Shown: piece after piece, positions 1 to 64,000 of the stretch | How the letters are laid out: each line of letters opens with the position of its first letter | How positions within the stretch are numbered: the first letter of the stretch is position 1 | Source: an uncultured archaeon | GTDB lineage: Archaea; Thermoproteota; Bathyarchaeia; Bathyarchaeales; Bathycorpusculaceae | Assembly: GCA_963782915.1 (NCBI GenBank) | Contig: CAWALK010000020.1 | Coordinates: 160,001-224,000 of the forward strand | Length of the DNA stretch: 64,000 bases | Reading direction: 5' to 3' | Translations under genes and position numbers: made by a program | Notes under the pieces: generated by a model | Told to the model about the DNA's origin: nothing | Databases searched by the model: none | What the model saw: the letters and a program-made list of their open reading frames with translations, nothing else

Positions 1-1074
1 GGCGGTGGATATCATCATGACGTTGATGTTGTTTCTGCCGAGTACGTCGAAGACTTTGGCGTAGCTGCCTGGTGCGCCGACCATTGCGGCTCCGTACACG
101 TTGAGCATTGCGACGTCTTTTATCATGGCTACTGCTTTGACTGGTTTGGTTTCGTTAGCGGCTGGTTCTTTGGTGATTAGGGTGCCCATGTTGTTTGGGT
201 TGGCGGTGTTTCGGATTCGGACAGGTATATTTTCTTTACTGACTGGTCCGAGTGCGCGTGGGTGCATGGCTTTTGCGCCGAAAATCGCCATTTCCGCTGC
301 TTCTTGATAGCTGAGTTGTGGTAGCATGCGTGCACCTGAGACAAGTTTGGGGTCAGTGGTCATGATGCCATCGACGTCGGTCCATATCCAGACCTCATCA
401 GCCTGCAGGGCGACGCCAAGAATGGTTGCTGTGTAATCTGAACCGCCGCGACCAACTGTGGTGACTATGCCGTCTTGGTTTGCGGCTATGAAGCCTGTGA
501 CAACTGGAACAACACCCTGCTCGAGTAACGGACTTAATCGTTCGCGTATAAGGTGAGCTGTGTAATTCATCAATGGGTCTGCTTCGCCGAAGTTTGAGTC
601 GGTTACTAACCCTGCTTCTTTGCCCGTGAAGCATTGAGTTTGGGTTTGGTGGTCTTTTATGGCTCCCCAAACAATCGGTGCAGATAACCGTTCCCCAAAG
701 GACATCACGTAGTCTTTGGATTTCGGTGTCAACTCGCCAACATAGCATATGCCTGTTAGGACTTTTTCGAGTTCAGCGATGTTTTTCTCAGTAATTTGGG
801 TGACTTCTTTCTGGATTGCTTTGCTGGTAATCGCAGATGCGATGGCGTCTGTGTGTTTTTTGAGCAGGTCTGCTGTGAAAGCTTGGATATGAGTTTCGTC
901 GCTTTTTTGTGCTTGGCAGCCTGTTTGGATAAGACTGTTTGTGACGCCTGCAAGTGCCGAAACGACAACGGCTACTTTGTGTTCTTTGCTGTATTGTGTA
1001 ACTAAGTCGGCAACGTGGCGTATGTTGTCGCCAGTGCCCACGCTGGTTCCACCGAACTTCATAACGATTTTCAT
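1..1074 (-). CDS. lysC: Aspartate kinase (Thr operon copy), 3' end outside the window
   Basis: Manual translation from ATG 1074: MKIVMKFGGTSVG...SFGERLS...TTVGRGGSDYTA...IWTDVDGIMTTDP. The frame runs toward the left edge; absent from the ORF track because there is no stop. Confidence 0.93.
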   Translation of the reverse strand, partial: MKIVMKFGGTSVGTGDNIRHVADLVTQYSKEHKVAVVVSALAGVTNSLIQTGCQAQKSDETHIQAFTADLLKKHTDAIASAITSKAIQKEVTQITEKNIAELEKVLTGICYVGELTPKSKDYVMSFGERLSAPIVWGAIKDHQTQTQCFTGKEAGLVTDSNFGEADPLMNYTAHLIRERLSPLLEQGVVPVVTGFIAANQDGIVTTVGRGGSDYTATILGVALQADEVWIWTDVDGIMTTDPKLVSGARMLPQLSYQEAAEMAIFGAKAMHPRALGPVSKENIPVRIRNTANPNNMGTLITKEPAANETKPVKAVAMIKDVAMLNVYGAAMVGAPGSYAKVFDVLGRNNINVMMISTA

Positions 1075-1094
1075 GATCTATTCAGCCTTTTTCT

Positions 1095-2127
1095 CTACGT
1101 TAGTAGTTTAGTTGCTAACTTATGTCTTATGTCTAAGAGGTCTCTTAAAACTGCACCTGCAGTTTCGATTGCGCCTGCACCCCGTCCGATGATGGTTTGT
1201 TCTGCGGCGAATTCGCATTGGAAAGTGACTGCGTTGAGGACTCCGCTGACACAAAGTGGGCTTGTTTTGGGGATTTCAAGCGGTTTTACGATTGGCTTGT
1301 TTTGGTCCTCTATGGAGCCGATGAGTTTGATGGTATTGCCCCTCTTTGCAGCGTCATCAAGGTCTTGCAGGGAAACATCGCGGATGCCTGTTCTGTCAAC
1401 GTCTTTTAAGGTAATTTTTTGGTTAAGGATCCAGTTTGCGAGGATAACGGTTTTGCAGGCAGTGTCAAACCCATCAATATCCATTGAGGGTTCTCTTTCT
1501 GCGTAACCCAGCTTCTGGGCGTTGGATAGTGCGTCTTGGAAGCTTACGCGGTTCTGGGACATTTCTGAGAGGATATAGTTGGTTGTGCCGTTTAGGATGC
1601 CTTTTATGCCGAGGATTCGGTCGCCTGCGAGGCATCTTTTGGCGAATTCCAGCATGGGTGTGCCGCCGCCGACTGTGCCACTGAACCGCAAGTAAACATT
1701 GTTGTATTCCGCGAGTTCAGTGAGTGCTGGCATGGCTAATGCTAAGGGTCCCTTGTTGGTTGTGACAACATGTTTGCCTGTTTTGAAGGCTGTTGTGATA
1801 TGTGAGAGTGCGGGTTCAGCGGTTTTGATGTTAACTGGGTGTAACTTCGACGACGACTTCAGCTTCAACTTCTTTGATAACATCAAGCGCCTTAATTCCC
1901 GGTTGCCCAAAGTCTGGGTCAGCAGAAATCGGGTAACCCCGCAGCTTTATCTCTTCCAGTTTTTCTGGGCTTAAGCCTCTGGGGTTGATGACTGCGCCGT
2001 CGATGTCTGCGATGGCAACGATTTTTGGGTTAAACCCATAATCCTTCACTTTCTCGGCATAGCGGCGAGCCAGAATGGTAGTGACACCTTTTCCGACAAC
2101 GCCATAGCCAACCAAAATAATTCTCAT
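1095..2127 (-). CDS. hom: Homoserine dehydrogenase (one frameshift near 1835-1850)
   Basis: N-part [12 protein letters not shown] (Rossmann fold); C-part [42 protein letters not shown]. Confidence 0.93.
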
Positions 2128-3389
2128 TACTCATCCTTACCTTGCCAATATTGCTGCGTTTCTTCTTTAAACCCAACGCTGCTTCTATGGCAGTTATATC
2201 AGCGTCAACTTCAATTGGTTTTTCGCTTTGTTTGATGGCGGTGTCTGGGTCTTTGAGTCCGTGTCCTGTGGTGATGCAGACGACTTTTTCGTCCTTGAGG
2301 ATTGTGCCGTTCTTGATTAGTTTCTTTAAGCCTGCGAGTGATGATGCGCTTGCGGGTTCGACGAATATGCCTTCGATTCTTGCTAGGGTTTTTTGTGCGT
2401 CGAGGATTTCTTCGTCGGTGACTGTTTCGGCTGTGCCGTGTGATTCGTGGATGGCGTTGACGGCTTTTTTCCAGCTGACTGGTGCGCCGATGCGGATGGC
2501 GGTGGCGATGGTTTCTGGGTGTTCGATTGGCACGATTTTGTCGCTGCCTGTTTTGATGGCTTGTGCGATAGGTGCGGAGCCTTCAGCTTGGATGCCTGTC
2601 ATTTTGGGCAGTTTCTTAATTAAGCCCAATTGGTAGAATTCACGTTAGCCCTTTCCAGACGGCGCTGATGTTGCCTGCGTTGCCGACTGGGATGATGATT
2701 CGGTCTGGGGCTTCATAGTTTAGTTGTTCACAGATTTCGTAGCCTAAGGATTTTTGGCCTTCGATTCGGAAGGGGTTGATTGAGTTAAGCAGGTAAATGT
2801 CCTTGTGTTTCTCGCCGAGTTTAAGCACGAATTCTAGCGCTTCATCGAAGTTGCCTTTAACTTGCAGTACTTTGGCGCCGTGGATCATGGCTTGGCTGAG
2901 TTTGCCGTAGGCGATTTTGCCTGCTGGGATTAGGACTGTGCATTGGATTCCTGCACGGGCTGCGTATGCTGCGAGGGCTGCGCTTGTGTTGCCTGTGGAT
3001 GCGCATATGACATGGCGTACGCCTAGTTCGACGGCTTTGGTTACGCCCACAGTCATGCCTCGGTCTTTGAAGCTGCCTGTTGGGTTTTCGCCCTCGTTTT
3101 TAACGTAAAGATTCTGTATGCCCAACTCTGCGCCTAAGCGGACTGAGCGGTGTAAGCCAGTTCCGCCTTCACCTAAGGTTACCAGTTTGGTGGATTCATG
3201 GATGGGCATGAAAGGGCGGTAACGCCAAACGCTCAGTGGCTTGGTTTTCCAGTCGTTAGTCTTTGCTGCATCAGCTAATTCATTAGCGTCAAATTTGATT
3301 TCTAAGATGTCTCCGCATTTCTTGCAGAAATAAACAATCTCATCTACGCTGTAGGTTGTTTTGCAGTTTATGCATTCTTGATGTACCAA
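2127..3389 (-). CDS. thrC: Threonine synthase (frameshift near 2640, probably another at the 3' end)
   Basis: PLP lysine motif [43 protein letters not shown]. Confidence 0.93.
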
Positions 3390-3489
3390 ATCTTGTGCAT
3401 CTCCAATAGACTAACGACTAATTGCTCTGAGAAGTATCGGCGGTGGAATTAATAATTTTGGTGTAGCTGGAAGGATTCAAGAGGCTGAT

Positions 3490-3681
3490 TTTCTCTCTTA
3501 GTTGTTGCTGTGGGTCATCTTATTTCAACAACAACCAACGATTTGGCAGACGGGTGTGTTTTGGCAATTGGGTTGTGGGATAGGTTGCTGGATGGTTGCG
3601 AGAGTTTTCCCCAAGCAGAACTAAAACTTGTTGGCGCCTACTACCTACCTCAGAGGCACCTACCCCTCCCTTATTTAAAGG
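3490..3681 (+). repeat. Dispersed intergenic repeat, copy R1
   Basis: GTTGTTG..CAACAAC hairpin head as in R2/R4. Tail CCCCTCCCTTATTTAAAGG (3663-3681) is identical to the reverse complement of 45020-45038. Confidence 0.65.
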
Positions 3682-3689
3682 ATAAATAG

Positions 3690-4409
3690 GCAACTTATAC
3701 AACTGATCCCTATACTGGCGAACAGCAAATATCTCCACCTGCCAAACACTATGAATGGCAAACCATCAATGTCACGATTAAGAATCAGCCCTTTACCCCG
3801 TACAAGCTGGCAATAGGGAACAACATTGTAGATGCTTCACTTTACTATAACGTTAAATTCAAGGGGCATTTTGAAGATGAATGGGGCTATTTTGACCCCG
3901 CTTACTATGTAGTTCAAGTCACCTCGGGGTCAAGTACAATTATAACATTCTTCGTGGGCGCAAATGGTCCGAATGGAGCAAGCGGGGAATGGGACCCACG
4001 ATTTCTAGAACGCTTGTCGGCTGATAGAGACGGCCAAGTTGATTTTCAAGTAGAAGCATTGTCGGGTTATGTACAACCGGGAAGTTTGGTTAAGTCACCT
4101 GCTTCTTATTTTGATGTTTGGGTGCCAGGTGTCTTTAATGGGACAGAAAGCGGCTGGAGCAATACACAAATCATAACTATCGGTGGGAGTACACCAACAG
4201 CAACTCCCAATGCCTCTTATCCCTCTCAAAGTTTATCACCCTCAGAAAGTCAAAAACCCACACCAAACCAGCCTAGCACTCAAATCACAATCCAGTTAGG
4301 GATAGATTGGACGCCGATAGCCATGGTTGCCTTGCTTGGTGTTATTGCTGTTTTGCTGGTAGTTACGGTTGTATTATTGCTTATGAGAAGAAAAAAGCAA
4401 ATTTTATAA
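3690..4409 (+). pseudogene. 5'-truncated member of the TDPYTG secreted/membrane-anchored family
   Basis: Open frame from 3690: ATYTTDPYTGEQ...IKNQPF...LYYNVKFKGHFE...VDFQVEA...SGWSNTQ, then a Thr/Pro linker and C-terminal TM. Preceded by TAG at 3687-3689; signal peptide and PxVPEF motif of the paralogs are missing. Confidence 0.7.
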
Positions 4410-4446
4410 TGGACAGAATTAAGCAGGTGGTTGCTTGATTGTTGTT

Positions 4447-5052
4447 TTAGCCTACCAAGTTCGATAGAACCTCGTATGCTTTGAGGCTATCCTTCTTTTC
4501 TACTACCATTATGGTTTCTGTCCAGCACGAAATGAATTCAACGATGTTGACGTTCTGTTCTGCCAGTAACGTGGCGAGGAACGCGACAACTCCCGGCGTA
4601 GCTTCCAACTCTTCGGGCGAATGCACAACAATCATGGTGCAGTTCTCATGCTTCACCAGTGTACTGATGCGCTCCGGCAAATCACTACGATCTACCAGGT
4701 ACACATGTTTATCAAGTAAGTCTACTTTCATGCCTGCTTCTTGGTTGAGTTCTTTAGCGGTTATTATTACGGATTTGCGGTCGTAAACTGCTATGCCGCT
4801 GCGTCTGAGCAGATGGAGAACTTTTTCTTCCCTTTTTTGTCTGTGCTTCTGGAGCTCTTCCGAGTATCTGCGTAGGGCAGCTTTTATGGCGCTGGTGTCG
4901 CTGGTTTTGAGTTCTTTCTGTAGCTGTCTTGAAAGCTCGCTTAAGTTTACGATGCCTTTTTCGAGTGCTTCTAGTAAATAGGGCTTGTTTCGCAGGTGAT
5001 TGCGGACGTCTTGAGCTACAGTCATGGTTTTGTCATGTATCAAATGGGACAT
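4447..5052 (-). CDS. ACT-domain protein with N-terminal helical domain, putative amino-acid-responsive regulator
   Basis: C-terminal ACT signature TPGVVAFLATLLAEQNVNIVEFISCWTE; N-terminal LEKGIVNLSELSRQL; divergent from argG. Confidence 0.75.
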   Translation of the reverse strand: MSHLIHDKTMTVAQDVRNHLRNKPYLLEALEKGIVNLSELSRQLQKELKTSDTSAIKAALRRYSEELQKHRQKREEKVLHLLRRSGIAVYDRKSVIITAKELNQEAGMKVDLLDKHVYLVDRSDLPERISTLVKHENCTMIVVHSPEELEATPGVVAFLATLLAEQNVNIVEFISCWTETIMVVEKKDSLKAYEVLSNLVG

Positions 5053-5133
5053 TTAAAGCTTGTTAAGTAACAAAAAAGTCACAACCTTTAAAAATACAGC
5101 CCTTAAGGTAAGGGGAATAATTCAAAACAAAAA

Positions 5134-6378
5134 ATGGGGGAGCATCAGATAACAGACAAATATGTATTAGCTTACTCCGGCGGATTAGACACATCCGTAC
5201 TAATCAAGTACCTTCAAGAACGCTGTAAAGCTCAAGTTATAACCGTCACTGTTGATGTAGGTCAAGGCGACGACCTCGTTGCAGCAGAAGAAAAAGCAAA
5301 GAAACTTGGCGTAGTAAAACATGTTTCAATCGACGCCAAAGAAGAATTCGTAAAAGAATACATTTTCCCAGCCATCAAAGCCAACGCCCTCTACGAAGGC
5401 AAATACCCAATCAGCACCAGCCTCTCTCGGCCCTTAATCGCCAAAAAGATGGCTGAAGTCGCAGAGAAAGAAGGCGCAAACGGCTTAGTACACGGCTGCA
5501 CAGGACGCGGAAACGACCAAGTCCGCTTCGACATAACCTTAGCTTCACTCGCACCAGGCAAACAAATCCTTGCGCCAGTACGCGATTGGGGCTTAACCCG
5601 CGACGAAGAAATCGCTTATGCCAAAGAGAAAGGCATCCCCATTTCTGAAAACGCCAAAAAATACAGTATAGACGCAAGCGTTTGGGGACGCGCCATCGAA
5701 TGCGGCTTACTCGAAGATGCAAACAATGAGCCGCCAGAAGACGCTTACGAGTGGACTGCCTCAGCAGAGAAAGCACCGAATACACCTGAAGTCATCACTA
5801 TCGGCTTCGAAGCAGGTGTCCCAGTCTCAATCAACGGCAAAATCATGAAGCCACTTGCACTCATCGAAGAAGTTAACAAAATCGCTGGCAAACACGGCGT
5901 CGGACGCATAGACCACATCGAAGACCGCGTTGTCGGATTGAAATCACGCGAAGTCTACGAGTGCCCAGCAGCACTGGTAATCTTGGATGCCCACCATGAC
6001 CTTGAAAAGATGGTTATGACACGCAACCAGGTTCTCTTCAAACAACAAATCGACGACCAATGGGTATACCTCGCATACTCAGGCTTATGGGTTGACCCAC
6101 TCAAAGACGACTTAGACGCATTCATCAACAAATCACAGGAAAACGTAACCGGCGAAGTCAAAATCAAACTCTTCAAAGGCAGCATGCAAATCATCGGACG
6201 CAACTCACCGAACTCGCTCTACAACAAGAACCTCGCAAACTACAACATCAAGACCAGCTTCAACCAATCCTACAGCAAAGGCTTCATCGAACTCTACGGC
6301 TTACAAACAGTCATGTACAACAACCTCAAAGCTGCCGAAAAAGCCCAAGAGAAGAAGCCCAAAACCAAGAAAACCTAA
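5134..6378 (+). CDS. argG: Argininosuccinate synthase
   Basis: LAYSGGLDTS, HGCTGRGNDQVRF, KSREVYECPA. Confidence 0.97.
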   Translation: MGEHQITDKYVLAYSGGLDTSVLIKYLQERCKAQVITVTVDVGQGDDLVAAEEKAKKLGVVKHVSIDAKEEFVKEYIFPAIKANALYEGKYPISTSLSRPLIAKKMAEVAEKEGANGLVHGCTGRGNDQVRFDITLASLAPGKQILAPVRDWGLTRDEEIAYAKEKGIPISENAKKYSIDASVWGRAIECGLLEDANNEPPEDAYEWTASAEKAPNTPEVITIGFEAGVPVSINGKIMKPLALIEEVNKIAGKHGVGRIDHIEDRVVGLKSREVYECPAALVILDAHHDLEKMVMTRNQVLFKQQIDDQWVYLAYSGLWVDPLKDDLDAFINKSQENVTGEVKIKLFKGSMQIIGRNSPNSLYNKNLANYNIKTSFNQSYSKGFIELYGLQTVMYNNLKAAEKAQEKKPKTKKT

Positions 6379-6411
6379 TTTTTCTTTAATTGGAGTTAAG
6401 GAGGGCAAGAA

Positions 6412-7899
6412 GTGTCAAAGATGCTGCATGGCGGAAGATTAGGCGATGTCCGAGGAGACGTAGCCAAATTCTGTTCCTCACGCAAGGACGATGCACGTTT
6501 AGCTGACGCTGTCTTAGCCATCAACAAAGCCCACGTCGCCATGCTCATAGAGCAGAAGATTATCCAGTTGCAAAGCGGCGCAAAAATCCTCTCTTCCCTC
6601 CAAAAACAGAACAGCAAACAACTCGACCCAAACGCTGAAGACGTCCACATGGCAGTCGAAGAAGCGGTCTTGGCGGAGACGGGTCCTGAAGTCGGCGGAA
6701 ACCTGCACATTGCCAAAAGCCGCAACGACCAAGTCGCAACAGCCATACGCATGGCATTGCGCAACGAACTGCTCACTATCATGCAGGAAATCGTTGACAT
6801 GCAGCAGGCGCTACTTGAAACCGCCGCCAAACATACAGAAACAATCATTCTAGAATACACTCACCTGCAAGCAGCGCAACCAGTCACCTTCGCACATTAC
6901 CTGCTATTCCACGTTGATGCACTGGGACGTGACCTGCAACGGTTACAAGGTGCATATTCACGGGTTAACTTGTGCCCATTGGGTGCAGGCGCTTTAGCAA
7001 CAACAAGTTTCCCAATTAACCGTAAGAAAACCGCGGAACTCCTCGGCTTCAACGATGTCTTAGAGAACTCTTTAGATGCCGTTGGCAGCCGAGACTTCAT
7101 CATAGAAACACAGGCGGCACTGGCACTGCTTGCCATAAACTTGAGCCGCTTCGCCGAAGACCTCATCATTTGGAGCTCAGCCGAATTCGGCACAGTCGAG
7201 TTACCCGACGAATTTACATCAACCAGCAGCATCATGCCCCAGAAAAAGAACCCCGAAGTCCTCGAAGTCATCCGCGCACGCGCAAGCTATGCACTGGGCG
7301 ATTTCTTAGCGGCGGCTGCTGCAGTGAAAAGTTTACCGACCACTTACAACTTGGACTTCCAAGAAATAACCCCCAAACTTTGGGCTTCAACAGACAACTT
7401 GGAAGCATCCCTTAACATCTTCACCGCATTAGTCCCCAACCTGAAAGTCTCAGAAAACTTTGAGACTAAAGCAGCCTCAGGCTTCGTCGCAGCAACCGAA
7501 GTCGCCAACATGCTGGTAGCAAAATACAACGTTGCCTTCCGAACCTCCCACAAAATAGTCGGGGCACTCGTGAAGGCGTTGATTGATTCAAAACAGACAT
7601 TAAACGACCTCACGCCTCAGTTAATGCAGAAAGTTGCCATGGAAGCTGCAGCTGTCAAGTTAGTGGTTAAGAGCGAAGACATTGTTTCATGCACGAATCT
7701 GCGCAAAGTAATCGAAACATATAAAGTTCAAGGCGGACCATCACCCGCAGAAGTTGAAAGAGCACTCAAAACACACAAAAAAACCCTCGCTGACAACAAA
7801 AAAGCGCTCGCAGACCTCAACAGCCACCTTGCAGCCGCCGAAAACACACTCAACAGTACCGTCAAGGATTACTCTCTTTCAAGTAATCAAAAAGCGTAA
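6412..7899 (+). CDS. argH: Argininosuccinate lyase
   Basis: SRNDQVAT, YTHLQAAQP, SSIMPQKKNP. Confidence 0.97.
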   Translation: MSKMLHGGRLGDVRGDVAKFCSSRKDDARLADAVLAINKAHVAMLIEQKIIQLQSGAKILSSLQKQNSKQLDPNAEDVHMAVEEAVLAETGPEVGGNLHIAKSRNDQVATAIRMALRNELLTIMQEIVDMQQALLETAAKHTETIILEYTHLQAAQPVTFAHYLLFHVDALGRDLQRLQGAYSRVNLCPLGAGALATTSFPINRKKTAELLGFNDVLENSLDAVGSRDFIIETQAALALLAINLSRFAEDLIIWSSAEFGTVELPDEFTSTSSIMPQKKNPEVLEVIRARASYALGDFLAAAAAVKSLPTTYNLDFQEITPKLWASTDNLEASLNIFTALVPNLKVSENFETKAASGFVAATEVANMLVAKYNVAFRTSHKIVGALVKALIDSKQTLNDLTPQLMQKVAMEAAAVKLVVKSEDIVSCTNLRKVIETYKVQGGPSPAEVERALKTHKKTLADNKKALADLNSHLAAAENTLNSTVKDYSLSSNQKA

Positions 7900-7935
7900 G
7901 GCTTAAAAATTTAAACTGATAGGTGAAATAGGGCT

Positions 7936-9083
7936 TTGGCTCCACAAGATAGCACGTTCAAAAATAATAAAAAAGCGGTTCTGCTTCTCGAAGACGGAAC
8001 GTCATTCATCGGTAAAGGTTTTGGTGCAACAGCAAAAATTTCAGGGGAAGTTGTTTTCTCCACTCAGATGGTGGGGTATCCTGAAGCTTTGACTGATCCG
8101 TCGTATAAGGGGCAGGTTTTAACTTTCACTTATCCCATGGTTGGCAACTATGGTGTACCTGGCAAAGAGTTGGATTTGGGGTTGCCGCTTTACTTCGAAT
8201 CCGATCACATTCAACCTCAAGGATTAATCATTCACGAATTATGCCTGGAACCATTCCATTGGGCATCAACCCGCACACTGGACAAATGGCTCGCCGACGA
8301 AGGCGTCCCAGGCATCTACGGCATAGACACCCGACGCTTAACTAAGAAACTGCGAACCCACGGAGTCATGCTGGGCATCGTGCAGGTCTTCGAAGACGGC
8401 GTAGAACCCGACATGGAAGCCCTGCTAAACAGCAGCAAAAGCATCGTCGACCCCAACTTAACCGACTTCGTAAAAGAAGTCTCGGTAAAAAAACCCGTCA
8501 CCTACAGTGTCGACGGCAAAAAAACCGTTGTCCTAATCGATTGCGGAGTAAAATTCAGCATCATCCGCAACCTACTCAAACGAGGCATAAACGTTGTTCG
8601 AGTGCCCTATGACACTTCAGCAAGCGACGTGCTGAGCTACAACCCCGACGGCGTCTTCTTAAGCAACGGACCTGGCGACCCAAAGAAATGCACCAAAACA
8701 ATCGAATGCCATCCGCGAATTAAGCGAGAAAACCCCGCTTATGGGCATCTGCTTAGGCGCACAAATCCTTGCACTTGGCATTAGGCGGCGACACTTACAA
8801 ACTAAAGTTCGGTCACCGCGCACAAAACCAGCCAGCACTCGACTTATACAACAGCCGATGCTACATCACCACCCAAAATCACGGTTACGCCATAAACATG
8901 GATTCACTCAAAAAAACTTGCCTGGAACCATGGTTCATCAACCCCAACGACAAAACCACCGAAGGCATCCGATGCAAAAACAAACCAGTCTTCGCAGTAC
9001 AATGGCACCCAGAAGCTGCACCAGGACCCTACGATACGGAACTATTGTTTGATAAATTCGCAAAAACCTTGGAGGTCAACTAA
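7936..9083 (+). CDS. carA: Carbamoyl-phosphate synthase small subunit (frameshifts ~8705-8785)
   Basis: LTDPSYKGQ, LSNGPGDP, GICLG, TTQNHG, QWHPEA spread over three frames. Confidence 0.95.
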
Positions 9084-9085
9084 GC

Positions 9086-12000
9086 ATGCCAAAGTTCGAT
9101 TGGATAAAAAAAGTCATGGTTCTCGGAAGCGGCGCCATCAAAATCGGTGAAGCAGCAGAATTCGACTACAGCGGCAGCCAATGCATAAAAGCCCTACAGG
9201 AAGAAGGCATAGAAACCGTCCTCATCAACCCCAACATCGCCACCATCCAAACCGATCCACGCCTCTCAGGCAAAGTATATCTCCTTCCAGTTACTCCTGA
9301 ATTCGTAGAGAAAGTCATCGCTAAAGAACGCCCAGACGGCATCCTCTTGGGCTTCGGAGGACAAACCGCACTCAACTGCGGCTTAGAACTCGAAAAAACA
9401 GGAATCCTCCAAAAATACAACGTTAAAGTTTTAGGCACACCCGTCCAAGCCATCGAAGACACAGGCGACCGCGAACGGTTCCGCCAAGCCATGCAAAAAG
9501 CAGGCGTCCCATTCCTACAAAGCAAAGCCGCAACCAGCGTCAAACAAGCCCTAGACATCGCTGACGAAATCGGTTACCCCGTCATGGTCCGTGTAGCTTA
9601 CACTTTAGGCGGTAAAGGCGCAGGCGTTGCCCATGACCAAAAAGAACTCAAAGAAATAGCAACCATCGGCATAGCCCAGAGCCGCATCAACCAAGTCCTC
9701 GTAGAAGAATACGTGGGGCATTGGAAAGAAGTCGAATACGAAGTTATGCGTGACTACAAAGACAACTGCTTAACCGTCTGTAACATGGAAAACTTTGATC
9801 CCAATGGGCATCCACACCGGCGACTCCATCGTCGTTGCACCCTCACAAACTATGACTAACCGTGAGTACCACGGGATTCGCTCAATCTCCATAAACGCCA
9901 TCCGCGCGTTGGGCATCGTTGGTGAATGCAACATTCAGTGGGCACTTAACACCAAATCCGAGGAATGCCGCGTCATCGAAGTCAACTCAAGAATGTCACG
10001 CAGCAGCGCACTCGCAAGCAAAGTCACAGGTTACCCGCTCGCATACATCGCCACAAAACTAACTTTAGGCTATATACTGCCTGAGTTAATCAACAAAGTC
10101 ACCGAAGTCACCACCGCATGCTTCGAACCAGCCTTAGACTACATCACAGTCAAAATCCCAAGATGGGACCTGCAGAAATTCAAGAACGCAGACCGCCACG
10201 TTGGACCCCAAATGCGCAGCGTCGGCGAAGTCATGGCTATCGGCCGCTGCTTCGAAGAAGCACTCCAAAAAGCCGTCCGCATGCTCGACACAGGCAAAAT
10301 CGGTTTAGTCTGCAACCCAGAAGACGAAGAACCCGAATCCGAAGAACGCCTAAGAGACGAAATGGCACATCCAACAGACGAGCGCCTCTACAAAATCGGT
10401 AAAGCACTCAAAATGGGCATCCCAATCAATGAGATATACCGCTTAAGCGGCGTTGACCCATTCTTCCTCTACAAAATCCAAAACATCATCGACATGGAAG
10501 CCAAACTCTGCAAACTCAACTTAGCAGAAACAGGCGCAGCAGACATCATCCGCGAAGCCAAACGCATAGGCTTCTCAGACGAACAAATCGCAGTTTGCCA
10601 AAAAACCACTGAAGCAACAATCCGCAGCTTCCGCAAAAACGCAGGCATCATCCCAGTCGTAAAACAAATTGACACCTTAGCCGCGGAGTGGCCAGCAAAA
10701 ACCAACTATCTCTACATGACCTATGGCGGAGACGAAGACGACATAGAATTCACCAGCACACCAAGCAAAGTCATAGTTCTCGGTGCAGGCGTCTTCCGCA
10801 TCGGCAGCAGCGTAGAATTCGACTGGTGCGGCGTCAACACAATCTGGGCGCTCAAAAAGAATGGCATACAAGAAGCCATCATGGTCAACTACAACCCAGA
10901 AACCGTCTCCACAGACTACGATGTCATCAGACAAACTATACTTCGAAGAATTAACCAAAGAACGCATACTTGACATCTACGAAAAAGAAAACCCTCTGGG
11001 CATAATCACCAGTGTTGGTGGGCAAATCCCAAACAACCTCTCCATGCCACTCTGTGATGCAGGCGCAAAAATCTTAGGCACCTCAGCTCAGGACGTGGAT
11101 TTGGCAGAAGACCGCAGCAAATTCAGTGCATTACTTGACCAGTTGGGGATTCATCAGCCAAGCTGGAGCAAACTCCAATCCATCGATGATGCGAAACGGT
11201 TTGCAACCAAAATCGGTTACCCAGTACTCGTACGTCCAAGCTATGTACTCTCGGGTTCAGCAATGCGTGTAGCCTACAACGAAGTCGCACTTGAAAACTT
11301 CCTCAACTTAGCCGCGAAAGTTTCACGGGACCACCCAGTAGTTATCAGCAAATTCATCACCCGCGCCAAAGAAGTCGAAGTTGACGGCGTCTCAGACGGC
11401 GACAACGTATTCATCGGCGCAATCATGGAACACGTAGAAAACGCAGGCGTCCACAGCGGCGACGCAACCATGACCATCCCACCCCAAGCACTCAAGCCAG
11501 AAGTGCAGAAAGACATCGAAACCGCCACAATAAGCATCGTAAAAGCCCTAAAAATCCATGGCCCATACAACATCCAGTACCTCGTCAAAGACGACGTAGT
11601 CAACGTCATCGAATGCAACCTCCGCGCTTCACGCTCAATGCCCTTTGTTAGCAAATGCAGAGGCATAAACCTAATTGACTTCGCAACTTTGGCGATGCTG
11701 GGCAAAAAAATCGACCACGTCAAACTTTCCCCAATGCAAGTTGCCCCTCACGTCGGCGTAAAAGTTCCACAGTTCAGTTTCATGCGTTTAAGCGGCGCAG
11801 ACCCAGTCTTGGGCGTGGAAATGCTAAGCACAGGTGAAGTCGCATGTATCGGCGAGAGCTTCTCTGACGCATTCTCGAAGGCGTTGCAGTCAGCGGAGTT
11901 TACGATTCCACCCAAAGGCGGCTCAGTACTCATCAGCGTCGGCGGCGACGACCAACGCAAAGCACGCGTTGTCCCAATCGCACAGGCATTCGCAGATATG

Positions 12001-12364
12001 GGCTTCAAAATCTACTCCACATCCAACACTGCAAAAGTCTTAAACGACCACGGCATCGCAACTACAGTCCTGCATAAAGTCAAAGACCCAGACGTCACAC
12101 CCAACATCCTCGATTACCTGCAGGAACGCAAAATCGACTTAGTCATCAACGTGCCCATGGCTAATCGCCGCAGCAACATGAGTGACATCATAACCGACGG
12201 CTACATCATACGGCGCCAAGCAGTAGAATTCAACGTGCCAGTCATCACGAATTTGCAGTTGGCTCAGGCATTGGTGGATGTGATGCAGCCAGAAGAACCA
12301 GAACGGCAACACTATCCGCTCGCTTAATGAGTATATGGATGCGTTGCCCTGGAAGCAGTGGTAG
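9086..12364 (+). CDS. carB: Carbamoyl-phosphate synthase large subunit (frameshifts ~9800, ~10925, ~12300)
   Basis: GEAAEFDYSGSQ, GIHTGDS, NPETVSTDYD, RPSYVLSG, HSGDAT, C-terminal MGS domain. Confidence 0.95.
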
Positions 12365-12370
12365 CTGCTT

Positions 12371-12394
12371 TAGTTTTTCTTTTCTTTTTTGTTT
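12371..12394 (+). terminator. T-rich archaeal terminator after carB
   Basis: tttttcttttctttttt immediately after the carB stop. Confidence 0.55.
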
Positions 12395-12397
12395 AGC

Positions 12398-12600
12398 TTG
12401 TTTTTTCTACAGTGTGTTGTTGCTAAGAATCCCCTATACACAACAACAACCAATCGATTGTGCTGAGAATTGCTTTTGGCGTTTAGCGTCTGGTTTATGT
12501 TGCAGGCTGGTTGTGGAGCAAACCGTAAGCCGATACGAAAACCGAACAAAAAAACATGCGCTTTACTGCTTTGCCGAAGGCCCCTATCCCCTATAAAAGG
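12398..12600 (+). repeat. Dispersed intergenic repeat, copy R2
   Basis: 12431-12452 is identical to revcomp 26267-26288, and 12499-12516 to revcomp 26200-26217. Tail TGCTTTGCCGA..CCCCTATCCCCTATA resembles R3/R6/R7. Confidence 0.8.
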
Positions 12601-12611
12601 GAAAAAGGGTT

Positions 12612-13474
12612 TTATGCTGTTTGCATCGGCATCTCTTGCTGCCGAGCCGTCATCTCACCCTTAATAAAAGCCAAAATATCCTGATTGATCTGCTGCTTAT
12701 GCGTCGTTGGATATGCCATGAGGCGCTCCAGGATAAACCTTCAATGTAGCATTCTTTATGATCTTGGAGGAAAGCATCGCCGGAGTCGGCAAACGGCACA
12801 ATCTGGTCATCGTCGCCATGAATAATCAACGTGGGCACATCAATTTTTTTGAGGTCTTCTGTTTGGTCAGTTTCCGAGAAGGCTTTAATGCATTCGTATG
12901 CCGCCTGGAAACCGCCATCATGCCTTGATGCCAGAAGTTGTCGCGTACGCCTTCGGAGACTTTTGCGCCGGGCCGGTTGTAGCCATAGAATTGCATGGAG
13001 AGGTCTTTGAAGAATTGTGATCGGTCCGCGATGATGGCTTCTCGGAGTTGGTTAAAGGCTTCGATGGGTAACCCGCCGGGGTTAGCTGGGGTTTTTAGCA
13101 TCAAAGGCGGAATCGCGCTGATCAGAATAACTTTTGAAACCCGCTTGGTGCCATGCCTTGCGATGTAGCGGACCACTTCGCCGCCCCCAGTCGAGTGGCC
13201 AACAAGAATGGCGTCTTTGGCAAAAGTTTTCTCGATTAAATCGTTCAAGTCGTCAGCGTATTGGTCCATATTGTTGCCGGTCCAAGGCTGGCTTGAGCGC
13301 CCATGCCCACGGCGGTCATGCGCAATACAGCGATACCCCCGCTGCGCCAAATAGAACATTTGGTCCTCCCAAGCGTCTGAATTCAGCGGCCAACCGTGAC
13401 TAAAAACGATTGGTTGACCATTCGCCCCATTCTTTATAGAATAATTCTGCTCCATTTACGATTAATTTTGCCAT
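12612..13474 (-). CDS. Non-heme chloroperoxidase-like alpha/beta hydrolase (several frameshifts; possibly a pseudogene)
   Basis: [22 protein letters not shown] nucleophile elbow, [14 protein letters not shown]. Confidence 0.85.
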
Positions 13475-13492
13475 AAAAAACACCTTATTTCT

Positions 13493-13708
13493 AGTTGAAC
13501 GATGGTTGGTGCGGAATTTTAGATTATGTAGCTTCAAAATGTAATTACAAAGCTGTGCTGTTAGTCATCCTGCAAACAATGGGTAACCTTTCGTCTCAGC
13601 GTCTGCGTCCCTCATTATATAGCGCTCTAAAAGGTGCCATGACAGAAGCACTGTTGCTTTGCCGACCTACCCCCTCCCCTATATATAGATTCAACGGCAG
13701 GTTCAACT
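13493..13708 (+). repeat. Dispersed repeat copy R3 with 8-bp terminal inverted repeat (AGTTGAAC...GTTCAACT)
   Basis: 13652-13708 closely matches revcomp of 51381-51437 (TGTTGCTYTGCC..TACCCCCTCCCCYATATATAGATTCAACG..GTTCAACT). Confidence 0.75.
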
Positions 13709-14560
13709 TTTGGTATTAGCCATCTTACGCCACATCACAACCATACCCACCGCCAAAACAGCAACCACCACAACCAACCCAACAATAGCGGCTCTTTCCC
13801 AATCAAGCCCCGTAAGCAGGTTTATTTGGGCATCCTGCGGGGTGGCTGTTGCTGTTGGATTCTGTGTAGGTGGCGCTGTTACGGTTGGGGTTGCTGTTGA
13901 TGATGCTGGCGTAGGTGAAGCTGTTGTTTCGGTAACTGTTACCTCTCCACTGCCGATGGTTAATGTCTGTGTAGGGCTCCAGTTTCCTACTTCACCGGTG
14001 AATCTGTAAACAGTCATTTCACCGCCAATTGGACTTGGACCCTGATAAGTTATGTCATCGTGTCCAATGAGTGCCTGCACTTGCACGTCTAAAGTGCCGC
14101 CGTTAAAAATCTGTCCTATTTGCCAATAGGGCAGAGTAACGATAGTATTGCCGGACTGTGAAGCTATGGCGTAGCTCCATCCATGCGATTTACTATCTTG
14201 GGGGTCTACTGGATAGTACTTCCACTCATTTTCGTAATGCCCCTTGAATCGGACATTGTAGTATAGTTTTGTCCAGTTGCCACTGGTATCCAAAGTTGAA
14301 GAAAACTGCGAAGTTTTAATTTCTGTAAAAATGGTTTTGTTGTATCCAGTGTATCCTTCCTGCTCAATCACTGTTTGCCCAGTATAGGGGTCTGTTTTGT
14401 ATGTTGGCTCTACGTTGTAGGCGTCAATGGAATACTTTACTGAGAATTCTGGTACTGGGGGTATCGGAGCTGAAGCGGATGCAGTTTGAACCATAATTAG
14501 ACTTGAAACTGCTAGGGCAAGGATAAACGCTATTGAGCAGACCTTACGCATGTTGGTCAT
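13703..14560 (-). CDS. Secreted, C-terminally anchored protein (TDPYTG family)
   Basis: Signal peptide, PPVPEFS, TDPYTG, LYYNVRFKGHYE, Thr/Pro linker, TM with basic tail. ATG 14560 overlaps the upstream TGA. Confidence 0.85.
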   Translation of the reverse strand: MTNMRKVCSIAFILALAVSSLIMVQTASASAPIPPVPEFSVKYSIDAYNVEPTYKTDPYTGQTVIEQEGYTGYNKTIFTEIKTSQFSSTLDTSGNWTKLYYNVRFKGHYENEWKYYPVDPQDSKSHGWSYAIASQSGNTIVTLPYWQIGQIFNGGTLDVQVQALIGHDDITYQGPSPIGGEMTVYRFTGEVGNWSPTQTLTIGSGEVTVTETTASPTPASSTATPTVTAPPTQNPTATATPQDAQINLLTGLDWERAAIVGLVVVVAVLAVGMVVMWRKMANTKS

Positions 14561-15468
14561 ATTTTTCTTCTCCGTAAGAGCACAAGTGCAACGGCTAAAG
14601 CAGCAATTACACTGCATGCCACTGCAAGGGCGATATCTTTCCAAGCGAACCCTGATAGGACGTCAGTTTGTGTGTTGGGTTGGATGGGTGTTTGTGTGGG
14701 GTTCTGTGTAGGTTCAGCTGTAGGACTAGCGGTTGGTGTGGGCTGGATTGGCGAGGATGAAGGTGAAGCTGATGATTGGCTGATTGTGACTTCGCCGCTA
14801 CCAACGGTTATTGTTTTGGTGTTGCTCAACTCGCTGCATTCGCCGGTAAAAATATAGTAGTGAAGAACATCGCCCAGTTGGGAGGATGGAAGACCAATCC
14901 ACGTCTCGTTGATGCGTGTGGAGTAGCCGATGATTGCTTGAACCCTAAAATCCACTCGCCCGCCAATCGAAACGTTGCCGAGGGCATGGCTATATTTGTA
15001 TGTGATATCCGTACCGTTGTTTCCAGCTAAACTATATGCTATAACAGTATTCTCTGATTCAGAACTAGGAACACAGTAGCCAGTAGGGTATGAATCATAG
15101 ATTTTCCTATTTATGGCACCGCTATCCCAGTTTTCGATGTCCCAACTTTCAAAATGCCCTTTAAAGACAATGCGATAGTAAAGCCAAACAAGAGAGCCAT
15201 TTTCGTTGCGGTAGGAAGTGTAGGGTTGGTTTTTAATAATAACTTCAACTGAACTGTTCTGTACATGGTACCCAGCTTGTGTTATTACTGTTTTTCCTGT
15301 ATACGGGTCTGTATCATAGATTGCTGGGACATCATAGGAGTTGTCAACGTATCTTACGGTGAATTCTGGCACTGAAGGTTTAGGGACTGAGGCACATGCA
15401 GATTGAACCATAATTATGCTTGATGCTGTGAGGATTAGTATGAGTGCTAACGTGATTGTTCTGCTCAT
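14557..15468 (-). CDS. Secreted, C-terminally anchored protein (TDPYTG family)
   Basis: Signal peptide, PKPSVPEFT, TDPYTG, IKNQPY, FKGHFE, DFRVQA, linker, TM + RRRK. Confidence 0.87.
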   Translation of the reverse strand: MSRTITLALILILTASSIIMVQSACASVPKPSVPEFTVRYVDNSYDVPAIYDTDPYTGKTVITQAGYHVQNSSVEVIIKNQPYTSYRNENGSLVWLYYRIVFKGHFESWDIENWDSGAINRKIYDSYPTGYCVPSSESENTVIAYSLAGNNGTDITYKYSHALGNVSIGGRVDFRVQAIIGYSTRINETWIGLPSSQLGDVLHYYIFTGECSELSNTKTITVGSGEVTISQSSASPSSSPIQPTPTASPTAEPTQNPTQTPIQPNTQTDVLSGFAWKDIALAVACSVIAALAVALVLLRRRKI

Positions 15469-15595
15469 GTCGGTCTCTACTTGATTGTTGGTTTGGGTTT
15501 TGCATTAAAGGGTTCTTGTACAGGTTCCTTGACAAAGCTTAGTCCACAAACGTTGACAAAAACGCTTTTAACAAAACTTAACTCAAACTTAAACC

Positions 15596-17029
15596 ATGAA
15601 AGGCCAACGTGAATATACTGCTGTTCTTCTCACCATCTGCATAGCTGCCTTTTGCTTTACTGCACCAGTTACACTGGCAACGGCTCAAACGGTAAACCCC
15701 ACGAACGTAGGCGCTCAAACCACGCCACCCAGTTCTCCTGTTAATATCCTATGGAACACCACTATCCCATGGAACTTGGCAGATTCGCCTGCCAGCAGCC
15801 TAACGCAAGAGCAGATTCTCGGAAAGGACAGAATCTGGACAAAACCAGTAATCGCAGATGGAGTTGTATATGCAGGGCTCACTTCTATTGTCCACTATGG
15901 CAGGTATAATGGACCTGAAATAAGATGGGTCAATATCTACGCATTCGACGCCAAAAGTGGTCGCCAACTGTGGAGCTACCAAGCCAACTTCTATGAAGTT
16001 ACCAGCATAGCATTCTCAGAGGCAAGAGTCTGCTTTGGTTTACGATCAGGCTTTATCGAATACGCTGATTCAGTATCAGGTTTGTACGCTTTAGATGCAT
16101 CTAGCGGTGATTTGCTATGGAAAACCCCTTGCACCATTTTCTACTCAACCCCCGTTGCCCAAGACGGCAAAATCTTCTTAAACAGCTATCATTCGCTACT
16201 TGCCTTTGACAACACAGACGGCAGCATCCTTTGGAACTACACAACCAACGACTTTATTGGCAATGCGCCAGTGGTTTCCAACAACATAGTGTATGTATCG
16301 TCAAACGATCACACTTTTTATGCCCTAAAATCTGAGGACGGCACAAAGGCATGGAGCATCACCAACGACATGGGATTCTCAGAAGCCACCGTAGCCGACG
16401 GCGTGCTCTATCTACCATCAGATGACGGAAACATTTACACTCTCAACGCAGAAACAGGCGCAAAACTGAGGAGCTACCACACCACTTCCCCAGACTTTAA
16501 CTGGGCAAACTATACCTCACATTCAACCCCAATTTATCACGACGGCGTTCTGTACTTCTCAAGTCACTCAGGCCAGCATATCCACATCCAAAAGGACGGT
16601 CAACCAGACTTCTGTTATATGGCCGACAGGTACTCTGTCCTCGCCCTGGACGCTGGTAACGCAAATCAACTTTGGAACTTCACCGTCGACACTGACTTAT
16701 CGGGTTCACCTGTTTTGGTTGTCGATGGAACTGTATTTGCTGACAGCATCAGGGGTATCTTGGGTTATGACGCTGGAACAGGCGCTTTGGTCTGGAACTA
16801 TACAAATGGTGGTTCCTATGCTCAAACACCTCCAGTTATGGGCAACGGTGTTCTCTACTTGGGATTTGGAGACGGGCAAATCTGCGCTTTGGAAACTCCG
16901 AATGTGGAACATTCAAATGTAACCGAAGTAAGCAGCCAAGCGGTGGATTTAACCCCCTTAGCAGTCGTAGTGTTTGCGCTTTCCGCAACTCAGTCGCCGG
17001 GTTGCTTTTCCACCGAGGCAAACGTCTAA
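15596..17029 (+). CDS. PQQ-like beta-propeller repeat surface protein
   Basis: Signal peptide, repeated (L/Y)ALDAxxGxxLW motifs, C-terminal hydrophobic segment (3' end may be frameshifted). Confidence 0.85.
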   Translation: MKGQREYTAVLLTICIAAFCFTAPVTLATAQTVNPTNVGAQTTPPSSPVNILWNTTIPWNLADSPASSLTQEQILGKDRIWTKPVIADGVVYAGLTSIVHYGRYNGPEIRWVNIYAFDAKSGRQLWSYQANFYEVTSIAFSEARVCFGLRSGFIEYADSVSGLYALDASSGDLLWKTPCTIFYSTPVAQDGKIFLNSYHSLLAFDNTDGSILWNYTTNDFIGNAPVVSNNIVYVSSNDHTFYALKSEDGTKAWSITNDMGFSEATVADGVLYLPSDDGNIYTLNAETGAKLRSYHTTSPDFNWANYTSHSTPIYHDGVLYFSSHSGQHIHIQKDGQPDFCYMADRYSVLALDAGNANQLWNFTVDTDLSGSPVLVVDGTVFADSIRGILGYDAGTGALVWNYTNGGSYAQTPPVMGNGVLYLGFGDGQICALETPNVEHSNVTEVSSQAVDLTPLAVVVFALSATQSPGCFSTEANV

Positions 17030-17306
17030 CGCCAGACAAGTGAAAATTTTGCGGCTTGCCAGGTAATTTCTGACTCGTCACCCAACTGCATGACACCACA
17101 ATCTTTTTATTTGCACAGCGCTTACGTTTAAAACTAAAGTGGAGTTTAAAAGAGGCATGAACATGAGGGATCGTCACCTCCATAGCTGGGATCGACGGGT
17201 ATACGTCTTCTAATTCACCCAGGTTACCCTCTAAAGCCGCCACAATATTCTCGCAAACAATTTTTCGCTCAGACGAAAGTATATTCGACCAAATCTACAG
17301 GAGACC

Positions 17307-19023
17307 ATGTTTGATATGACTAAAATGAGCGGTGCTCAGGCACTACTAGAATCCCTTGAAAGACAAAAAGTGGATACAATCTTTGGCATCTTAGGCGGAG
17401 CTATTCTCCCGGTATACGATGCACTCTGCGGCAACACAAAAATCCGCCATATCCTCGCTCGACATGAGCAGTGTGCAGCACACGAAGCCGAAGGCTACGC
17501 TAAAGCAGGCGGAAGAGTCGGCGTTTGCATGGCTACATCCGGCCCCGGAGCCACCAACCTAGTAACGGGCATAGCGGACGCTTACATGGACTCCGTGCCC
17601 ATAGTTGCCCTAACAGGTCAAGTGCCGTCTTCAGGCGTCAACACATCCTACATGATTGGAAAAGACGCATTCCAAGAAGCAGACATCATCGGCATCGTCA
17701 CCGCAGTCACCAAATACAGTTACCAACCCAGAAACATCACTGAAATCCCAAGCATGGTCAACAACGCTTTCTATCTGGCAAGCAGCGGCAGACCCGGCCC
17801 AGTCCTAATTGACCTACCCAAAAACATCCAATCGGGAATCGCAGACGTGGAATTCTCCAACAAAATCAGCTTAAGAGGCTACAAACTAATCACTGAACCC
17901 GAACTATCCAAGATCAGTCAAGCCTCCGATTTGCTCGCAAAGGCTGAGAGGCCAATTATTCTGGCGGGCGGCGGAGTCATAACTTCAGGTGCATCCGACG
18001 AAATAGTGCAGATGTCAGATTTACTGATGGCGCCCGTTGCAACCACGTTTATGGGCAAAGGCGCATTCCCCGAAGTTCACCCATTATCTTTGGGCAGTAT
18101 AGGTATGCATGGTAACCCAGCTGCAAACAGGTTGATGGGCGAAGCAGATGTGCTCTTAGCAGTCGGAACCAGATTCAGTGACCGCGCAACCGCCAACTTG
18201 GATTCGTTTGCTCCCAACGCCAAAATAATCCACATCGAAATCGACAACGCAGAAATCAACAAGAACATAGAAGTCGATGTCCCAATCGTTGCAGACGCCA
18301 AAAAAACCCTAAAAATGCTCTTAGCAGCAACGAATAAGAAGCTGCAGAAGGGCGAAGGCACTGCATGGACTAAACGGGTTAAAGAAGCCAAAGAACAACT
18401 AAGCCCCCTACTAAAGGATCTGCCCACGGGACGTTGTTCCAAAACACTTACTAGCAGCACTACGCGAGTTGCTGCCTGAAAACGGCATCGTCACCACAGA
18501 AGTCGGCCAAAACCAAATGTGGAGCGCCCTATACTTCAAAGCCCTAAAACCCCGCACCTTCATCAGTTCAGGTGGGCTTGGAACCATGGGCTTCGGTTTC
18601 CCAGCAGCCATCGGAGCCAAAGTCGCATGCCCCAACCGACCCGTCGTGGACATCGCAGGCGACGGCAGCTTCATCATGAGCGAACAGGAATTAGCTTGCA
18701 GCGTCGAAGAAAACATCCCAGTCACAGTCATCGTCCTAAACAACCGCATATTGGGCATGGTGGCGCAGTGGCAACGCACACTCTACAACCGCCGCTACAA
18801 CGCAGTCAACTTAGGAAAAACACCTGACTTCGTCAAACTAGCAGAAGCATACGGAGCACAGGGCATTCGCGCAAACAGCATGGAAGAATTCCAAAAAGCA
18901 GTTAAGCAGGCGCTAACCAGTAAGGTTACAACAGTAATCGACGTTCCCATCGGTTCAGAGACGGATGTGGTTCCGTTTGTGCCGCCGGGCTGTGGATTAC
19001 CACAACAGAAGGGGGATTATTAA
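17307..19023 (+). CDS. ilvB: Acetolactate synthase large subunit (frameshift ~18425-18470)
   Basis: RHEQCAAH, TSGPGATN, EVGQNQMW, GLGTMGFG, GDGS...NN TPP-binding motif. Confidence 0.95.
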
Positions 19024-19535
19024 TGGAAGCAGGAAAAACCAAAGTTATATCCGTCCTAGTCGAAAACAAACCCGGTGTCCTACACATGATCGCCAACCTG
19101 TTCAGGCGCCGAAACTTTAACATCGAATCTATCACCGTCGGACCCACCGAACAAAAAGACATCGCACGCATGACCATAACAGTCAACGAAGACGAAAAAA
19201 CCGTAGACCAAGTCATAAAGCAAGTCGCCAAACAAATCGATGTCCTAAAAGTCGGCGAATTAGAACGAGGCAACTTTGTCATGCGCGAACTAGCGCTGGT
19301 AAAAGTCGCAGTTAAGGACTCAAAAGAACGCAGCGACATCATTAACTTCGTCGAAGTCTTCCGCGGTAGAATAATCGATGTCTCCACTGACAGTATAACA
19401 GTTGAAATCACAGGTGGCCCCGATAAAATCGATGCTTTCATGAACCTAATGAAAACCTTCGGTATTATCGAACTTGCAAGAACCGGCATAACAGCCTTAG
19501 CCCGAGGAGCAAAATCAATAAGAATCGACCAATAA
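19023..19535 (+). CDS. ilvN: Acetolactate synthase small subunit
   Basis: VENKPGVL, RRNFNIESI, ARTG. Confidence 0.95.
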   Translation: MEAGKTKVISVLVENKPGVLHMIANLFRRRNFNIESITVGPTEQKDIARMTITVNEDEKTVDQVIKQVAKQIDVLKVGELERGNFVMRELALVKVAVKDSKERSDIINFVEVFRGRIIDVSTDSITVEITGGPDKIDAFMNLMKTFGIIELARTGITALARGAKSIRIDQ

Positions 19536-19632
19536 ACGGCTCGGACATAGCGGAAATACTTAATTGCCTCTTCTTTAGAATTTTGCCCTAATCATAGGTC
19601 TAACTGGATTAATAACAGGAAAAGATGCAACA

Positions 19633-20902
19633 ATGAACATTACCGAAAAAATCTTGGCTAAAGCATCCGGCAAAAAAGCCGTGCATCCAGGCGAAATCGT
19701 CGACGCAAACGTCGACATGGTCATGATACATGACTTAACTGGACCTTTAGCAGTTGAAGCCTTCAAAAAAATAGGCACCCCCAAAGTATGGGATAACAAA
19801 AAAGTAGTGGTAATTCTGGACCATCAGGTTCCAGCAGAATCAGTTAAGGCAGCGGAGCTTCATAAAACCATGAGGCAATTCGCTAAAGACCAAAACCTCC
19901 AAATCTACGATGTAGGCAGAGGCGGCATCTGTCACCAAGTCATGCCCGACAAAGGCCATGTAGTTCCGGGAGCAGTCATCGTTGGCGCAGACAGCCACAC
20001 CTGTACATATGGCGCATTCGGCGCATTCGCCACCGGCATCGGCTCAACAGAAGCAGCCGCAGTTATGGCAACCGGCAAAATCTGGTTCAAAATCCCAGAA
20101 GCTATCAAAATAACTGTTACAGGCAAATTCAAACCATACGTTACACCCAAAGACTTAGTCTTAGCCACAACCGGCCAATTGGGCGTAGACGGTGCAATCT
20201 ACAAAAGCTTAGAATTCACTGGCCCAACCATAAAAGAAATGACGGTTTCAGGCCGCATGACCCTGTGCAATATGGCAGTGGAAATGGGCGCCAAAAACGG
20301 TATAGTCGAACCCGACGAAACCACCAGCAAATACTTAGAGGGCAAAATCAAAAAAATGCCCAACCTAGACGCACTAAAAAGCGACTCAGACGCAGCAATA
20401 CAGCCAAACAGTAGAAATCGACGTCTCCAACATGGAACCCCAAGTCGCTTGTCCCTCATCAGTTGACAACGTTAAACCAGTCAGCAAAGTCGGCAACGTC
20501 AAAATCGACCAAGCCTTCATCGGATCCTGCACCAACGGCAGATTAGAAGACCTGCAGTTAGCTGCAAAAATCATGAAAGGCAAAAAAGTCGCCGACGGCG
20601 TTCGCGCATTAGTAATTCCTGCCTCTCAGGAAATCTATCAGCAAGCCGATAAAGAGGGTTTGCTGCAGATTTTCACGGAAGCAGGCGCAATCGTCTGCGG
20701 TTCAGCTTGCGGACCCTGCTTAGGAGGCCACATCGGCTTATTAGCAGCAGGCGAAACCTGTATCTCAACATCAAACCGCAACTTTATCGGCAGAATGGGC
20801 AGCACCCAAGCCAACGTCTACTTAGCGTCTCCTGCAACTGTTGCAGCATCTGCCATCGCAGGAAAAATCGTTGACCCAACAAAACAGGAGCGAAAAGCAT
20901 GA
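19633..20902 (+). CDS. leuC: 3-isopropylmalate dehydratase large subunit (frameshift ~20400)
   Basis: GADSHTCT, IGSCTNGR, CGPCLG, STSNRNF. Confidence 0.93.
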
Positions 20903-21400
20903 CCATAATCAAAGCTAAAGCAATCAAATTCGGCAACAACATCGACACAGACGTCATCTTACCAGGCAAATACCTAGTTCTGGTCGATCCCTGCGAATTA
21001 GGCAAACACGCACTGGAAAGCTTAGACACTAAATTCGTTGACAAAGCCAAAGCAGGCATAATCATAATCGGCGGCAAAAACTTTGGATGCGGCTCAAGCA
21101 GAGAACAAGCCCCCTTAGCATTGAAGTATGCAGGCGTAAAATGTGTCTTGGCAGAATCGTTTGCCCGCATATTCTACCGCAACAGCATAAACATCGGTTT
21201 ACCCGTCATCGAATGCAAAGGCATCTCCACAGCCGTAAACGAGGGCGACGAAGTCTCAGTCGATTTAGAAGCAGGCAAAATCCAAAACTTAACCAACAAA
21301 CAAACCTTGCAGGGAACCAAAATTGCCCCCATCTATCATGGAAGTCCTGGCAGATGGCGGATTAATTGAGAACTTACGTAAGAGGCTGAACAAAAAGTGA
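20899..21400 (+). CDS. leuD: 3-isopropylmalate dehydratase small subunit (frameshift near the 3' end)
   Basis: NIDTDVI, NFGCGSSREQA, ESFARIFYRN; the alternative frame gives ...DGGLIENLRKRLNKK*. Confidence 0.93.
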
Positions 21401-22428
21401 CTGAATACAAAATATCCCTAATGCCCGGCGACGGCATCGGTCCAGAATTAACAGAAGCAACCCTGAAAGTACTAGATGTGGTTCAGAAGAAATTCGGCAT
21501 AAAACTTGTTATGGTCACAGCTGACGCCGGCGATGCAGTATTTAAGAAGCAGGGTAAAGCCTTGCCAGAGGATAGTCTGCAGAAAATCAGGGACTCCCAA
21601 GCTTGCCTGAAAGGGCCGGTCGGAGAAACCGCCGCTGACGTCATAGTTAAACTACGCCAACTATTCGACTTATACGCAAACATTCGCCCGCTTAAGGCGT
21701 TTCCCAATGTGCCCGTTGCTTCCCCTAACATAGACATGGTTTTTGTCCGCGAAAACACCGAAGACGTCTACAAGGGATTAGAATTCACCATAGGCAACGA
21801 CACCACATTATGCTTACGAGTTATTACCCGCAAAAACTGTGAACGCATAGCCAAAAAAGCGTTCGAAACAGCACGCCTACGCAACGGCAAAAAGAAAGTC
21901 ACAGCTATCCATAAAGCAAACGTTATGCGCGTAACCGACGGCATGTTCAAAGCAATCTGCGCTGAAACCGCAAAACAATACCCCGACATAGCATACAACG
22001 AAATGTACGTTGACTCAGCCTCAATGCACTTAATTCGCAAACCAGACGACTTCGACGTCTTATGCACCTGTAACATGTTCGGCGACATCTTCTCCGACGA
22101 AGCAGCCCAACTAATCGGCGGCTTAGGCATGGCTCCAGGCGCAAACATAGGCGACAACTTCGCATTATTCGAACCCATCCACGGCTGCGCACCAGACATA
22201 GCAGGCAAACACATCGCAAACCCCCTATCCATGATACTCTCAGCCAAAATGATGCTCGAGTGGCTAGGCGAAAAATACAACGATTCTAAATGCTTAAAGG
22301 CAGCCGCCGCAATAGAAAAAGCAGCAGTAAAAACCTTAGCCAGTGGCGTAACCGTTCCGGATTTAGGAGGCAAAGCCACAACGATGCAAATGGCTGAAGC
22401 TATTGCTGCAGCGCTAACAGCAGCTTAA
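21397..22428 (+). CDS. leuB: 3-isopropylmalate dehydrogenase
   Basis: PGDGIGPE, RENTE, NMFGDIFSD, EPIHGCAPDIAG; leu operon context. Confidence 0.9.
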   Translation: MTEYKISLMPGDGIGPELTEATLKVLDVVQKKFGIKLVMVTADAGDAVFKKQGKALPEDSLQKIRDSQACLKGPVGETAADVIVKLRQLFDLYANIRPLKAFPNVPVASPNIDMVFVRENTEDVYKGLEFTIGNDTTLCLRVITRKNCERIAKKAFETARLRNGKKKVTAIHKANVMRVTDGMFKAICAETAKQYPDIAYNEMYVDSASMHLIRKPDDFDVLCTCNMFGDIFSDEAAQLIGGLGMAPGANIGDNFALFEPIHGCAPDIAGKHIANPLSMILSAKMMLEWLGEKYNDSKCLKAAAAIEKAAVKTLASGVTVPDLGGKATTMQMAEAIAAALTAA

Positions 22429-22432
22429 GCTT

Positions 22433-23965
22433 GTGAAAACAATGACAACTCCAAACCCCCGATTTATCAAAATCTTAGATACAACCCTAAGAGATGGGGA
22501 ACAAACCCCCGGTGTTTCTTTAACAGCTGAAGACAAAATTGAGATTGCTCTCCAACTAAACAAATTAGGCGTTGATGTTATCGAGGCTGGGTTTCCAAGC
22601 AGCTCTGAGGGCGAACGTAAGGTTGTTAAAGAAATCGCCAAGTTAGGTTTAACTTCAGAAATCTGCGGTTTATCCCGATGCACAAGAAAGGATATTGATG
22701 CAGCACTCGAGTGCGACGTAGATTTAGTTCATGTTTTCATTCCGACTTCTCCAGTGCAGATGAAGCATGCTGTTAACATGACTCCCGAACAGGTACTGTC
22801 CGCCGCAGTGGACTCAATTGAGTACGTCAAGAAACATGGGGTAAAATGCGAATTCTCACCCATGGATGCAACACGCACCGAAAAGCCGTTCTTGCGGCAA
22901 ATCTGCTTAGCGGCTCAAGATGCAGGCATGGACAGCTTAAACACACCCGACACAGTCGGCTGCATGATACCCAGAACCACTTTTGAATTCTTCAAGGAGC
23001 TAAAAAGCTACATCAAGGTTCCGATCAGCGCTCACTGCCACAACGACTTCGGCTTAGCAGTCGCCAACAGTCTCGCAGCAGTCGAAGCAGGCGCAGACCA
23101 AGTCCACACAGCAGTCAACGGCTTAGGAGAACGGGCAGGCAACGCAGCCCTCGAAGAAGTAGTCACCACCCTGCATGTGGTTTACGGTTACAAGACAAAT
23201 ATTAACACACGCTTACTCTACAGCACAAGCCGTTTGGTCTCTTCATTAAGCGGCGTTTCAGTGCAAGTTAACAAAGCCATAGTCGGCGAGAACGCGTTTG
23301 CACACGAATCAGGCATACACACCCGAGGCGTAACAGAACAACCATTAACCTTCGAACCAATCAGCCCCGAATTAGTCGGGCGCACAAGAAAACTGGTTGC
23401 AGGCAAACTGGCAGGCACCCGAGGCATCCAAGCTGAACTCAGCGAAATAGGCATCCACCCAACAGACATCCAATTATCAGAAATCGTGAAGCGCGTCAAA
23501 GAACTCGGCGACAAAGGCAAAATGGTAACCGACGCAGACCTAATCGCTTTAACCTCAGCAGTCATGGGCGAAGTGATCGGGGAAGAAAAAATCGTTGACC
23601 TCTGCGACATGGCAGTCATCACAGGTATCAAAGTCATCCCAACCGCCTCAGTCCGCTTAATGCTCGACGGCAAAGAATACGTAGCCGCAGAAACAGGCGT
23701 CGGACCAGTCGATGCAGCCCTAAAAGCCATCCAGAAATTAACCAGCAACTTGGAGAAAATCCGCTTAAGCGAATACCGCCTCGAAGCCATCACAGGCGGC
23801 TCCAATGCCGTTGCAGAAGTAGTCATAAAAGTCGAAGACGAAAAAGGCAACATCATCTCAGCACGTGCAGCCAGAGAAGACATCGTCATGGCATCCGTTG
23901 AAGCAATGATAAACGGCATAAACAAGTGCCTCATAAAAAACCGTAGCCAAGGCAAGAAACAATGA
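22433..23965 (+). CDS. leuA: 2-isopropylmalate synthase
   Basis: [27 protein letters not shown], regulatory domain GPVDA; operon context. Confidence 0.88.
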
Positions 23966-24774
23966 AAGTAACTTATCAGGGCGAAACTGGTGCATACAGC
24001 GAAATGGCTGTCTACAAATTCTTTGGCAGCAAAGCTGAGCCTGTGCCCTGTAAGGACTTCCGAGACGTCTTCGAATCAGTTAAAACAGGTGCTGTCCCAG
24101 ACGGGGTGGTTCCGATTGAGAACTCGATTGAGGGCAGCGTCAACCAAAACTACGACCTCTTTTTAGCGTACGACCTTAAAGTCTGCGGTGAAGTCGCAGT
24201 AAAACTTGCCCATGTCCTAATCGCTAACCCACAAACAAAATTCGAAGACATCGAAACCGTCTATTCCCATCCCCAAGCATTAGGGCAATGCCGCAGCTAC
24301 CTTGAGCGGCACAAATGGGAAATCATCCCCGCCTACGACACCGCAGGAAGCGTCAAAATAATCAAAGAAAAACAACTCTTCAACGCAGCCGCCATAGCAA
24401 GCGAAAAAGCCGCCGACCTCTACGACATGAAAATCCTCGCCCGAGACATCGCCGACAACCCAACAAACTACACCCGCTTCCTCGTCCTCGCACACGAAGA
24501 CGCAGCCCCCACAGGCGACGACAAAACCTCCATCATATTCTCAGCCAAACACGCCCCAGGAACCCTCTACCATGCACTCGGCGAATTCGCCTCACGCAAC
24601 ATCAACTTAACAAGAATCGAATCCAGACCAACCAAAACCACTGCATGGCAATACAACTTCTACCTCGACTTTGAGGGGCACCGAACAGAGAAACGATGCG
24701 CAGAAGCACTGCAGGCACTGGAGAAATACGCTGTATTCGTAAAGATTCTGGGAAGCTACCCCAGAGTCATCTGA
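23962..24774 (+). CDS. pheA: Prephenate dehydratase
   Basis: PIENSIEGSV, SHPQALGQC, NYTRF, IESRP (ACT domain). Confidence 0.95.
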   Translation: MKVTYQGETGAYSEMAVYKFFGSKAEPVPCKDFRDVFESVKTGAVPDGVVPIENSIEGSVNQNYDLFLAYDLKVCGEVAVKLAHVLIANPQTKFEDIETVYSHPQALGQCRSYLERHKWEIIPAYDTAGSVKIIKEKQLFNAAAIASEKAADLYDMKILARDIADNPTNYTRFLVLAHEDAAPTGDDKTSIIFSAKHAPGTLYHALGEFASRNINLTRIESRPTKTTAWQYNFYLDFEGHRTEKRCAEALQALEKYAVFVKILGSYPRVI

Positions 24775-24855
24775 GGATTTTCTTTATTGACAATTAAATT
24801 GCTGTAACGTTAATGTTACATATGGCACAAAAAGGTTACAGCCTTTTCTGTAAGG

Positions 24856-25023
24856 TCACATCTCTACGGCAATGTCTACATAGGCTTCTCCGTCATAGAG
24901 AATCCCTTCCATGCCTCGATGTCTACCGCTTTTCATGATTAATCTTGGTCCTGAGACTTTTCGGGCAATGTAGACTATGCGTTTGCCGATTATGCCGTCG
25001 CCTTCGCTTGTCAGTGTTGTCAT
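24856..25023 (-). CDS. Small hypothetical protein (55 aa), not in the ORF track
   Basis: MTTLTSEGDGIIGKRIVYIARKVSGPRLIMKSGRHRGMEGILYDGEAYVDIAVEM; ATGA overlap with the upstream RHH gene stop. Confidence 0.55.
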   Translation of the reverse strand: MTTLTSEGDGIIGKRIVYIARKVSGPRLIMKSGRHRGMEGILYDGEAYVDIAVEM

Positions 25024-25385
25024 TGTTTAGCCTTTTTGATTTTGCCCTCTTGGAGGAGCTTATTGACGGTTTTAAAAGTGATGCTGAATTCTAAACCTAA
25101 TGTATCCGCTATTTCGCTGGCGAAGCTGGGTCCTGGATGGTCTTTTAGGTATTCTTCAATCATGCGTTCTGCTTCTTGTTCCTCGACCTTTTTGACGCTG
25201 ACGACTTCCATACTGCCAAGTTTGTCTCGTACTGATTCTCGTAGGAAATCGGCGAAGCTGCGGTACATTCCTGCGTCAATGAGTTGCTGGACTTTTCGGT
25301 AATCTGATTTGGAGAGTCTGACTGCTGCTTGGAGCCCTTCTGAGCTGGGGAGTTTTTGTTTTTTCACCATTACCACTGGTACCAA
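25020..25385 (-). CDS. Ribbon-helix-helix (CopG/Arc-like) plus winged-helix DNA-binding protein
   Basis: AAVRLS...LIDAGMYRSFADFLRESVR (RHH); ASEIADTLGL...LLQEGKI (wHTH). Confidence 0.8.
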   Translation of the reverse strand: MVPVVMVKKQKLPSSEGLQAAVRLSKSDYRKVQQLIDAGMYRSFADFLRESVRDKLGSMEVVSVKKVEEQEAERMIEEYLKDHPGPSFASEIADTLGLEFSITFKTVNKLLQEGKIKKAKQ

Positions 25386-25448
25386 ATGGTATAGAAAGTC
25401 AATAAATATTTTGTATAAGAAAACGGCGAATTAAGATCGCCGATTTAA

Positions 25449-26081
25449 TTAGATGCCTAACCGTTTTACGTTATTGCAATAAAAATTGTCTATGATTCTG
25501 TGTCCTTCAGTGTGCGTTTCATTTCCTACTGTTATGCGTTCAGGATGGAATTGTACACCAAAGAACAGCCTGTCTTTACGCTTAACCGCTTCTACCTCGC
25601 ATGAGGCTGAATCAGCTATCAAGTTGAAGCCTGCACCCTCAAGGCTGTCTTTTTGGACATAATCGTTGTGCCATTCAGCTAATGGAACGGTTTGTCCCAT
25701 TTTGAATCTTGCAAGAATATCGCCAGTCTGAACCACCCTAACCTGTTCGAACTTGTTGATGACTGGTTGCTGTAGTGTTCCAGTTTTGGCGCCGAATGCA
25801 TAGCAGAGCAGTTGGTGCCCAAAGCAGATTCCAAGAAGGGGCACTTTGCATGACTGGATTAGTTTCAAAACTCCTTCGAATTTTGCCCTGTGAGTGGGGT
25901 CAATTATTCGGGCGTCTGATCCACTTATGACGACGGCGCTGATGTCTTCGCCGATTTGATAATCAGTCCCTATATTTGAGTATGGGACGACTTTGCAGAC
26001 TGTGTATTTGTTGAGGGCGTCTCGGAGTTCGTTGATTTTGTTGCTGTCTAAGTAGCAGTTGATTAGTAAGGTTTTGGTCAT
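25449..26081 (-). CDS. Class I glutamine amidotransferase domain protein
   Basis: ISGS, LGICFGHQ, GVQFHPE. Confidence 0.88.
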   Translation of the reverse strand: MTKTLLINCYLDSNKINELRDALNKYTVCKVVPYSNIGTDYQIGEDISAVVISGSDARIIDPTHRAKFEGVLKLIQSCKVPLLGICFGHQLLCYAFGAKTGTLQQPVINKFEQVRVVQTGDILARFKMGQTVPLAEWHNDYVQKDSLEGAGFNLIADSASCEVEAVKRKDRLFFGVQFHPERITVGNETHTEGHRIIDNFYCNNVKRLGI

Positions 26082-26164
26082 TTGGCTTTCGACTCGGTTG
26101 TTTGATTAGGTTACGGTGTGGGTTTCTTAGCTTTTTCTATAGTTCCCCTCAAGCGACAGTAGAT

Positions 26165-26318
26165 TAAAAAAATTTGTGCTGTTCTGCTTGCAGTTAACGC
26201 CACAACCAGCCTGCAACCCAACCGTGACGCTGTAGAGCAAAAACGCAATCATCCGCAAATGCCTGCTGGTTGTTGTTGTGTATAGGGGTTTTCAGCAACA
26301 ACAACTATAGAAAAACAG
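26165..26318 (-). repeat. Dispersed intergenic repeat, copy R4
   Basis: Identical blocks of 22 and 18 bp shared with R2; CAAGCAGAAC shared with R1. Confidence 0.8.
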
Positions 26319-26360
26319 AGTGCCAACCAACTTTGAGCTAATGGCAAGGAAAAAAGGTGG

Positions 26361-26834
26361 TTACCTTTCGATTATTTCCCGAGTTTTAAGGTAAACATCC
26401 ACTGGTTTGATTGGTGTACCGCAGCCTTTGCAGATCAAAATTTTTCCTGCCTCTGGAATATCTGCCATATTGTTGCATTTGGGGCAGTTGCACGCTTGCA
26501 TTACGATGCTCTTCTTGGTTAACCATTCACGTAGCGAAGCGAAATCTTCGATTGCTTTTGCCTCAAGTGTTCGCTCTGGTCTGCAGATATGTGGTGTTCC
26601 TCTTCTGCCGCATTTCGGGCAAATGTGACCGTACTCGAAAATTTCGAAAACACATGGTAAACAAAGCTTCTTTTTCTCGTATTCTGGTAGCTTCTTCTCT
26701 TGCCCAAACTGGGGTGACGCCATAACCATGAATTTAATGTAGCCTTTGCGTAGCTGCATATTCCAAAATACGGTGTTGCGTTCTGGCCAAGTTAATTCTT
26801 CTCCACATCTTGCACATGTATCCATACAGTTCAA
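26361..26834 (-). CDS. Multi-CxxC zinc-ribbon protein
   Basis: CARC, CLPC, CPKC, CPKC and CKGC motifs. Confidence 0.7.
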   Translation of the reverse strand: MNCMDTCARCGEELTWPERNTVFWNMQLRKGYIKFMVMASPQFGQEKKLPEYEKKKLCLPCVFEIFEYGHICPKCGRRGTPHICRPERTLEAKAIEDFASLREWLTKKSIVMQACNCPKCNNMADIPEAGKILICKGCGTPIKPVDVYLKTREIIER

Positions 26835-26842
26835 TCTCCAAG

Positions 26843-27719
26843 TTATTTTTCCGTTGATTCCAGCATTTTGTACATTGTTTCGTAGCTTTCGCCGTAGTCA
26901 CCATCGACTTTGGCAAGTTTAGCTCGTAAGCGGTCCATGCGTGCCATTATGGCTTGGGAATCCTTCTTTTTCATCAACTCAACCCATTCTTCAGCGTTGG
27001 CGATGAATTGTTCCTCCATTTTTTCTAAGCCTGGAACTTTGGTTTGAACGTTGGCGTAGAGGTCGGGGGTTTCCTGCGCAACCGCTTCCGCAAGGGTGAG
27101 TAGCATGCGGTATGTTGTGCCTGCTAACTTTTTGGATTCTGGGAAGGCTGGTTGTTCAAGCAGGGTTTCGCAGGTGACTAACCCGATGAAATGTGATAAT
27201 CCCAAAATAATTGACATGAGCTCGTCATGTTTCTGTGGAGTCATGACAAAGACGTGGGCTTCTTCTTTTTCGAGCCACGCCTTAAACTCCTGTGCGTAAG
27301 CTTCCTCTTCGGGGTTAGTAGGTGTTAGCACGTAGGCTTTGTGTGCTACGCCGTTGCTGCCTGGCCCAAACACTGGATGCGTACCCAACACCAAGCGCAT
27401 CTTTGAGGTATTGATGCATAACGTTAACTGGAAACTCTTTGATAGAACAAACATCCATGACTGCTTGCCCCTGATGGATGGCAGGGGCTATTTTTTTGAC
27501 GGTTTCCTCAAAAGAGGATATTGATACGCAGATTAAGACGCGGTCAGCGCCTTTAACTGCGGTTGGGAAATCAGCTGTTTCTACGCCCAACTCTTTGCCT
27601 AATTTTGAGAGTTTTTCTGCGTTCCTGTCCGCGAGAACCACGGTGTCTCCTTTGGCTTTACACCATTTGGTGTACCAGACACCCATTTTTCCCGCGCCAA
27701 GAACGGCTGTCCTCATCAA
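26843..27719 (-). CDS. tyrA: Prephenate dehydrogenase (frameshift ~27400)
   Basis: GAGKMG, DVCSIK, THPVFGP, HDELMSIILGLSH. Confidence 0.92.
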
Positions 27720-28794
27720 GTGGCCTCGCAGATTTTCTCTAGTGCAGCTTCGATTTGGTCGTCTGGTGCGGTTAAGCTGATGCGGAAGTGTTCTGGGTAG
27801 TCTCCGAAGCTTGTGCCTGGTGCGACTGCTACGCCTCTGTCGAGTAGGTCGAGGGTGAATTTTACGCCGTCTAAGCCTTCGCGTTTGGGGAACACGTAGA
27901 AGGGTGCGTCTGGCTTGGTGAATTTGAAGCCTGCAGCCGAGAGTTTTGTGGATGCGAGGTCTGCGCGTGCTTTGTATTTGGCTTTGATGTTGGCTGCGAT
28001 TTGTGCGTGGAGTTCCATGCCTTTGAGTGCTGCGTCTTGGATGAAGACTGGGACGTTGTTGAAGGTGATTTGGTTGAGTTTGGTTACGTTGTCTATGTAT
28101 GTTTTGTTGGCGACTATGTACCCGATGCGCCAGCCTGTCATAGTGAAGGTCTTCGAGAAGCCGTTGCTAGAGGATATGTTTAGCTGTCGGCTCCGTAGTC
28201 TAGGATGCTTTTGGTTTTGTTGAAGGCGATTGCTCCATAGACTTCGTCGGAGAGGATCGTTATGCCCTTTTTGTTAGCTAACTCAACTACTTCGTCGAGG
28301 GTTTTGCTGTCCATGACTTTGCTGGTTGGGTTGTTAGGGTTGTTGAGTATGATCATTTTTGTTTCGCTGTCAATTAACTCCTCAAGTTTGGAAACATCGA
28401 CTTTCCAGCCTGTTTCCATTTCTGTGCGGAGTAGCTTGGTTTTTGCGCCAAAGCTCTTAGCGATTAAATCGTAAGCTGTCCAGTAAGGCGTTGGGATGAT
28501 GACGTTGCCGCCGTTCTTGAGCATCAAGAACATAGTAACAAATATAGCCCATTTGGAGCCGGGGGTGATGACAACGTTTTCTGCTTTTACGCCATGGGAT
28601 TCAGCGATTTTTTGTCGCAGACGCAACTCGCCATAGGAGGATGAGTATTTGGTTTTACCCGCCTTCATCGAAGCATAAGCTGCTTCCACGATTTCAGGTG
28701 GAGTAGCCATGTCTGGGTCGCCGAGGTTTAATCGGATGATTTTTTTTCCTTCACTTTCCAGTTTAAGTGCTTTCTCGTTTATTTCATAGAGCAT
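27716..28794 (-). CDS. Class I PLP aminotransferase, probably aromatic/aspartate (frameshift ~28170)
   Basis: NNPNNPT, SDEVY, FSKTFTMTGWRIGY. Confidence 0.9.
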
Positions 28795-28820
28795 AGATCC
28801 GACTCTCCGTTAAGAGTTCT

Positions 28821-29081
28821 CTATTCCTGAACGGCACTGCACATATTAACTATTTCGCGGTAAAGGCGTTCAATTTGGTCTGGGTCTAGCTTGAGCAGTT
28901 CCGCTCTTTCTCTGGCACGTTTGAATACTGCGATTTCTCTTGAGAGGTCCTGGACGGGTTTGCCCTGCTGCTTCTTGAGTTCGCCGATGGCTCGGCATAC
29001 TTTTACTCGCTGGACTATGTCTCTTAGGATTTGGTCGTCGATTGCGTCGACTTTTTCACGTAGCGCTGCTAATTCGCTCAT
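28821..29081 (-). CDS. Chorismate mutase (AroQ type)
   Basis: LREKVDAID...QR...IGELK...D.SRE. Confidence 0.9.
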   Translation of the reverse strand: MSELAALREKVDAIDDQILRDIVQRVKVCRAIGELKKQQGKPVQDLSREIAVFKRARERAELLKLDPDQIERLYREIVNMCSAVQE

Positions 29082-29085
29082 ATGT

Positions 29086-30191
29086 TTAGTGCTCCTTGAG
29101 GGTTTTTGGGATTTCACCTACACGTATAAGGTGATCCGCTAAGTGTGATTGCGACTGCTGCTTCGATTGCTGGCACCGCTTTGGGAACTACACAGGGATC
29201 ATGACGTCCTTTAACGCTGATAGAGGCATTCTCCATCGATGACATGTTGATGGTCTGCTGCTCTTTGGCAGATTGAGGGCGTCGGTTTGATTGCAACTCG
29301 GATAACTATGGGCATGCCTGAGGATAAGCCGCCTAAGATGCCGCCTGCATTCTCCGTTGCCGTAACCACTTTGCCGCCTTTAATTAGGAAGGCGTCATTG
29401 TTTTCTGAGCCGCGGAATTCTGCAGCTTTGAAGCCAGCCCCAAACTCGATGCCTTTAACCGCTGGAACTGCGAACAGTGCCTTAGCTAAATCTCCGTCTA
29501 ATGTGTCAAAGAGAGGTTCCCCAACACCTGCAGGCATGTTGAGTGCTAAGCATTCGATAACTCCGCCAAGGCTGTCGCCCGATTCTTTAGCGCTGATTAT
29601 GGCTGCCTCCATTTGTTCTGCACAGGCAAAATCTGGGCACCGAGTTGTGGTTGAGTAACGGTTCTTCTTGATTTCCGCTGGGCTGAACTTCTTGTCACTT
29701 TTAACTTGCCCAATTGCCGCAGTGTAAGCTAAAACATCAATGTTGTATCTGCCAAGGAGCTTCTTGGCGACTACACCCGCCATGATAAGCGCCACTGTGA
29801 CCCGTCCTGAGAAGCGTCCGCCGCCTCGATAATCGTTGAAGCCGCCGTATCGGATGCGGGCTGGATAATCGGAATGCGCTGGTCGGGGTAGGTCTTTGAT
29901 GGCGTCATAATCGCTTGATTTAGTTTCCTTATTCTCAACCATTAATGCGATGGGTGCGCCTGTGGTAAAACCGTTAAAGACTCCTGATAGAATTTTGGCG
30001 TGGTCCTTCTCGACTCTGGCTGAAACAATTTTGGGCTCCGCTGGAATCCTGCGGTCCAACTCTTCCTGAAAATCCTCTTCGCCAAGAGGCAACCCCGCTG
30101 GGCAACCGTCAACGACTACGCCAACGACTTTGCCATGGCTCTCCCCAAACGTTGTAACAGTGAATTCTTTACCTATCGAGTTTCCCGCCAA
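29086..30191 (-). CDS. aroC: Chorismate synthase (frameshifts near the 3' end)
   Basis: TFGESHG, RPAHSD, GGGRFSGR, KPTPSI, GRHDPCV. Confidence 0.95.
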
Positions 30192-31458
30192 CCACTTCAG
30201 CTCCTAGTTGCTTTATGTGAAGGTAGAACTGCGGATAAGACTTTCTGATGCACTCGGCATGCTCTATTGTGGTTTCTCCTTTTGCGCCGAGTGCGGCGAC
30301 GGCGGCTGCCATGGCGATTCTGTGGTCGTTATGGGGGTCGATGGTTGCGCCGTGGAGTGATGCGCCTTTGATGGTTAAGGCGTCGTCTGTTATTGTGATT
30401 TCTGCGCCCATTTTGCCGAGTTCCTGCTGGATTGATAGTAGCCTATCCGATTCTTTGAGCCTGAAACGTCTTGCACCTGTAATATGAGATGTGCCGTTTG
30501 CGTAACAGGCAAGAACCGCGATGGCTGGGACAAGGTCAGGAATATTTTTTACATCAACCTCTATGGGTTTTAGGGGTTTGCCTGTGCCTTCGATTTCGAC
30601 GCTGTCACGGCAGACTTTGCCTTCTACACCCATCCGTTTGAGAATGGTAAGAATCGCTTTGTCGCCCTGCACCGCTTCATAATCAAGATTGCTAACTGTG
30701 ACTTTGGAGTTGGTGATGGCTGCGGCTGCCAATAGGAATGCTGCTGAGGAGAAGTCGCCTGGGACATTGCTGTCGGTTGCCTTGTAGGCTTGGCTGGCTG
30801 GAACAATTATGCCCTTGTCTTCTAAGCCGACTACTACTGCATGATTGGAGAGGACCGCTTCAGTCATTTTGACGTAATCGGCTGATTCCAGCGGTGAAGT
30901 TAGGGTGATTTCTGTGTCTGCTTCAGCTAATGGGCAAGCAAACATTAGACCCGAAATGAACTGGGAACTCACATTGCCAGCGATAGAGCATTTGCCGCCG
31001 ACGATGCCGCCGCCTTCAACGAAAACAGCGTCTAAATCGCCCTGTTTTCCTACATGGGCGTCTGCGCCAAGCTGTTTGAGGCTCTCAAGCAGTGGCTCCA
31101 CGGGGCGACGCTCAATCGAACCCCTAAACGTAAGAATTGAAGGACCATCTGCCAATGCGGCTACGGGTATCATGAAGCGCAGGGTTGCGCCTGATTCACC
31201 GCAGTCAATGGGCTCCTTTGAGGCTTGGGGTTTTGCGCCTTTGATTGCCCAGCAGCCATCTTGTGCCTTGAATTGTGCGCCTAAAGCGGTGACTGCTCGA
31301 AGTGCAGCTTCGGTATCATCAGATAAAGGCGGATTGAAAATATGTGATGTGCCCTCGGAAAGCGCCGCTGCGATGACCATGCGTTGAGTATAAGATTTCG
31401 AAGGAGGCGCACAAACGCTGCCGCTTAGCTTCTCCGCTTTCTTTACAACTACATCCAT
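30169..31458 (-). CDS. aroA: EPSP synthase
   Basis: PPSKS, GESGATLRF, SSQFISG, RLKESDR, DHRIAM, KSYPQF. Confidence 0.96.
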   Translation of the reverse strand: MDVVVKKAEKLSGSVCAPPSKSYTQRMVIAAALSEGTSHIFNPPLSDDTEAALRAVTALGAQFKAQDGCWAIKGAKPQASKEPIDCGESGATLRFMIPVAALADGPSILTFRGSIERRPVEPLLESLKQLGADAHVGKQGDLDAVFVEGGGIVGGKCSIAGNVSSQFISGLMFACPLAEADTEITLTSPLESADYVKMTEAVLSNHAVVVGLEDKGIIVPASQAYKATDSNVPGDFSSAAFLLAAAAITNSKVTVSNLDYEAVQGDKAILTILKRMGVEGKVCRDSVEIEGTGKPLKPIEVDVKNIPDLVPAIAVLACYANGTSHITGARRFRLKESDRLLSIQQELGKMGAEITITDDALTIKGASLHGATIDPHNDHRIAMAAAVAALGAKGETTIEHAECIRKSYPQFYLHIKQLGAEVVGGKLDR

Positions 31459-31461
31459 CTG

Positions 31462-32331
31462 CTAAGCCACCTTGGCTTTCTCACTGTTAAGTTGTGCCAC
31501 CAAAACTTCGCCTTCATACTTCTGCAAGGCAGCTTTGACTTTATCAACATTATCTTTTGATGTTACTGCGGTTACGGCGGGTCCTTTGCCGCAGAGTCCA
31601 GCTGCAACTGCTCCAGCAGCTAAGGCATCGATTGCGATGGTTGTGTTCTGGTTGGATGCGGCAGAATAGACTAAGCCGTTTAGTGTTAGTGCTTCCCAAA
31701 TTTTGCCTTCCATAGCTTTCTCAAAGGCGATTTGGACAAGGGGTTTTACGGTTTTGAGCCTCTCCACATCTGAGTTTATAGTGTAGGCTTTCTGGGGTGG
31801 CACATGGAAAAGCACCACCAAATCCTTTGGAAGCGTTATCTGTTTGAGGATTTGGCGATTTAGGTTGTCGGTTATGACTGCTCCGCCAAAGTAGGATGCG
31901 CATGCATCATCGAAAGCGCCTGTGATTGTGCATTTGGCGTCAAAAGCCGCTTCTACGCCGATTTTTATTATTTCTAAATCGTCCAGTTTCTTGCCTAATG
32001 CTGTGACGGTGGCGAGTGCGGTTGCGTTTGCTGCTACGCTGCTGCTCTTTAAGCCTCGGGCAGCAGGGATGTTAGACGTAGTTTTAACTTTAGCGCCAAA
32101 TGTCTCTTCTAAATTAAACCGCTCAAGGACCCGTATGACAGTGCGTTCCATCAGAAGCGTGCTTTCTTTTGGGTCAGAGGTTATTTGTATTTCGAAAATG
32201 CCTGCTTCATCTGTAAGTTTGACTTCTGCTTTAGTCCATAAATCTACGCCGAAAGCTGCACCCTTACCTAATGCAATCGCATTTACGATTGTCGCTGCGC
32301 CATGCGCCACTGCCACCGCTTTACCCGCCAA
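31462..32331 (-). CDS. aroK: Archaeal (GHMP-type) shikimate kinase
   Basis: GAATIVNAIA, GLKSSS, ITGAFDDA. Confidence 0.93.
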   Translation of the reverse strand: MAGKAVAVAHGAATIVNAIALGKGAAFGVDLWTKAEVKLTDEAGIFEIQITSDPKESTLLMERTVIRVLERFNLEETFGAKVKTTSNIPAARGLKSSSVAANATALATVTALGKKLDDLEIIKIGVEAAFDAKCTITGAFDDACASYFGGAVITDNLNRQILKQITLPKDLVVLFHVPPQKAYTINSDVERLKTVKPLVQIAFEKAMEGKIWEALTLNGLVYSAASNQNTTIAIDALAAGAVAAGLCGKGPAVTAVTSKDNVDKVKAALQKYEGEVLVAQLNSEKAKVA

Positions 32332-32337
32332 ACCTAT

Positions 32338-33199
32338 CTACACCTTCTGCTGTAAATGAGTTAGCGCTGCCTTCCTCATAACTTCAACGGGTGCCGATTT
32401 GCCTGTCCAGATTTCAAAGGATGCTGCGCCCTGATAAATCAGCATCTCAACGCCGCTCACCACTTTGGCTCCGACGGTTTTGGCGTCTTTTGCCAATTTA
32501 GTTTCAAATGGATTGTAAACGATGTCCATGACTGAGAGGTTTCTTCGGAGCAATTCGGATCGGAACTGGGGTTTGGTCTGGGCGTGGTTTCATGCCCACT
32601 GAGGTGGCGTTGATTAGGACATCTGAATCTTGCAGGTTAGCATCAATATCTTCCAGCGAAAGTGAGCCTGCTACTATTCGTTTGTTAGCTGCTTTCTCCA
32701 CCAACCGTGCCAATGCCTGAGCATCCTTTACGGTACGGTTAAGCACTGCGAGTTCGTCAGCTTCCTTAGCCATCGCATAAGCAATCGCTCTGGCTGCTCC
32801 GCCTGCACCAAGCAACAGCACTTTTCTGCCTTTCAGTTCGACGCCGTTTTCTTTTAGCGCCTTTACTGCGCCTACGCCGTCAGTGTTGAAGCCAAACAGC
32901 AAGTTTTCTTTGTTTAGGACTGTGTTAACTGAATTGATGATTTGGGCTGATAAGTCAATGCGGTCTAAATTTGCCATCACCGTTTTTTTGTGGGGCATGG
33001 TTACGTTTAATCCGCGGATGTTTAGTGCCCGCATCCCATTTACTGCATCCACTACATAGGATGGTTTAACTTTGAACGCTAAAAACACGTAGTCCAAGTC
33101 GAGTGCTTGAAAGGCTGCATTATGCATAATCGGGCTTAGCGAATGCTCAATGGGGTCACCTATGACTCCGCACACTCGAGTTTTGCCCGAAATAGTCAT
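32338..33199 (-). CDS. aroE: Shikimate dehydrogenase (frameshift ~32550)
   Basis: HSLSPIMHN, NVTMPHK, NTDGVG, GAGGAA, DIVYNP, MLIYQG. Confidence 0.95.
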
Positions 33200-33891
33200 T
33201 TATTGCCCTATCCCCAGTAGTTTGTATGCAGTCTTCATTTCTTTTATACTCATCTGTCCCGATGCCGTCTGGTTGCTTTCGTCGAGTGAGGCGAAGGTGA
33301 AGTATGCGCCAAATGCTGGGGAGAGTAACCTTGAGGTTTTGCCTTGCTTCGCCCATGCAGAAGCAGACAAGCTTTGCTTTAGTGGAGGCGAACTGAAACA
33401 AAGCTCAACACTGGGAGGTTGTCTTCGATTTGTTTTGCGGTTAAGACGATTTTGCAGATGTCTGCTCCGCATGCGATTTCGTTCATCGAGGATTTTTTCC
33501 ATGGAGGATGACGTGTTAGGATTCCGTCGAATTTGTGGTAGGAAACGACGGTTTTTGTGCCAAGTTGCTTTAGTTTGCTGAGGGTTTCGCTGCGTTTTGG
33601 GCTGGAAAAATCTACATCGACAAACGCAAAACCGCTTTTAGCAGCGTTCAACAAGGTTTGCTGCCTCTCAGCTTCAGAACCAGTAAAATGCCCTTTCTCA
33701 CTTTGCAACTTGTTCGTTGCAATTAGCGGGATTTTTGTGCTCTTAGGCAGATCCGCTAAATTCCTTGTTTCTTCAAGGCAATCCATGCTGACCTCAACAA
33801 AATCTGCTTGAGCCTTCTCGGCTTTCTCTATTAGGTTTAAGGCTTCGGCTATGTTTTTAGGCATAATAGAGACGCAAATTTTTGCGCTCAC
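33200..33891 (-). CDS. aroD: Type I 3-dehydroquinate dehydratase (frameshifts)
   Basis: ICVSI, VSYH, GADICKIV, SRLLSP, SGQM. Confidence 0.88.
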
Positions 33892-34909
33892 TTCTCAATC
33901 ACCGTTTCATCTGGCACAGAGATGCCAAAGTGTCTGCCTCCACGAGCCGCCAAGTGCACCATGACTTCGTCGCCTGGTTTTAGGTCGGTGACGGGTTTGG
34001 ATGCTTTTGGGGTGACGACTCGGATGGTTTCGGCGTTCTGCAGGATGGTTTTAATGGTTTTTCCCTCTACCTGTGCTTCTACTAAGATGAGTGGGCGGAT
34101 TTCGATTTTTATGCGTGCCAACGTTTGCTTTGCGGGTTTTGCCCTCGCGGTTAACGAGTATGACTTCGTCGCCTGCTTTGAATTCTTGGAGGTAACGTGT
34201 CGTTTGCAGATTGCCCAACGTGTACATGGAGCAGGAGCCGGCGTTTACGCGGAAAGGTCGTGATGCTACATAGGGGTTTTCGTTAACTTCCGCTTCCACC
34301 AAGAACAAGCCTGCGCTTTGGCTGCCGACCAGCATGCCTTCGCCTGGCTGCATCAAGTCACAGGTGTCAACGCAGACGCGTGCGCCGGTGCTGATGGGTT
34401 TGGTGGCTAAGATTTTGGCTGGTACCATCTCAAGTTTTAAGTGCGTCGGGTTTTACGATGGCTACGGTTTTTAGGATTTCATCCGCGTCGGAAGTTTTTA
34501 GCAAGACGCCATCGGTTCCTAATTCAAGGGTTTCCAACGCTACTTTTGCTTCTTCGGCGTTGGTGACTTCTGCGATTAGTTTGCTTTTGCCCTTTATTCG
34601 GGCGATGAGGTTCTCCAGTGGAATAACTCGCCAGTTTGCTGTGCTGACTAAGTATGTGTGTTGCGCCTTGTTCGGCAGCTTTAACGATTAGGTTTTCGCT
34701 TGCTTTGTCACTGATGCAAATCCGCAGAACTTTCTGCTGCTTTATTCTTTTTCGAGGGCAGCCTCATTGCTTGGAGAGACTACGTTGATGGTTTGTTTGT
34801 TAGCTAGAAATTCTGCTTTATCATCTTCGATGACTACATCGACATATTGATTGATAAGCGCCTCTATAGAGCTCTTTTTTTGGGTTGTTTCTAGCCAGAG
34901 TTCCTTCAA
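33888..34909 (-). CDS. 3-dehydroquinate synthase II (AroB'), several frameshifts
   Basis: MKELW start, WRVIPLENLIA, RVCVDTC, GEGMLVG, RPFRVNAG, KIEIRPL, LQNAETI, GRHFG. Confidence 0.9.
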
Positions 34910-35698
34910 GCCTTGACACCCAATAGCTTTTCTGCTTGCTCAACCGACGCATTTTCATGCACAATTGCTGAAAGCGCCTTGGCAATTGCGGTTGGGTTGT
35001 CGCATTGGAACACATTGCGCCCAATGGATAAGTCCTGCTGCGCCTGCTTTGAGTGCATCAAAAGTGGTTTGCAGCACTTCCTGTGGCGATTTGCATTTGG
35101 GTCCACCCGCAATAACGACTGGGGCTGGGCAACTTTCAGTGACCATTTTGAAGGTGTCTATGTTGCCTGTGTAGTTGGTTTTGATGATGTCTGCGCCCAG
35201 TTCAGCGCCGATGCGGGCTGCGTGGGCGACTACTTCGACGGCGTGTTCGTTTTGGATTTTGGGTCCTCGTGGGTACATCATGGCGAGAAGTGGCAATCCG
35301 AAGGCATCGCATTCTTCCGCAACCTTGCCAAGGTTTGCCAGCATTTTGTCTTCGTCTTGTGCGCCAACGTTGACATGAACGGAGACTGCGTCTGCGCCTA
35401 TGCGGAGTGCTTCTTGTACGCTGCATACTTGGACTTTGGCGTTGACGTTTGGGCTCAGGTTTGACATGCCTGAGAGCATCACAATTAAGCCTGCGCCGTC
35501 TACGTCGATGCGTCTGGCGATGCCTTTGTGGACTAGGATGGCGTCGACTTTGCCTTTGATTAGTTGGTTGGTGATGGTTTGCATGTTAGTTATGCCCTGT
35601 ATGGGTCCGACGGTGACTCCGTGGTCCATTGGGACAATGACTGTGCGGTTGTCTTTTTGGAAGACCTGTTTTAGTCTGCGGGTTTTGCCTTCGTTCAT
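34906..35698 (-). CDS. ADH synthase (AroA', class I aldolase); frameshift ~35030
   Basis: IVPMDHG, MMYPRG, AELGADIIKT, VVIAGGPK, SIGRNVFQ; adjacent to AroB'. Confidence 0.9.
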
Positions 35699-35708
35699 AG
35701 TTCCACTT

Positions 35709-36952
35709 CTAATGTGTTTTAAGCGCGTTTTTAATTAACTTTAGCGCCTTCTCTTTCTCGTTCCAATCTACAAAAAGCAGAATACTCGATGTAATTGTTA
35801 ATATGCCGCTGATGTTTATGCCGTTAACGCGCAGGTCCTCGCTGATTTTGCCGATGATGCCCTGAGTTTCCTCTAAGCCGACTCCGCTGGTTTTGAGGAA
35901 GACAAGGTCTTTTTTGACTGCCATGGCTATGGTTTCTTTGTTGTTGATGGTGATGTCGTGGATTTGGTTGAAGAGTTTGCTGATATTCTCGGTTTGTGGG
36001 ACGTAGACGATGATGGAGTTGGTATTCATGGACATGCCTATGAGGCAGGTGTTTTCTTTGACTTTTTGAACGATTTCAGTAATGACTTGTGGATTCTTTG
36101 ACATGCCTTCGCCAATGACAGTGATTTCTGCGACTGGGCCTTCGTTGGCGATTTCGGCATCGAGTTCGGTTGCTAAGCCATCGGTTATGATAGTGCCGTT
36201 TTTGCTTAGGTCGTCGAGTTTGTTGCTCACGACTTTAACGTCTATGTCTTTAGGTTTGTACTTAAGCGCTTTATGTGGATGAATTTAGCGCCTGAATCTG
36301 CCAAACCGACCAATGTGTTGACGTTGATTGTTGGGAGCAGTTTTGGTTGAGCGATGATTTTGGGGTCGCTGGACATGATGCCCTCGGCATCGGTGACCAA
36401 GACGATTTGGTCGGCGTTTATGCCTTGGCCCATGAGGAAGGCTGTGGTGTCGCTTCCGCCCCTGCCAAGGGTGGTGATTTTGCCGTCTTTGGTTTTGCCG
36501 ATGAAGCCTGCGATGACTGGGATGGTGCCTGCTTCAACCAGTGGGAGGATGTTTTCTTTGATGTTTTTCTCGCATTCCTTAACCAGTGGATTTGCGTTCT
36601 GGAAGTTCTCATCCGTAACTATAGGCCATTTGGCATCCATTGGGTCAAAGTAGCATGCGTCAACGCCATTGTTTCGAAGGGCGGCGGCGAAGAGGCGTAT
36701 GCTTGTTCGTTCCCCCATCGAGAGGATGTCGTCTAATTCATGTTTTGCAAGTTTCCCATTCGAAGTGTTTTTTGCTGTGGCTAAAAGTTGGTCTGTGGTT
36801 TTACCCATAGCTGACACTACAACGGCGAGTTTAGTGCCTTTTTTGGATTCGTTAACGACTGCCATGACTGCTTTTAACATGCGTTCGTGATCAGCTAGGC
36901 TGGAACCGCCGAATTTAACCACAATTTTACGTTCAGAGAGTTGTCTTGTCAT
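35709..36952 (-). CDS. lysC: Second aspartate kinase heading the aromatic operon (frameshift ~36265)
   Basis: VVKFGGSSL, VVSAMG, SMGER, TTLGRGGSDTTA, two ACT-like C-terminal domains; GGGTG RBS at 36962-36966. Confidence 0.9.
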
Positions 36953-36974
36953 TTTATGTTGCACCCATTTCTTT

Positions 36975-37012
36975 GCCCAGAACCGTTCTCAAAAAATTTG
37001 TCAGTTCTGGGC
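36975..37012 (-). promoter_or_regulatory. Leader hairpin with U-tract loop between the leader ORF and the aromatic operon
   Basis: RNA GCCCAGAACUG-ACAAAUUUUUUGAGAA-CGGUUCUGGGC; 11-bp stem including one U-G pair. Confidence 0.7.
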
Positions 37013-37102
37013 TTAAGGAAAATAACTGTAATAATAAAAGCCGTAGTCGAAGCTGTGGAATTGTGCTGCGTTGAATTCGCTTTTGGCTTTAGCGTTGAGC
37101 AT
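37013..37102 (-). CDS. Putative Phe/Tyr-rich leader peptide (29 aa)
   Basis: MLNAKAKSEFNAAQFHSFDYGFYYYSYFP*, with 5 Phe and 5 Tyr; AGGT RBS-like motif upstream; lies between the promoter and the aro operon. Confidence 0.75.
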   Translation of the reverse strand: MLNAKAKSEFNAAQFHSFDYGFYYYSYFP

Positions 37103-37134
37103 AGCTTCGAACCTGTCCAATCACTCGCATCTTA

Positions 37135-37152
37135 GAAAATATAAGCGTTTCG
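37135..37152 (-). promoter_or_regulatory. BRE-TATA promoter of the leader/aromatic operon
   Basis: Minus strand CGAAACG-CTTATATTT, about 35-50 nt upstream of the leader ATG. Confidence 0.55.
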
Positions 37153-37169
37153 GATTAGAGCTTTTTAAC

Positions 37170-38900
37170 TTAAGCGATATCTTCAGGTTCTGCAGGCTCG
37201 ATGCATCTTCAGGCTTAGTCAACGGCGCCTGCGGTTTTTCTCTCTGCAAGCTCATTTAACCGCCTCCACAAGCGCCTTAGCTGTTTCTTTACGCACACCT
37301 GCAGAGTTATCGACCGCTTTGGTAGCAATGTCTTTTTCTAGCGTCTGCACCTTGCCCATTGCCGCTTGCTTCTTCTTCTCAAATTCAGCACGCAACTGCT
37401 CCATTTCATACGAGGAATTCTGTTCAGCTAACTGCAACCGTTTCTTTGCATCGAAGAATTTCTGTTCAGTTTCGAAGACTTGCTGCTGAATAGCGACTTT
37501 CTTGAGGGGGTTGCTTGTTTTGGTCATTTTTAATTTGGCGATTTCATTTGCCAAGTCATCGACGTTCTTGTTTAGCAAATCCATGGCGAACTTGCGTTTC
37601 TCTTCAAGCATTTTGGTTTGCGCTTCGAATTGTGATTCGATGTCGCCTGATTTGCCCGAATCCGTGGAGGATGTACCGACTGCCATTGCCAACCGTTTCT
37701 TAACAGAGTTTAATCTCTGGGTTAATTCGCTGACTTTCTGGTCCTGTGCCATCTTCTGCATGGGGTGCCGATAGCTGACTTTGACTGCTTGCGCCTCTGA
37801 CAGTTCTTTTTCGATGTTTGCCATGCTTCGCATGAAGGTTTCGATGGCGCTTGTGCCTTTCTCGACTAATTGTTTTGTTTGGGCAGCATGTTCCTCATCT
37901 ATTTTATTTAGCAAATAGCGGTTTTCTACCAGGGTTCTGTATGAGACTGCGATGTCTGCTTCGTTGGCTATTCTGTTGTCGAGTTCATCTTGGATTTGCC
38001 CAAAGATTTGGTTATATTGTGCGCTAAAGGTTTCGTCCGCGCCGATGGCTGTGTTGGATTCAAATGATAGGATGACTTGGCGGAGGTTTACCATCCAGTC
38101 GTCAAAGTATTTGCTCACTGGTTCCTGCTCGAAGACTTCGTCGCCTAACATGTCGAGGTAAGTTAAGGCTTCGGATGTGACTGATTCTATTTTGGCGTTT
38201 CTTTCCGCCAATAGCTCTATGGTTGGGTCTATCTGCGGTGGTTCCTCGACTTTGGGTGGCTCTTCTATGATTGGCTCTGGCTCTATTGGGGCTGGTTCTG
38301 GCTCAGGTATACTGATAGGTGGCTCAGCTGCGACTAGCGGGGATCGGGAGCGGTTCTGGCTCTATCACTGGCAACATGGGCTCTATTGCTGGAGGCATTG
38401 GAGCTGGAATCATTACGTGGGCTGTCTCGATAATTGGGGCTGTGTGCTTTGCGGAGTCTCTGGGCTGCAATCTCCAGCGTTAAAGCTTCAAACTTGGGCA
38501 CCAACTCATCAATAACTGCCATCATCAAATCGCGGTATTTGGCTTCGCTTAAATCAAGCAGTTCACGGCGCCCATCCACAAAAGTCAAAGCTAAATGCCC
38601 CGTGGGATGTATGAATGCTTTTTCGACTAATCCTAAATCGATGGGAATTATGGATGTGGAGACGGCAATGGAGGAAGTCCATGGCTCCATGTTGGATTTT
38701 AGGGATTTTAGAAAATGGGTGACGACAGAATTTTCTTGGTTGGTTAATTTGCTGATTTCTTGGATGTCTTCAGCGACGGTTTGGAATGTGCTGGCGATTT
38801 CTTCTATGCTAATCTGTTTCTTGCCAGGGTTGTTTAGGTGCTGCGCTGGGGTATGTGCTTGGTATTCTACGAATATGGTGTCTGCTGCATCTTGAGTCAT
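37170..38900 (-). CDS. Large coiled-coil hypothetical protein with Pro/Glu linker (frameshifted; probably one gene)
   Basis: ORFs 38334-38900 and 37252-38211 are joined by PEPEPAPIEPEP-type codons; helical C-half has an internal duplication. Confidence 0.6.
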
Positions 38901-39052
38901 GGCAAGACAAAGCCCATAATGTGGCTGCTGGGGATTAGCGGTTGGCGTGTCTCAGAATTTACACACACAAGGGTGTACAAAAAATAGCCGTTTGGATGAA
39001 TGCCCAAGAATTGTTGACTACTAAAAAAAAGAAAAAGGGATAAAAGATTTAC

Positions 39053-42000
39053 CTAAACTCGTCTGCGAAGCATCAACAGAATCGCTAAGCCCATGATGAC
39101 GACAACAATGATGATGACGACGCCTAATGGTAGCAGTATCTGATCAGCCATTGACGGTGCCGCAGTTGCTCCCGGTGAAGCTGTTGCTCCAGTTTCCATA
39201 ATGTTGAATACGCTGCTTCCGGTTGATGGCCAGTAGCCGTTTGTGCCTGGGAATGTTGCATAAACCGTATATTTACCTGCAATGTCCGGTTGCCATACTA
39301 GGTTGAATGCGCCCGTGATGTCGGTTTTAGTTGTGCCGACGGTTCTGTAGTTTCCGTTAGCATCTACAACGTTGATTGTTACGTCAACGCCTGTGAAGTT
39401 GCTTGGCATTGGTCGTTGTTGATAGATGTAGCCCATCCAGTCCTTCATGCTTGCGTCAGATGCAACTGGGACTCCGTAGGGGAATCTGGCTGCTTGTTGA
39501 TCTTGCTTTGTACCTGCGGAAACATCAAGAACTGTGCCTCTAATCACTACTGACTGTCCGAGGGTACCAGCTAGGTCTGGTGCTGACACCATTATTGCGC
39601 TTGGTCCTCTGCCTATGCTGTAGACTTGTTGATCGTAGCCATTCATGCAGGTTAGGTAGCCGTCTGCTGTGGCCCATGCTGATCCAGCGGTTGACCATTC
39701 GCTTGGGTAACCTGAAAGTTGCCATATTTCCTGTCCTGTAGATGCGTTGATTGCGCGGTAGGTGCAGCCTTTGTAGATTGGGTTTGGTACTGTGTGTTCG
39801 TCTGTTGCTGTGTAGACTACTCCGTTGGATATTGATTGTATCTGTGTTGGGTATGCTCCGTAGAAGACGTTGAATCCTGCGTTGGTGCTGTTTCCTGCGC
39901 CGCCGTTACCGTAAGTCCATTGTAGTTGGCCTGTTCTGTCGTTGTAGCAGTAGAGTATGCCTGAGAATGAGCTGACATAGATGTTTCCGTAAGCGATTAC
40001 GCCGCCTAGTGTGACGGTGCCTGGGTTTCCGTAATAGTCAAAGGCTGATTGAGGTGCGGTTGGACCCCACAGTTTGTTTCCTGTGTCAAGGTCGTATCCG
40101 ACCCACTGTATTGTGTCTTGTAGGGTGAAGGTGAAGACGCGTGTCTGGAAGTCAGCTGGTTCAGGAATCAAAGATACGTTGCCTGCTGGTGGATCGTAGG
40201 TTTTCGTCCACATGATTGAGCCTATTGTTCCTCTGGACGCGTTTAGATTGATGCCGAAGAATGTGTACGGAGCTTGTGGTGTGCCGGTTCCGCTGGCTGC
40301 GAATCCTGCCGGTAGAGCGCCACTTCTGCATAGTAACATGTCGCCGTAGTTAGCCGCAACAATAGTTGGTGCCGCTGCGCCAGTCATGCTGTTGAGTGAT
40401 GTTGGCAGTGATATGTTCCAGTCATAGGTGGATATGGATTGGGGGTACTTGCCAGTTGCACCTGAAGTAACAGGTGTTAATGGAACGCTTGCGTTAACTA
40501 TCAGTGTTGATCCGTATGGGGCCCACATGGTGTTGTTGCTTCCGCCAGGGCTGCCTGCAATGCTGCCAGGAACATAATTGAAGTAGTTGCCTGATACTGG
40601 GTCTCGTGCGTTTGGCGGCATTGTAACTGATTCGCCTGTAATTGGAACAGGAAGTTGTACAACGAGTGCGCCGTTGCTTGCGTTTAGGATTGACGGAGAT
40701 AGGCTTCCGCTGCCGGTGTAGGGGTTAATGTCGTATTGCCATAGTCTAGACATGTTCCATTGCGACAGATAGTAGATTGGGTTAGCATTTGTGCCTGCAT
40801 TGTATAGGTTATACTTTAGTGGTTCACCGCTTGGACCCATTACGGTTGTGCCTGCGGGTATAGCAGTTACATTGAATAGTGCATCGCCTGTTGCTGCATC
40901 GTACAAGTTCCACTGTGTTGATCCTGCCGCTCCAGGCGCTAGAGACGCTCCTGCTGGAACAACTGTACCGGGTGAAACAGTGACCTGTGCCACTAGAACA
41001 GCTGGGTAAACGCCATGTTGGTCAGGGTCCCAAAGGTTATAGATATAGCCGAATGATAGCTGTGGAATGTTCTGGTTGCTCCAGATTTCTTTGCCTGTGC
41101 GTAAGTCAATTGCGACTGTTGGTCCAGTTGAACTGCCGCCCATGATCGGTGAGCCAGTGAATGATGCTGTTTCAGTGTAGTATAGTATGCCTTGGATTAT
41201 GATGGGGAAGTAGAATCTTGGTGCATAGGATGAACCTTCGAAGTATGCGACTCCGTAAGCGTCTGAGTTAGGGTCTGAGCCGCCAGGTTGGAATTGGTTT
41301 CCGCCGACAACTCCTCCGAATTGAAGAGGTCTGGTCCACATAACGTGCGCTGTCAGTGGTCCTTGTGCGTCTGGGTGGTAGAGTCCTCCGTATCCGCCTG
41401 CGCTGCTCCAGCCTCCCACTGGGGGAGAGCCGTTGCCTAGCCAGTTGGATGAGATTTGCCACCAGTCAGTGTTTTCGCCGTAGATTGGACGGGACCAATA
41501 TTCTGTTGGAAGCGGATAACTTGTTATGGCTCCCGGTATCTGTTCCTGTTGCACAACTAGTGTCGTGTTTGCGGTGCTTGGCAAATATGTGTCGTTGAAG
41601 AGTATGGATTTTTCGTAGCCGTTGCCGTTTGCTCCGTAGACTTGTCCCGGGAAGTTGAATATGAACTGGTATGTGCCGATTTGGTCAGGGGTTACTGTGA
41701 CATATTGCGATGACGTTGGGTCCGTTACTGTGGCGAAAATCTGAGTTGTGACGTTGCCATCAGGTGCGATTGTTGTTAAGTTGAAGTTTTTGAATCGCCA
41801 ATTGTTTGAGAGCAATGCTGCGCTGGCCGTAGAACCGTTTGCTGGGTTAGCAGGGGTTGTTCCGCCGGCTATGTTTCCAGCGGCTCCACCGTAAACGGCG
41901 GAAAGCCACATGTAGACATGTGCAGTTTGGCCGACGCCGATTGGGCTAGGCGCTGCTGTGATGTATGCGTATGTTGGTATCTGCCATGGGGGTGTGTGTG

Positions 42001-42088
42001 CGTTTGTGTTGGGGGTTAAGATCATTGAGGTTGCTATTGATAGCATTAAGAGTAGGCTGAAAAATAGAGAAAATTTTCTTTTATTCAT
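39053..42088 (-). CDS. Large PQQ-like beta-propeller surface protein with C-terminal TM anchor
   Basis: Signal peptide, AIDLRTGKEIW / YDLDTGNKLW / AINASTGQEIW repeats, Ig-like C-terminal domain, TM + RRR. Confidence 0.88.
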   Translation of the reverse strand: MNKRKFSLFFSLLLMLSIATSMILTPNTNAHTPPWQIPTYAYITAAPSPIGVGQTAHVYMWLSAVYGGAAGNIAGGTTPANPANGSTASAALLSNNWRFKNFNLTTIAPDGNVTTQIFATVTDPTSSQYVTVTPDQIGTYQFIFNFPGQVYGANGNGYEKSILFNDTYLPSTANTTLVVQQEQIPGAITSYPLPTEYWSRPIYGENTDWWQISSNWLGNGSPPVGGWSSAGGYGGLYHPDAQGPLTAHVMWTRPLQFGGVVGGNQFQPGGSDPNSDAYGVAYFEGSSYAPRFYFPIIIQGILYYTETASFTGSPIMGGSSTGPTVAIDLRTGKEIWSNQNIPQLSFGYIYNLWDPDQHGVYPAVLVAQVTVSPGTVVPAGASLAPGAAGSTQWNLYDAATGDALFNVTAIPAGTTVMGPSGEPLKYNLYNAGTNANPIYYLSQWNMSRLWQYDINPYTGSGSLSPSILNASNGALVVQLPVPITGESVTMPPNARDPVSGNYFNYVPGSIAGSPGGSNNTMWAPYGSTLIVNASVPLTPVTSGATGKYPQSISTYDWNISLPTSLNSMTGAAAPTIVAANYGDMLLCRSGALPAGFAASGTGTPQAPYTFFGINLNASRGTIGSIMWTKTYDPPAGNVSLIPEPADFQTRVFTFTLQDTIQWVGYDLDTGNKLWGPTAPQSAFDYYGNPGTVTLGGVIAYGNIYVSSFSGILYCYNDRTGQLQWTYGNGGAGNSTNAGFNVFYGAYPTQIQSISNGVVYTATDEHTVPNPIYKGCTYRAINASTGQEIWQLSGYPSEWSTAGSAWATADGYLTCMNGYDQQVYSIGRGPSAIMVSAPDLAGTLGQSVVIRGTVLDVSAGTKQDQQAARFPYGVPVASDASMKDWMGYIYQQRPMPSNFTGVDVTINVVDANGNYRTVGTTKTDITGAFNLVWQPDIAGKYTVYATFPGTNGYWPSTGSSVFNIMETGATASPGATAAPSMADQILLPLGVVIIIVVVIMGLAILLMLRRRV

Positions 42089-42247
42089 TTTATTTCCTTC
42101 AAAAGTTTAGATGAGCTTTTCTTTTGGTTTGCCAAAAAAGTGCTCACTTAACAGGTATGTATAAGCGGAAACTGGTTAAAAAATCTATATGCTTGAACAG
42201 TTGAACTCTTCGTGTCACCGCTGTCTCGTATGTACATCTAACAGGCG

Positions 42248-42949
42248 CTAAACAACTTTAATTATTTGGGGAATCTTGCCAGCAGTCCCAACTTCACCCC
42301 TATAAATCACCATAACTCCCTCGACACCCTCAATCGCTAAACCCCTGCTGATGCCAGCTTGGATTGCTGCTTGGACATCCTCGCCTTTTACAACATTCCC
42401 AACAGCTGTTGCTGCCGCATCTGCTAAGGTAGCGTTTCTGCAAAAAACCGTTGCCGCCTCCGCATCACCAAAGCTTAATGCGTGGCTGAAGCGTCCGGAG
42501 CTGGTGGCGACGCCGATTGGGAACTCGGTTAATCTGAAGCCGAAGCGTTTTGAGAGGGGTTCTTCGCCTATTGCAACTGCTACGTCGACGGGTTGGTTTG
42601 ATTCTGCATAGATTTCTCCGCCGTTTTCAACCACTGCCACCATGCAGCCTGTGCGTTTCATGTCTTGGACTGCTAAGTCAGCTATGGCTCCTGCAACTGC
42701 CGCCATGGGTCCAACATCCGCTTTTTGTGCGGCTTCAGCCATCATTTTAGCAACCAGCGGCTTCTCAGGTGCAGGAATAGGCGTTAAGGTATAGAGAAAC
42801 TTGGGGTTAGCCCTGACATACAATTCGAGTTCTTGCCTGTTGCGCCTGATAGATTCTTTAGCTGCTTCGATGGCTTCCGGTTTATCGGAAATTAGGGTGC
42901 ATTGGCTTTCTTTTAGGGTAAATGCTATTTTGTGGAGGGGTATAGTCAA
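42248..42949 (-). CDS. UPF0280/COG2122 ApbE-like protein (MA1715-like)
   Basis: VGPMAAVAGAIAD, ENGGEI, ATSSG..HALSFG.A, ADAAATAVGN. Confidence 0.88.
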   Translation of the reverse strand: MTIPLHKIAFTLKESQCTLISDKPEAIEAAKESIRRNRQELELYVRANPKFLYTLTPIPAPEKPLVAKMMAEAAQKADVGPMAAVAGAIADLAVQDMKRTGCMVAVVENGGEIYAESNQPVDVAVAIGEEPLSKRFGFRLTEFPIGVATSSGRFSHALSFGDAEAATVFCRNATLADAAATAVGNVVKGEDVQAAIQAGISRGLAIEGVEGVMVIYRGEVGTAGKIPQIIKVV

Positions 42950-43389
42950 CTTTTCTTTACCCGATTGTTCGAGGAGTGATCGTTATTGTTGCCGTTGGGT
43001 TTGATTGATTTTATAGCTCTTGCGGGACAGGCATCAACGCAGATGCTACATGTGCTGCCAAGACACTTCTCCTTATCAAACTGAACCGTTGTGTCTTTGT
43101 CTAAGCTGATGGCTTCTACGGGACATAATGCGACGCAGGTGCCGCAGTTAAAGCATTTGTCACTGTTAACTTCGATAAGTTTAGGCACTGTTACGCTGAC
43201 GCCCCGTTTGCGGAAGGCTTCAACAACTTTCTGTTGGATGTCGTCGGGCACTTCGGCTAGGATTTCTCCGCCTTTACTGTTAATATGCGCTGAGAGAATC
43301 GCCATGGGTACTTTGTATTCGATGATGATTTGTGAAGCGATGGGTTCGGAAACTTGTGTTTCACTGAAGCGGATAAGTATTCTTCCCAT
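42946..43389 (-). CDS. NIL domain plus 2x[4Fe-4S] ferredoxin (MA1822-like)
   Basis: N-terminal NIL-like domain; CFNCGTCVALCP and CLGSTCSICVDACP. Confidence 0.85.
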   Translation of the reverse strand: MGRILIRFSETQVSEPIASQIIIEYKVPMAILSAHINSKGGEILAEVPDDIQQKVVEAFRKRGVSVTVPKLIEVNSDKCFNCGTCVALCPVEAISLDKDTTVQFDKEKCLGSTCSICVDACPARAIKSIKPNGNNNDHSSNNRVKKS

Positions 43390-43393
43390 ACCA

Positions 43394-44896
43394 CTACCTC
43401 CCCAGCAGCTTGGACACATCTTCTGAGGTGATGATGCCCAGCACTTTCTTTTCAATATCAACAACTGGTAAAGCGGAGATGTTGTGTTGTGCCATGCGTT
43501 TCGACGCAATCTCCAGTGGCTCATCAGGTTTGGCTGTGACTACATTGTGGGATTCGATGTCTGCTAAGGCTTTTTTGCCCTCTGCCATCGCTCTGGTTAT
43601 GTCCCATGAGGTGACGATGCCACGGAGTTTACCGGTTTCGTCCACTACGACGATGTGGTTGACTGATTTGGTGACTATGCGTTGGGCGATGGCTTGGATT
43701 TCTTCGTTTTCGGTACAGGTTACTGCCGGATGCATAACGGATACGACGAAGGGGATTTCTTCGGTTTGGCGCATCGGTTTGAAAACGGTGTTTGTGGGTA
43801 AGGTTTCGACTGGTGAGGTTAGGGTGAAGGTGCCTTCTTCAATCCACGACTTTAGGGTGCCTGCTACTTTTCTTGCCATTTTCAGGCTAGACAGGGAGCT
43901 GACGCGGACTTTTTTGCCGTTGATTGTTATAGCCCCTGATTTGAGGTCTTTGTAGCTGACTTGCCCAAACTTGGGACGGTCACGGCGGGGTACGCTGTAG
44001 TCGACGATGTCAGTGAAGATTTCGCTATCCCTAATTGCGGTTTTCTTGGCTAAGCCTATGTTAAGCATTGGGATTGGGATGCCTAAGCCAAGGTACATGG
44101 AGGTGCCGTATTTGGTGAAGCTGCCGCCCTGCAGGAACTCGGGTGACATTTTTTTGGCGTCACCTTTGACCATAAGGGTGCCGTTGAGATTTTTGGGGCT
44201 GTGCTGGGTGCCTTCTCCGATGACGTAGCCTTGGGCTCCTCCGAGGAAGATGCGGGTGCCCATTCCAATAGTTTCGTAGTTGGGGTCATTCATGAGTGGG
44301 TTGAGTTCGCCTGCGCCCGAGAAAGTGGCGTTTTTGAATCTGGGCAAAAGCTTACTCATGTAAGTGTAAATTACTTCGTCGCTGCTGTTTACCGCGCAGT
44401 TGTAACGTTGGTAGCCGTTGCGGAAGTTCAGCAGATAAAATTGGTTAAGGTCATCTTTGGTTAGGGTGGTTTTGACTGCTGTTCTTGGGTAACAGTCTGT
44501 GCCATAGGCTGTTGCTCTGAATTCGACTTCTTTGCCTGCGACAAGGTCCGAGATAACGTGGCCTCCGCCGTACTCACAGGGCTGCTTCTCAGACATGTTT
44601 GTAGCGCCCACAAATATGTCAACGGCTGCTCCCGGATGGCACACTTCAACGTCGTTGAGCCATGCCCTCTCGATTTTGATTGGTGGATCGGAGTGGCCGA
44701 GGTTTATGACTGCGCCTGAACTGCACATGGCGCCGAAAGTGCCGGTTGTAACTACATCAACTTCTTTGAAGGCGACTTCTACGCCGCTGTTTTCGACGAG
44801 TTTCTTCATTTCTTCAGCGGTTAAGACTTGGGCGTCGCCTTTGCGGATTTTATCATTTATCTCTTCTACTGTGCGAGTTTTGCCTTGTTGCGACAA
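43394..44896 (-). CDS. DUF39 + CBS homocysteine biosynthesis protein (aspartate-semialdehyde sulfurtransferase, MA1821/MJ0100-like)
   Basis: VDVVTTGTFGAMCSSG, YGGGHVI, YGTDCYPR, GELNPLMNDP, GEGTQH, tandem CBS domains. Confidence 0.92.
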   Translation of the reverse strand: MSQQGKTRTVEEINDKIRKGDAQVLTAEEMKKLVENSGVEVAFKEVDVVTTGTFGAMCSSGAVINLGHSDPPIKIERAWLNDVEVCHPGAAVDIFVGATNMSEKQPCEYGGGHVISDLVAGKEVEFRATAYGTDCYPRTAVKTTLTKDDLNQFYLLNFRNGYQRYNCAVNSSDEVIYTYMSKLLPRFKNATFSGAGELNPLMNDPNYETIGMGTRIFLGGAQGYVIGEGTQHSPKNLNGTLMVKGDAKKMSPEFLQGGSFTKYGTSMYLGLGIPIPMLNIGLAKKTAIRDSEIFTDIVDYSVPRRDRPKFGQVSYKDLKSGAITINGKKVRVSSLSSLKMARKVAGTLKSWIEEGTFTLTSPVETLPTNTVFKPMRQTEEIPFVVSVMHPAVTCTENEEIQAIAQRIVTKSVNHIVVVDETGKLRGIVTSWDITRAMAEGKKALADIESHNVVTAKPDEPLEIASKRMAQHNISALPVVDIEKKVLGIITSEDVSKLLGR

Positions 44897-45019
44897 AGTA
44901 GTAGCCTTTCCCTTGATGCCAATCAGGAGGCTAAGCGGGCATATATTATTTGCGCAAAAACAGCTGCTTTATCTTATAATGATGTTATAGCAAAGTATTG
45001 CCCAAAGTAACCAAATTTG

Positions 45020-45055
45020 CCTTTAAATAAGGGAGGGGGAGGTCTCACAGAGCAG
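45020..45055 (-). repeat. Repeat tail fragment R5 directly after the cimA stop
   Basis: CTGCTCTG..ACCTCCCCCTCCCTTATTTAAAGG; 23/24 identical to the R1 tail. Confidence 0.65.
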
Positions 45056-46576
45056 TTATGCTTGGTGGTTTTTGCCGTTGTAATCGGTTTTGAGCACGTT
45101 CATGCCGCTTATGACTGCTTCGATGGATGCTTTGACGATGTCTTCTCGAACGCCCATAGCTGTGACTGTTCGCTCGCCTTTGCGTAGGTGAACAACGACT
45201 TCGACCATGGCGTCTGTTCCGCCTGTGATGGCTTTGACGTTGTATTGTTCAAGTGTTATTTGCTCTGTTTCTGCCAATGCGGCTTTGACGGCGTTGATGG
45301 CTGCGTCGACTGGGCCGACTCCTATGGCGCTGCCCCAGACATCTTTGCTGTGCAGTTTGAGTTTGGCGGAGGCGGTTGCGGTGACTTTGTTGCCTCCGAC
45401 GTAGGTGATTTCTTCGAGTTCGATGGGTTTGGCGCCGCTTAAGCCCATGACGGTTTCGGCGATTGCCAAAACATCTGCATCCATGACGCTTTTGCCTTTG
45501 TCACCCAGCTCTTTGATGCGTTGGAATATGTCACTGAACTGTGTCTCTGTGGGTGTTAAGCCCATGTTTGCGAGGTCGTTTTTGATTGCGTTTGAGCCGC
45601 TGTGTTTGCCGGGTGCGAGGCGCCGTTTGCAGCCCACTAGTTCGGGCGCGATGGGTTCGTAGGTTAAGGGGTTGGCTAGGACGCCTTGTGTGTGGATGCC
45701 TGATTCGTGTGTAAACGCGTTTTCGCCGACTATGGCTTTGTTTGGTTGGGTGTGGACGCCTGTTAATCTGGATACCAGTTGGCTGGTGTTGTAGAGCAAT
45801 TCGGTTTTGATTTTGAGGTCCAGTTTGTAGAGGCTGCGCAGTGAAATCACGATTTCTTCTAAGGCTGCGTTTCCTGCGCGTTCGCCTAAGCCGTTTATGG
45901 TGCCGTGTGCTTCTTGAGCGCCTGCTCCTAAAGCGGCGACGGTGTTGGCGACTGCCATTCCGAAGTCGTTGTGGCAGTGTACGCCGACCGGCACCTTGAT
46001 TTTGTCTGTTAAGCGAGTAAAGTAGTCGAAGCTGCGGTCAGGTGTTAGGATGCCCACTGTGTCGCAGGCGGTAACGCGGTCAACGCCGCAGTCTACAGCG
46101 GTTTGGAAGACTTGGACTAAGTAATCGAAGTCCGAGCGGGTTGCATCTTCCGCCAACAGGTCCACTTTTAAGCCGTGGGCTTTGGCGTATGTGATGCAGT
46201 CTTCGGTGGCTTTTAGCACCTGTTCTCGGGTTTTGCGGAGTTTGCACTCGATATGCAAATCGCTGGTGGGTATAATCATGCTCATTGTGGAGGCGCCGCT
46301 TTTGAGGACGGCGTCGATGTCTCCTCTTGTGCCTCTGCCTGCGCTGCTGACTTCGGCGCGTAAGCCTTGATGTGCGATTAAGCTGACGGCTTCCATTTCG
46401 CCGTCGGATACCGCTGCGAATCCGGCTTCGATAACGTCTACGCCTAGTTCGTCTAGCCTCTGGGCTATGCGCAGTTTATTTTCAGGTACAAGTGATACTC
46501 CGGGTGTTTGTTCACCATCTCGCAGGGTGGTGTCTAAAAATCTTATGGACTTAGGGAAGCGGTTGAATAAAGCAAT
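45056..46576 (-). CDS. cimA: Second LeuA-family synthase, probably (R)-citramalate synthase
   Basis: Frame open upstream of the listed ORF: [38 protein letters not shown]. Substrate is inferred and the start codon is unclear. Confidence 0.7.
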   Translation of the reverse strand: MALFNRFPKSIRFLDTTLRDGEQTPGVSLVPENKLRIAQRLDELGVDVIEAGFAAVSDGEMEAVSLIAHQGLRAEVSSAGRGTRGDIDAVLKSGASTMSMIIPTSDLHIECKLRKTREQVLKATEDCITYAKAHGLKVDLLAEDATRSDFDYLVQVFQTAVDCGVDRVTACDTVGILTPDRSFDYFTRLTDKIKVPVGVHCHNDFGMAVANTVAALGAGAQEAHGTINGLGERAGNAALEEIVISLRSLYKLDLKIKTELLYNTSQLVSRLTGVHTQPNKAIVGENAFTHESGIHTQGVLANPLTYEPIAPELVGCKRRLAPGKHSGSNAIKNDLANMGLTPTETQFSDIFQRIKELGDKGKSVMDADVLAIAETVMGLSGAKPIELEEITYVGGNKVTATASAKLKLHSKDVWGSAIGVGPVDAAINAVKAALAETEQITLEQYNVKAITGGTDAMVEVVVHLRKGERTVTAMGVREDIVKASIEAVISGMNVLKTDYNGKNHQA

Positions 46577-46789
46577 ACCCCATTTAAATCACGTATTATT
46601 GAAGGGCGCTCTGCGGGAATATAAGATTTATGGTATTAGGATTCACCGCTGCCTCAGATAGGCGATGGAAAAGTATGATAAATTCAATTATACGATTCAA
46701 ACTCAACAAGCTACCGGTATAGCCATGGGTTCAAAATAAGGAAAGGATGGATCGAATGGACAGATATCCAAGCGATCGAGGATTCCCTG

Positions 46790-46999
46790 CTATTGCGTGT
46801 CACTGATAACGTTTTCTTTCTTTTTGTGCGGCTTATAAATAACGCCGGCAATGAATAGCACGATCCCAATTATGGGTAATACGAGCACTATTTCTTGGCC
46901 TCTTGCAAAATAAAGGACCAAGCCTACAAGGATTAATATTCCTCCGATTCCGAGGAGTCGTCCTTTGTTTGTTTGATAATAATCTTTCATGTCCACCAA
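46790..46999 (-). CDS. Small 2-TM membrane protein
   Basis: Two hydrophobic segments; GGAGGTG RBS. Confidence 0.7.
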   Translation of the reverse strand: MVDMKDYYQTNKGRLLGIGGILILVGLVLYFARGQEIVLVLPIIGIVLFIAGVIYKPHKKKENVISDTQ

Positions 47000-47031
47000 T
47001 TTTCACACCTCCCTCTTGTTTTCCGACTTTG

Positions 47032-47775
47032 TTATTTCCATTTTGTTAGTATTTCCTCCCTTCGGAAAGTTTTGGTGCTGACATAGAACAGTGCCACATC
47101 AACCGCTAAGAGAACCCCTGAAATTATGAGCAGGCTGTTTACGTCAAGAGTTATTATGCCTGTCTCGCTGAGAAGGTATATGCCCAGGAGTGGAAAGAGA
47201 ATAAAAACTCCAAAACTGTTAGCGCTGCGCACATCATTAACTCGTGATGAAACAATGACACTGAACAGAACACTCAGCACAATGGCGACCGGCATCAGAA
47301 GTAGGAGTAAAGTGGCGATGTTCCAGTTTGGGAAATAATAGTAGCCAAGTGTATTGAAAGTAACCGCGTCAACGCCCACCATGAAGACTACTGCAGAAGC
47401 ATACATTGCTACTAAAGTCGGAATAACTGCGGATATGGCTTTTCCAAGCAATATTTCTCCATCAGTGAGAGGCGTGGCTAGAAGCGGTTCTAGGCTTTTC
47501 TCCACTTTCTCCCCCACTATACTGTAGGAGGCAATCCCTAAGGGAACGTATGCTGCTCCTATGACTAAAAAGAAGGAAAAGGAGTTAAGCAACGCCGGAA
47601 GCACACTGGGCGCTGAGAGTCCGGGGCTTCCCCTTATTGCTAAATACTCTAGTATCGCCGGAAACAGGACCGAGATGACAACGGGGAAGATGATGATTGA
47701 ATACCAGACGTTTTTTACTCGCCTAAATATTTTGAAGTCCCTAGCCGCTATAATCCACGCCTTTGAAAGTCTCAT
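47032..47775 (-). CDS. ABC-2 type transporter permease
   Basis: SIVGEKVEKSLEPLLATPL...ILLGK; about 6 TM segments. Confidence 0.9.
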   Translation of the reverse strand: MRLSKAWIIAARDFKIFRRVKNVWYSIIIFPVVISVLFPAILEYLAIRGSPGLSAPSVLPALLNSFSFFLVIGAAYVPLGIASYSIVGEKVEKSLEPLLATPLTDGEILLGKAISAVIPTLVAMYASAVVFMVGVDAVTFNTLGYYYFPNWNIATLLLLLMPVAIVLSVLFSVIVSSRVNDVRSANSFGVFILFPLLGIYLLSETGIITLDVNSLLIISGVLLAVDVALFYVSTKTFRREEILTKWK

Positions 47776-47778
47776 TAT

Positions 47779-48696
47779 TTATCTCCTCACAAGTTTTAGA
47801 TAGGTATCTTCCAAAGTTGTGCCCACCACATTGATTGATCGGATATGACCGCCCGCAAGTACTATAGCCTCTACAACAGGTGAATTTTCTTTGTCTGGGT
47901 TTTCCACGTCAAATGTTACTGTGTCACCGCTGGTAGACAGGTTTTTGAGCGCCAATTTCTTCAATACCCCCAAAACCGTATCGTTCACTTGCTGTTCCAA
48001 TCCGATAACTGTCTTCCTGCCGCTAACGGACCTTTCAAGGTCCTGCGGAGTACCAATTGCTCTAAGACTCGTATTCATTATTGCTACTCTGTCGCAGATT
48101 CTCTGTGCCTCGTCGAGGTTGTGGGTGTTTAGAAAAATTGTCTTCTTCTCTTTTTTTAGTTGAAGAATGAAATCTCGGACTGTTTTCGAAGCCTCAGGAT
48201 CTAGATTCGCGGTAGGTTCATCCATAAAAATGACTTGTGGTTCATGAATTAGGGCTCGGGCTATGGCAAGTTTCTGCTTCATGCCTTTAGAAAAAGTCCC
48301 TGCCAAAACGTTCCTCTTCTCCCAAAGCCCCAGCATCTCAAGAAAACGCTGAATGTTCTCTTTTCTTTGGGACTCCGGAACATCATACATTTTAGCAAAA
48401 AAATCTAGATTGTCATAGGCTGTCAGGTTTTCAGACAAACCAACGTTATCAGAGACAAACCCGACTATTTTACGGATTTTTAGCGAGTCCTCTTTATTGG
48501 CGATGTCGAAGCCGCCGATTTTCGCGTTTCCGCTGGTTTTGGAAATAAGGCAGCAGAGCATGCGAACCGTGGTGGTTTTGCCTGCCCCGTTTGGTCCTAA
48601 GAAACCGAAGATTTCCCCTTCATCCACGTGGAGGGTGAGGTTGTCTACGGCTGTTAGGTCACCGAATTTTTTAGTTAAGCCCTCTGTATCTATCAT
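47779..48696 (-). CDS. ABC transporter ATP-binding protein
   Basis: GPNGAGKTT, FSKGMKQK, MDEPT; likely start MIDTEGL. Confidence 0.93.
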   Translation of the reverse strand: MIDTEGLTKKFGDLTAVDNLTLHVDEGEIFGFLGPNGAGKTTTVRMLCCLISKTSGNAKIGGFDIANKEDSLKIRKIVGFVSDNVGLSENLTAYDNLDFFAKMYDVPESQRKENIQRFLEMLGLWEKRNVLAGTFSKGMKQKLAIARALIHEPQVIFMDEPTANLDPEASKTVRDFILQLKKEKKTIFLNTHNLDEAQRICDRVAIMNTSLRAIGTPQDLERSVSGRKTVIGLEQQVNDTVLGVLKKLALKNLSTSGDTVTFDVENPDKENSPVVEAIVLAGGHIRSINVVGTTLEDTYLKLVRR

Positions 48697-48805
48697 GCAA
48701 TTACCTTTCTGGGTTAACTTGAACCGGTTTCTGATAGTAATAGCGAAGGATTGATAAATAAACTGTGATTGGTACAATTTTTGTACTAGCAGAATAAACA
48801 AATGC

Positions 48806-49516
48806 ATGCAAAGCTTCAAAGGTACAGCTAAGGCGCAGATTATGGTTGAAGAGAAAGTTTCCGTTCAGCAAGTCAAGCAAGTTACAGCGCGAGCCCTGGA
48901 CCTTGAACGCTATATTCTGAGGCGCACCTGGGGACTCTGCTATGTGGTGCTTGCAGTAGAAATCGCACTTATCACCATTCTGCCATTGCTATTTGCAGCA
49001 ATTGGGCTTTCAGCTGACTACAGCTTCACAGCACGCTTAGCGGTAAACACAGCCATAAGCATTACCGGATTAGCCGTTATCTCATGGGTTTTCAAGAAAG
49101 TTTACAATGCCATGCAGGTGCGCAGAGAAATTACTGACTCAATATGGGGAAAACGGCGCAGGCCACGCTGGGCGGCAGCAATTTGGCTATTATACTACCT
49201 GCCAATCTTAGCCGCAATCGTTTTCTTCCGTCCCATCGGCTCTTTAGTTCTCTATGTACTGCTAGCAGCATCGGCGCCATCATTCTATTATGCACTCAGA
49301 ATCTCCTTTCCCGAGCGCATACCCCGCGAAGGCATAGCCGTATTAGCCACTTATACCGCCTGCGCAGTCACCAACCTATCTCTTTTCCTATTAAACGCCC
49401 ATTACGCTGCCTACCCACTCACCTGGGCAGCCATGGTCGTTGTCTCAGCAGTCGCCTCAGTAGTCGCTTACAGGCAGAAGCCGCCCCACCCGCCGGAGGC
49501 GACAGCAGAGTGGTAG
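48806..49516 (+). CDS. Multi-pass membrane protein
   Basis: About 6 hydrophobic segments. Confidence 0.7.
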   Translation: MQSFKGTAKAQIMVEEKVSVQQVKQVTARALDLERYILRRTWGLCYVVLAVEIALITILPLLFAAIGLSADYSFTARLAVNTAISITGLAVISWVFKKVYNAMQVRREITDSIWGKRRRPRWAAAIWLLYYLPILAAIVFFRPIGSLVLYVLLAASAPSFYYALRISFPERIPREGIAVLATYTACAVTNLSLFLLNAHYAAYPLTWAAMVVVSAVASVVAYRQKPPHPPEATAEW

Positions 49517-49836
49517 CCGGCAAAATCCCCAACGCAGACGCCATAAAAGCCCTAAACGAGCAGCTGAGTGACCCCAGTCTCAAATCCTCAACCCGCATAC
49601 TGATCCTCATTCTGCTCGCTATGAACAAGAAACTCAGCGCCTCTCAGCTGCGTTCGCTCGTCGGCTTAGGTAAAGGCAGCTTAGAAAACCACCTCTCTAA
49701 ACTCGAATCCGCTGGATTAATCCGTGTCCGCTCCGTCAGGTCATGGGGTGGCACTCACCAAGTCGTGGAGATAACTGAGAAGGGGCTGGAGGATTGCAGG
49801 TCGCTGCTCAAAAAAATCCATGACTTAGACGTTTGA
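49510..49836 (+). CDS. ArsR-like winged-helix transcriptional regulator
   Basis: TRILILILL...SQLRSLVGLGKGSLENHLSKLESAGLI...ITEKG; GTG start overlaps the upstream gene. Confidence 0.85.
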   Translation: MVAGKIPNADAIKALNEQLSDPSLKSSTRILILILLAMNKKLSASQLRSLVGLGKGSLENHLSKLESAGLIRVRSVRSWGGTHQVVEITEKGLEDCRSLLKKIHDLDV

Positions 49837-49928
49837 AAATGGTAGCGGTGGATTTAGGGAAGCGGTTGAATAAAGCAATACCCCGTTTAAATCATGTTCC
49901 CCTCTCAGCGTTAGGCATAAAATGGGCG

Positions 49929-50618
49929 TTAAGGAGACCCGCCTATTTCTTGCTGAAGATGATCAAAAAAGCATTTCATGAATCTTATTCGACGCTGGGC
50001 AATGAGCCTTGCTTTCTTGGTGTATAGGCTGCGTGGGATGTTTTTGATTTTGAGTTCAAACTCAATGTTTAGGGCATGTTTGGAAAAATCCTTTATGCGC
50101 CCATTCGGTTTACCCCCGAATAGATTGCCCGCAACGTATTCATCCAGAGGTGTCGAAGAGAAAAGTTGCTGATGGTACTCACCTGAAATCATGTAGCCCC
50201 GAGCGATTCCCAATGCGCCAAGAAGGTCTAGTTTGTCGGCATCGAAGAGTATTTTGGCTTCTTTTGAGGCAGGTTGGCAACTGGTTCGGTACCTGTGTGT
50301 TTGAATGCAATGCTTGATTTTGTCAATATCTTCTGGGGAATAGTTTAGGTTCATTAAAATGGCTTCAGCCATTTCGGCTCCGACCATTGCGTGGTCAGTT
50401 TTTCCAGTGTTATCTTGGTCTTCTTTCACTCTTGCAATATCATGTAGCAGTGTGGCAGTCGTTAAAATATCGAGGTCTACTGTTGGGTCGTCAGATGCGA
50501 TTAGTATTGCATTCTTGTATACGCGGGTTATGTGGTCAAGTGTGTGTCCTGTGTCTTTGGATAATTCGGTTTTAACGTGGTCGAGTATTTGGCTTTGTTT
50601 TCGGTTCAGATGGAGCAC
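49929..50618 (-). CDS. HD-domain phosphohydrolase
   Basis: H..DHITRV, LLHDI, DHA, HRY, DADKLD. Confidence 0.9.
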   Translation of the reverse strand: MLHLNRKQSQILDHVKTELSKDTGHTLDHITRVYKNAILIASDDPTVDLDILTTATLLHDIARVKEDQDNTGKTDHAMVGAEMAEAILMNLNYSPEDIDKIKHCIQTHRYRTSCQPASKEAKILFDADKLDLLGALGIARGYMISGEYHQQLFSSTPLDEYVAGNLFGGKPNGRIKDFSKHALNIEFELKIKNIPRSLYTKKARLIAQRRIRFMKCFFDHLQQEIGGSP

Positions 50619-50704
50619 CCGGTTTATCCCTTGTTAGAGCAATTAATAAAATTAAGTTATTGCATTTGGGATTAAGAAACAGGCGGGGTGTGCCTTGTTG
50701 CATG

Positions 50705-51023
50705 TTAAGCTGTTTTTGGCAGTTTCACCACAAGAAACCTAAACGCCCTCGCCGGTGTTGCGGAGCAGATGCGGGATGCCTTTGGGGCTCTCGATTAGGG
50801 TGTCTTTTGCTACTTCTTGGGGTTCTTCACCGATTTCTACAACGCCTTTGCCTTCGAGGATATAGAAGAACACATCAACCGGTGTTGTGTGCTTTTTTAG
50901 TGATTGCCCCTGTGTCAATGCCATATGGATAACTTCGGCGTCTGGGGTTGAATAGATTTTTCTTGCGTCAACCATGTGGGCGTTCTGGAATGGTTTGATT
51001 TGGTCCACTTTAGCGGTTTTCAT
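50705..51023 (-). CDS. Cupin domain protein (frameshift near the 3' end)
   Basis: HTTPVDVFFYILEGKG, PKGIPHLLRN. Confidence 0.85.
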
Positions 51024-51122
51024 AAGCACATATTGGCGGTGAGGTAGGTTTAGGGTTGCCACTAACAGCTTAGGGTTTTATTGGTTTTATAAAAATGGAA
51101 GAAACCCCAACTCAGGGGGTTC

Positions 51123-51242
51123 TTATTGGGTCCGTCTTCTTCGAATGTATTCTGCCGCCACAGTATTGTCCGGCAGGGGGTTAGTGGGTGCTGCTTTGAT
51201 TTCTTTAACTACTTTGATGGGTACTTTTTCTGATTTGTTCAT
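51123..51242 (-). CDS. Small basic protein (39 aa), not in the ORF track
   Basis: MNKSEKVPIKVVKEIKAAPTNPLPDNTVAAEYIRRRRTQ; AGGGATGA RBS, TTAAATA box upstream, hairpin downstream. Confidence 0.55.
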   Translation of the reverse strand: MNKSEKVPIKVVKEIKAAPTNPLPDNTVAAEYIRRRRTQ

Positions 51243-51380
51243 TCAAGTCATCCCTAAGTACAACTATAACGCGTTTGCTATTTAAGCTCTATTTTATCTC
51301 AATAAACAATAGTAGTGAAGTGCAAGGTACAGTCACCTGCAAAGACTGTTTATGGGAAGATAAGCCCTGGTTTACTGACT

Positions 51381-51598
51381 AGTTGAACTCGTCGTTGAAT
51401 CTATATATGGGGGAGGGGGGTAGCTGGCAGAGCAACAAAGCCCCAGTGTAAGCCGAATCTTTGGGTTTACGGCAAGCGCCTAGCAACCATAAACGCCGCC
51501 TGTCAACCGCACAAGCCCAGCCGTTCTAAACCAACAAATGCCCGCTTCTGCTTTGTTTTCGTCTGCATTCATTGAGCCTATAAATAGAGGGGGGCTAG
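51381..51598 (-). repeat. Dispersed intergenic repeat, copy R6
   Basis: Tail closely matches R3; head CCCCCCTCTATTTATA..TGCAGAC and internal GCGGTTG match R7. Confidence 0.75.
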
Positions 51599-51695
51599 AG
51601 AGGAAATCGCAAGCGATCGTTTTTTCGCATAAAACTTAACAGCAACACCAACCCAATAATTCTATAATACCCGCTTATTCAGAAGGTATTCGAAG

Positions 51696-53326
51696 TTGAG
51701 AAGCGACGAAATTAAAACTGGAATTGAAAAAGCGCCTCACCGCGCCTTGCTAAAGTCTTTAGGTTTACAGGACGATGACATGAATAAGCCGTTTATCGGC
51801 GTAGCAAACAGCTACACAAACATCGTCCCCGGACATATCCACCTCCGCAGCATCGGCGAAGCCGTAAAAGAAGGCATACTCGTTGCAGGCGGCATACCGT
51901 TTGAATTCAGCACTATTGCAGTCTGCGACGGAGTCGCCATGGGACACATCGGCATGCGTTACTCGTTGCCTTCGCGTGAGATCATCGCCGACAGCGTCGA
52001 AATCATGATGCAAGCCCACAGCCTCGACGGCTTAGTAATGATTTCAAACTGTGACAAAATCACCCCCGGCATGCTCATGGCAGCCGCACGCATAGACGTG
52101 CCCTCTATCATGGTTACAGGCGGCCCAATGCAGGCCGGACGCCACCACGGCAGAAAAGTCAGTTACTCCAGCATGCCTGAAGCCGTAGGTCAAGTCGCTG
52201 CCGGCAAATTATCCGAAGCTGAACTCCTCGAACTCGAAACCAACGCGTGCCCCGGATGCGGAAGCTGCAGCGGCATGTTCACCGCCAACACCATGGCATG
52301 CATGACTGAAGCCCTCGGCATGTCACTGCCCTACTGCGCAACCTCACTAGCCAACAGCGCATTCAAAATGCGACTCGCAAGAGCCACGGGCAAACAAATC
52401 ATCAAACTCGTCCAAGCCGACTTAAAGCCTTCCCGGATACTAACCAAAGAAGCCTTCGAAAACGCCATCGCCGTAGACATGGCTCTGGGCGGCTCAACCA
52501 ACACCACCCTTCACCTGCCAGCCATCGCCAAAGAAGCAGGCTTAGTGTTGCCATTGTCAACTTTTGATGTTATCGGCAGAAAAACCCCACACATATGCAG
52601 CATGATACCCAGCGGCGTCTACGCGATGGAGGATTTGGATGCAGCAGGCGGCGTCCCCGCAGTCATGAACGAACTCAAAAGCCTACTCCACTTGAACCTG
52701 CCTACTGTCAGCGGCAAAACAGTCGGCGAAAACATCCAAAACGCAGAAGTCCAAGACCGCAAACGTTATACACCCATTAAGCGACCCGGTGCATAAGGAA
52801 GGCGGCATAGCAATCTTGTTCGGCAACCTTGCACCCAAAGGCTCCGTTATCAAATCCGCCGGTGTCTCAGAAAAAATGATGAAACACACTGGGCCGGCAA
52901 AAATCTATGATTCAGAAAAAGAAGCCCTAACCGCTATCCGCGGCAAACAAATCGTTCCGGGCGACGTAGTGGTTATCCGCTATGAAGGTCCAAGAGGCGG
53001 ACCCGGAATGCCGGAGATGCTGTTTCCGACCGCAACCATCGCTGGCATGGGCTTAGCCGATTCAGTCGCGCTTATCACCGATGGACGCTTCTAGCGGTGC
53101 AACCAGGGGCGGCAGCATTGGGCACGTAGCACCCGAAGCCTTCGAAGGCGGACCCATCGCGGTGCTCCAGAACGGCGACGTCATAACCATCGACATACCC
53201 AACCGCATCCTAAAAGTCGAATTAAGCGACACTGAGCTGCAGATGCGGCTTGCTGCTTGGAAGCCTCGGCCGCCAAAAATCACCAAAGGCATCTTGTCGC
53301 GCTATAAGCCGACTTCGATTGAATAA
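51696..53326 (+). CDS. ilvD: Dihydroxy-acid dehydratase (frameshifts ~52780, ~53090)
   Basis: [56 protein letters not shown]. Confidence 0.95.
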
Positions 53327-53364
53327 AAATAGAAACAAAGACTGTGGAGGGGTTGCTGTTTGGT

Positions 53365-53658
53365 TTACCGGCAGCGTCCCATACCGATAGCCGTTGCCCA
53401 TCATGCCCGAGCCATACTGGGGCTGATTCTGGTTTTGTGTTTGTGCTCCGTAACCGTAGCAGCCGTATCCGTTTTGGTTGTAGCCCTGTTTGTGCCGTAT
53501 GGGGGTGCATTGCCGTTTGCGTATGAGGGTGCTTGGTTGTAGTTGGGGTTGATTGTTGCCCTGTTTTGGGTGTTGGCGAATTGTGCGGCGGTGACGCCGA
53601 CTAGTGCTGCAACCACGAGGGATGCCGCGACTATTGCGAGTATGATTTTTGTTTGCAT
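53365..53658 (-). CDS. Small secreted Gly/Met/Tyr-rich protein (frameshifted)
   Basis: Signal peptide MQTKIILAIVAASLVVAALVG; GYGCYGYG, YGSGMMG and GMGRCR* appear in successive frames. Confidence 0.6.
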
Positions 53659-53816
53659 TTATTTTACCTTCGATTACATATGGGCTGCGTTTGGTTTGGA
53701 TGTTGACTGAAACAGAAATGAAACGGTTTTTTGGATACAGTTTCTTCCATGGAAAATTGATCATTAATCGTGAAAATCCTTAAATCCGCGATTGATGAGT
53801 CTAAATTAGATATAGT

Positions 53817-54435
53817 ATGAAAAGAGTCAACCTCTTCCTAATACTACTGATCACCGCAATAACCGCACTAATCGCCGCAACAATCATCGGCTTCGCAATC
53901 TTCTCAACAAACCAACAAAACCCCTACAGTTGGATGAGCCAAATGTGGGGCGCCAGCAACACCGCAACAAACGGGAACGGATACGGCGGCATGGGCGGCA
54001 TGATGGGACAAACCCCAACACCAACCACAACCGCCAACTCAATGCTGCCCTACTACGGCGTCCTATTCGCAGTCATAATCGCCGTAACCATCGTCGGCGT
54101 AATCGGCGTGGCTTACTACCTTGTTTATCCCCAAATCCGAACAGGCACCACCCAACAACCAACCGCCCTAACCATGCAGCCCCACGTCAGTGACAGTCTC
54201 CGCTTATGAGTCAGTCTCCAAAACCCTAACCGAAGACGAACGCAAAATCATCACCGTACTGCAAGCCCACGAAGGCAAGTATCTACAGAAATACATCAAA
54301 AACGAAACAGGCCTAAGCAGACTCCAAACCCACCGAATCATCGCCAGATTATCCGAACGCGGCATCGTCTCGCTAGAAAAGACAGGTAACACCAATCAAG
54401 TGTACCTTGCAGACTGGCTAAATCATAAAGCTTAG
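53817..54435 (+). CDS. Membrane-anchored winged-helix regulator (2 TM, MGGMMG loop, C-terminal HTH; one frameshift)
   Basis: TM-GGMGGMMG-TM, then LTEDERKII...LQKYIKNETGLSRLQTHRIIARLSERGIV..EKTGNTN. Confidence 0.75.
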
Positions 54436-54446
54436 TTGCTCTCACT

Positions 54447-54650
54447 TAGACCCCCCTCCCTTATTTATACTCTAAACATTTGCAGACTCGCTACTGAGAG
54501 GACTGCCTATTCATTGGATGCCGCTTGATTCTATTAAGCGGTTGTTAGGTGGAGGCTTGTTTTGGGTGTGCGTTTGCCGCGGTCTAGTCAGCGATAAACT
54601 ATATTGAAAACTGTTGTTGCTTTGTACTGACCTCCCTATCCCCTATTAAT
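54447..54650 (+). repeat. Dispersed intergenic repeat, copy R7
   Basis: CCCCCCTCCCTTATTTATA head and TGTTGCTTTG..CCTCCCTATCCCCTAT tail; colinear with R6. Confidence 0.65.
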
Positions 54651-54963
54651 AGCACTTTTTTTGGGGGTTCCAATTGCAAAGTTGTTCTGTTTTGTCAGTC
54701 AAGAAACCTTTACGGGAACCCCTTTATCAAAAGTAACCCAGTGGAATGCATAAATGGCAATGTTTAGTAAAAAAGCCAAGGAATAATTATTCTAATCACG
54801 GTATTGGCGTGGGGGATTATGGCCGCTTCTGCTGACAGCCAGTTGTGGTTGTGCCGCCACTACTCCAAACGCTTTTAGAGCCAAAACGGTTAGAATTTTG
54901 TAAGTGACTTGACCGCAATTCATGCAAGTTACCATTTTTTAGAACAACAATAAAGGGACCAAA

Positions 54964-55323
54964 GTGTTAACTACGGATTGTATCGAAGGCTTAGAAATGC
55001 AGGTTGAACGCATACCCAAAAGGCAACTTGCCGCAGCATGGCAAACGCTGAGCAAAAAACCGTTTCCCAAAGTCAAGATGCTCAGGCTAAACGACGATGA
55101 CTTTAACCATGTCCTGCAGCATCGGCACTGTTTAGAGGATGACCTGCGGGAGATTGAGGAATGGGGCAGGGTGCTTTCAACTAAGGGTACGGATGCCTGC
55201 ATTTTTAATGCTGAAGACACCGACGACGCAGACTACATTATACTGGTTCGGAAAAATCCGTATCATAACTTGGAAGAGATTATTGTTCATGAACTGGGCC
55301 ATATTGCCAGAGGCGACCTCTAA
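54964..55323 (+). CDS. Small hypothetical protein with C-terminal HExxH motif
   Basis: IIVHELGHIA. Confidence 0.6.
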   Translation: MLTTDCIEGLEMQVERIPKRQLAAAWQTLSKKPFPKVKMLRLNDDDFNHVLQHRHCLEDDLREIEEWGRVLSTKGTDACIFNAEDTDDADYIILVRKNPYHNLEEIIVHELGHIARGDL

Positions 55324-56271
55324 CCCAACTTGTTGATAACTGATTCTTTGAATAGTCTAAGTCCTTCTGTGCTTGGCAAATCCGCGAAGTAAAGCATATA
55401 ATAAGTTACGCCTAAACTGGCATAAATCTGCAACTGAGAAATGCACTCATCAGGTGTACCAGCCAACGTGTACTGCTTGAAATCCTCAAGCGAAGTCCCC
55501 GCAGGTTTAAACTTAGCAACCTTTTCATCCAATTCTTCTTGGTTTTGGGCGATGAGTATTTGTCCGCTAGGCCAACAAGAACGCTCTATCTCACCAAAAT
55601 TTCTGCCCACAGCATCGCAGTGACTCTTCAGAACAGACAACTTATGCCTGTAAGCCTCGATTGAGGGCACAAAACCCCAGTCGAAACGGTCTGCATATTT
55701 GGCTGCTACTTTTAGGGTATGTTTTTCTCCGCTTCCACCGATGATGATTGGTGGACGGGGCTTCTGTTGGGGTTTGGGTTCGCAGACGGCGTCTTTTAGT
55801 GTGTAGTGTTTGCCTTGGTAAGTGGCTTTTTGGTATGTCCAAAGTCGTCTAATGACTTCTAACGCTTCTTCCAACTGGGCTATCCTGACAGTGGGTTTAG
55901 GAAAATCGAGGCCGTAAGCGAGGTGCTCGGCTTCTTGTATTCCTGAGCCAATGCCGAATTCCAAGCGTCCATTTGACAAAATATCCAGTGTTGCCGCGGT
56001 TTTTGCAAGCAACGCAGGATTATGATGCGCATTACAGGTAACCATGGTGCCGAGGCGTATTTTGCTGGTTGAAGCCGCCAATGCTGAGAGTGTGGTCCAG
56101 CATTCGAGAATAGCTGAGTCTTTGTACATGAGGTGGTCGTCGAGCCAAACGGAATCATAGCCCAAACGTTCACACTCCAAAACTACGGTTTTAAGTTGGG
56201 CTGTAGTACTCGTTGGGTTTAGATTGGAAAGCATAGAATGGCAGGAAGACACCGAATTTTTTTTGACCCAA
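55320..56271 (-). CDS. LLM-class (luciferase-like, probably F420-dependent) oxidoreductase; frameshift ~56200
   Basis: KFGVFLP N-terminus from TTG 56271, GYDSVWLDDH, IRLGTMV, GRLEFGIG, PIIIGGSGEK. Confidence 0.9.
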
Positions 56272-56447
56272 CAATTTTCAACCTTACAAGCCAATATCTG
56301 GCGCAGCCAAGTAATAGCCTTTAGCATCCAACCCTCCAAGGCACAAAAAATGTTGCATAAACACGATAAAATACTCGTATCAACCCAGATAAGTAATTAT
56401 AATTCATAAAACCTATTTTGTGTAAAATCGCAGTTTAAGTGATTGCC

Positions 56448-56942
56448 ATGCCGTCTAAACCGCCTTCTATTTTCGATTTGATGAATGAAGACGAGGAAGC
56501 ACTAAGCGAAGAAGAAGAGCGCAAGAAACGGCGAAAAGAACTAATTGAACCCACAGGCATCAAAGAACTTTTCAAAGACGGCAAAATCACCATCAACAAA
56601 TTCACCTGCGTCGGAGGCCAATGCAAACTCTGCATCAAAGCCTGCCCAACCAACGCGCTCTACTGGGGCACAGGCGAAGTCGGCATAATCGATGACCTCT
56701 GCGTTTACTGCGGAGCCTGCGTAGTCAACTGCATGGTGGATAACTGCATAAAAATCGAACGTGAACCTGACCAGGGAAAAACTGAACGCTTCAGCAAAAT
56801 CGGCGACGTGGTCAAGTTGGAGGAACGCAAGAACACCAAGAAACGTTTTGAGCGGGTAAAAAACAACGCTGCAACGATGCGGCGTGCACCCTTAGAGCAT
56901 AATAAAAAACAAACCCTGTACTCAGAAGTAGAGCCACTCTAA
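56448..56942 (+). CDS. 4Fe-4S dicluster protein
   Basis: CVGGQCKLCIKACP and CVYCGACVVNC. Confidence 0.85.
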   Translation: MPSKPPSIFDLMNEDEEALSEEEERKKRRKELIEPTGIKELFKDGKITINKFTCVGGQCKLCIKACPTNALYWGTGEVGIIDDLCVYCGACVVNCMVDNCIKIEREPDQGKTERFSKIGDVVKLEERKNTKKRFERVKNNAATMRRAPLEHNKKQTLYSEVEPL

Positions 56943-56944
56943 AC

Positions 56945-58294
56945 TTAAACAGCCGTTTTTGGTTTTTCCAAGGGTAAAGAAACGCTGAAAACCGTCCCTT
57001 TGCCAAGCTCACTTTTTACAATGATTTTTCCGCCATGAGCCTCGATTATACGTTTACAAATGGGTAAACCAAAACCCATTCCCTTAGCCTTGGTAGTAAA
57101 CAATGGCATCCATAACTTGCTCAAAGTCTCTTCGCTCATACCTGCACCTGTATCATGAAAAACAAAGACGACATAGCCAGCGGTCTTTTTGCTGGTGATG
57201 GTTAGTTTTCCGCCTTCGGGCATGGCGTCAAAAGAGTTCTTGATTATACCTGTGAAAGCTCGTTCGATTCGGTTGCTATCGAGGATGAGGGTTGGATGTG
57301 CGGTGGTTTTATCGATGATTTCTATGTTTGTTGGGGCTTTGATTTGGTTTAGTGAACGCATAAGTAACGTTTTAGGGTCTGACGGTGAAGGCTCTAAATT
57401 GATAACTTGGGAGTACTCGATTAAATCGTTAATGATTTTGTCTGAACGTTCGATGCAATCATCGATTACCTCTAGCATCTCAGTACAAGCGGGATTATTC
57501 TCATTAACTTTTTGTGTTTTAAGACAATAAACGGCGCCTCTAATGCCCTGCAAAGGATTGCGCAGATCATGACCAATAATCCCAGCTAACTCCCCAATTG
57601 CCGCCAACCTCTCAGCTTTAAGCAATCGCTCCTCCAGTTTTTGGAGGCTCTGGTTTGCTTCTTCAAGTTTCTTTTCTAAGACAATAAAAGATGGCAAACT
57701 GCTCGGAGTCACAGCGTCTGGCCTATGGAACATAAACGCAATGAATACCACTCCAAAAAGCGATAACATAACTGGTATATCTACTGAAGTGCCAAGATCC
57801 ATAACTACCCCTTCGAATAGGAAGCATAGAGTGGCAATCAAGAAGTTAAGGTCCGCACAATCTCGGCTTTTAAAGAAAATATAGACTAGAATCGGAACCG
57901 ACGTTCCCATAAACAAAATCATTAAGCCTAAACGTAGATAGGCAAATGGCAGCTGAGCAAAAAAGATAGCAAGAGACGCCAATGTTCCCGCCATAAAGAC
58001 GATGAAGGGTCCCTTGAAATTTTGCATCTTAAACAAACTGGATAACCGCAGCTATTACAACCGCAAAAGCCATCGGTACAAACAACCATTCACCAGAAAC
58101 AAAAAATGCAGTTCCACCTAAACTTTCCACTAAAGGCGCATAAAACCCAAAACCTGACAAGAATAACCCGATGGCAAAAACAAGTTTACGCAGATTTCTA
58201 TCCTTAAAATAGAGAAAGTTAGGATTCCTGAAAGTGTTAGAGAGGCAACTAAGGGGATGAATAGAAAGAGGCTGTCCTTTAATGCTTGATACAT
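56945..58294 (-). CDS. Membrane-bound sensor histidine kinase (N-terminal frameshifts)
   Basis: H-box GHDLRNPL, N-box KNSFDAM, DTGAGM, FTTK, GMGFGL; hydrophobic reading continues to ATG 58294. Confidence 0.88.
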
Positions 58295-58498
58295 CTATTT
58301 TCCTCTGCTGCCGATTTCTCTTCTGCCGCTACAGACACCTATTGCAGGTTAACCAATTAGTAATTTGTGCGTAGAGCAAATAACAGAAAACCAATCTCTT
58401 CTGCGAGTGATTAGAGCGCTAAGAAAACCGAAAAGTCAACAGGAAAACTGATAAGCAAAAACATTATTCTACAGCAACCACAAGGAAGAAACCTTCAA

Positions 58499-59515
58499 AT
58501 GAGTAAAACTTACACCATAGTCGCGCTTAAAGGAGACGGCATCGGACCAGAAGTCACCGAAGCCACCGTCAGAGTCCTTGAAGCTGTCCAGAAAAAATCC
58601 AATTTTAAACTTAACATAGTCTATGGCGAAGCAGGAGCTCACTGCATCCCACAATACGGCACTAACCTGCCCCAAGAGACAGTGGATCTTATCAAAAAAA
58701 GTGACGCATGCCTAAAAGGTCCCATGACTACACCTGAAGAAGCAGGCGCACCCGTGAGCGTCGCAGTCACCTTACGCAGAATGTTTAGCCTCTATGCGAA
58801 CGTTCGCCCATGCAGAACCTTCCCCAACGTTGAAGCCCTAAAACCCAACATAGACTTGGTTGTAGTTCGAGAAAACACTGAAGGCCTCTACAGCGGCGCA
58901 GAATCACTCTTAGCACCAGGCGTCGGCATAGCTCTCAGAATAATCACCCATGACGCTTCACTCAAAGTCGCAGACTTCGCCTTCAAACTCGCCATGCAAC
59001 GCAGAAAACACCTCACATACATCCACAAAGGCAACATCCTACGCATAACCGACGGCATATTCAAAGACGCAGTCAAAGAAGCCCAAAAGAACTACCCCGA
59101 AGTAGAAGTAGACGACCTACACATCGACGCAGCCACCATGCAACTCATCAAGCAACCCGAAAAATACGACGTCATGGTCACAACTAACCTCTTCGGCGAC
59201 ATCATATCTGACGAAGCCTCACAGGTTACAGGCGGCTTAGGCTTAGCAGCAGGCGCAAACATCGGCGAATCCTACGGCATGTTCGAACCAGTCCACGGCA
59301 GCGCACCAAAATACACAGGCATGAACCGGGTTAACCCAATCGCAACCATAATGGCAGGCGCAATGATGCTTGATTGGCTAGGCGAGAAAGCCGGCGCAAA
59401 GAAAATCGAAGACGCCGTAATCGCTGTGCTCAAAGAAGGCAAAGTAAGAACCGTCGATTTAGGCGGCAAAGCGACAGGCACAGAAATAACCGACGCTATT
59501 ATCGCAAAAATCTAA
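58499..59515 (+). CDS. Isocitrate/isopropylmalate dehydrogenase family enzyme (possibly isocitrate or homoisocitrate dehydrogenase)
   Basis: GDGIGPE, LKGPMTTP, RENTEG, HKGNI, NLFGDIISD, EPVHGSAPKY. Confidence 0.88.
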   Translation: MSKTYTIVALKGDGIGPEVTEATVRVLEAVQKKSNFKLNIVYGEAGAHCIPQYGTNLPQETVDLIKKSDACLKGPMTTPEEAGAPVSVAVTLRRMFSLYANVRPCRTFPNVEALKPNIDLVVVRENTEGLYSGAESLLAPGVGIALRIITHDASLKVADFAFKLAMQRRKHLTYIHKGNILRITDGIFKDAVKEAQKNYPEVEVDDLHIDAATMQLIKQPEKYDVMVTTNLFGDIISDEASQVTGGLGLAAGANIGESYGMFEPVHGSAPKYTGMNRVNPIATIMAGAMMLDWLGEKAGAKKIEDAVIAVLKEGKVRTVDLGGKATGTEITDAIIAKI

Positions 59516-59588
59516 GGCGATATAGCCCACAAATTTTCTTTTTTACTTTTATTTAACTTCCTTTTGCAAAACAAAAAATATTTTCCAA

Positions 59589-60440
59589 TTAAAATATTGC
59601 GGCTTGAACGGTAATAGCTGTGTTAGAGTCAACGTGAACCTCAACTGCCCCATTCTGCGTTTCCTTCACACGCGCGTTAACCAGCAGCAACCGTGGACTC
59701 TCCCTGAGCGCCTTCTCGATTTCCTCAACCTTCTCATTCCAGACAACCACAACTGCCTCTCCTGAATCATCTCTTAGAGCCAGCCGCATGACTACGCCGT
59801 CGGTGCCGTCGCTTTTAGGAAAAACGTTTTTACCATAAACCGCTTTCACCGTGCCCACAACATGTACGTTGCCTGAACTGCTGTTAAGACCGGATATTTT
59901 TGCGGTAAACTTTTCGAGTGGTGGATAATCACCGCTTTTAGCTCCAGGTTGGAGTTCAATTAGGCTTTTGGTGCCCAGATGCAACTCGGTTTTGCCATAG
60001 CGGTCCTCACGGGTGTAACCATGCAGCAGACGTACAGCCTGACCAGCCTTTAACTCGCCTTTTTCTACAATGTCAGCTCTTTCATTCCATAACATAACCC
60101 GCATGAGCCCATCATTATCGCCAAGCATTATAGTCGCGAATTTCCCCGATTTCTCTTGACCCTGAAAAGATTTAACCGGAAAAACCGCAACTAAGCGACC
60201 CGCAACCGTTACATCATACAATCCCGGAAACAGCTTGCTTGAAGACAACACACTACAGCTTTGGAAAACATTCTGCTGCACCACTACACCAAGTTTAGCA
60301 GCAATCAATCTTAGAAGCGTCTCATCACCCAACAATCCGCCCGTTCTGGCTTTTTCAGCTTCCAACCGCTCTAGTATCTGAGCTTGGTTAATCTGCGGAT
60401 TCTTCGCTTGAATCTCATCTATGAGGTCTTGGGTGGTCAT
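59589..60440 (-). CDS. OB-fold ssDNA-binding protein (RPA-like)
   Basis: N-terminal GGLL helical domain and two OB folds (GDNDG..RVMLW; RDDSGE..VVVW). Confidence 0.8.
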   Translation of the reverse strand: MTTQDLIDEIQAKNPQINQAQILERLEAEKARTGGLLGDETLLRLIAAKLGVVVQQNVFQSCSVLSSSKLFPGLYDVTVAGRLVAVFPVKSFQGQEKSGKFATIMLGDNDGLMRVMLWNERADIVEKGELKAGQAVRLLHGYTREDRYGKTELHLGTKSLIELQPGAKSGDYPPLEKFTAKISGLNSSSGNVHVVGTVKAVYGKNVFPKSDGTDGVVMRLALRDDSGEAVVVVWNEKVEEIEKALRESPRLLLVNARVKETQNGAVEVHVDSNTAITVQAAIF

Positions 60441-60557
60441 TTTTCGCCGACACGATAAAGCGGTGCGGCGCTTTTAATTTTTTGTGTTTCCAAGGGGTTT
60501 TCTGGTTATATTTATTAAAAGGGCTGTTCCACTGCATTTGGAGGCATTCACTGCATA

Positions 60558-60824
60558 ATGGCGGATTTGACTGTTTTTTATGCAATCGGCATAGCACTCG
60601 TTATAGTCGGGGTTGCTGTGATTGTTGCAGCCCTCATCCGCGCCTCGACCGGCAGCAGCAAAGGACAAAGCAGGGTGCGTGGTGCAGGCGTAATCATGAT
60701 TGGGCCTATTCCCATCATTTTTGGTACCGATAAAAAGTCAGTTAAAACTGTTTTGGCTTTGGCATTGTCGCTTTCGATTGTTTTCTTGATTATTTTGTTG
60801 GTTTACTATTGGTTGATTGGGTGA
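60558..60824 (+). CDS. DUF131 membrane protein
   Basis: GVIMIGPIPIIFG. Confidence 0.85.
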   Translation: MADLTVFYAIGIALVIVGVAVIVAALIRASTGSSKGQSRVRGAGVIMIGPIPIIFGTDKKSVKTVLALALSLSIVFLIILLVYYWLIG

Positions 60825-60827
60825 TTT

Positions 60828-61124
60828 ATGATGTTGAATGAACAAGATGAGGATGAGAGCATAGCGGTTTCCAGCAGACTGTTGGGTTTAGTGTTGTTGG
60901 GTATAACTTTGGTTTTTGTCGGTATCGCAGTAATAATTGTTGCAACCATAGTTTTGGGTGGTTCAGGCAGTGTAGGCGGAATAATTCTAATCGGCCCCAT
61001 CCCAATCGTTTTCGGTGCAGGCCCAGAAGCCGTCTGGTTAATCGCTATAAGCGTAATTTTATCTGTGATAAGTATAGTTTTATTCCTGATAATGAATAGG
61101 CGAGTAAGAAGAAAAGAAAAATAA
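60828..61124 (+). CDS. DUF131 membrane protein (tandem paralog)
   Basis: GIILIGPIPIVFG. Confidence 0.85.
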   Translation: MMLNEQDEDESIAVSSRLLGLVLLGITLVFVGIAVIIVATIVLGGSGSVGGIILIGPIPIVFGAGPEAVWLIAISVILSVISIVLFLIMNRRVRRKEK

Positions 61125-61131
61125 AACTGGC

Positions 61132-61254
61132 TTATTCCGGAGTAGTCTCTTCTTCTTTCCCGTAGTATGCGTACATGAAGATTAAGGCTATGGCAATGAA
61201 TATTGAGCCCATCAGAACGTACTGAAGGGTTAGGAAGTATGCGCTTATATCCAT
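61132..61254 (-). CDS. Small single-TM protein (40 aa), not in the ORF track
   Basis: MDISAYFLTLQYVLMGSIFIAIALIFMYAYYGKEEETTPE; AGAGGA RBS and TTTAAATA box upstream. Confidence 0.6.
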   Translation of the reverse strand: MDISAYFLTLQYVLMGSIFIAIALIFMYAYYGKEEETTPE

Positions 61255-61409
61255 CGAGGTTCCTCTGTATTTACTCTATTGTTGTAGCATCTTCATATTT
61301 AAATCTAAACCCAAAAGCCCTCTCTGAATAATGTTTTCACCTTTTGATGAAACACAAAACGGATCAGCCCAACCCAAGCAATGAATTGGTTAACCAGATC
61401 AACCCTAAC

Positions 61410-61826
61410 CTATTTCTCTACAAGCGGCTTTTTCCATTCATTCATGAGCATATCGTAGCATTCGTCGTTTTCTTCAAGCGTTTCAAACCAGCCTAGATTC
61501 TGCGCCAGCTTCTGAGTTAAGAGGTGATAGCACATATGGACTTTTTTATCGAGCACTCGGAAGTAGAAATCGTCGCATGTGCAGAATTCGGCTTCGGGCA
61601 TCGTGAGGTAGTCGCGTTCTCTGCCGATCACAATCCAAACGATTCTTCCGCTTGGCTTGAAAATGTATTTCTTCACTCTGTTCTCTTTGAGTGCATCAAG
61701 CGCCTTCGTAAACCGTTGCCCAAACAACTCGTAGAGTTCAGTGAGGTTATCACCCGACAGTTTCCCCGCTGCTTTAGCTTCTCTACAAATAGCGTTAAGC
61801 GTATCGATTTCGGAGTTGCTGCTCAT
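61410..61826 (-). CDS. SWIM zinc-finger protein
   Basis: FCTCDDF...MCYH. Confidence 0.82.
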   Translation of the reverse strand: MSSNSEIDTLNAICREAKAAGKLSGDNLTELYELFGQRFTKALDALKENRVKKYIFKPSGRIVWIVIGRERDYLTMPEAEFCTCDDFYFRVLDKKVHMCYHLLTQKLAQNLGWFETLEENDECYDMLMNEWKKPLVEK

Positions 61827-61867
61827 GGGTACACATGCTTAGTATGAGGGGATGTGAATTTAGGCTT

Positions 61868-62464
61868 TTAGCCTATGTTTATGGTTTCGCCTTTGGATTT
61901 GGATGGCTCAATTTTTGGTATAACGACTTCTAAGACGCCGTTTTTGTAGGTTGAAGCTGCCTCTTTCACTTTGACTTTAGTTGGCAGCTGGATTTCTTTG
62001 TAATATTTATTCTGGGATGTATCGACGGATATGTCCAGTGAATCTTCGGTGCCGTGCAGTTTAATGTCGGTTTTTTCTACGCCTGGCAATTCGACGACTA
62101 CGCGGATTTCTGTCTCGGTTTCAACGATGTCAACCAGCGGTTCGCGTTCTTCTTTAACTTCCGGCGGACCCTTCAAACCCTTTTTGATGTTGCCGAATTC
62201 CTGTATTTCGGGTTTGCCGTCGGGCCCGATTTTCATGCTGTAACCATAAACGAATGGTCCAAGCTCTTTTACGGTGCTGCCGTCGGGGAGTTTGCGTTCT
62301 TTAACGTATTCTTTGGGTACTTTGTCGGTGAAGTTTTTGAGTTCTTCATCCATCATTTTCTCCATTTCTTTGAACATGTTATCTATGTCGCCGAAGAAGG
62401 GGTCTTTTGATGTGTTGCGGCGTTTTTTGAACCATTCAGGAAAATCGTCATTATCTGAAGACAA
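61868..62464 (-). CDS. hsp20: Archaeal small heat-shock protein
   Basis: GPFVYGYSMKIGPDGKP, EREPLVD, ELPGVEK, YKNGVLEV. Confidence 0.93.
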   Translation of the reverse strand: MSSDNDDFPEWFKKRRNTSKDPFFGDIDNMFKEMEKMMDEELKNFTDKVPKEYVKERKLPDGSTVKELGPFVYGYSMKIGPDGKPEIQEFGNIKKGLKGPPEVKEEREPLVDIVETETEIRVVVELPGVEKTDIKLHGTEDSLDISVDTSQNKYYKEIQLPTKVKVKEAASTYKNGVLEVVIPKIEPSKSKGETINIG

Positions 62465-62768
62465 CTAACTCACCTGTTATTCTGTGCATCTTTCAATCCA
62501 ATAAATTTATTGATTAAAAATCGCCAAACAGAACTTACCCATCTGCAGAATCAAAGCTCCATAAAGGTTACTGAATTAAATTTCTAACAGGATCCAACTA
62601 TGCTCCGAGTCTCCGCATTCGCTTAAACTTTGAGTATACTGGCCCAAACTCCATTTTGCTCACACAGCGGCAACCAGAATCAACCAAAAAAACCTCATTG
62701 GCTTTTAAAAGTTTAAATGAAAGAATTCAGACTAAACAACCACGACGCTACTAAACCGTGGCGTTTGT

Positions 62769-62903
62769 GCCGGGGTAGCCTAGCCTGGCTAGGGCGCCAG
62801 ACTCATAATCTGGAGAACAAGTAGGGCCATACGCCCCTGTCCAGAAGTCGCGGGCTCGAAGCTATAATACAGCATTATGGCGAGAATCCCGCCCCCGGCA
62901 CCA
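62769..62903 (+). tRNA. Elongator tRNA-Met(CAT) with two non-canonical introns (62816-62846 at 45/46; 62861-62886 at 59/60) and encoded CCA
   Basis: Acceptor GCCGGGG/CCCCGGC, anticodon arm CCAGA-CTCATAA-TCTGG. Removing both BHB introns gives variable loop AGGTC and T arm GCGGG-CTCGAAT-CCCGC. Confidence 0.92.
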
Positions 62904-62924
62904 AACAATTTTCATTCTAAAATT

Positions 62925-63401
62925 CTAGAGTTGCTTGAGGTTCTGGGCAAACTCTTCTGCATGTTTTAGGTCTTCAGCGTCAGGTTTACCCTTGTTCATG
63001 CCGCCGAACACTTTAAGGAAACTGTTAGTGTTAAACCCGTGGCAATTAAACTCATCAACAATCGTGTAGCCTTTGGTTTGCAGTTTTTCCCTGAGTGCAG
63101 TGTGGATTTTAGCTTTGTATGTGGGGTTTGAGACTCCGCTGGTTGAGAAAATAAATACTTTCTTGTCGGTGACGTTGGGTAGTTGGTCGGCGAAGTCCAG
63201 CAGGGGTTTGTAGTGTTTTCCGCTATCAATCCCAGCGCCAAAACCGATCAGTCGATACTGTTGGAGTTCTTGGGGGTTTGCCTGCTGTGGCGTCACTATT
63301 TCTGCGTCAAGAACTTTAGCGAAAACCTCAGCTATTTTCTGAGTGTTATTGTGATGATACGAATATACAACTAATAGAGCTTTCATTATTTTCATTTCCA
63401 C
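62925..63401 (-). CDS. Flavodoxin family protein
   Basis: VYSYHHNNTQKIA, IGFGAGI, FIFSTSG. Confidence 0.87.
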   Translation of the reverse strand: MEMKIMKALLVVYSYHHNNTQKIAEVFAKVLDAEIVTPQQANPQELQQYRLIGFGAGIDSGKHYKPLLDFADQLPNVTDKKVFIFSTSGVSNPTYKAKIHTALREKLQTKGYTIVDEFNCHGFNTNSFLKVFGGMNKGKPDAEDLKHAEEFAQNLKQL

Positions 63402-63406
63402 GCTTT

Positions 63407-64000
63407 TTAACCGTAATATTGCTTTAGTGCTTTAAGTGCATTTAGAGTTATCCATTTGCTGTCTTCGCCCTTGCGCTCAATGTTAGCTTGGTATCTGCCG
63501 TTGAAGGTGTTCTCCAGTTTCCATCTCCCCAGCCTATCCTGTTTGGAGACGACGAGGTCAACGGCTTCCTGCATTCGTTCATCCCTAACTCCAAGCTTTG
63601 TTAGTACCCTCAGAATCTCCAATGCGTCTGTTTGATACATTAGGGGAAAACCGAAATGCAGCCACCCAGGCTTTGACACCTTGCTTAAATCGTGGCTTTT
63701 TTTGTAGATGTGATGTTTGAGGAAATATTCGGTGCCCTTTTGGATGGTGGTTTTAGTTTTGCTGTCCCTTTGATCGGCTGGAATTTCCGCGAGCGCCTTT
63801 AGGGCTTTTGCTGCGCCCATATGGCAACTATGCTTCCCAAAGCACATCTCGAATCTGTCGTATGGCCAACCCTTCGGTGCACCCTCTCCATCGGCATCAT
63901 CGAATCGCTGATAAGTCGATATCCAATTGATTGCATCTTGTACTCTTGGGTCTTCAAGGTACCCCAATCTGATTAGGCTCCAGACCATGTTGCCCGTTAG
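63407..64000 (-). CDS. Alpha/alpha-barrel (prenyltransferase/terpene-cyclase-like) protein, 5' end outside the window
   Basis: QW-like repeats (WISTYQRFDD, VVSKQDRLGRW), FGFPLMYQTD, SKWITL. Confidence 0.65.
   Translation of the reverse strand, partial: LTGNMVWSLIRLGYLEDPRVQDAINWISTYQRFDDADGEGAPKGWPYDRFEMCFGKHSCHMGAAKALKALAEIPADQRDSKTKTTIQKGTEYFLKHHIYKKSHDLSKVSKPGWLHFGFPLMYQTDALEILRVLTKLGVRDERMQEAVDLVVSKQDRLGRWKLENTFNGRYQANIERKGEDSKWITLNALKALKQYYG

Follow-up and report, generated by a model that had tools for sequence, protein, structure and literature searches.

A conserved hairpin adjoining the stop codon of a Phe/Tyr-rich leader upstream of an archaeal aro operon: the proposed ribosome sensor of an attenuator

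Here, we report a conserved hairpin, P2, which adjoins the stop codon of a Phe/Tyr-rich leader ORF before the aspartate kinase/aro operon of a Bathyarchaeia archaeon, and which resembles the segment that senses the ribosome in an attenuator; attenuators of this kind have until now been described in bacteria alone. The window, a 64,000-nt stretch of contig CAWALK010000020.1, harbours the leader and the operon downstream of it, with all features on the minus strand (Table 1). The nearest named records are MAGs of Bathyarchaeia, in accord with the archaeal host presumed earlier. P2 is a real sense-strand RNA structure. The reading favoured here, in which a leader-peptide attenuator controls the operon in response to Phe/Tyr and senses the ribosome at P2, is put forward tentatively and, with its mechanism included, falls somewhat short of probable. 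A preliminary description of this DNA had placed the element at 36953..37045; the hairpin coordinates within that span hold, but 36953 is merely the base that precedes the ATG of aspartate kinase.

Table 1. Features of the leader region and of the first gene of the operon.
Feature	Sequence	Position	Strand	Remarks
Archaeal promoter-like element	CCGAAACGCTTATATTTT	37136..37153	-	BRE and TATA-like TTATAT (37143-37138)
P1 5' arm	GGUUCGAAGC	37104..37113	-	Preceded by an AGGU motif resembling a Shine-Dalgarno and followed by the leader ATG
Leader ORF	MLNAKAKSEFNAAQFHSFDYGFYYYSYFP and stop	37013..37102	-	29 codons; ATG at 37102, TAA at 37015-37013; peptide ends ...SFDYGFYYYSYFP and stop
P1 3' arm	AGCUUCGAC	37046..37054	-	Codons Ser-Phe-Asp, beginning of the control codons; partner of the P1 5' arm
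Control codons	YGFYYYSYFP	37016..37045	-	U-rich, two U4 tracts; read off the sequence
P2 5' arm	GCCCAGAACUG	37002..37012	-	Opens at the first base after the stop; 9-bp core paired in 24/24
P2 loop	ACAAAUUUUUUGAGAA	36986..37001	-	16 nt; U6 at 36996-36991 with an A-run before it
P2 3' arm	CGGUUCUGGGC	36975..36985	-	9-nt core invariant in 24/24 sequences
Shine-Dalgarno of aspartate kinase	GGGUG	36962..36966	-	G-rich motif, conserved, at 5-10 nt from the ATG on its 5' side
Aspartate kinase, N-terminal part		36242..36952	-	First aro operon gene; NCBIfam models; ATG at 36952-36950
Aspartate kinase, ACT-domain part		35709-36230	-	Continuation after a 1-nt deletion near 36274

As in an attenuator, the short ORF, whose translation is predicted, is enriched in codons for the end products and lies on the same strand upstream of the aro operon. 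Phe and Tyr make up 8 of the final 14 leader codons at the window locus. An F/Y-rich sORF was present at 41/41 loci first examined, with 5-10 F/Y among the final 14 codons, and the aro genes were identified downstream, which bears out the earlier claim of a Phe/Tyr leader before this operon. Under a stricter cut (at least six F/Y) the sORF was carried by 69 distinct loci; among 20 loci from other orders or classes, seven had at least eight aromatic residues, seven had five or six, and six had four or fewer. Codons ending in U accounted for 61% of Phe and 58% of Tyr codons in the leaders versus 40% and 37% genome-wide. A crude genome scan for leaders of other amino acids, with arbitrary thresholds, returned 34 candidates, among which the Phe/Tyr leader alone stands before a biosynthetic operon. 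Two other sORFs of the same genome, one rich in W and the other in F/Y, lie upstream of unrelated genes.

Gaps between ATG and stop in the leader alignment amount to 3 or 6 columns and the ORF is intact at all loci examined, as would be expected if the sORF encoded a functional aromatic-rich micropeptide and the hairpin were merely intercistronic. Such a micropeptide is nevertheless very improbable. The N-terminal half of the leader is highly variable and only F/Y richness is retained across lineages, while the codon content matches the linked aro operon. Other conserved residues (SFD, SGY) fall on the P1 3' arm, and this coincidence explains their conservation at the level of RNA.

The operon comprises aspartate kinase, ADH synthase, DHQ synthase II, aroD, aroE, aroK, aroA, aroC, chorismate mutase and an aminotransferase. 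Several frameshifts are found in it in the present assembly, and the open frame of aspartate kinase spans 248 aa here versus 411-432 aa in relatives, the deletion listed in Table 1 having been identified by comparison with the nearest relative, L063. The operon may thus be decaying or mis-assembled at this locus; the leader and its counterpart in the nearest relative are nevertheless identical in all but one base. Similarity to L063 starts at the promoter-like element, and the sequence further upstream is unrelated. This element is nearly invariant in 23/24 congeneric leaders (the 23 whose sequence extends that far), and we infer that it functions as a promoter, and hence where transcription starts.

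The preliminary description had an 11-bp stem beginning at the first base after the leader stop and holding U6 in its loop, and the coordinates confirm this arrangement. The stem includes one G-U pair. Folded alone, P2 reaches -18.9 kcal/mol (z = -5.09) and 0/200 dinucleotide shuffles were as stable; the stability of the whole 186-nt leader is ordinary (z = -1.26; 21/200 shuffles). The motif has a single occurrence in the 3.28-Mb genome and was found in 24/24 congeneric genomes, with loops of 12-21 nt. RNAalifold, applied to the alignment of the 24 leaders, returned only two helices, P2 and the upstream hairpin P1. A search of Rfam 15 gave two chance-level matches only (E = 1 and 5.8; 18 and 6.3 bits, where the gathering scores are 100 and 90). 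An apical mini-stem between the A-run and the U-run of the loop appears in some MFE folds; the A and U runs are in swapped order in one genome, a different 4-bp apical stem is found in another, and alignments of the loop are unreliable.

Covariation in homologous leaders, which had been proposed as a check on the stem, was recovered in part: the core is paired in 24/24 and its changes show a wobble asymmetry, but no compensatory double change occurs in the 9-bp core within the genus (24 sequences). Among 40 distinct P2 variants, 12 changes in the 5' arm are tolerated by wobble pairing (A>G where the partner is U, C>U where it is G). Broken cells number 5 of 360 if the sense strand is taken as the RNA versus 17 if the antisense strand is. 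One basal pair has changed from G-C to A-U in another genus of the same family. The covariation evidence for P2 hence consists of the wobble asymmetry, this basal pair and the replacement of the whole stem between lineages. These observations also bear on the idea that the inverted repeat acts as DNA, as an operator bound by a transcription factor dimer, for which the near-invariance of both 9-nt arms within the genus could speak. An operator is hardly credible, and was rejected, on account of the variable spacer between the arms (12-21 bp) and of the tolerated substitutions, all of which can be accommodated by G-U pairs if the sense strand is the RNA but not if the other strand is (5 versus 17 broken cells); moreover, the repeat sits ~100 nt downstream of the promoter, and other lineages hold the stop-relative position with unrelated sequences.

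The leader, P1 and P2 are kept in place and architecture across many lineages of the phylum, whereas the P2 stem sequences are lineage-specific (GCCCAGAAC, GGAGAAGCC, GGGGACCG, GCUUCGAAACC and GGCUAAAACGG). A hairpin with 8 bp or more and an energy of -8 kcal/mol or lower, starting no more than 6 nt from the stop, was found at 50/56 distinct leaders versus 79/600 ordinary gene stops. At all of the 69 distinct leaders with at least six F/Y a hairpin starts -2 to +5 nt from the stop, with energies of -9.9 to -34.6 kcal/mol in 68 and -3.6 kcal/mol in one. The earlier observation that the stem adjoins the leader stop therefore extends far outside the genus. Since P2 adjoins the stop, the terminating ribosome must cover its 5' arm, and the stop is thus so placed, as in an attenuator, that the ribosome on terminating would mask the segment due to pair next.

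P1 is held by a 5-bp core that is paired in 98.3% of cells in the 24 sequences, with wobble-only changes, and is retained with different sequence in other lineages (for example AUAGCCACU with AGUGGCUAU). Against mononucleotide shuffles its z-scores were modest (mean -1.6; 12/41 below -2), a weak test because the search window clipped the 5' arm in one clade. The support for P1 thus comes from the pairing in the congener alignment, from RNAalifold and from the sequence-divergent P1 elsewhere, and not from the shuffle test. Cross-pairing of the P1 5' arm with the P2 5' arm (GGUUC:GAAC) can be seen by eye over 4-6 bp, with flanks that are not conserved.

The loop of P2 carries U5 or longer in 19/24 congeners and U6 or longer in 16/24, against a background of 13.7% and 5.4%, respectively, in 241 upstream regions of the genome. 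The U-run starts at +18 to +20 from the stop in 20/22 and is short or absent in 5/24 congeners, and beyond the genus U5 or longer is found at only 5/17 other loci, where any U-run may follow the stem instead. For these reasons the loop U-run cannot be counted as belonging to the element everywhere: as first described it stands as a conserved feature of the genus, but outside the genus and its nearest kin the element does not include it. Two U4 tracts (37039-37036 and 37022-37019) are also found within 50 nt before U6, and 9-10 nt separate the U-run from the UU of the P2 3' arm.

It had further been suggested that the position of the ribosome sets the exposure of the U-tract, and as a matter of pairing this is contradicted by the folding models. 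The predicted single-strandedness of the U-run is 0.71 with P2 closed and 0.57 with a ribosome on the stop, so that by pairing it is equally exposed in all modelled ribosome states; any exposure that is regulated must therefore be something other than simple unpairing. Components of archaeal U-tract termination, the route supposed earlier, are present: the RNA contains tracts of U4 or longer, and a full-length aCPSF1 is encoded on contig 12 (TIGR03675, 898.8 bits against a cut-off of 580.2; open frame of 647 aa). According to one study, FttA binds U-rich RNA, requires nascent RNA positions -1 to -36, generates 3' ends with U-rich RNA at -9 to -14, and receives RNA directly from the polymerase exit channel (PMC11616081). 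Another attributes the strength of termination in Methanococcus to U4 tracts (PMC8716108).

A scan for bacterial-type terminators between 36700 and 37300 gave 0 sites, and thus no intrinsic terminator ahead of the structural genes; 3' of the stem the sequence reads AAAGAAA, without a U-run, in agreement with the initial placement of the U-run inside the loop and not 3' of the stem. A bacterial-style logic, in which P2 with or without a nearby U-run would be a terminator or pause site, closed for OFF and relieved by an antiterminator or by a ribosome pushing at the U-run, is improbable, no U-run following the stem in the genus. Some lineages do have a stem followed by U5 or U4, as in GGUUUCGAAGC-UUUUUGUUUU (L132) and ...AGCCC-UUUUU (L066), and GGUUC begins, as judged by eye, both the P1 5' arm and the P2 3' arm. 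However, among the 24 leaders neither a conserved antiterminator pairing nor mutually exclusive terminator and antiterminator forms (1:2, 2:3, 3:4) were found, RNAalifold giving two separate helices. The sign would also be wrong for a biosynthetic operon, because a ribosome stalled at F/Y leaves P2 free, with lower expression in starvation as the outcome. A hairpin is not known to be required for archaeal termination. One study puts the emphasis on U-tracts together with aCPSF1 (PMC8716108).

Alternative pairings had also been put forward, and each is present in the letters as 5 bp, the first two (GGCUU:AAGCC and CAGUU:AACUG) crossing one another. These two, which would involve the control codons, exist at the window locus but fare poorly among the 24 leaders: GGCUU:AAGCC is paired in 71.7% of cells, with the outer pairs broken in 16 and 13 of 24, and CAGUU:AACUG in 66.7%, with many gaps. 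In the third, GCCCA:UGGGU, the three C-G pairs are kept in 19-23/24 (21-23 with two U-G), which follows from the Shine-Dalgarno being GGGUG; no covariation was seen among the 24 congeneric leaders. None of the proposed alternative helices was returned by RNAalifold on these leaders.

The third pairing would belong to a translational switch, in which the state of P2 decides the pairing of the Shine-Dalgarno or start codon of aspartate kinase. Pairing could come from the GCCCA 5' arm, from the 3' arm once it is freed, or from the U-rich control codons, which P2 would clamp beside the RBS (compare erm, cat and the mycobacterial poly-Cys sORFs). We regard this switch as rather improbable. Besides the GCCCA:UGGGU complementarity and its conserved CCC:GGG, the models offer it some encouragement: the cost of opening the RBS in the genus drops from 7.9 to 5.2 kcal/mol with the A site 3-4 codons before the stop (7.4 with a ribosome on the stop), and in many MFE folds P2 is lengthened outward through pairs between control codons and the RBS region. 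In other lineages (12/69 loci) the 3' arm ends with CUCC or CCUC and GGAGG or GGUGG comes immediately after it, which fits the sign expected of an anti-Shine-Dalgarno, and a precedent for the switch exists in mycobacteria (bioRxiv 10.1101/834739).

Four folding tests, on the other hand, give no support to RBS sequestration. The openness of the RBS in a ribosome-placement folding model is flat, at 0.44 without a ribosome, 0.49 with one on the stop and 0.45 with one stalled, and the GCCCA-RBS pairing suggested earlier makes no measurable difference in it. When 150 RBS regions of the genome were swapped in, they gave an equal or larger ribosome effect (2.66 +/- 2.26 versus 1.57 kcal/mol for the native one), and the native RBS exceeded 98.7% of them in openness. 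Control codons bound their own RBS no better than mismatched ones from other genomes (-7.73 versus -8.51 kcal/mol; permutation p = 0.99), and control codons acting as an anti-RBS clamped by P2 were rejected for the genus on the RBS swaps and on this comparison. Across the thermodynamic models RBS openness does not shift consistently with ribosome position, and control codons and RBS do not co-vary. In addition, the P2 3' arm GUUCUGGGC holds no anti-Shine-Dalgarno sequence in the genus, and 5 bp of GCCCA:UGGGU cannot outcompete the 11-bp P2. A further candidate, a 'segment 5' partner for the freed 3' arm, was considered in GCCUAG, which lies in the SSLADH codons ~70 nt downstream (-6 to -15 kcal/mol). 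GCCUAG is the best 3'-arm duplex in about 20/44 loci, with partner sites scattered elsewhere, and was rejected because it is a by-product of a conserved protein motif and would enclose the RBS, not cover it.

The open RBS directly after P2 is compatible with P2 being constitutive, that is, an mRNA stabiliser, an insulator against scanning or re-initiation, or a folded gap that blocks termination factors; Phe/Tyr sensing, if any, would then proceed via P1 or another route. The hairpin fills nearly the entire gap from stop to Shine-Dalgarno in every lineage, its end lying 5-22 nt from the Shine-Dalgarno, and no conserved competing structure was returned by RNAalifold. Even so, we consider a constitutive P2 unlikely, as a stem at or overlapping the stop suits ribosome sensing whereas a stabiliser needs no such placement, and the fixed stop-to-U-run spacing in the genus would be left unexplained.

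The attenuator reading rests on simple geometry. The ribosome footprint extends ~12 nt past the A site. A ribosome finishing the leader and resting on the stop would cover the entire P2 5' arm, so that P2 cannot exist, while stalling farther back, on Phe/Tyr codons that lie 9-36 nt upstream, would leave the 5' arm free, so that P2 closes once the 3' arm has been made. From the logic of a biosynthetic operon, closed P2 would be the ON state and P2 held open under plentiful Phe and Tyr the OFF state, the reverse of a bacterial terminator hairpin. The OFF output in the genus, the weakest step of the proposal, would be U-tract-dependent termination or cleavage of the aCPSF1 type. With P2 open, U6, the 3' arm and the spacer would form one continuous single strand of the sort that aCPSF1/FttA requires. 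Closure of P2 would lock into the stem the bases 9-14 nt 3' of the U-run, where cleavage would be expected. Simple polarity reasoning predicts more, not less, termination upon a ribosome stall and counts against closed P2 as the ON state, and since FttA loads from the exit channel, P2 may lack the time to compete.

In lineages with a CU-rich (CUCC) 3' arm beside a Shine-Dalgarno of the GGAGG type, the OFF output may instead be Shine-Dalgarno sequestration. U5 or more is found at 2/12 of the loci with an anti-Shine-Dalgarno arm versus 34/57 others, related loci among which the present clade dominates, and the sequences hint at a link between such an arm and an absent U-run. It is possible, albeit doubtful, that these leaders constitute the first family of archaeal ribosome-mediated amino acid attenuators, spanning Bathyarchaeia and other classes and operating with inverted logic: P2 would act in anti-termination or anti-cleavage, the completed leader would offer the U-tract and the 3' arm to aCPSF1/FttA, and in sister lineages the CU-rich arm would capture the Shine-Dalgarno.

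In teaching, attenuation by leader peptides is presented as an invention of bacteria, dependent on intrinsic termination driven by a hairpin, and no precedent for an archaeal amino-acid leader attenuator was found in a full-text literature search. Two archaeal Ribo-seq studies mention 5'-UTR sORFs, in one of them as 'reminiscent' of bacterial leader peptides. The combination of an F/Y leader, a stop-adjoining hairpin and a Shine-Dalgarno before a DKFP-type aro operon in many uncultured archaea is a recognisable signature that could be used to find further archaeal attenuators. A switch of this kind would reveal a readout of ribosome position in a setting where termination takes place at U-tracts and involves a CPSF73-like factor, and transcription-translation coupling and polarity in archaea would become directly testable on a natural switch.

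The closest known systems are the attenuators of bacterial amino acid operons, such as E. coli pheA/pheL, trp and his. Like these, the archaeal leader has a short ORF rich in end-product codons directly before a biosynthetic operon, a hairpin involving the start of the control region, and a stop that lets the terminating ribosome mask the next segment; pheL, moreover, ends Phe-Pro-stop, as does the archaeal leader. Unlike them, it has two non-overlapping hairpins and no conserved antiterminator, its U-run lies inside a loop in place of a GC stem with a U-run, the sign comes out right only if its hairpin is the ON state, and host, RNA polymerase and termination factor (aCPSF1/FttA) are of another kind. 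In E. coli tnaC/Rho and in Salmonella mgtL and corL, the position of the leader ribosome gates the access of a termination factor to nascent RNA. The proposed archaeal switch would likewise read ribosome position at or near the leader stop, but the factor would be aCPSF1/FttA on a U-tract and not Rho on a rut site, and the sign would be opposite to that of tnaC, the archaeal case being known from sequence and folding models only. The mycobacterial poly-Cys leaderless sORFs are presented as amino-acid-sensing translational attenuation (bioRxiv 10.1101/834739); as in these and in erm/cat, a stalled ribosome would alter the structure between the sORF and the next gene, but the downstream RBS, sequestered there, is open in all modelled states of the archaeal leader. 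With archaeal aCPSF1 terminators (PMC8716108, PMC11616081), P2 and its surroundings share U-tracts (U6 and two U4) and a spacing from U-run to 3'-arm UU (9-10 nt) near that reported from U-rich site to cleavage point, while the candidate site differs in lying between a leader ORF and a first gene, in the loop of a hairpin, and not at the end of a transcription unit.

All elements of the leader locus, from the leader through its hairpins to the aspartate kinase start, lie on the minus strand of the window. The preliminary description had reported an 11-bp stem that opens at the first base past the leader stop and holds U6 in its loop, all of which is borne out by the sequence; this post-stop hairpin is termed P2 and an upstream hairpin P1. 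The ORF table gives an upstream TTG (37120) as the leader start, and the ATG at 37102 is the start kept in relatives. P2 alone was calculated at -18.9 kcal/mol, a stability equalled by 0 of 200 dinucleotide shuffles, and the entire leader RNA is of unremarkable stability (z = -1.26). The P2 motif occurs once in the 3.28-Mb genome. No family was matched in an Rfam search of the leader region, and a scan around the leader found no bacterial-type terminator.

Features of the leader locus, with positions in the window
Feature	Position	Strand	Basis	Remark
Promoter-like element CCGAAACGCTTATATTTT	37153-37136	-	sequence	
P1 5' arm GGUUCGAAGC	37113-37104	-	sequence	between AGGU Shine-Dalgarno-like motif and leader ATG
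Leader ORF, product MLNAKAKSEFNAAQFHSFDYGFYYYSYFP	ATG 37102 to TAA 37015-37013	-	sequence	
P1 3' arm	37054-37046	-		
P2 5' arm GCCCAGAACUG	37012-37002	-	sequence	
P2 loop ACAAAUUUUUUGAGAA	between the P2 arms	-	sequence	16 nt
P2 3' arm CGGUUCUGGGC	36985-36975	-	sequence	
GGGUG	36966-36962	-	sequence	within 22-nt stretch between P2 and aspartate kinase ATG
Aspartate kinase ATG	36952-36950	-	sequence	

The same-strand genes downstream of the leader encode, in order, aspartate kinase, ADH synthase (aroA'), dehydroquinate synthase II (aroB'), aroD and aroE, followed by archaeal-type shikimate kinase, aroA, aroC, chorismate mutase and an aminotransferase. We assign this operon, which includes an aspartate kinase of its own, to the archaeal aspartate-semialdehyde/DKFP pathway leading to chorismate. 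Several frame breaks split its genes in this assembly (27716-36952, minus strand): compared with L063, the locus of the nearest relative, the aspartate kinase lacks 1 nt near 36274, while DHQ synthase II is split into at least three pieces and aroD and the aminotransferase into two each; aroK, aroA, aroC and adjacent genes are unbroken. The breaks may be assembly indel errors or genuine operon decay. The leader itself is confirmed by L063, which is 96% identical and differs by one base in the leader region. Among named records, the closest are MAGs of Bathyarchaeia/Bathyarchaeota. The window also encodes another aspartate kinase at 250-738 on the minus strand, a more distant paralog with 37% identity and a 469-aa open frame, and most relatives likewise have two to four aspartate kinase matches; the leader was examined for the aro-linked copy alone. 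Two records carrying aspartate kinase and leader, L054 and L071, are titled Methanocella sp. (88% identity) and Micrarchaeota, probably through binning or labelling errors rather than as true hosts.

An aspartate kinase ortholog and a common upstream layout are present in 24/24 congeneric genomes sampled. The promoter element is kept in all 23 whose fetched sequence extends far enough, and GGUUCGAAGC stands directly 5' of the leader ATG in all 24. The N-terminal half of the leader is variable among them; AGCUUCGA(C/A), followed by F/Y codons, is kept. The stop codon abuts GCCCAGAAC or overlaps it by one base in 23 of the 24, the exception being locus L002, where the stop lies 5 nt before the arm and a TAG two codons on overlaps it. 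The P2 loop varies from 12 to 21 nt, GUUCUGGGC is invariant as the core of the 3' arm, and a variable spacer, a GGGUG-like motif and the ATG follow. On the alignment of the 24 congeners RNAalifold returned exactly two helices, P1 (UCGAA with UUCGA) and a 9-bp core of P2. In the window the 3' arm of P1 consists of the Ser-Phe-Asp codons that open the control codons. This P2 core is paired in 24/24, with five one-sided changes to G-U, the tenth pair holds in 18 and the eleventh in 9 of the 24, and 98.3% of cells in the P1 core are paired. The proposed covariation check on homologous leaders found the stem conserved and yielded no compensatory double change at the 14 RNAalifold pairs, and the within-genus evidence is one of strong conservation, not of covariation.

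A reading of the arms as a DNA operator was also considered, and is opposed by their variable spacing and by the distribution of substitutions between strands. Across 40 distinct variants of this stem type (360 cells), the 5' arm shows A>G opposite U ten times and C>U opposite G twice, one basal pair has gone from G-C to A-U, and changes in the 3' arm are confined to the last base, except in three sequences with an extra U. Unpaired cells number 5/360 on the sense strand versus 17/360 if the other strand were RNA. Wobble rules lead one to expect just such an asymmetry for an RNA stem formed by the P2 arms.

The succession of an F/Y-rich sORF and a strong hairpin recurs with other stem sequences in further genera of the family and also in other families and classes of the phylum, all lineages compared being uncultured MAGs. 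These stems are GGAGAAGCC...GGUUUCUCC, GGGGACCG...CGGUCCUC, GCUUCGAAACC...GGUUUCGAAGC and GGCUAAAACGG...CCGUUUUAGCC, and a further type opposes purine-rich and CU-rich arms. With each sequence scored alone, a hairpin starting at most 6 nt from the stop, with at least 8 bp and at most -8 kcal/mol, was found in 50/56 distinct leaders versus 79/600 ordinary gene stops of this genome. A finer search placed the hairpin start at -2 to +5 nt from the stop in 69/69 distinct leaders with at least six F/Y, at energies of -9.9 to -34.6 kcal/mol in 68 and -3.6 in one. P2 and its loop U-run are real, and P2 is conserved well beyond chance. Among 20 loci of other orders or classes, the last 14 codons hold 8-10 aromatic residues in seven, 5-6 in seven and at most four in six. 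Phe and Tyr codons end in U in 61% and 58% of cases in leaders of the genus and in 64% and 84% elsewhere, the genome-wide values being 40% and 37%. P1 recurs with other sequence, for example AUAGCCACU with AGUGGCUAU inside leader codons, the P1 shuffle test being a weak one. At L132 and L133, loci of one family in the same class, the post-stop hairpin (GCUUCGA(A/G)(A/G)CC with GGUUUCGAAGC) has nearly the sequence used for P1 in the genus of the window. Either UUUUUGUUUU or UUUUUAU comes directly after it, with GGAGG next; one of their leader peptides ends in NPYYYYYYYCFF before the stop.

Bacterial footprints indicate that a ribosome whose A site holds a stop codon shields some 12 nt of RNA beyond it. 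On the leader stop it covers the entire P2 5' arm, so that P2 is melted each time translation of the leader runs to completion; at the first hungry Phe/Tyr codons, 15-36 nt before the stop, it leaves that arm free and covers the P1 3' arm. Since the operon is biosynthetic, starvation should switch it on, so that closed P2 would be the ON state and P2 held open the OFF state, the reverse of a bacterial terminator hairpin. Such logic works without an antiterminator, in keeping with the lack of one here. P1 could curb re-initiation on the leader or keep ribosome and polymerase in step. Anatomy and comparative data both back a ribosome-position switch in general terms, and P2 is probably the ribosome-sensed functional hairpin of an F/Y attenuator. 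Leaders end in -FP and stop in 15/24 congeners, and in -GP and stop in two other families (L135-L139). Termination at Pro-stop is slow in bacteria, and such an ending would lengthen ribosome dwell on the leader stop.

Ribosome position had also been proposed to expose the RBS, with GGCUU:AAGCC and CAGUU:AACUG as alternative pairings to the control codons and GCCCA:UGGGU at the RBS. The former two are of 5 bp each, mutually crossing and unconserved, and the latter is kept merely because the Shine-Dalgarno is G-rich; none of the three is supported. When 41 leaders were folded with ribosome footprints, the mean RBS unpaired probability was 0.44 without a ribosome, 0.49 for a ribosome at the stop and 0.45 for one held eight codons before it, and native control codon-RBS pairs bound no better than mismatched ones (-7.73 versus -8.51 kcal/mol; permutation p = 0.99). 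A scan of ribosome positions in the genus lowered the RBS opening cost from 7.9 to 5.2 kcal/mol with the A site 3-4 codons before the stop (7.4 on the stop), a drop that is generic since 150 RBS regions of this genome swapped in show it too (2.66 +/- 2.26 versus native 1.57 kcal/mol). The native RBS was more open than 98.7% of these replacements and seems, in these models, selected for openness. RBS sequestration in this genus is not supported by such equilibrium models, and kinetic effects may yet play a part. Elsewhere, a CUCC-type 3' arm lies beside GGAGG in 12/69 loci, and in these lineages the arm, once released, could capture the Shine-Dalgarno by pairing, giving the same sign by a translational route. 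At L026, L027, L042-L046, L135-L139 and L143, loci of relatives, a CU-rich 3' arm (CUCC or CCUC) precedes a GGAGG, GGUGG or GGGGG Shine-Dalgarno by 2-5 nt, opposite a Shine-Dalgarno-like 5' arm (GGAGA or GGGGA); an anti-Shine-Dalgarno switch of the right sign would be feasible with such a layout. U5 runs occur in 2/12 loci with CUCC-type arms versus 34/57 others, a weak inverse relation that is a hint only.

Between stop and start, runs of at least U5 are found in 19/24 and of at least U6 in 16/24 congeners, against 13.7% and 5.4% of 241 upstream regions of this genome, an enrichment not readable as a probability because the genomes are related. Counted from the first base of the stop, the run starts at +18 to +20 in 20/22 leaders, the loop varying in length on its 3' side. 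Outside the genus just 5/17 leaders have at least U5, and some other lineages carry a U5 or U4 run after the stem instead; the U-run thus characterises this clade, where it is conserved, rather than the element at large. Its supposed exposure by ribosome position is not simple unpairing, predicted single-strandedness being 0.71 with P2 closed versus 0.57 with a ribosome on the stop. For the OFF output in this genus we favour U-tract-dependent termination or cleavage, because aCPSF1/FttA is encoded in the genome, because FttA, according to the accessible parts of PMC11616081, binds U-rich RNA, requires some 36 nt of the nascent transcript and makes ends with U-rich RNA 9-14 nt upstream, and because the bases 9-14 nt past the last U (36982-36977) fall in the P2 3' arm and would be single-stranded solely with P2 open. 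However, FttA takes RNA directly from the exit channel and P2 may come too late, plain polarity predicts the wrong sign, and the U-run does not occur throughout. As the output step here, U-tract/aCPSF1 is less likely than not, and the full proposal, P2 as the ribosome-sensed element of a Phe/Tyr attenuator with an output of this type, is tentative, its chances falling somewhat short of even.

No archaeal leader-peptide attenuation was found in the openly accessible full-text literature, and two archaeal Ribo-seq papers, in their accessible parts, merely note 5'-UTR sORFs. Mycobacterial poly-Cys sORFs, as described in the accessible part of bioRxiv 10.1101/834739, are alike in sensing, but the RBS test fails for the archaeal element. 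Three features of the element, namely its cognate-codon leader, its operon context and where the stop codon is placed, are also those of bacterial leader attenuators, but two that are defining there, mutually exclusive structures and a terminator of stem plus U-run, are lacking; it is akin to them in sensing and stands outside that family. In tnaC/Rho-type control ribosome position gates a factor, and in this respect the archaeal element would, by analogy, resemble it.

What the first reader, a model, noticed from the sequence alone, without database searches (positions are those of the whole stretch)
37013..37102. Phe/Tyr-rich leader peptide before the aromatic operon: candidate ribosome-sensed attenuation in an archaeon
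Seen: an unannotated 29-codon ORF, MLNAKAKSEFNAAQFHSFDYGFYYYSYFP. Ten of 29 codons, and 9 of the last 15, are Phe or Tyr, including FYYY. It lies between a BRE-TATA promoter and the operon making chorismate, prephenate and Tyr, 60 nt before the first gene, and is followed directly by a strong hairpin. Known: this is the architecture of bacterial pheL/trpL/thrL attenuators, and archaea couple transcription and translation. To my knowledge such control is not established in archaea; the nearest case I recall is a Met-Trp minigene before trpY in Methanothermobacter. Inference: a dual Phe/Tyr sensor. It has no Trp codons, consistent with the absence of trp genes in the operon.
Basis: partly seen in the sequence, partly recalled or inferred. 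Interest (0 to 1): 0.93.

Follow-up and report, generated by a model that had tools for sequence, protein, structure and literature searches.

The report
Archaeal Phe/Tyr leader peptide attenuator
A tiny gene packed with phenylalanine and tyrosine codons, followed at once by an RNA hairpin, sits in front of the aromatic amino acid operon of this archaeon and many distant relatives, which points to a ribosome-based amino acid sensor of a kind so far established only in bacteria.

Summary
On the minus strand, 37102..37013 is a 29-codon ATG ORF with 10 Phe/Tyr codons. It lies after a TATA-like box, its stop codon touches a -17.4 kcal/mol hairpin, and it ends 60 nt before the first gene of an aspartokinase-like/aroA'...tyrA operon.

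It is not chance. The organism is a Bathyarchaeia archaeon. An open frame with at least 6 aromatic residues in its last 12 codons ends shortly before the orthologous kinase in:
- 94 of 99 unique loci of the order set
- 15 of 45 loci from other orders of the class
- 8 of 20 loci from other classes of the phylum
- 14 of 2,591 control upstream regions of the same genome

The N-terminal part is free to vary. Length (median 26 codons), aromatic tail and the hairpin next to the stop codon are kept while their sequences change between families.

Best reading: a cis-acting leader that reports Phe/Tyr-tRNA supply through ribosome position (confidence about 0.75). How that is turned into output is unresolved. 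No conserved anti-terminator, 3:4 helix or RBS-masking pairing was found, and a T-run is present in only 59 of 108 loci. No RNA data were available. Six literature searches found no archaeal precedent.

The parts
37136..37153 (-). BRE/TATA-like promoter (CCGAAACGC + TTATATTTT). A typical archaeal TATA-to-TSS spacing (recalled: TATA centred about 26 nt upstream of the start site) would put the TSS about 11 nt before the leader ATG.
   Evidence: Read. Nearly invariant in the genus alignment. TATAT invariant in 50 sequences. TSS position is inferred, not measured.
37104..37113 (-). 5' segment GGTTCGAAGC (predicted 5' end of the transcript). Forms the 5' strand of helix 1.
   Evidence: Nearly invariant. 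Pairs with the S-F-D codons: 7 core pairs each formed in 46-50 of 50 sequences, changes mostly to G-U.
37013..37102 (-). Leader ORF of 29 codons + TAA, reading MLNAKAKSEFNAAQFHSFDYGFYYYSYFP.
   Evidence: Orthologous ORFs in 26 of 26 orthologous loci of the first sample and in the wider samples.
37046..37054 (-). AGCTTCGAC (codons Ser-Phe-Asp). Forms the 3' strand of helix 1.
37019..37051 (-). Aromatic codon cluster F-D-Y-G-F-Y-Y-Y-S-Y-F (8 of 11 codons Phe/Tyr), ending one codon before the stop.
   Evidence: In 99 orthologous loci the last 12 codons are 33% Tyr, 27% Phe and 1.8% Trp, and the last aromatic codon is the 1st or 2nd before the stop in 91 of 99.
36975..37012 (-). Hairpin GCCCAGAACTG...CGGTTCTGGGC starting at the base after the stop codon.
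   Evidence: -17.4 kcal/mol; z = -3.7 for the stop-to-kinase-start segment that holds it. 9 outer pairs are 98.9% paired in 50 sequences. A hairpin starts -3..+5 nt from the stop in 106 of 108 leader-bearing loci.
36991..36996 (-). T6 run in the hairpin loop, preceded by an A-run. Candidate archaeal termination or pause signal.
   Evidence: In the pooled 108-locus set, a T-run of 5 or more lies inside the hairpin in 43 loci; g1/f1big members typically have T4-7 in the loop. In this genome T5+ runs follow 39.6% of 1,439 operon-end ORFs against 9.0% inside ORFs. Function is inferred.
36962..36966 (-). GGGTG, a Shine-Dalgarno-like motif of the first operon gene, 9 nt after the hairpin.
   Evidence: (T)GGGTG is conserved in the genus. 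Role is inferred.
35709..36952 (-). First operon gene: aspartokinase-like AA_kinase + ACT domains. The frame is broken between 36242 and 36230 in this assembly.
   Evidence: Pfam hits. Orthologues are single open frames of 411-432 aa. A relative's contig has one extra G after 36272.
26843..35698 (-). Rest of the operon: aroA' aldolase, DHQ synthase II, aroD, aroE, shikimate kinase, EPSP synthase, chorismate synthase, chorismate mutase, aminotransferase, prephenate dehydrogenase. Several frames are broken.
   Evidence: Pfam hits; ORF list.

Best explanation
The ORF is a translated regulatory leader (attenuator) of the aromatic amino acid operon. It is the first ORF on the operon transcript. Its peptide is not the product that matters. 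What matters is how fast a ribosome gets through the 8-13 Phe/Tyr(/Trp) codons that fill its 3' end. Because the stop codon touches the hairpin, a ribosome on the last codons or the stop codon must hold the 5' arm of the hairpin open, while a ribosome held further back, or absent, lets it fold. Shown: the anatomy and its conservation. Inferred: translation, stalling when Phe-tRNA or Tyr-tRNA is scarce, and an effect on the operon. The route I think most likely (about 0.35) treats the hairpin as the read-through conformer, placed like the 2:3 structure of bacterial attenuators. With ample Phe/Tyr the first ribosome runs to the stop and masks the 5' arm. That leaves 30-40 nt of unstructured U/C-rich nascent RNA (with the T-run) behind the polymerase, open to U-tract/aCPSF1(FttA)-type termination. 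When the ribosome stalls in the cluster, the hairpin folds as soon as its 3' arm emerges and the polymerase goes on into the kinase gene. In this genus a second helix joins the 5' end of the transcript to the Ser-Phe-Asp codons. It would close the leader start after the first ribosome has passed, which fits a decision taken once per transcript.
For: Conservation at three depths:
- 26 of 26 orthologous loci of the first sample have an ATG ORF of 24-41 codons with an aromatic tail; 3 of 3 paralogous kinase loci do not.
- At least 6 aromatic residues in the last 12 codons of a frame ending 35-95 nt before the kinase start: 94 of 99 unique loci of the order set, against 14 of 2,591 control regions.
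- 15 of 45 loci from other orders of the class and 8 of 20 from other classes of the phylum.

Signature of a leader rather than a protein:
- 104 of 108 loci have an in-frame ATG; median length is 26 codons, IQR 24-28.
- N-terminal columns vary equally at all three codon positions (entropy 1.45/1.47/1.44), and indels come in threes.
- Both synonymous codons are used (TAT 279, TAC 118, TTT 185, TTC 132).
- Tails differ between families (for example SFDYGFYYYSYFP, FYSFGYFFYN, YFSGYWAFGY, NPYYYYYYYCFF, FYGFYFYFYFGP) but stay aromatic.

Hairpin:
- It starts -3..+5 nt from the stop in 106 of 108 loci, with median -17.4 kcal/mol.
- Its sequence differs between families, with compensatory changes.
- The region before the kinase start folds at z = -2.75 in leader-bearing loci against -0.29 in 35 loci without a leader.

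Match to the pathway: the operon ends in chorismate mutase, an aminotransferase and prephenate dehydrogenase, and Tyr is the commonest leader residue.

For the favoured route:
- With the 5' arm masked, the remaining RNA has no structure beyond chance (mean z = -0.06, 108 loci).
- Ordinary terminators of this genome are T-runs without hairpins.
- aCPSF1 binds terminator U-tracts (PMC8716108, abstract read).
- Factor-dependent termination is thought to need uncoupling from the ribosome (PMC13681488, passages read).
Against: There are no expression data of any kind. TSS, translation, stalling and regulation are all inferred.

Against the favoured route:
- A U-run of 5 or more lies between leader and kinase in only 59 of 108 loci, and only 104 of 323 of those U's are paired in the minimum-energy fold.
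- By another count, 48 of 108 loci have neither a T-run inside the hairpin nor one after it.
- Aromatic codons run to the 1st or 2nd codon before the stop in 91 of 99 loci, where a stalled ribosome would itself mask the hairpin.
- After ribosome release the hairpin can fold anyway, so the route depends on timing.

Other weak points:
- Covariation within the genus and family is mostly one-sided G-U change (7 cells with a change on both sides out of 845), and related sequences inflate all counts.
- Many class members with an orthologous kinase have no leader (30 of 45).
- This genome's trp, his and ilv-leu-pheA operons show no cognate leader.
- The assembly carries many frame breaks, so single-base errors are possible. 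An independent assembly with a 96% identical kinase (L103) has the same leader with one substitution.
Confidence: 0.75

Rival explanations
1. Same sensor, opposite meaning of the hairpin. The hairpin, with the T-run where present, is a bacterial-type terminator or OFF structure. A ribosome stalled on the last aromatic codons blocks its 5' arm directly, or the freed 5' segment of the transcript pairs with that arm as an anti-terminator, giving read-through.
For: Aromatic codons reach the 1st or 2nd position before the stop in 91 of 99 loci, within reach of the hairpin arm. Outside this genus many loci show hairpin, then T3-6, then GGGGG/GGAGG, for example L204, L205, L208, L106. The 5' UTR of family f7 carries CTGGGC, complementary to the arm GCCCAG (duplex mean z = -1.67 in 19 loci, best -3.4). 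In the genus the 5' segment is the best upstream partner of the arm in most sequences. This logic also gives OFF without translation, as in E. coli trp (recalled).
Against: Upstream:arm duplexes are no better than shuffled arms in the genus (mean z = -0.49, 29 loci), in f1big (-0.71, 15) and in f1small (-0.41, 7). Variants in the 5' segment are not compensated in the arm. In this genus no T-run follows the hairpin. Only 17 of 108 loci have T4 or more right after the hairpin. Terminators of this genome show no hairpin enrichment. Stalls at the earlier cluster codons would leave the hairpin free and give the wrong sign.
Confidence: 0.22
2. Translational rather than transcriptional output. The state of the hairpin, set by the leader ribosome, controls ribosome access to the kinase start site, or reinitiation there. 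The start site lies just after the 3' arm.
For: In most loci the hairpin 3' end lies about 9-30 nt before the estimated kinase start, with the G-rich SD-like motif directly after it. T-runs are not universal. In several families the 3' arm is pyrimidine-rich and anti-SD-like. Leader sORFs that act on translation are known in mycobacteria (10.1101/834739, abstract read).
Against: With the 5' arm masked, the 3' arm plus RBS region folds no better than shuffles (mean z = -0.06). The aromatic tail does not pair with the RBS region (mean z = +0.33, 108 loci). In this genus and in f7 the 3' arm (CTGGGC) is not complementary to the SD. Simple reinitiation coupling would give the wrong sign. Helix 1 would shut off repeated leader translation, which a steady-state translational switch needs.
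Confidence: 0.12
3. The ORF encodes a functional aromatic micropeptide, for example a ligand or partner of the ACT-domain kinase or a membrane peptide, and is not a sensor.
For: The C-terminal motif is well conserved within families.
Against: Between families only aromaticity is kept, not the sequence. The N-terminal half shows no selection at the amino acid level. The strict contact of stop codon and hairpin (106 of 108) and the link of hairpin to leader have no explanation under this reading.
Confidence: 0.04
4. The conserved block is a DNA or RNA signal, and the reading frame is incidental. Candidates are a second TATA-like promoter made of TTTTATTATTA, an operator, or a structured RNA.
For: Tyr/Phe codon runs look like TATA boxes. 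AGCTTCGA and GGTTCGAAGC are conserved at the nucleotide level and contain the palindrome TTCGAA.
Against: Start codon, open frame, length and stop position are kept in 104 of 108 loci. G+C-richer families keep the aromatic tail with non-TATA-like codons, for example L026 and L027. No Rfam family matched the 601-base stretch at E up to 10, apart from two chance eukaryotic hits. No tRNA-like gene was found.
Confidence: 0.03

Closest known systems
Bacterial leader-peptide transcription attenuators of amino acid operons (E. coli pheL-pheA, trpL, hisL, thrL; recalled from textbooks; pheL paper PMC3082878 seen in search listing and abstract only)
   Same: A short ORF as the first reading frame of a biosynthetic operon transcript. 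A run of codons for the pathway's own products lies near the ORF's 3' end. The N-terminus is non-conserved. A strong RNA structure lies between leader and first gene. Several leaders here end in Phe-Pro-stop.
   Different: The host is an archaeon with a Pol II-like polymerase and no Rho. There is one hairpin after the stop instead of the 2:3 / 3:4 pair, and no conserved anti-terminator or terminator alternative was detectable. In this genus the T-run is inside the hairpin loop. The sensor mixes Tyr and Phe (some Trp). The controlled operon starts with an aspartokinase-like gene and the archaeal aroA'/aroB' route.
Polycysteine leaderless short ORFs of mycobacteria (10.1101/834739; abstract read)
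   Same: A short sensory ORF at or near the 5' end of a polycistronic mRNA, rich in the cognate codon, acting through ribosome stalling. The predicted 5' UTR here is about 0-20 nt.
   Different: There the stalled ribosome blocks a duplex that masks the downstream RBS. Here the aromatic tail shows no excess pairing with the kinase RBS, and no RBS-masking fold appears.
Factor-dependent leader-ORF attenuators of bacteria (Rho-dependent tnaC and mgtL-type leaders; recalled, no paper read)
   Same: Ribosome position on a leader ORF would decide whether a termination factor gets access to naked nascent RNA. This is the logic of my favoured route.
   Different: The factor would be aCPSF1/FttA, not Rho. 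No factor site is defined, and nothing has been tested.
TrpY repression of the trp operon in Methanothermobacter (recalled; my search returned no paper on it)
   Same: It is the known way archaea control an aromatic pathway. This genome's own trpE upstream region carries TGTACA-N4-TGTACA, a motif I recall as the TrpY box.
   Different: That is protein-DNA repression at a promoter, with no sensing by the ribosome.

Membership tests
Leader-peptide (ribosome-mediated) attenuators, bacterial type | Short ORF upstream of a biosynthetic operon, enriched in codons for the pathway's end product | tested here: met
   10 of 29 codons in the window. At least 6 aromatic of the last 12 codons in 94 of 99 orthologous loci against 14 of 2,591 controls. 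Operon content.
Leader-peptide (ribosome-mediated) attenuators, bacterial type | The ORF lies inside the operon transcript and is translated | not testable with these tools
   A conserved TATA-like box 25-45 nt before the leader start suggests it. No RNA reads were found.
Leader-peptide (ribosome-mediated) attenuators, bacterial type | Intrinsic terminator (hairpin followed by a U-run) between leader and first gene | tested here: inconclusive
   A hairpin is present in 106 of 108 loci. T4 or more right after it in 17, T5 or more inside it in 43, neither in 48 of 108. This genome's terminators are hairpin-less T-runs.
Leader-peptide (ribosome-mediated) attenuators, bacterial type | Mutually exclusive anti-terminator structure whose formation depends on where the ribosome stalls | tested here: not met
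   Upstream:arm duplexes have mean z of -0.41 to -0.71 in the genus, f1big and f1small, and -1.67 in f7. No alternative fold exists for the 3' arm (mean z = -0.06).
Leader-peptide (ribosome-mediated) attenuators, bacterial type | Expression responds to charging of the cognate tRNA | not testable with these tools
   No cultures or data are available; all relatives found are metagenome-assembled genomes.
Mycobacterial-type leaderless sORF translational attenuators | The regulatory codon tract, or a neighbouring segment, pairs with and masks the RBS of the next gene | tested here: not met
   Tail-RBS duplex mean z = +0.33, with 2.8% of 108 loci below -2.
Rfam amino acid leader families (Phe, Trp, His, Thr, Leu leaders) | Match to a curated covariance model | tested here: not met
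   cmscan of 36800-37400 at E up to 10 gave only two chance hits, a miRNA and a lncRNA family.

The most novel reading that the evidence does not exclude
An ancient ribosome-mediated attenuator that is widespread in the archaeal phylum holding Bathyarchaeia. It would be the first natural regulatory device known to exploit archaeal transcription-translation coupling. Its read-out would not be a bacterial hairpin terminator but the exposure or hiding of nascent RNA from the U-tract/aCPSF1(FttA) termination machinery.
Probability: 0.3. Interest if true: 0.95.

Novelty: new variant of a known kind. Interest (0 to 1): 0.88.

Why it matters
Leader-peptide attenuation is the textbook proof that bacterial ribosomes and RNA polymerase talk to each other. 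Archaea also couple the two processes, but I know of no archaeal gene shown to be regulated this way, and six full-text searches found none.

Here is a concrete candidate, conserved at phylum scale, with clear parts to mutate: start codon, aromatic codons and hairpin arms. It would let one test:
- whether archaeal ribosomes gate termination
- which termination mode (intrinsic U-tract or FttA/aCPSF1) is used
- whether attenuation predates the split of the domains or arose twice

It also gives a regulatory handle on aromatic amino acid synthesis in Bathyarchaeia. I recall them as abundant in sediments and soils; the record titles and run labels seen here (palsa, soil) fit this. It also shows that short sensory ORFs are being missed in archaeal genome annotation.

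Tried and rejected
- Rfam scan of 36800-37400 at E up to 10: only two chance eukaryotic families.
- tRNA-like element, looked for because the 5' segment resembles a T-arm: ARAGORN found none in 36500-37700.
- Expression: no RNA holder listed. Laying 4 runs gave 0 reads from the three soil metatranscriptome-labelled runs and only contigs of a roughly 92% similar relative from X1. This is no test of expression.
- Anti-terminator search: best duplex between the upstream RNA and the hairpin's 5' arm against 200 shuffles. Not significant except partly in f7 and single f11 loci.
- A 3:4-type helix or SD sequestration once the 5' arm is masked: none.
- Aromatic tail pairing with the kinase RBS: none.
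- The hairpin hiding the U-run: only 32% of U's are paired.
- Intrinsic-terminator-like sites in 27000-46000: 32 found against 27.8 +/- 4.9 expected.
- Cognate leaders elsewhere in this genome:
  - A scan for single-residue enrichment in 32,437 small ORFs gave nothing convincing.
  - A scan of 2,277 small ORFs for a hairpin next to the stop gave 339 hits with no other amino-acid-rich case in the part I could see; the output was cut.
  - Upstream regions of trpE, hisG and ilvB hold no Trp-, His- or branched-chain-rich ORF. thr, arg and met operons were not examined.
- Other Phe/Tyr-rich small ORFs of the genome (C1:127343-127429, C1:179103-179228) are antisense to, or part of, larger ORFs.
- An Arg-rich ORF is out of frame inside a Cys-rich (ferredoxin-like by eye; no family search run) frame.
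- Archaeal AmoA family search in the genome: no hit, but the control rang nowhere, so it is uninformative. The taxon came instead from the titles of related records.
- Four of 5 genomes of the order without the kinase also gave no aroA' match.
- The first alignment-wide RNAalifold on f7 recovered only the hairpin.
- Supplementary files of papers were not consulted.
Full report
WHAT IS THERE. It runs from ATG 37102 to TAA 37015-37013 and has 29 codons, reading MLNAKAKSEFNAAQFHSFDYGFYYYSYFP. It has five Phe and five Tyr codons; nine of the last fifteen codons are Phe or Tyr, and there is no Trp. Upstream lies CCGAAACGCTTATATTTT (37153-37136), a BRE/TATA-like box. Then come 22 bases and the ten bases GGTTCGAAGC (37113-37104), which end one base before the ATG. 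The base after the stop codon starts a 38-nt hairpin (37012-36975). Its arms are GCCCAGAACTG and CGGTTCTGGGC, its loop holds an A-run and T6 (36996-36991), and it folds at -17.4 kcal/mol. Nine bases later comes GGGTG, and 60 nt after the stop comes the ATG (36952) of the first operon gene.

THE OPERON. Pfam scans give, in order:
- AA_kinase + ACT (aspartokinase-like)
- DeoC-type aldolase (aroA')
- dehydroquinate synthase II
- type I dehydroquinase
- shikimate dehydrogenase
- GHMP shikimate kinase
- EPSP synthase
- chorismate synthase
- chorismate mutase
- a class I/II aminotransferase
- prephenate dehydrogenase

Several of these genes are split by frame breaks in this assembly. Orthologous kinases are single frames of 411-432 aa, and a relative's contig carries one extra G after 36272. 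I therefore take most breaks as assembly indels, but cannot prove it.

IS IT MORE THAN CHANCE IN THIS GENOME? The genome (G000) has 3.28 Mb and 45% G+C. It holds 22,449 ATG ORFs of 15-45 codons. Only three reach nine Phe/Tyr in a 15-codon window, and this is one of them. The other two have no link to a pathway.

WHO IS THE HOST? Titles of the closest public records call them Bathyarchaeia / Bathyarchaeota metagenome-assembled genomes. Two titles (a Methanocella and a Micrarchaeota bin) look like binning or labelling slips. One independent assembly with a 96% identical kinase (L103) has the same leader with a single Gln-to-His change. This argues against an assembly artefact in the ORF.

CONSERVATION. 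I searched the kinase in relatives and read the DNA before it.

- Genus and near relatives. All 26 orthologous loci (24 of the genus, 3 of other families, less the window itself) have an ATG ORF of 24-41 codons ending 44-77 nt before the kinase, with an aromatic tail. The three loci of a paralogous kinase (41-46% identity) have none.
- Order. For 99 unique loci I applied a start-codon-free test: the best open frame whose stop lies 35-95 nt before the kinase start, counting Phe/Tyr/Trp in its last 12 codons.
  - 94 of 99 reach six or more and 97 of 99 five or more.
  - One miss (L036) has the leader, but my estimate of the kinase start was off. The other (L077) has four.
  - The same test on 2,591 upstream regions of long ORFs of G000 gives six or more in 14 and seven or more in 2.
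  - The last 12 codons are 33% Tyr, 27% Phe and 1.8% Trp.
  - Codon counts are TAT 279, TAC 118, TTT 185, TTC 132, TGG 21.
  - The last aromatic codon is the first or second before the stop in 91 of 99.
- Other orders of the class. 15 of 45 loci reach six or more, and three more reach five. Whole families have it and whole families lack it.
- Other classes of the same phylum. 8 of 20 loci reach six or more, and four more reach five.

Tails differ between families (SFDYGFYYYSYFP, FYSFGYFFYN, YFSGYWAFGY, YFFTYLSGYYMTF, NPYYYYYYYCFF, FFDFFYYYFYFE, FYGFYFYFYFGP), so what is kept is aromaticity, not a peptide. Kin are not independent, so these counts overstate the number of separate events. The change of sequence with retention of the property across roughly 17 anonymous families is the real argument.

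A LEADER, NOT A PROTEIN.
- 104 of 108 leader-bearing loci have an in-frame ATG 11-60 codons before the stop. A group in family f11 seems to use TTG.
- Length is tightly held: median 26 codons, IQR 24-28.
- In the 50-sequence alignment of the genus and its large-genome sister genera, the N-terminal 14 codons vary equally at codon positions 1, 2 and 3 (entropy 1.45, 1.47, 1.44), and gaps come in threes.
- So the frame is kept open, but its amino acids are not selected.

THE HAIRPIN BELONGS TO THE LEADER.
- In 106 of 108 leader-bearing loci the strongest hairpin between leader and kinase begins -3 to +5 nt from the end of the stop codon. Median energy is -17.4 kcal/mol.
- In 47 loci the stem uses bases of the stop codon itself.
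- Its sequence is GCCCAG...CTGGGC in families f1, f7 and f6, and quite different elsewhere (GGAGAAGCC..., GGGGAAAGGG..., GCTTCGAAACC..., GGGGACCGG...).
- Within the small-genome f1 genera, five pairs show changes on both sides.
- In the genus alignment the nine outer pairs are 98.9% paired.
- The 87 nt before the kinase start fold with mean z = -2.75 in the 108 loci with a leader, against -0.29 in the 35 without.

A SECOND HELIX.
- In the genus and its sister genera, GGTTCGAAGC pairs with AGCTTCGA of the Ser-Phe-Asp/Gly/Glu codons. This segment would be the 5' end of the transcript if the TSS lies the usual distance from the TATA box. There are seven core pairs, each formed in 46-50 of 50 sequences, with changes mostly to G-U.
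- In the small-genome genera a different pair of segments does the same: AATAGCCAC in codons 4-7 with GTGGCTATT in the Ser-Gly-Tyr codons, in 7 of 7.
- In about half of the f7 sequences ATAGCC early in the ORF faces GGCTAT in the cluster, by eye. RNAalifold did not call this helix there.
- The helix would close the leader's start region once the cluster codons are free of a ribosome.

WHAT THE OUTPUT IS. This is where the evidence thins.
- T-runs. In this genome, T5+ runs follow 39.6% of 1,439 operon-end ORFs against 9.0% of internal sites. The 40 nt before them fold no better than controls. So its terminators look like the hairpin-less U-tracts known from other archaea.
- In the genus, the leader's T-run lies in the hairpin loop and nothing T-rich follows the hairpin. 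In many other families the order is hairpin, T3-6, GGGGG/GGAGG, start.
- Overall, 17 of 108 loci have T4 or more right after the hairpin, 43 have T5 or more inside it, and 48 have neither.
- Alternative pairings:
  - Upstream RNA with the 5' arm is not better than shuffles in most groups. It is moderately so in f7, where the 5' UTR carries CTGGGC.
  - The 3' arm with anything downstream shows no excess structure (mean z = -0.06).
  - The aromatic tail with the kinase RBS shows none (mean z = +0.33).
- So the only robust switch is whether the hairpin is folded or its 5' arm is held by a ribosome at the end of the ORF.

MECHANISM I COMMIT TO. At the top level (about 0.75), this is a cis-acting leader whose translation rate through the Phe/Tyr cluster reports charged tRNA and sets expression of the operon.

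For the route, I favour (about 0.35) the reading in which the hairpin is the read-through conformer, placed like the 2:3 structure of bacterial attenuators:
- A ribosome that reaches the stop masks the 5' arm and leaves unstructured U/C-rich RNA for U-tract/aCPSF1(FttA)-type termination. Supporting literature: PMC8716108 (abstract) and PMC13681488 (passages).
- A ribosome stalled earlier lets the hairpin fold.

This route gives the right sign for most cluster codons. It needs no second structure, which fits, and it fits hairpin-less terminators. Against it stand the missing or unpaired U-runs, the aromatic codons right at the stop and its dependence on timing.

The classical reading (hairpin = terminator, blocked by a ribosome on the last codons or by the freed 5' segment) gets about 0.22. 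A translational read-out gets about 0.12.

COMPARISON WITH WHAT IS KNOWN. The element works like bacterial leader-peptide attenuators, but it fails one defining structural feature (a detectable alternative anti-terminator) and is inconclusive on another (hairpin plus U-run terminator). I therefore do not file it as a member of that family in the strict sense. It also differs from the mycobacterial polycysteine sORFs, whose stalled ribosome unmasks an RBS (10.1101/834739, abstract), a pairing not seen here. No Rfam leader family matches.

Six full-text searches returned no archaeal leader-peptide attenuator. One tool paper states in passing that uORFs regulate in archaea too, citing reviews (PMC10219788, passage read). 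Subscription-only literature is not covered, so 'not in print' holds only for those searches.

NOT A GENERAL SYSTEM HERE. In this genome the trpE upstream region carries TGTACA-N4-TGTACA and no Trp-rich ORF. hisG and the ilvBN-leuCDBA-pheA operon (window 17307-24774, plus strand) have no cognate leader. Two genome-wide scans found no other convincing case.

VERDICT. The mechanism of output is open. This is a new variant of a known kind in a new domain of life, and of high interest.

Noticed in passing
window 26843-36952 (minus strand) and G000:C23 about 6000-7500: Many genes are split by frame breaks: kinase/ACT at 36242/36230, DHQ synthase II, aroD, the aminotransferase at 28180/28141, prephenate dehydrogenase, and trpE elsewhere. 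Orthologues are intact, and a relative's contig has an extra G after 36272. This suggests indel errors in the assembly rather than pseudogenes.
   Followed up: partly
window 35709-36952 (minus strand): The aromatic operon begins with an aspartokinase-like gene carrying ACT domains. That fits the archaeal aroA'/aroB' route, which uses aspartate semialdehyde (recalled). A paralogous kinase elsewhere (41-46% identity, loci L028-L030) has no leader. Four of 5 genomes of the order without this kinase also gave no aroA' match.
   Followed up: partly
G000:C23 about 6010-6030 (outside the window): TGTACA-TTTA-TGTACA lies just upstream of trpE. I recall TGTACA as the TrpY operator of Methanothermobacter, so the trp operon here may be under a repressor rather than a leader.
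   Followed up: no
window 17307-24774 (plus strand): An ilvB-ilvN-leuC-leuD-leuB-leuA operon ends with prephenate dehydratase (pheA, 23962-24774), convergent with the aromatic operon. Phe synthesis is thus split from the Tyr branch and sits behind branched-chain genes, with an ordinary TATA-like box and no leader upstream.
   Followed up: partly
G000:C24 81286-81348 (minus strand, outside the window): A 20-codon ORF holds six consecutive Cys codons (MKVSCCCCCCNCAPHNSCNY) and is followed by low-complexity C-rich DNA. No biosynthetic gene lies directly downstream. Its conservation was not checked.
   Followed up: partly
window 37104-37113 and loci of families f1, f7, f6: The hairpin arms GCCCAG / CTGGGC are kept across families whose kinases are only 62-67% identical, far more than a plain stem needs. 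In f7 the same CTGGGC recurs in the leader's 5' UTR. The 5' segment GGTTCGAA resembles a tRNA T-arm, but no tRNA was found. A protein or factor site is possible.
   Followed up: partly
window 37252-38211 (minus strand): The 319-aa ORF just upstream of the leader promoter has no Pfam family at E up to 0.001. By eye its sequence is rich in Glu, Lys and Gln (coiled-coil-like).
   Followed up: no
loci L094 and L111: Two public bins titled Methanocella sp. and Candidatus Micrarchaeota carry this Bathyarchaeia-type kinase locus with the leader (88% and 50% identity). These are probably binning or labelling errors.
   Followed up: no
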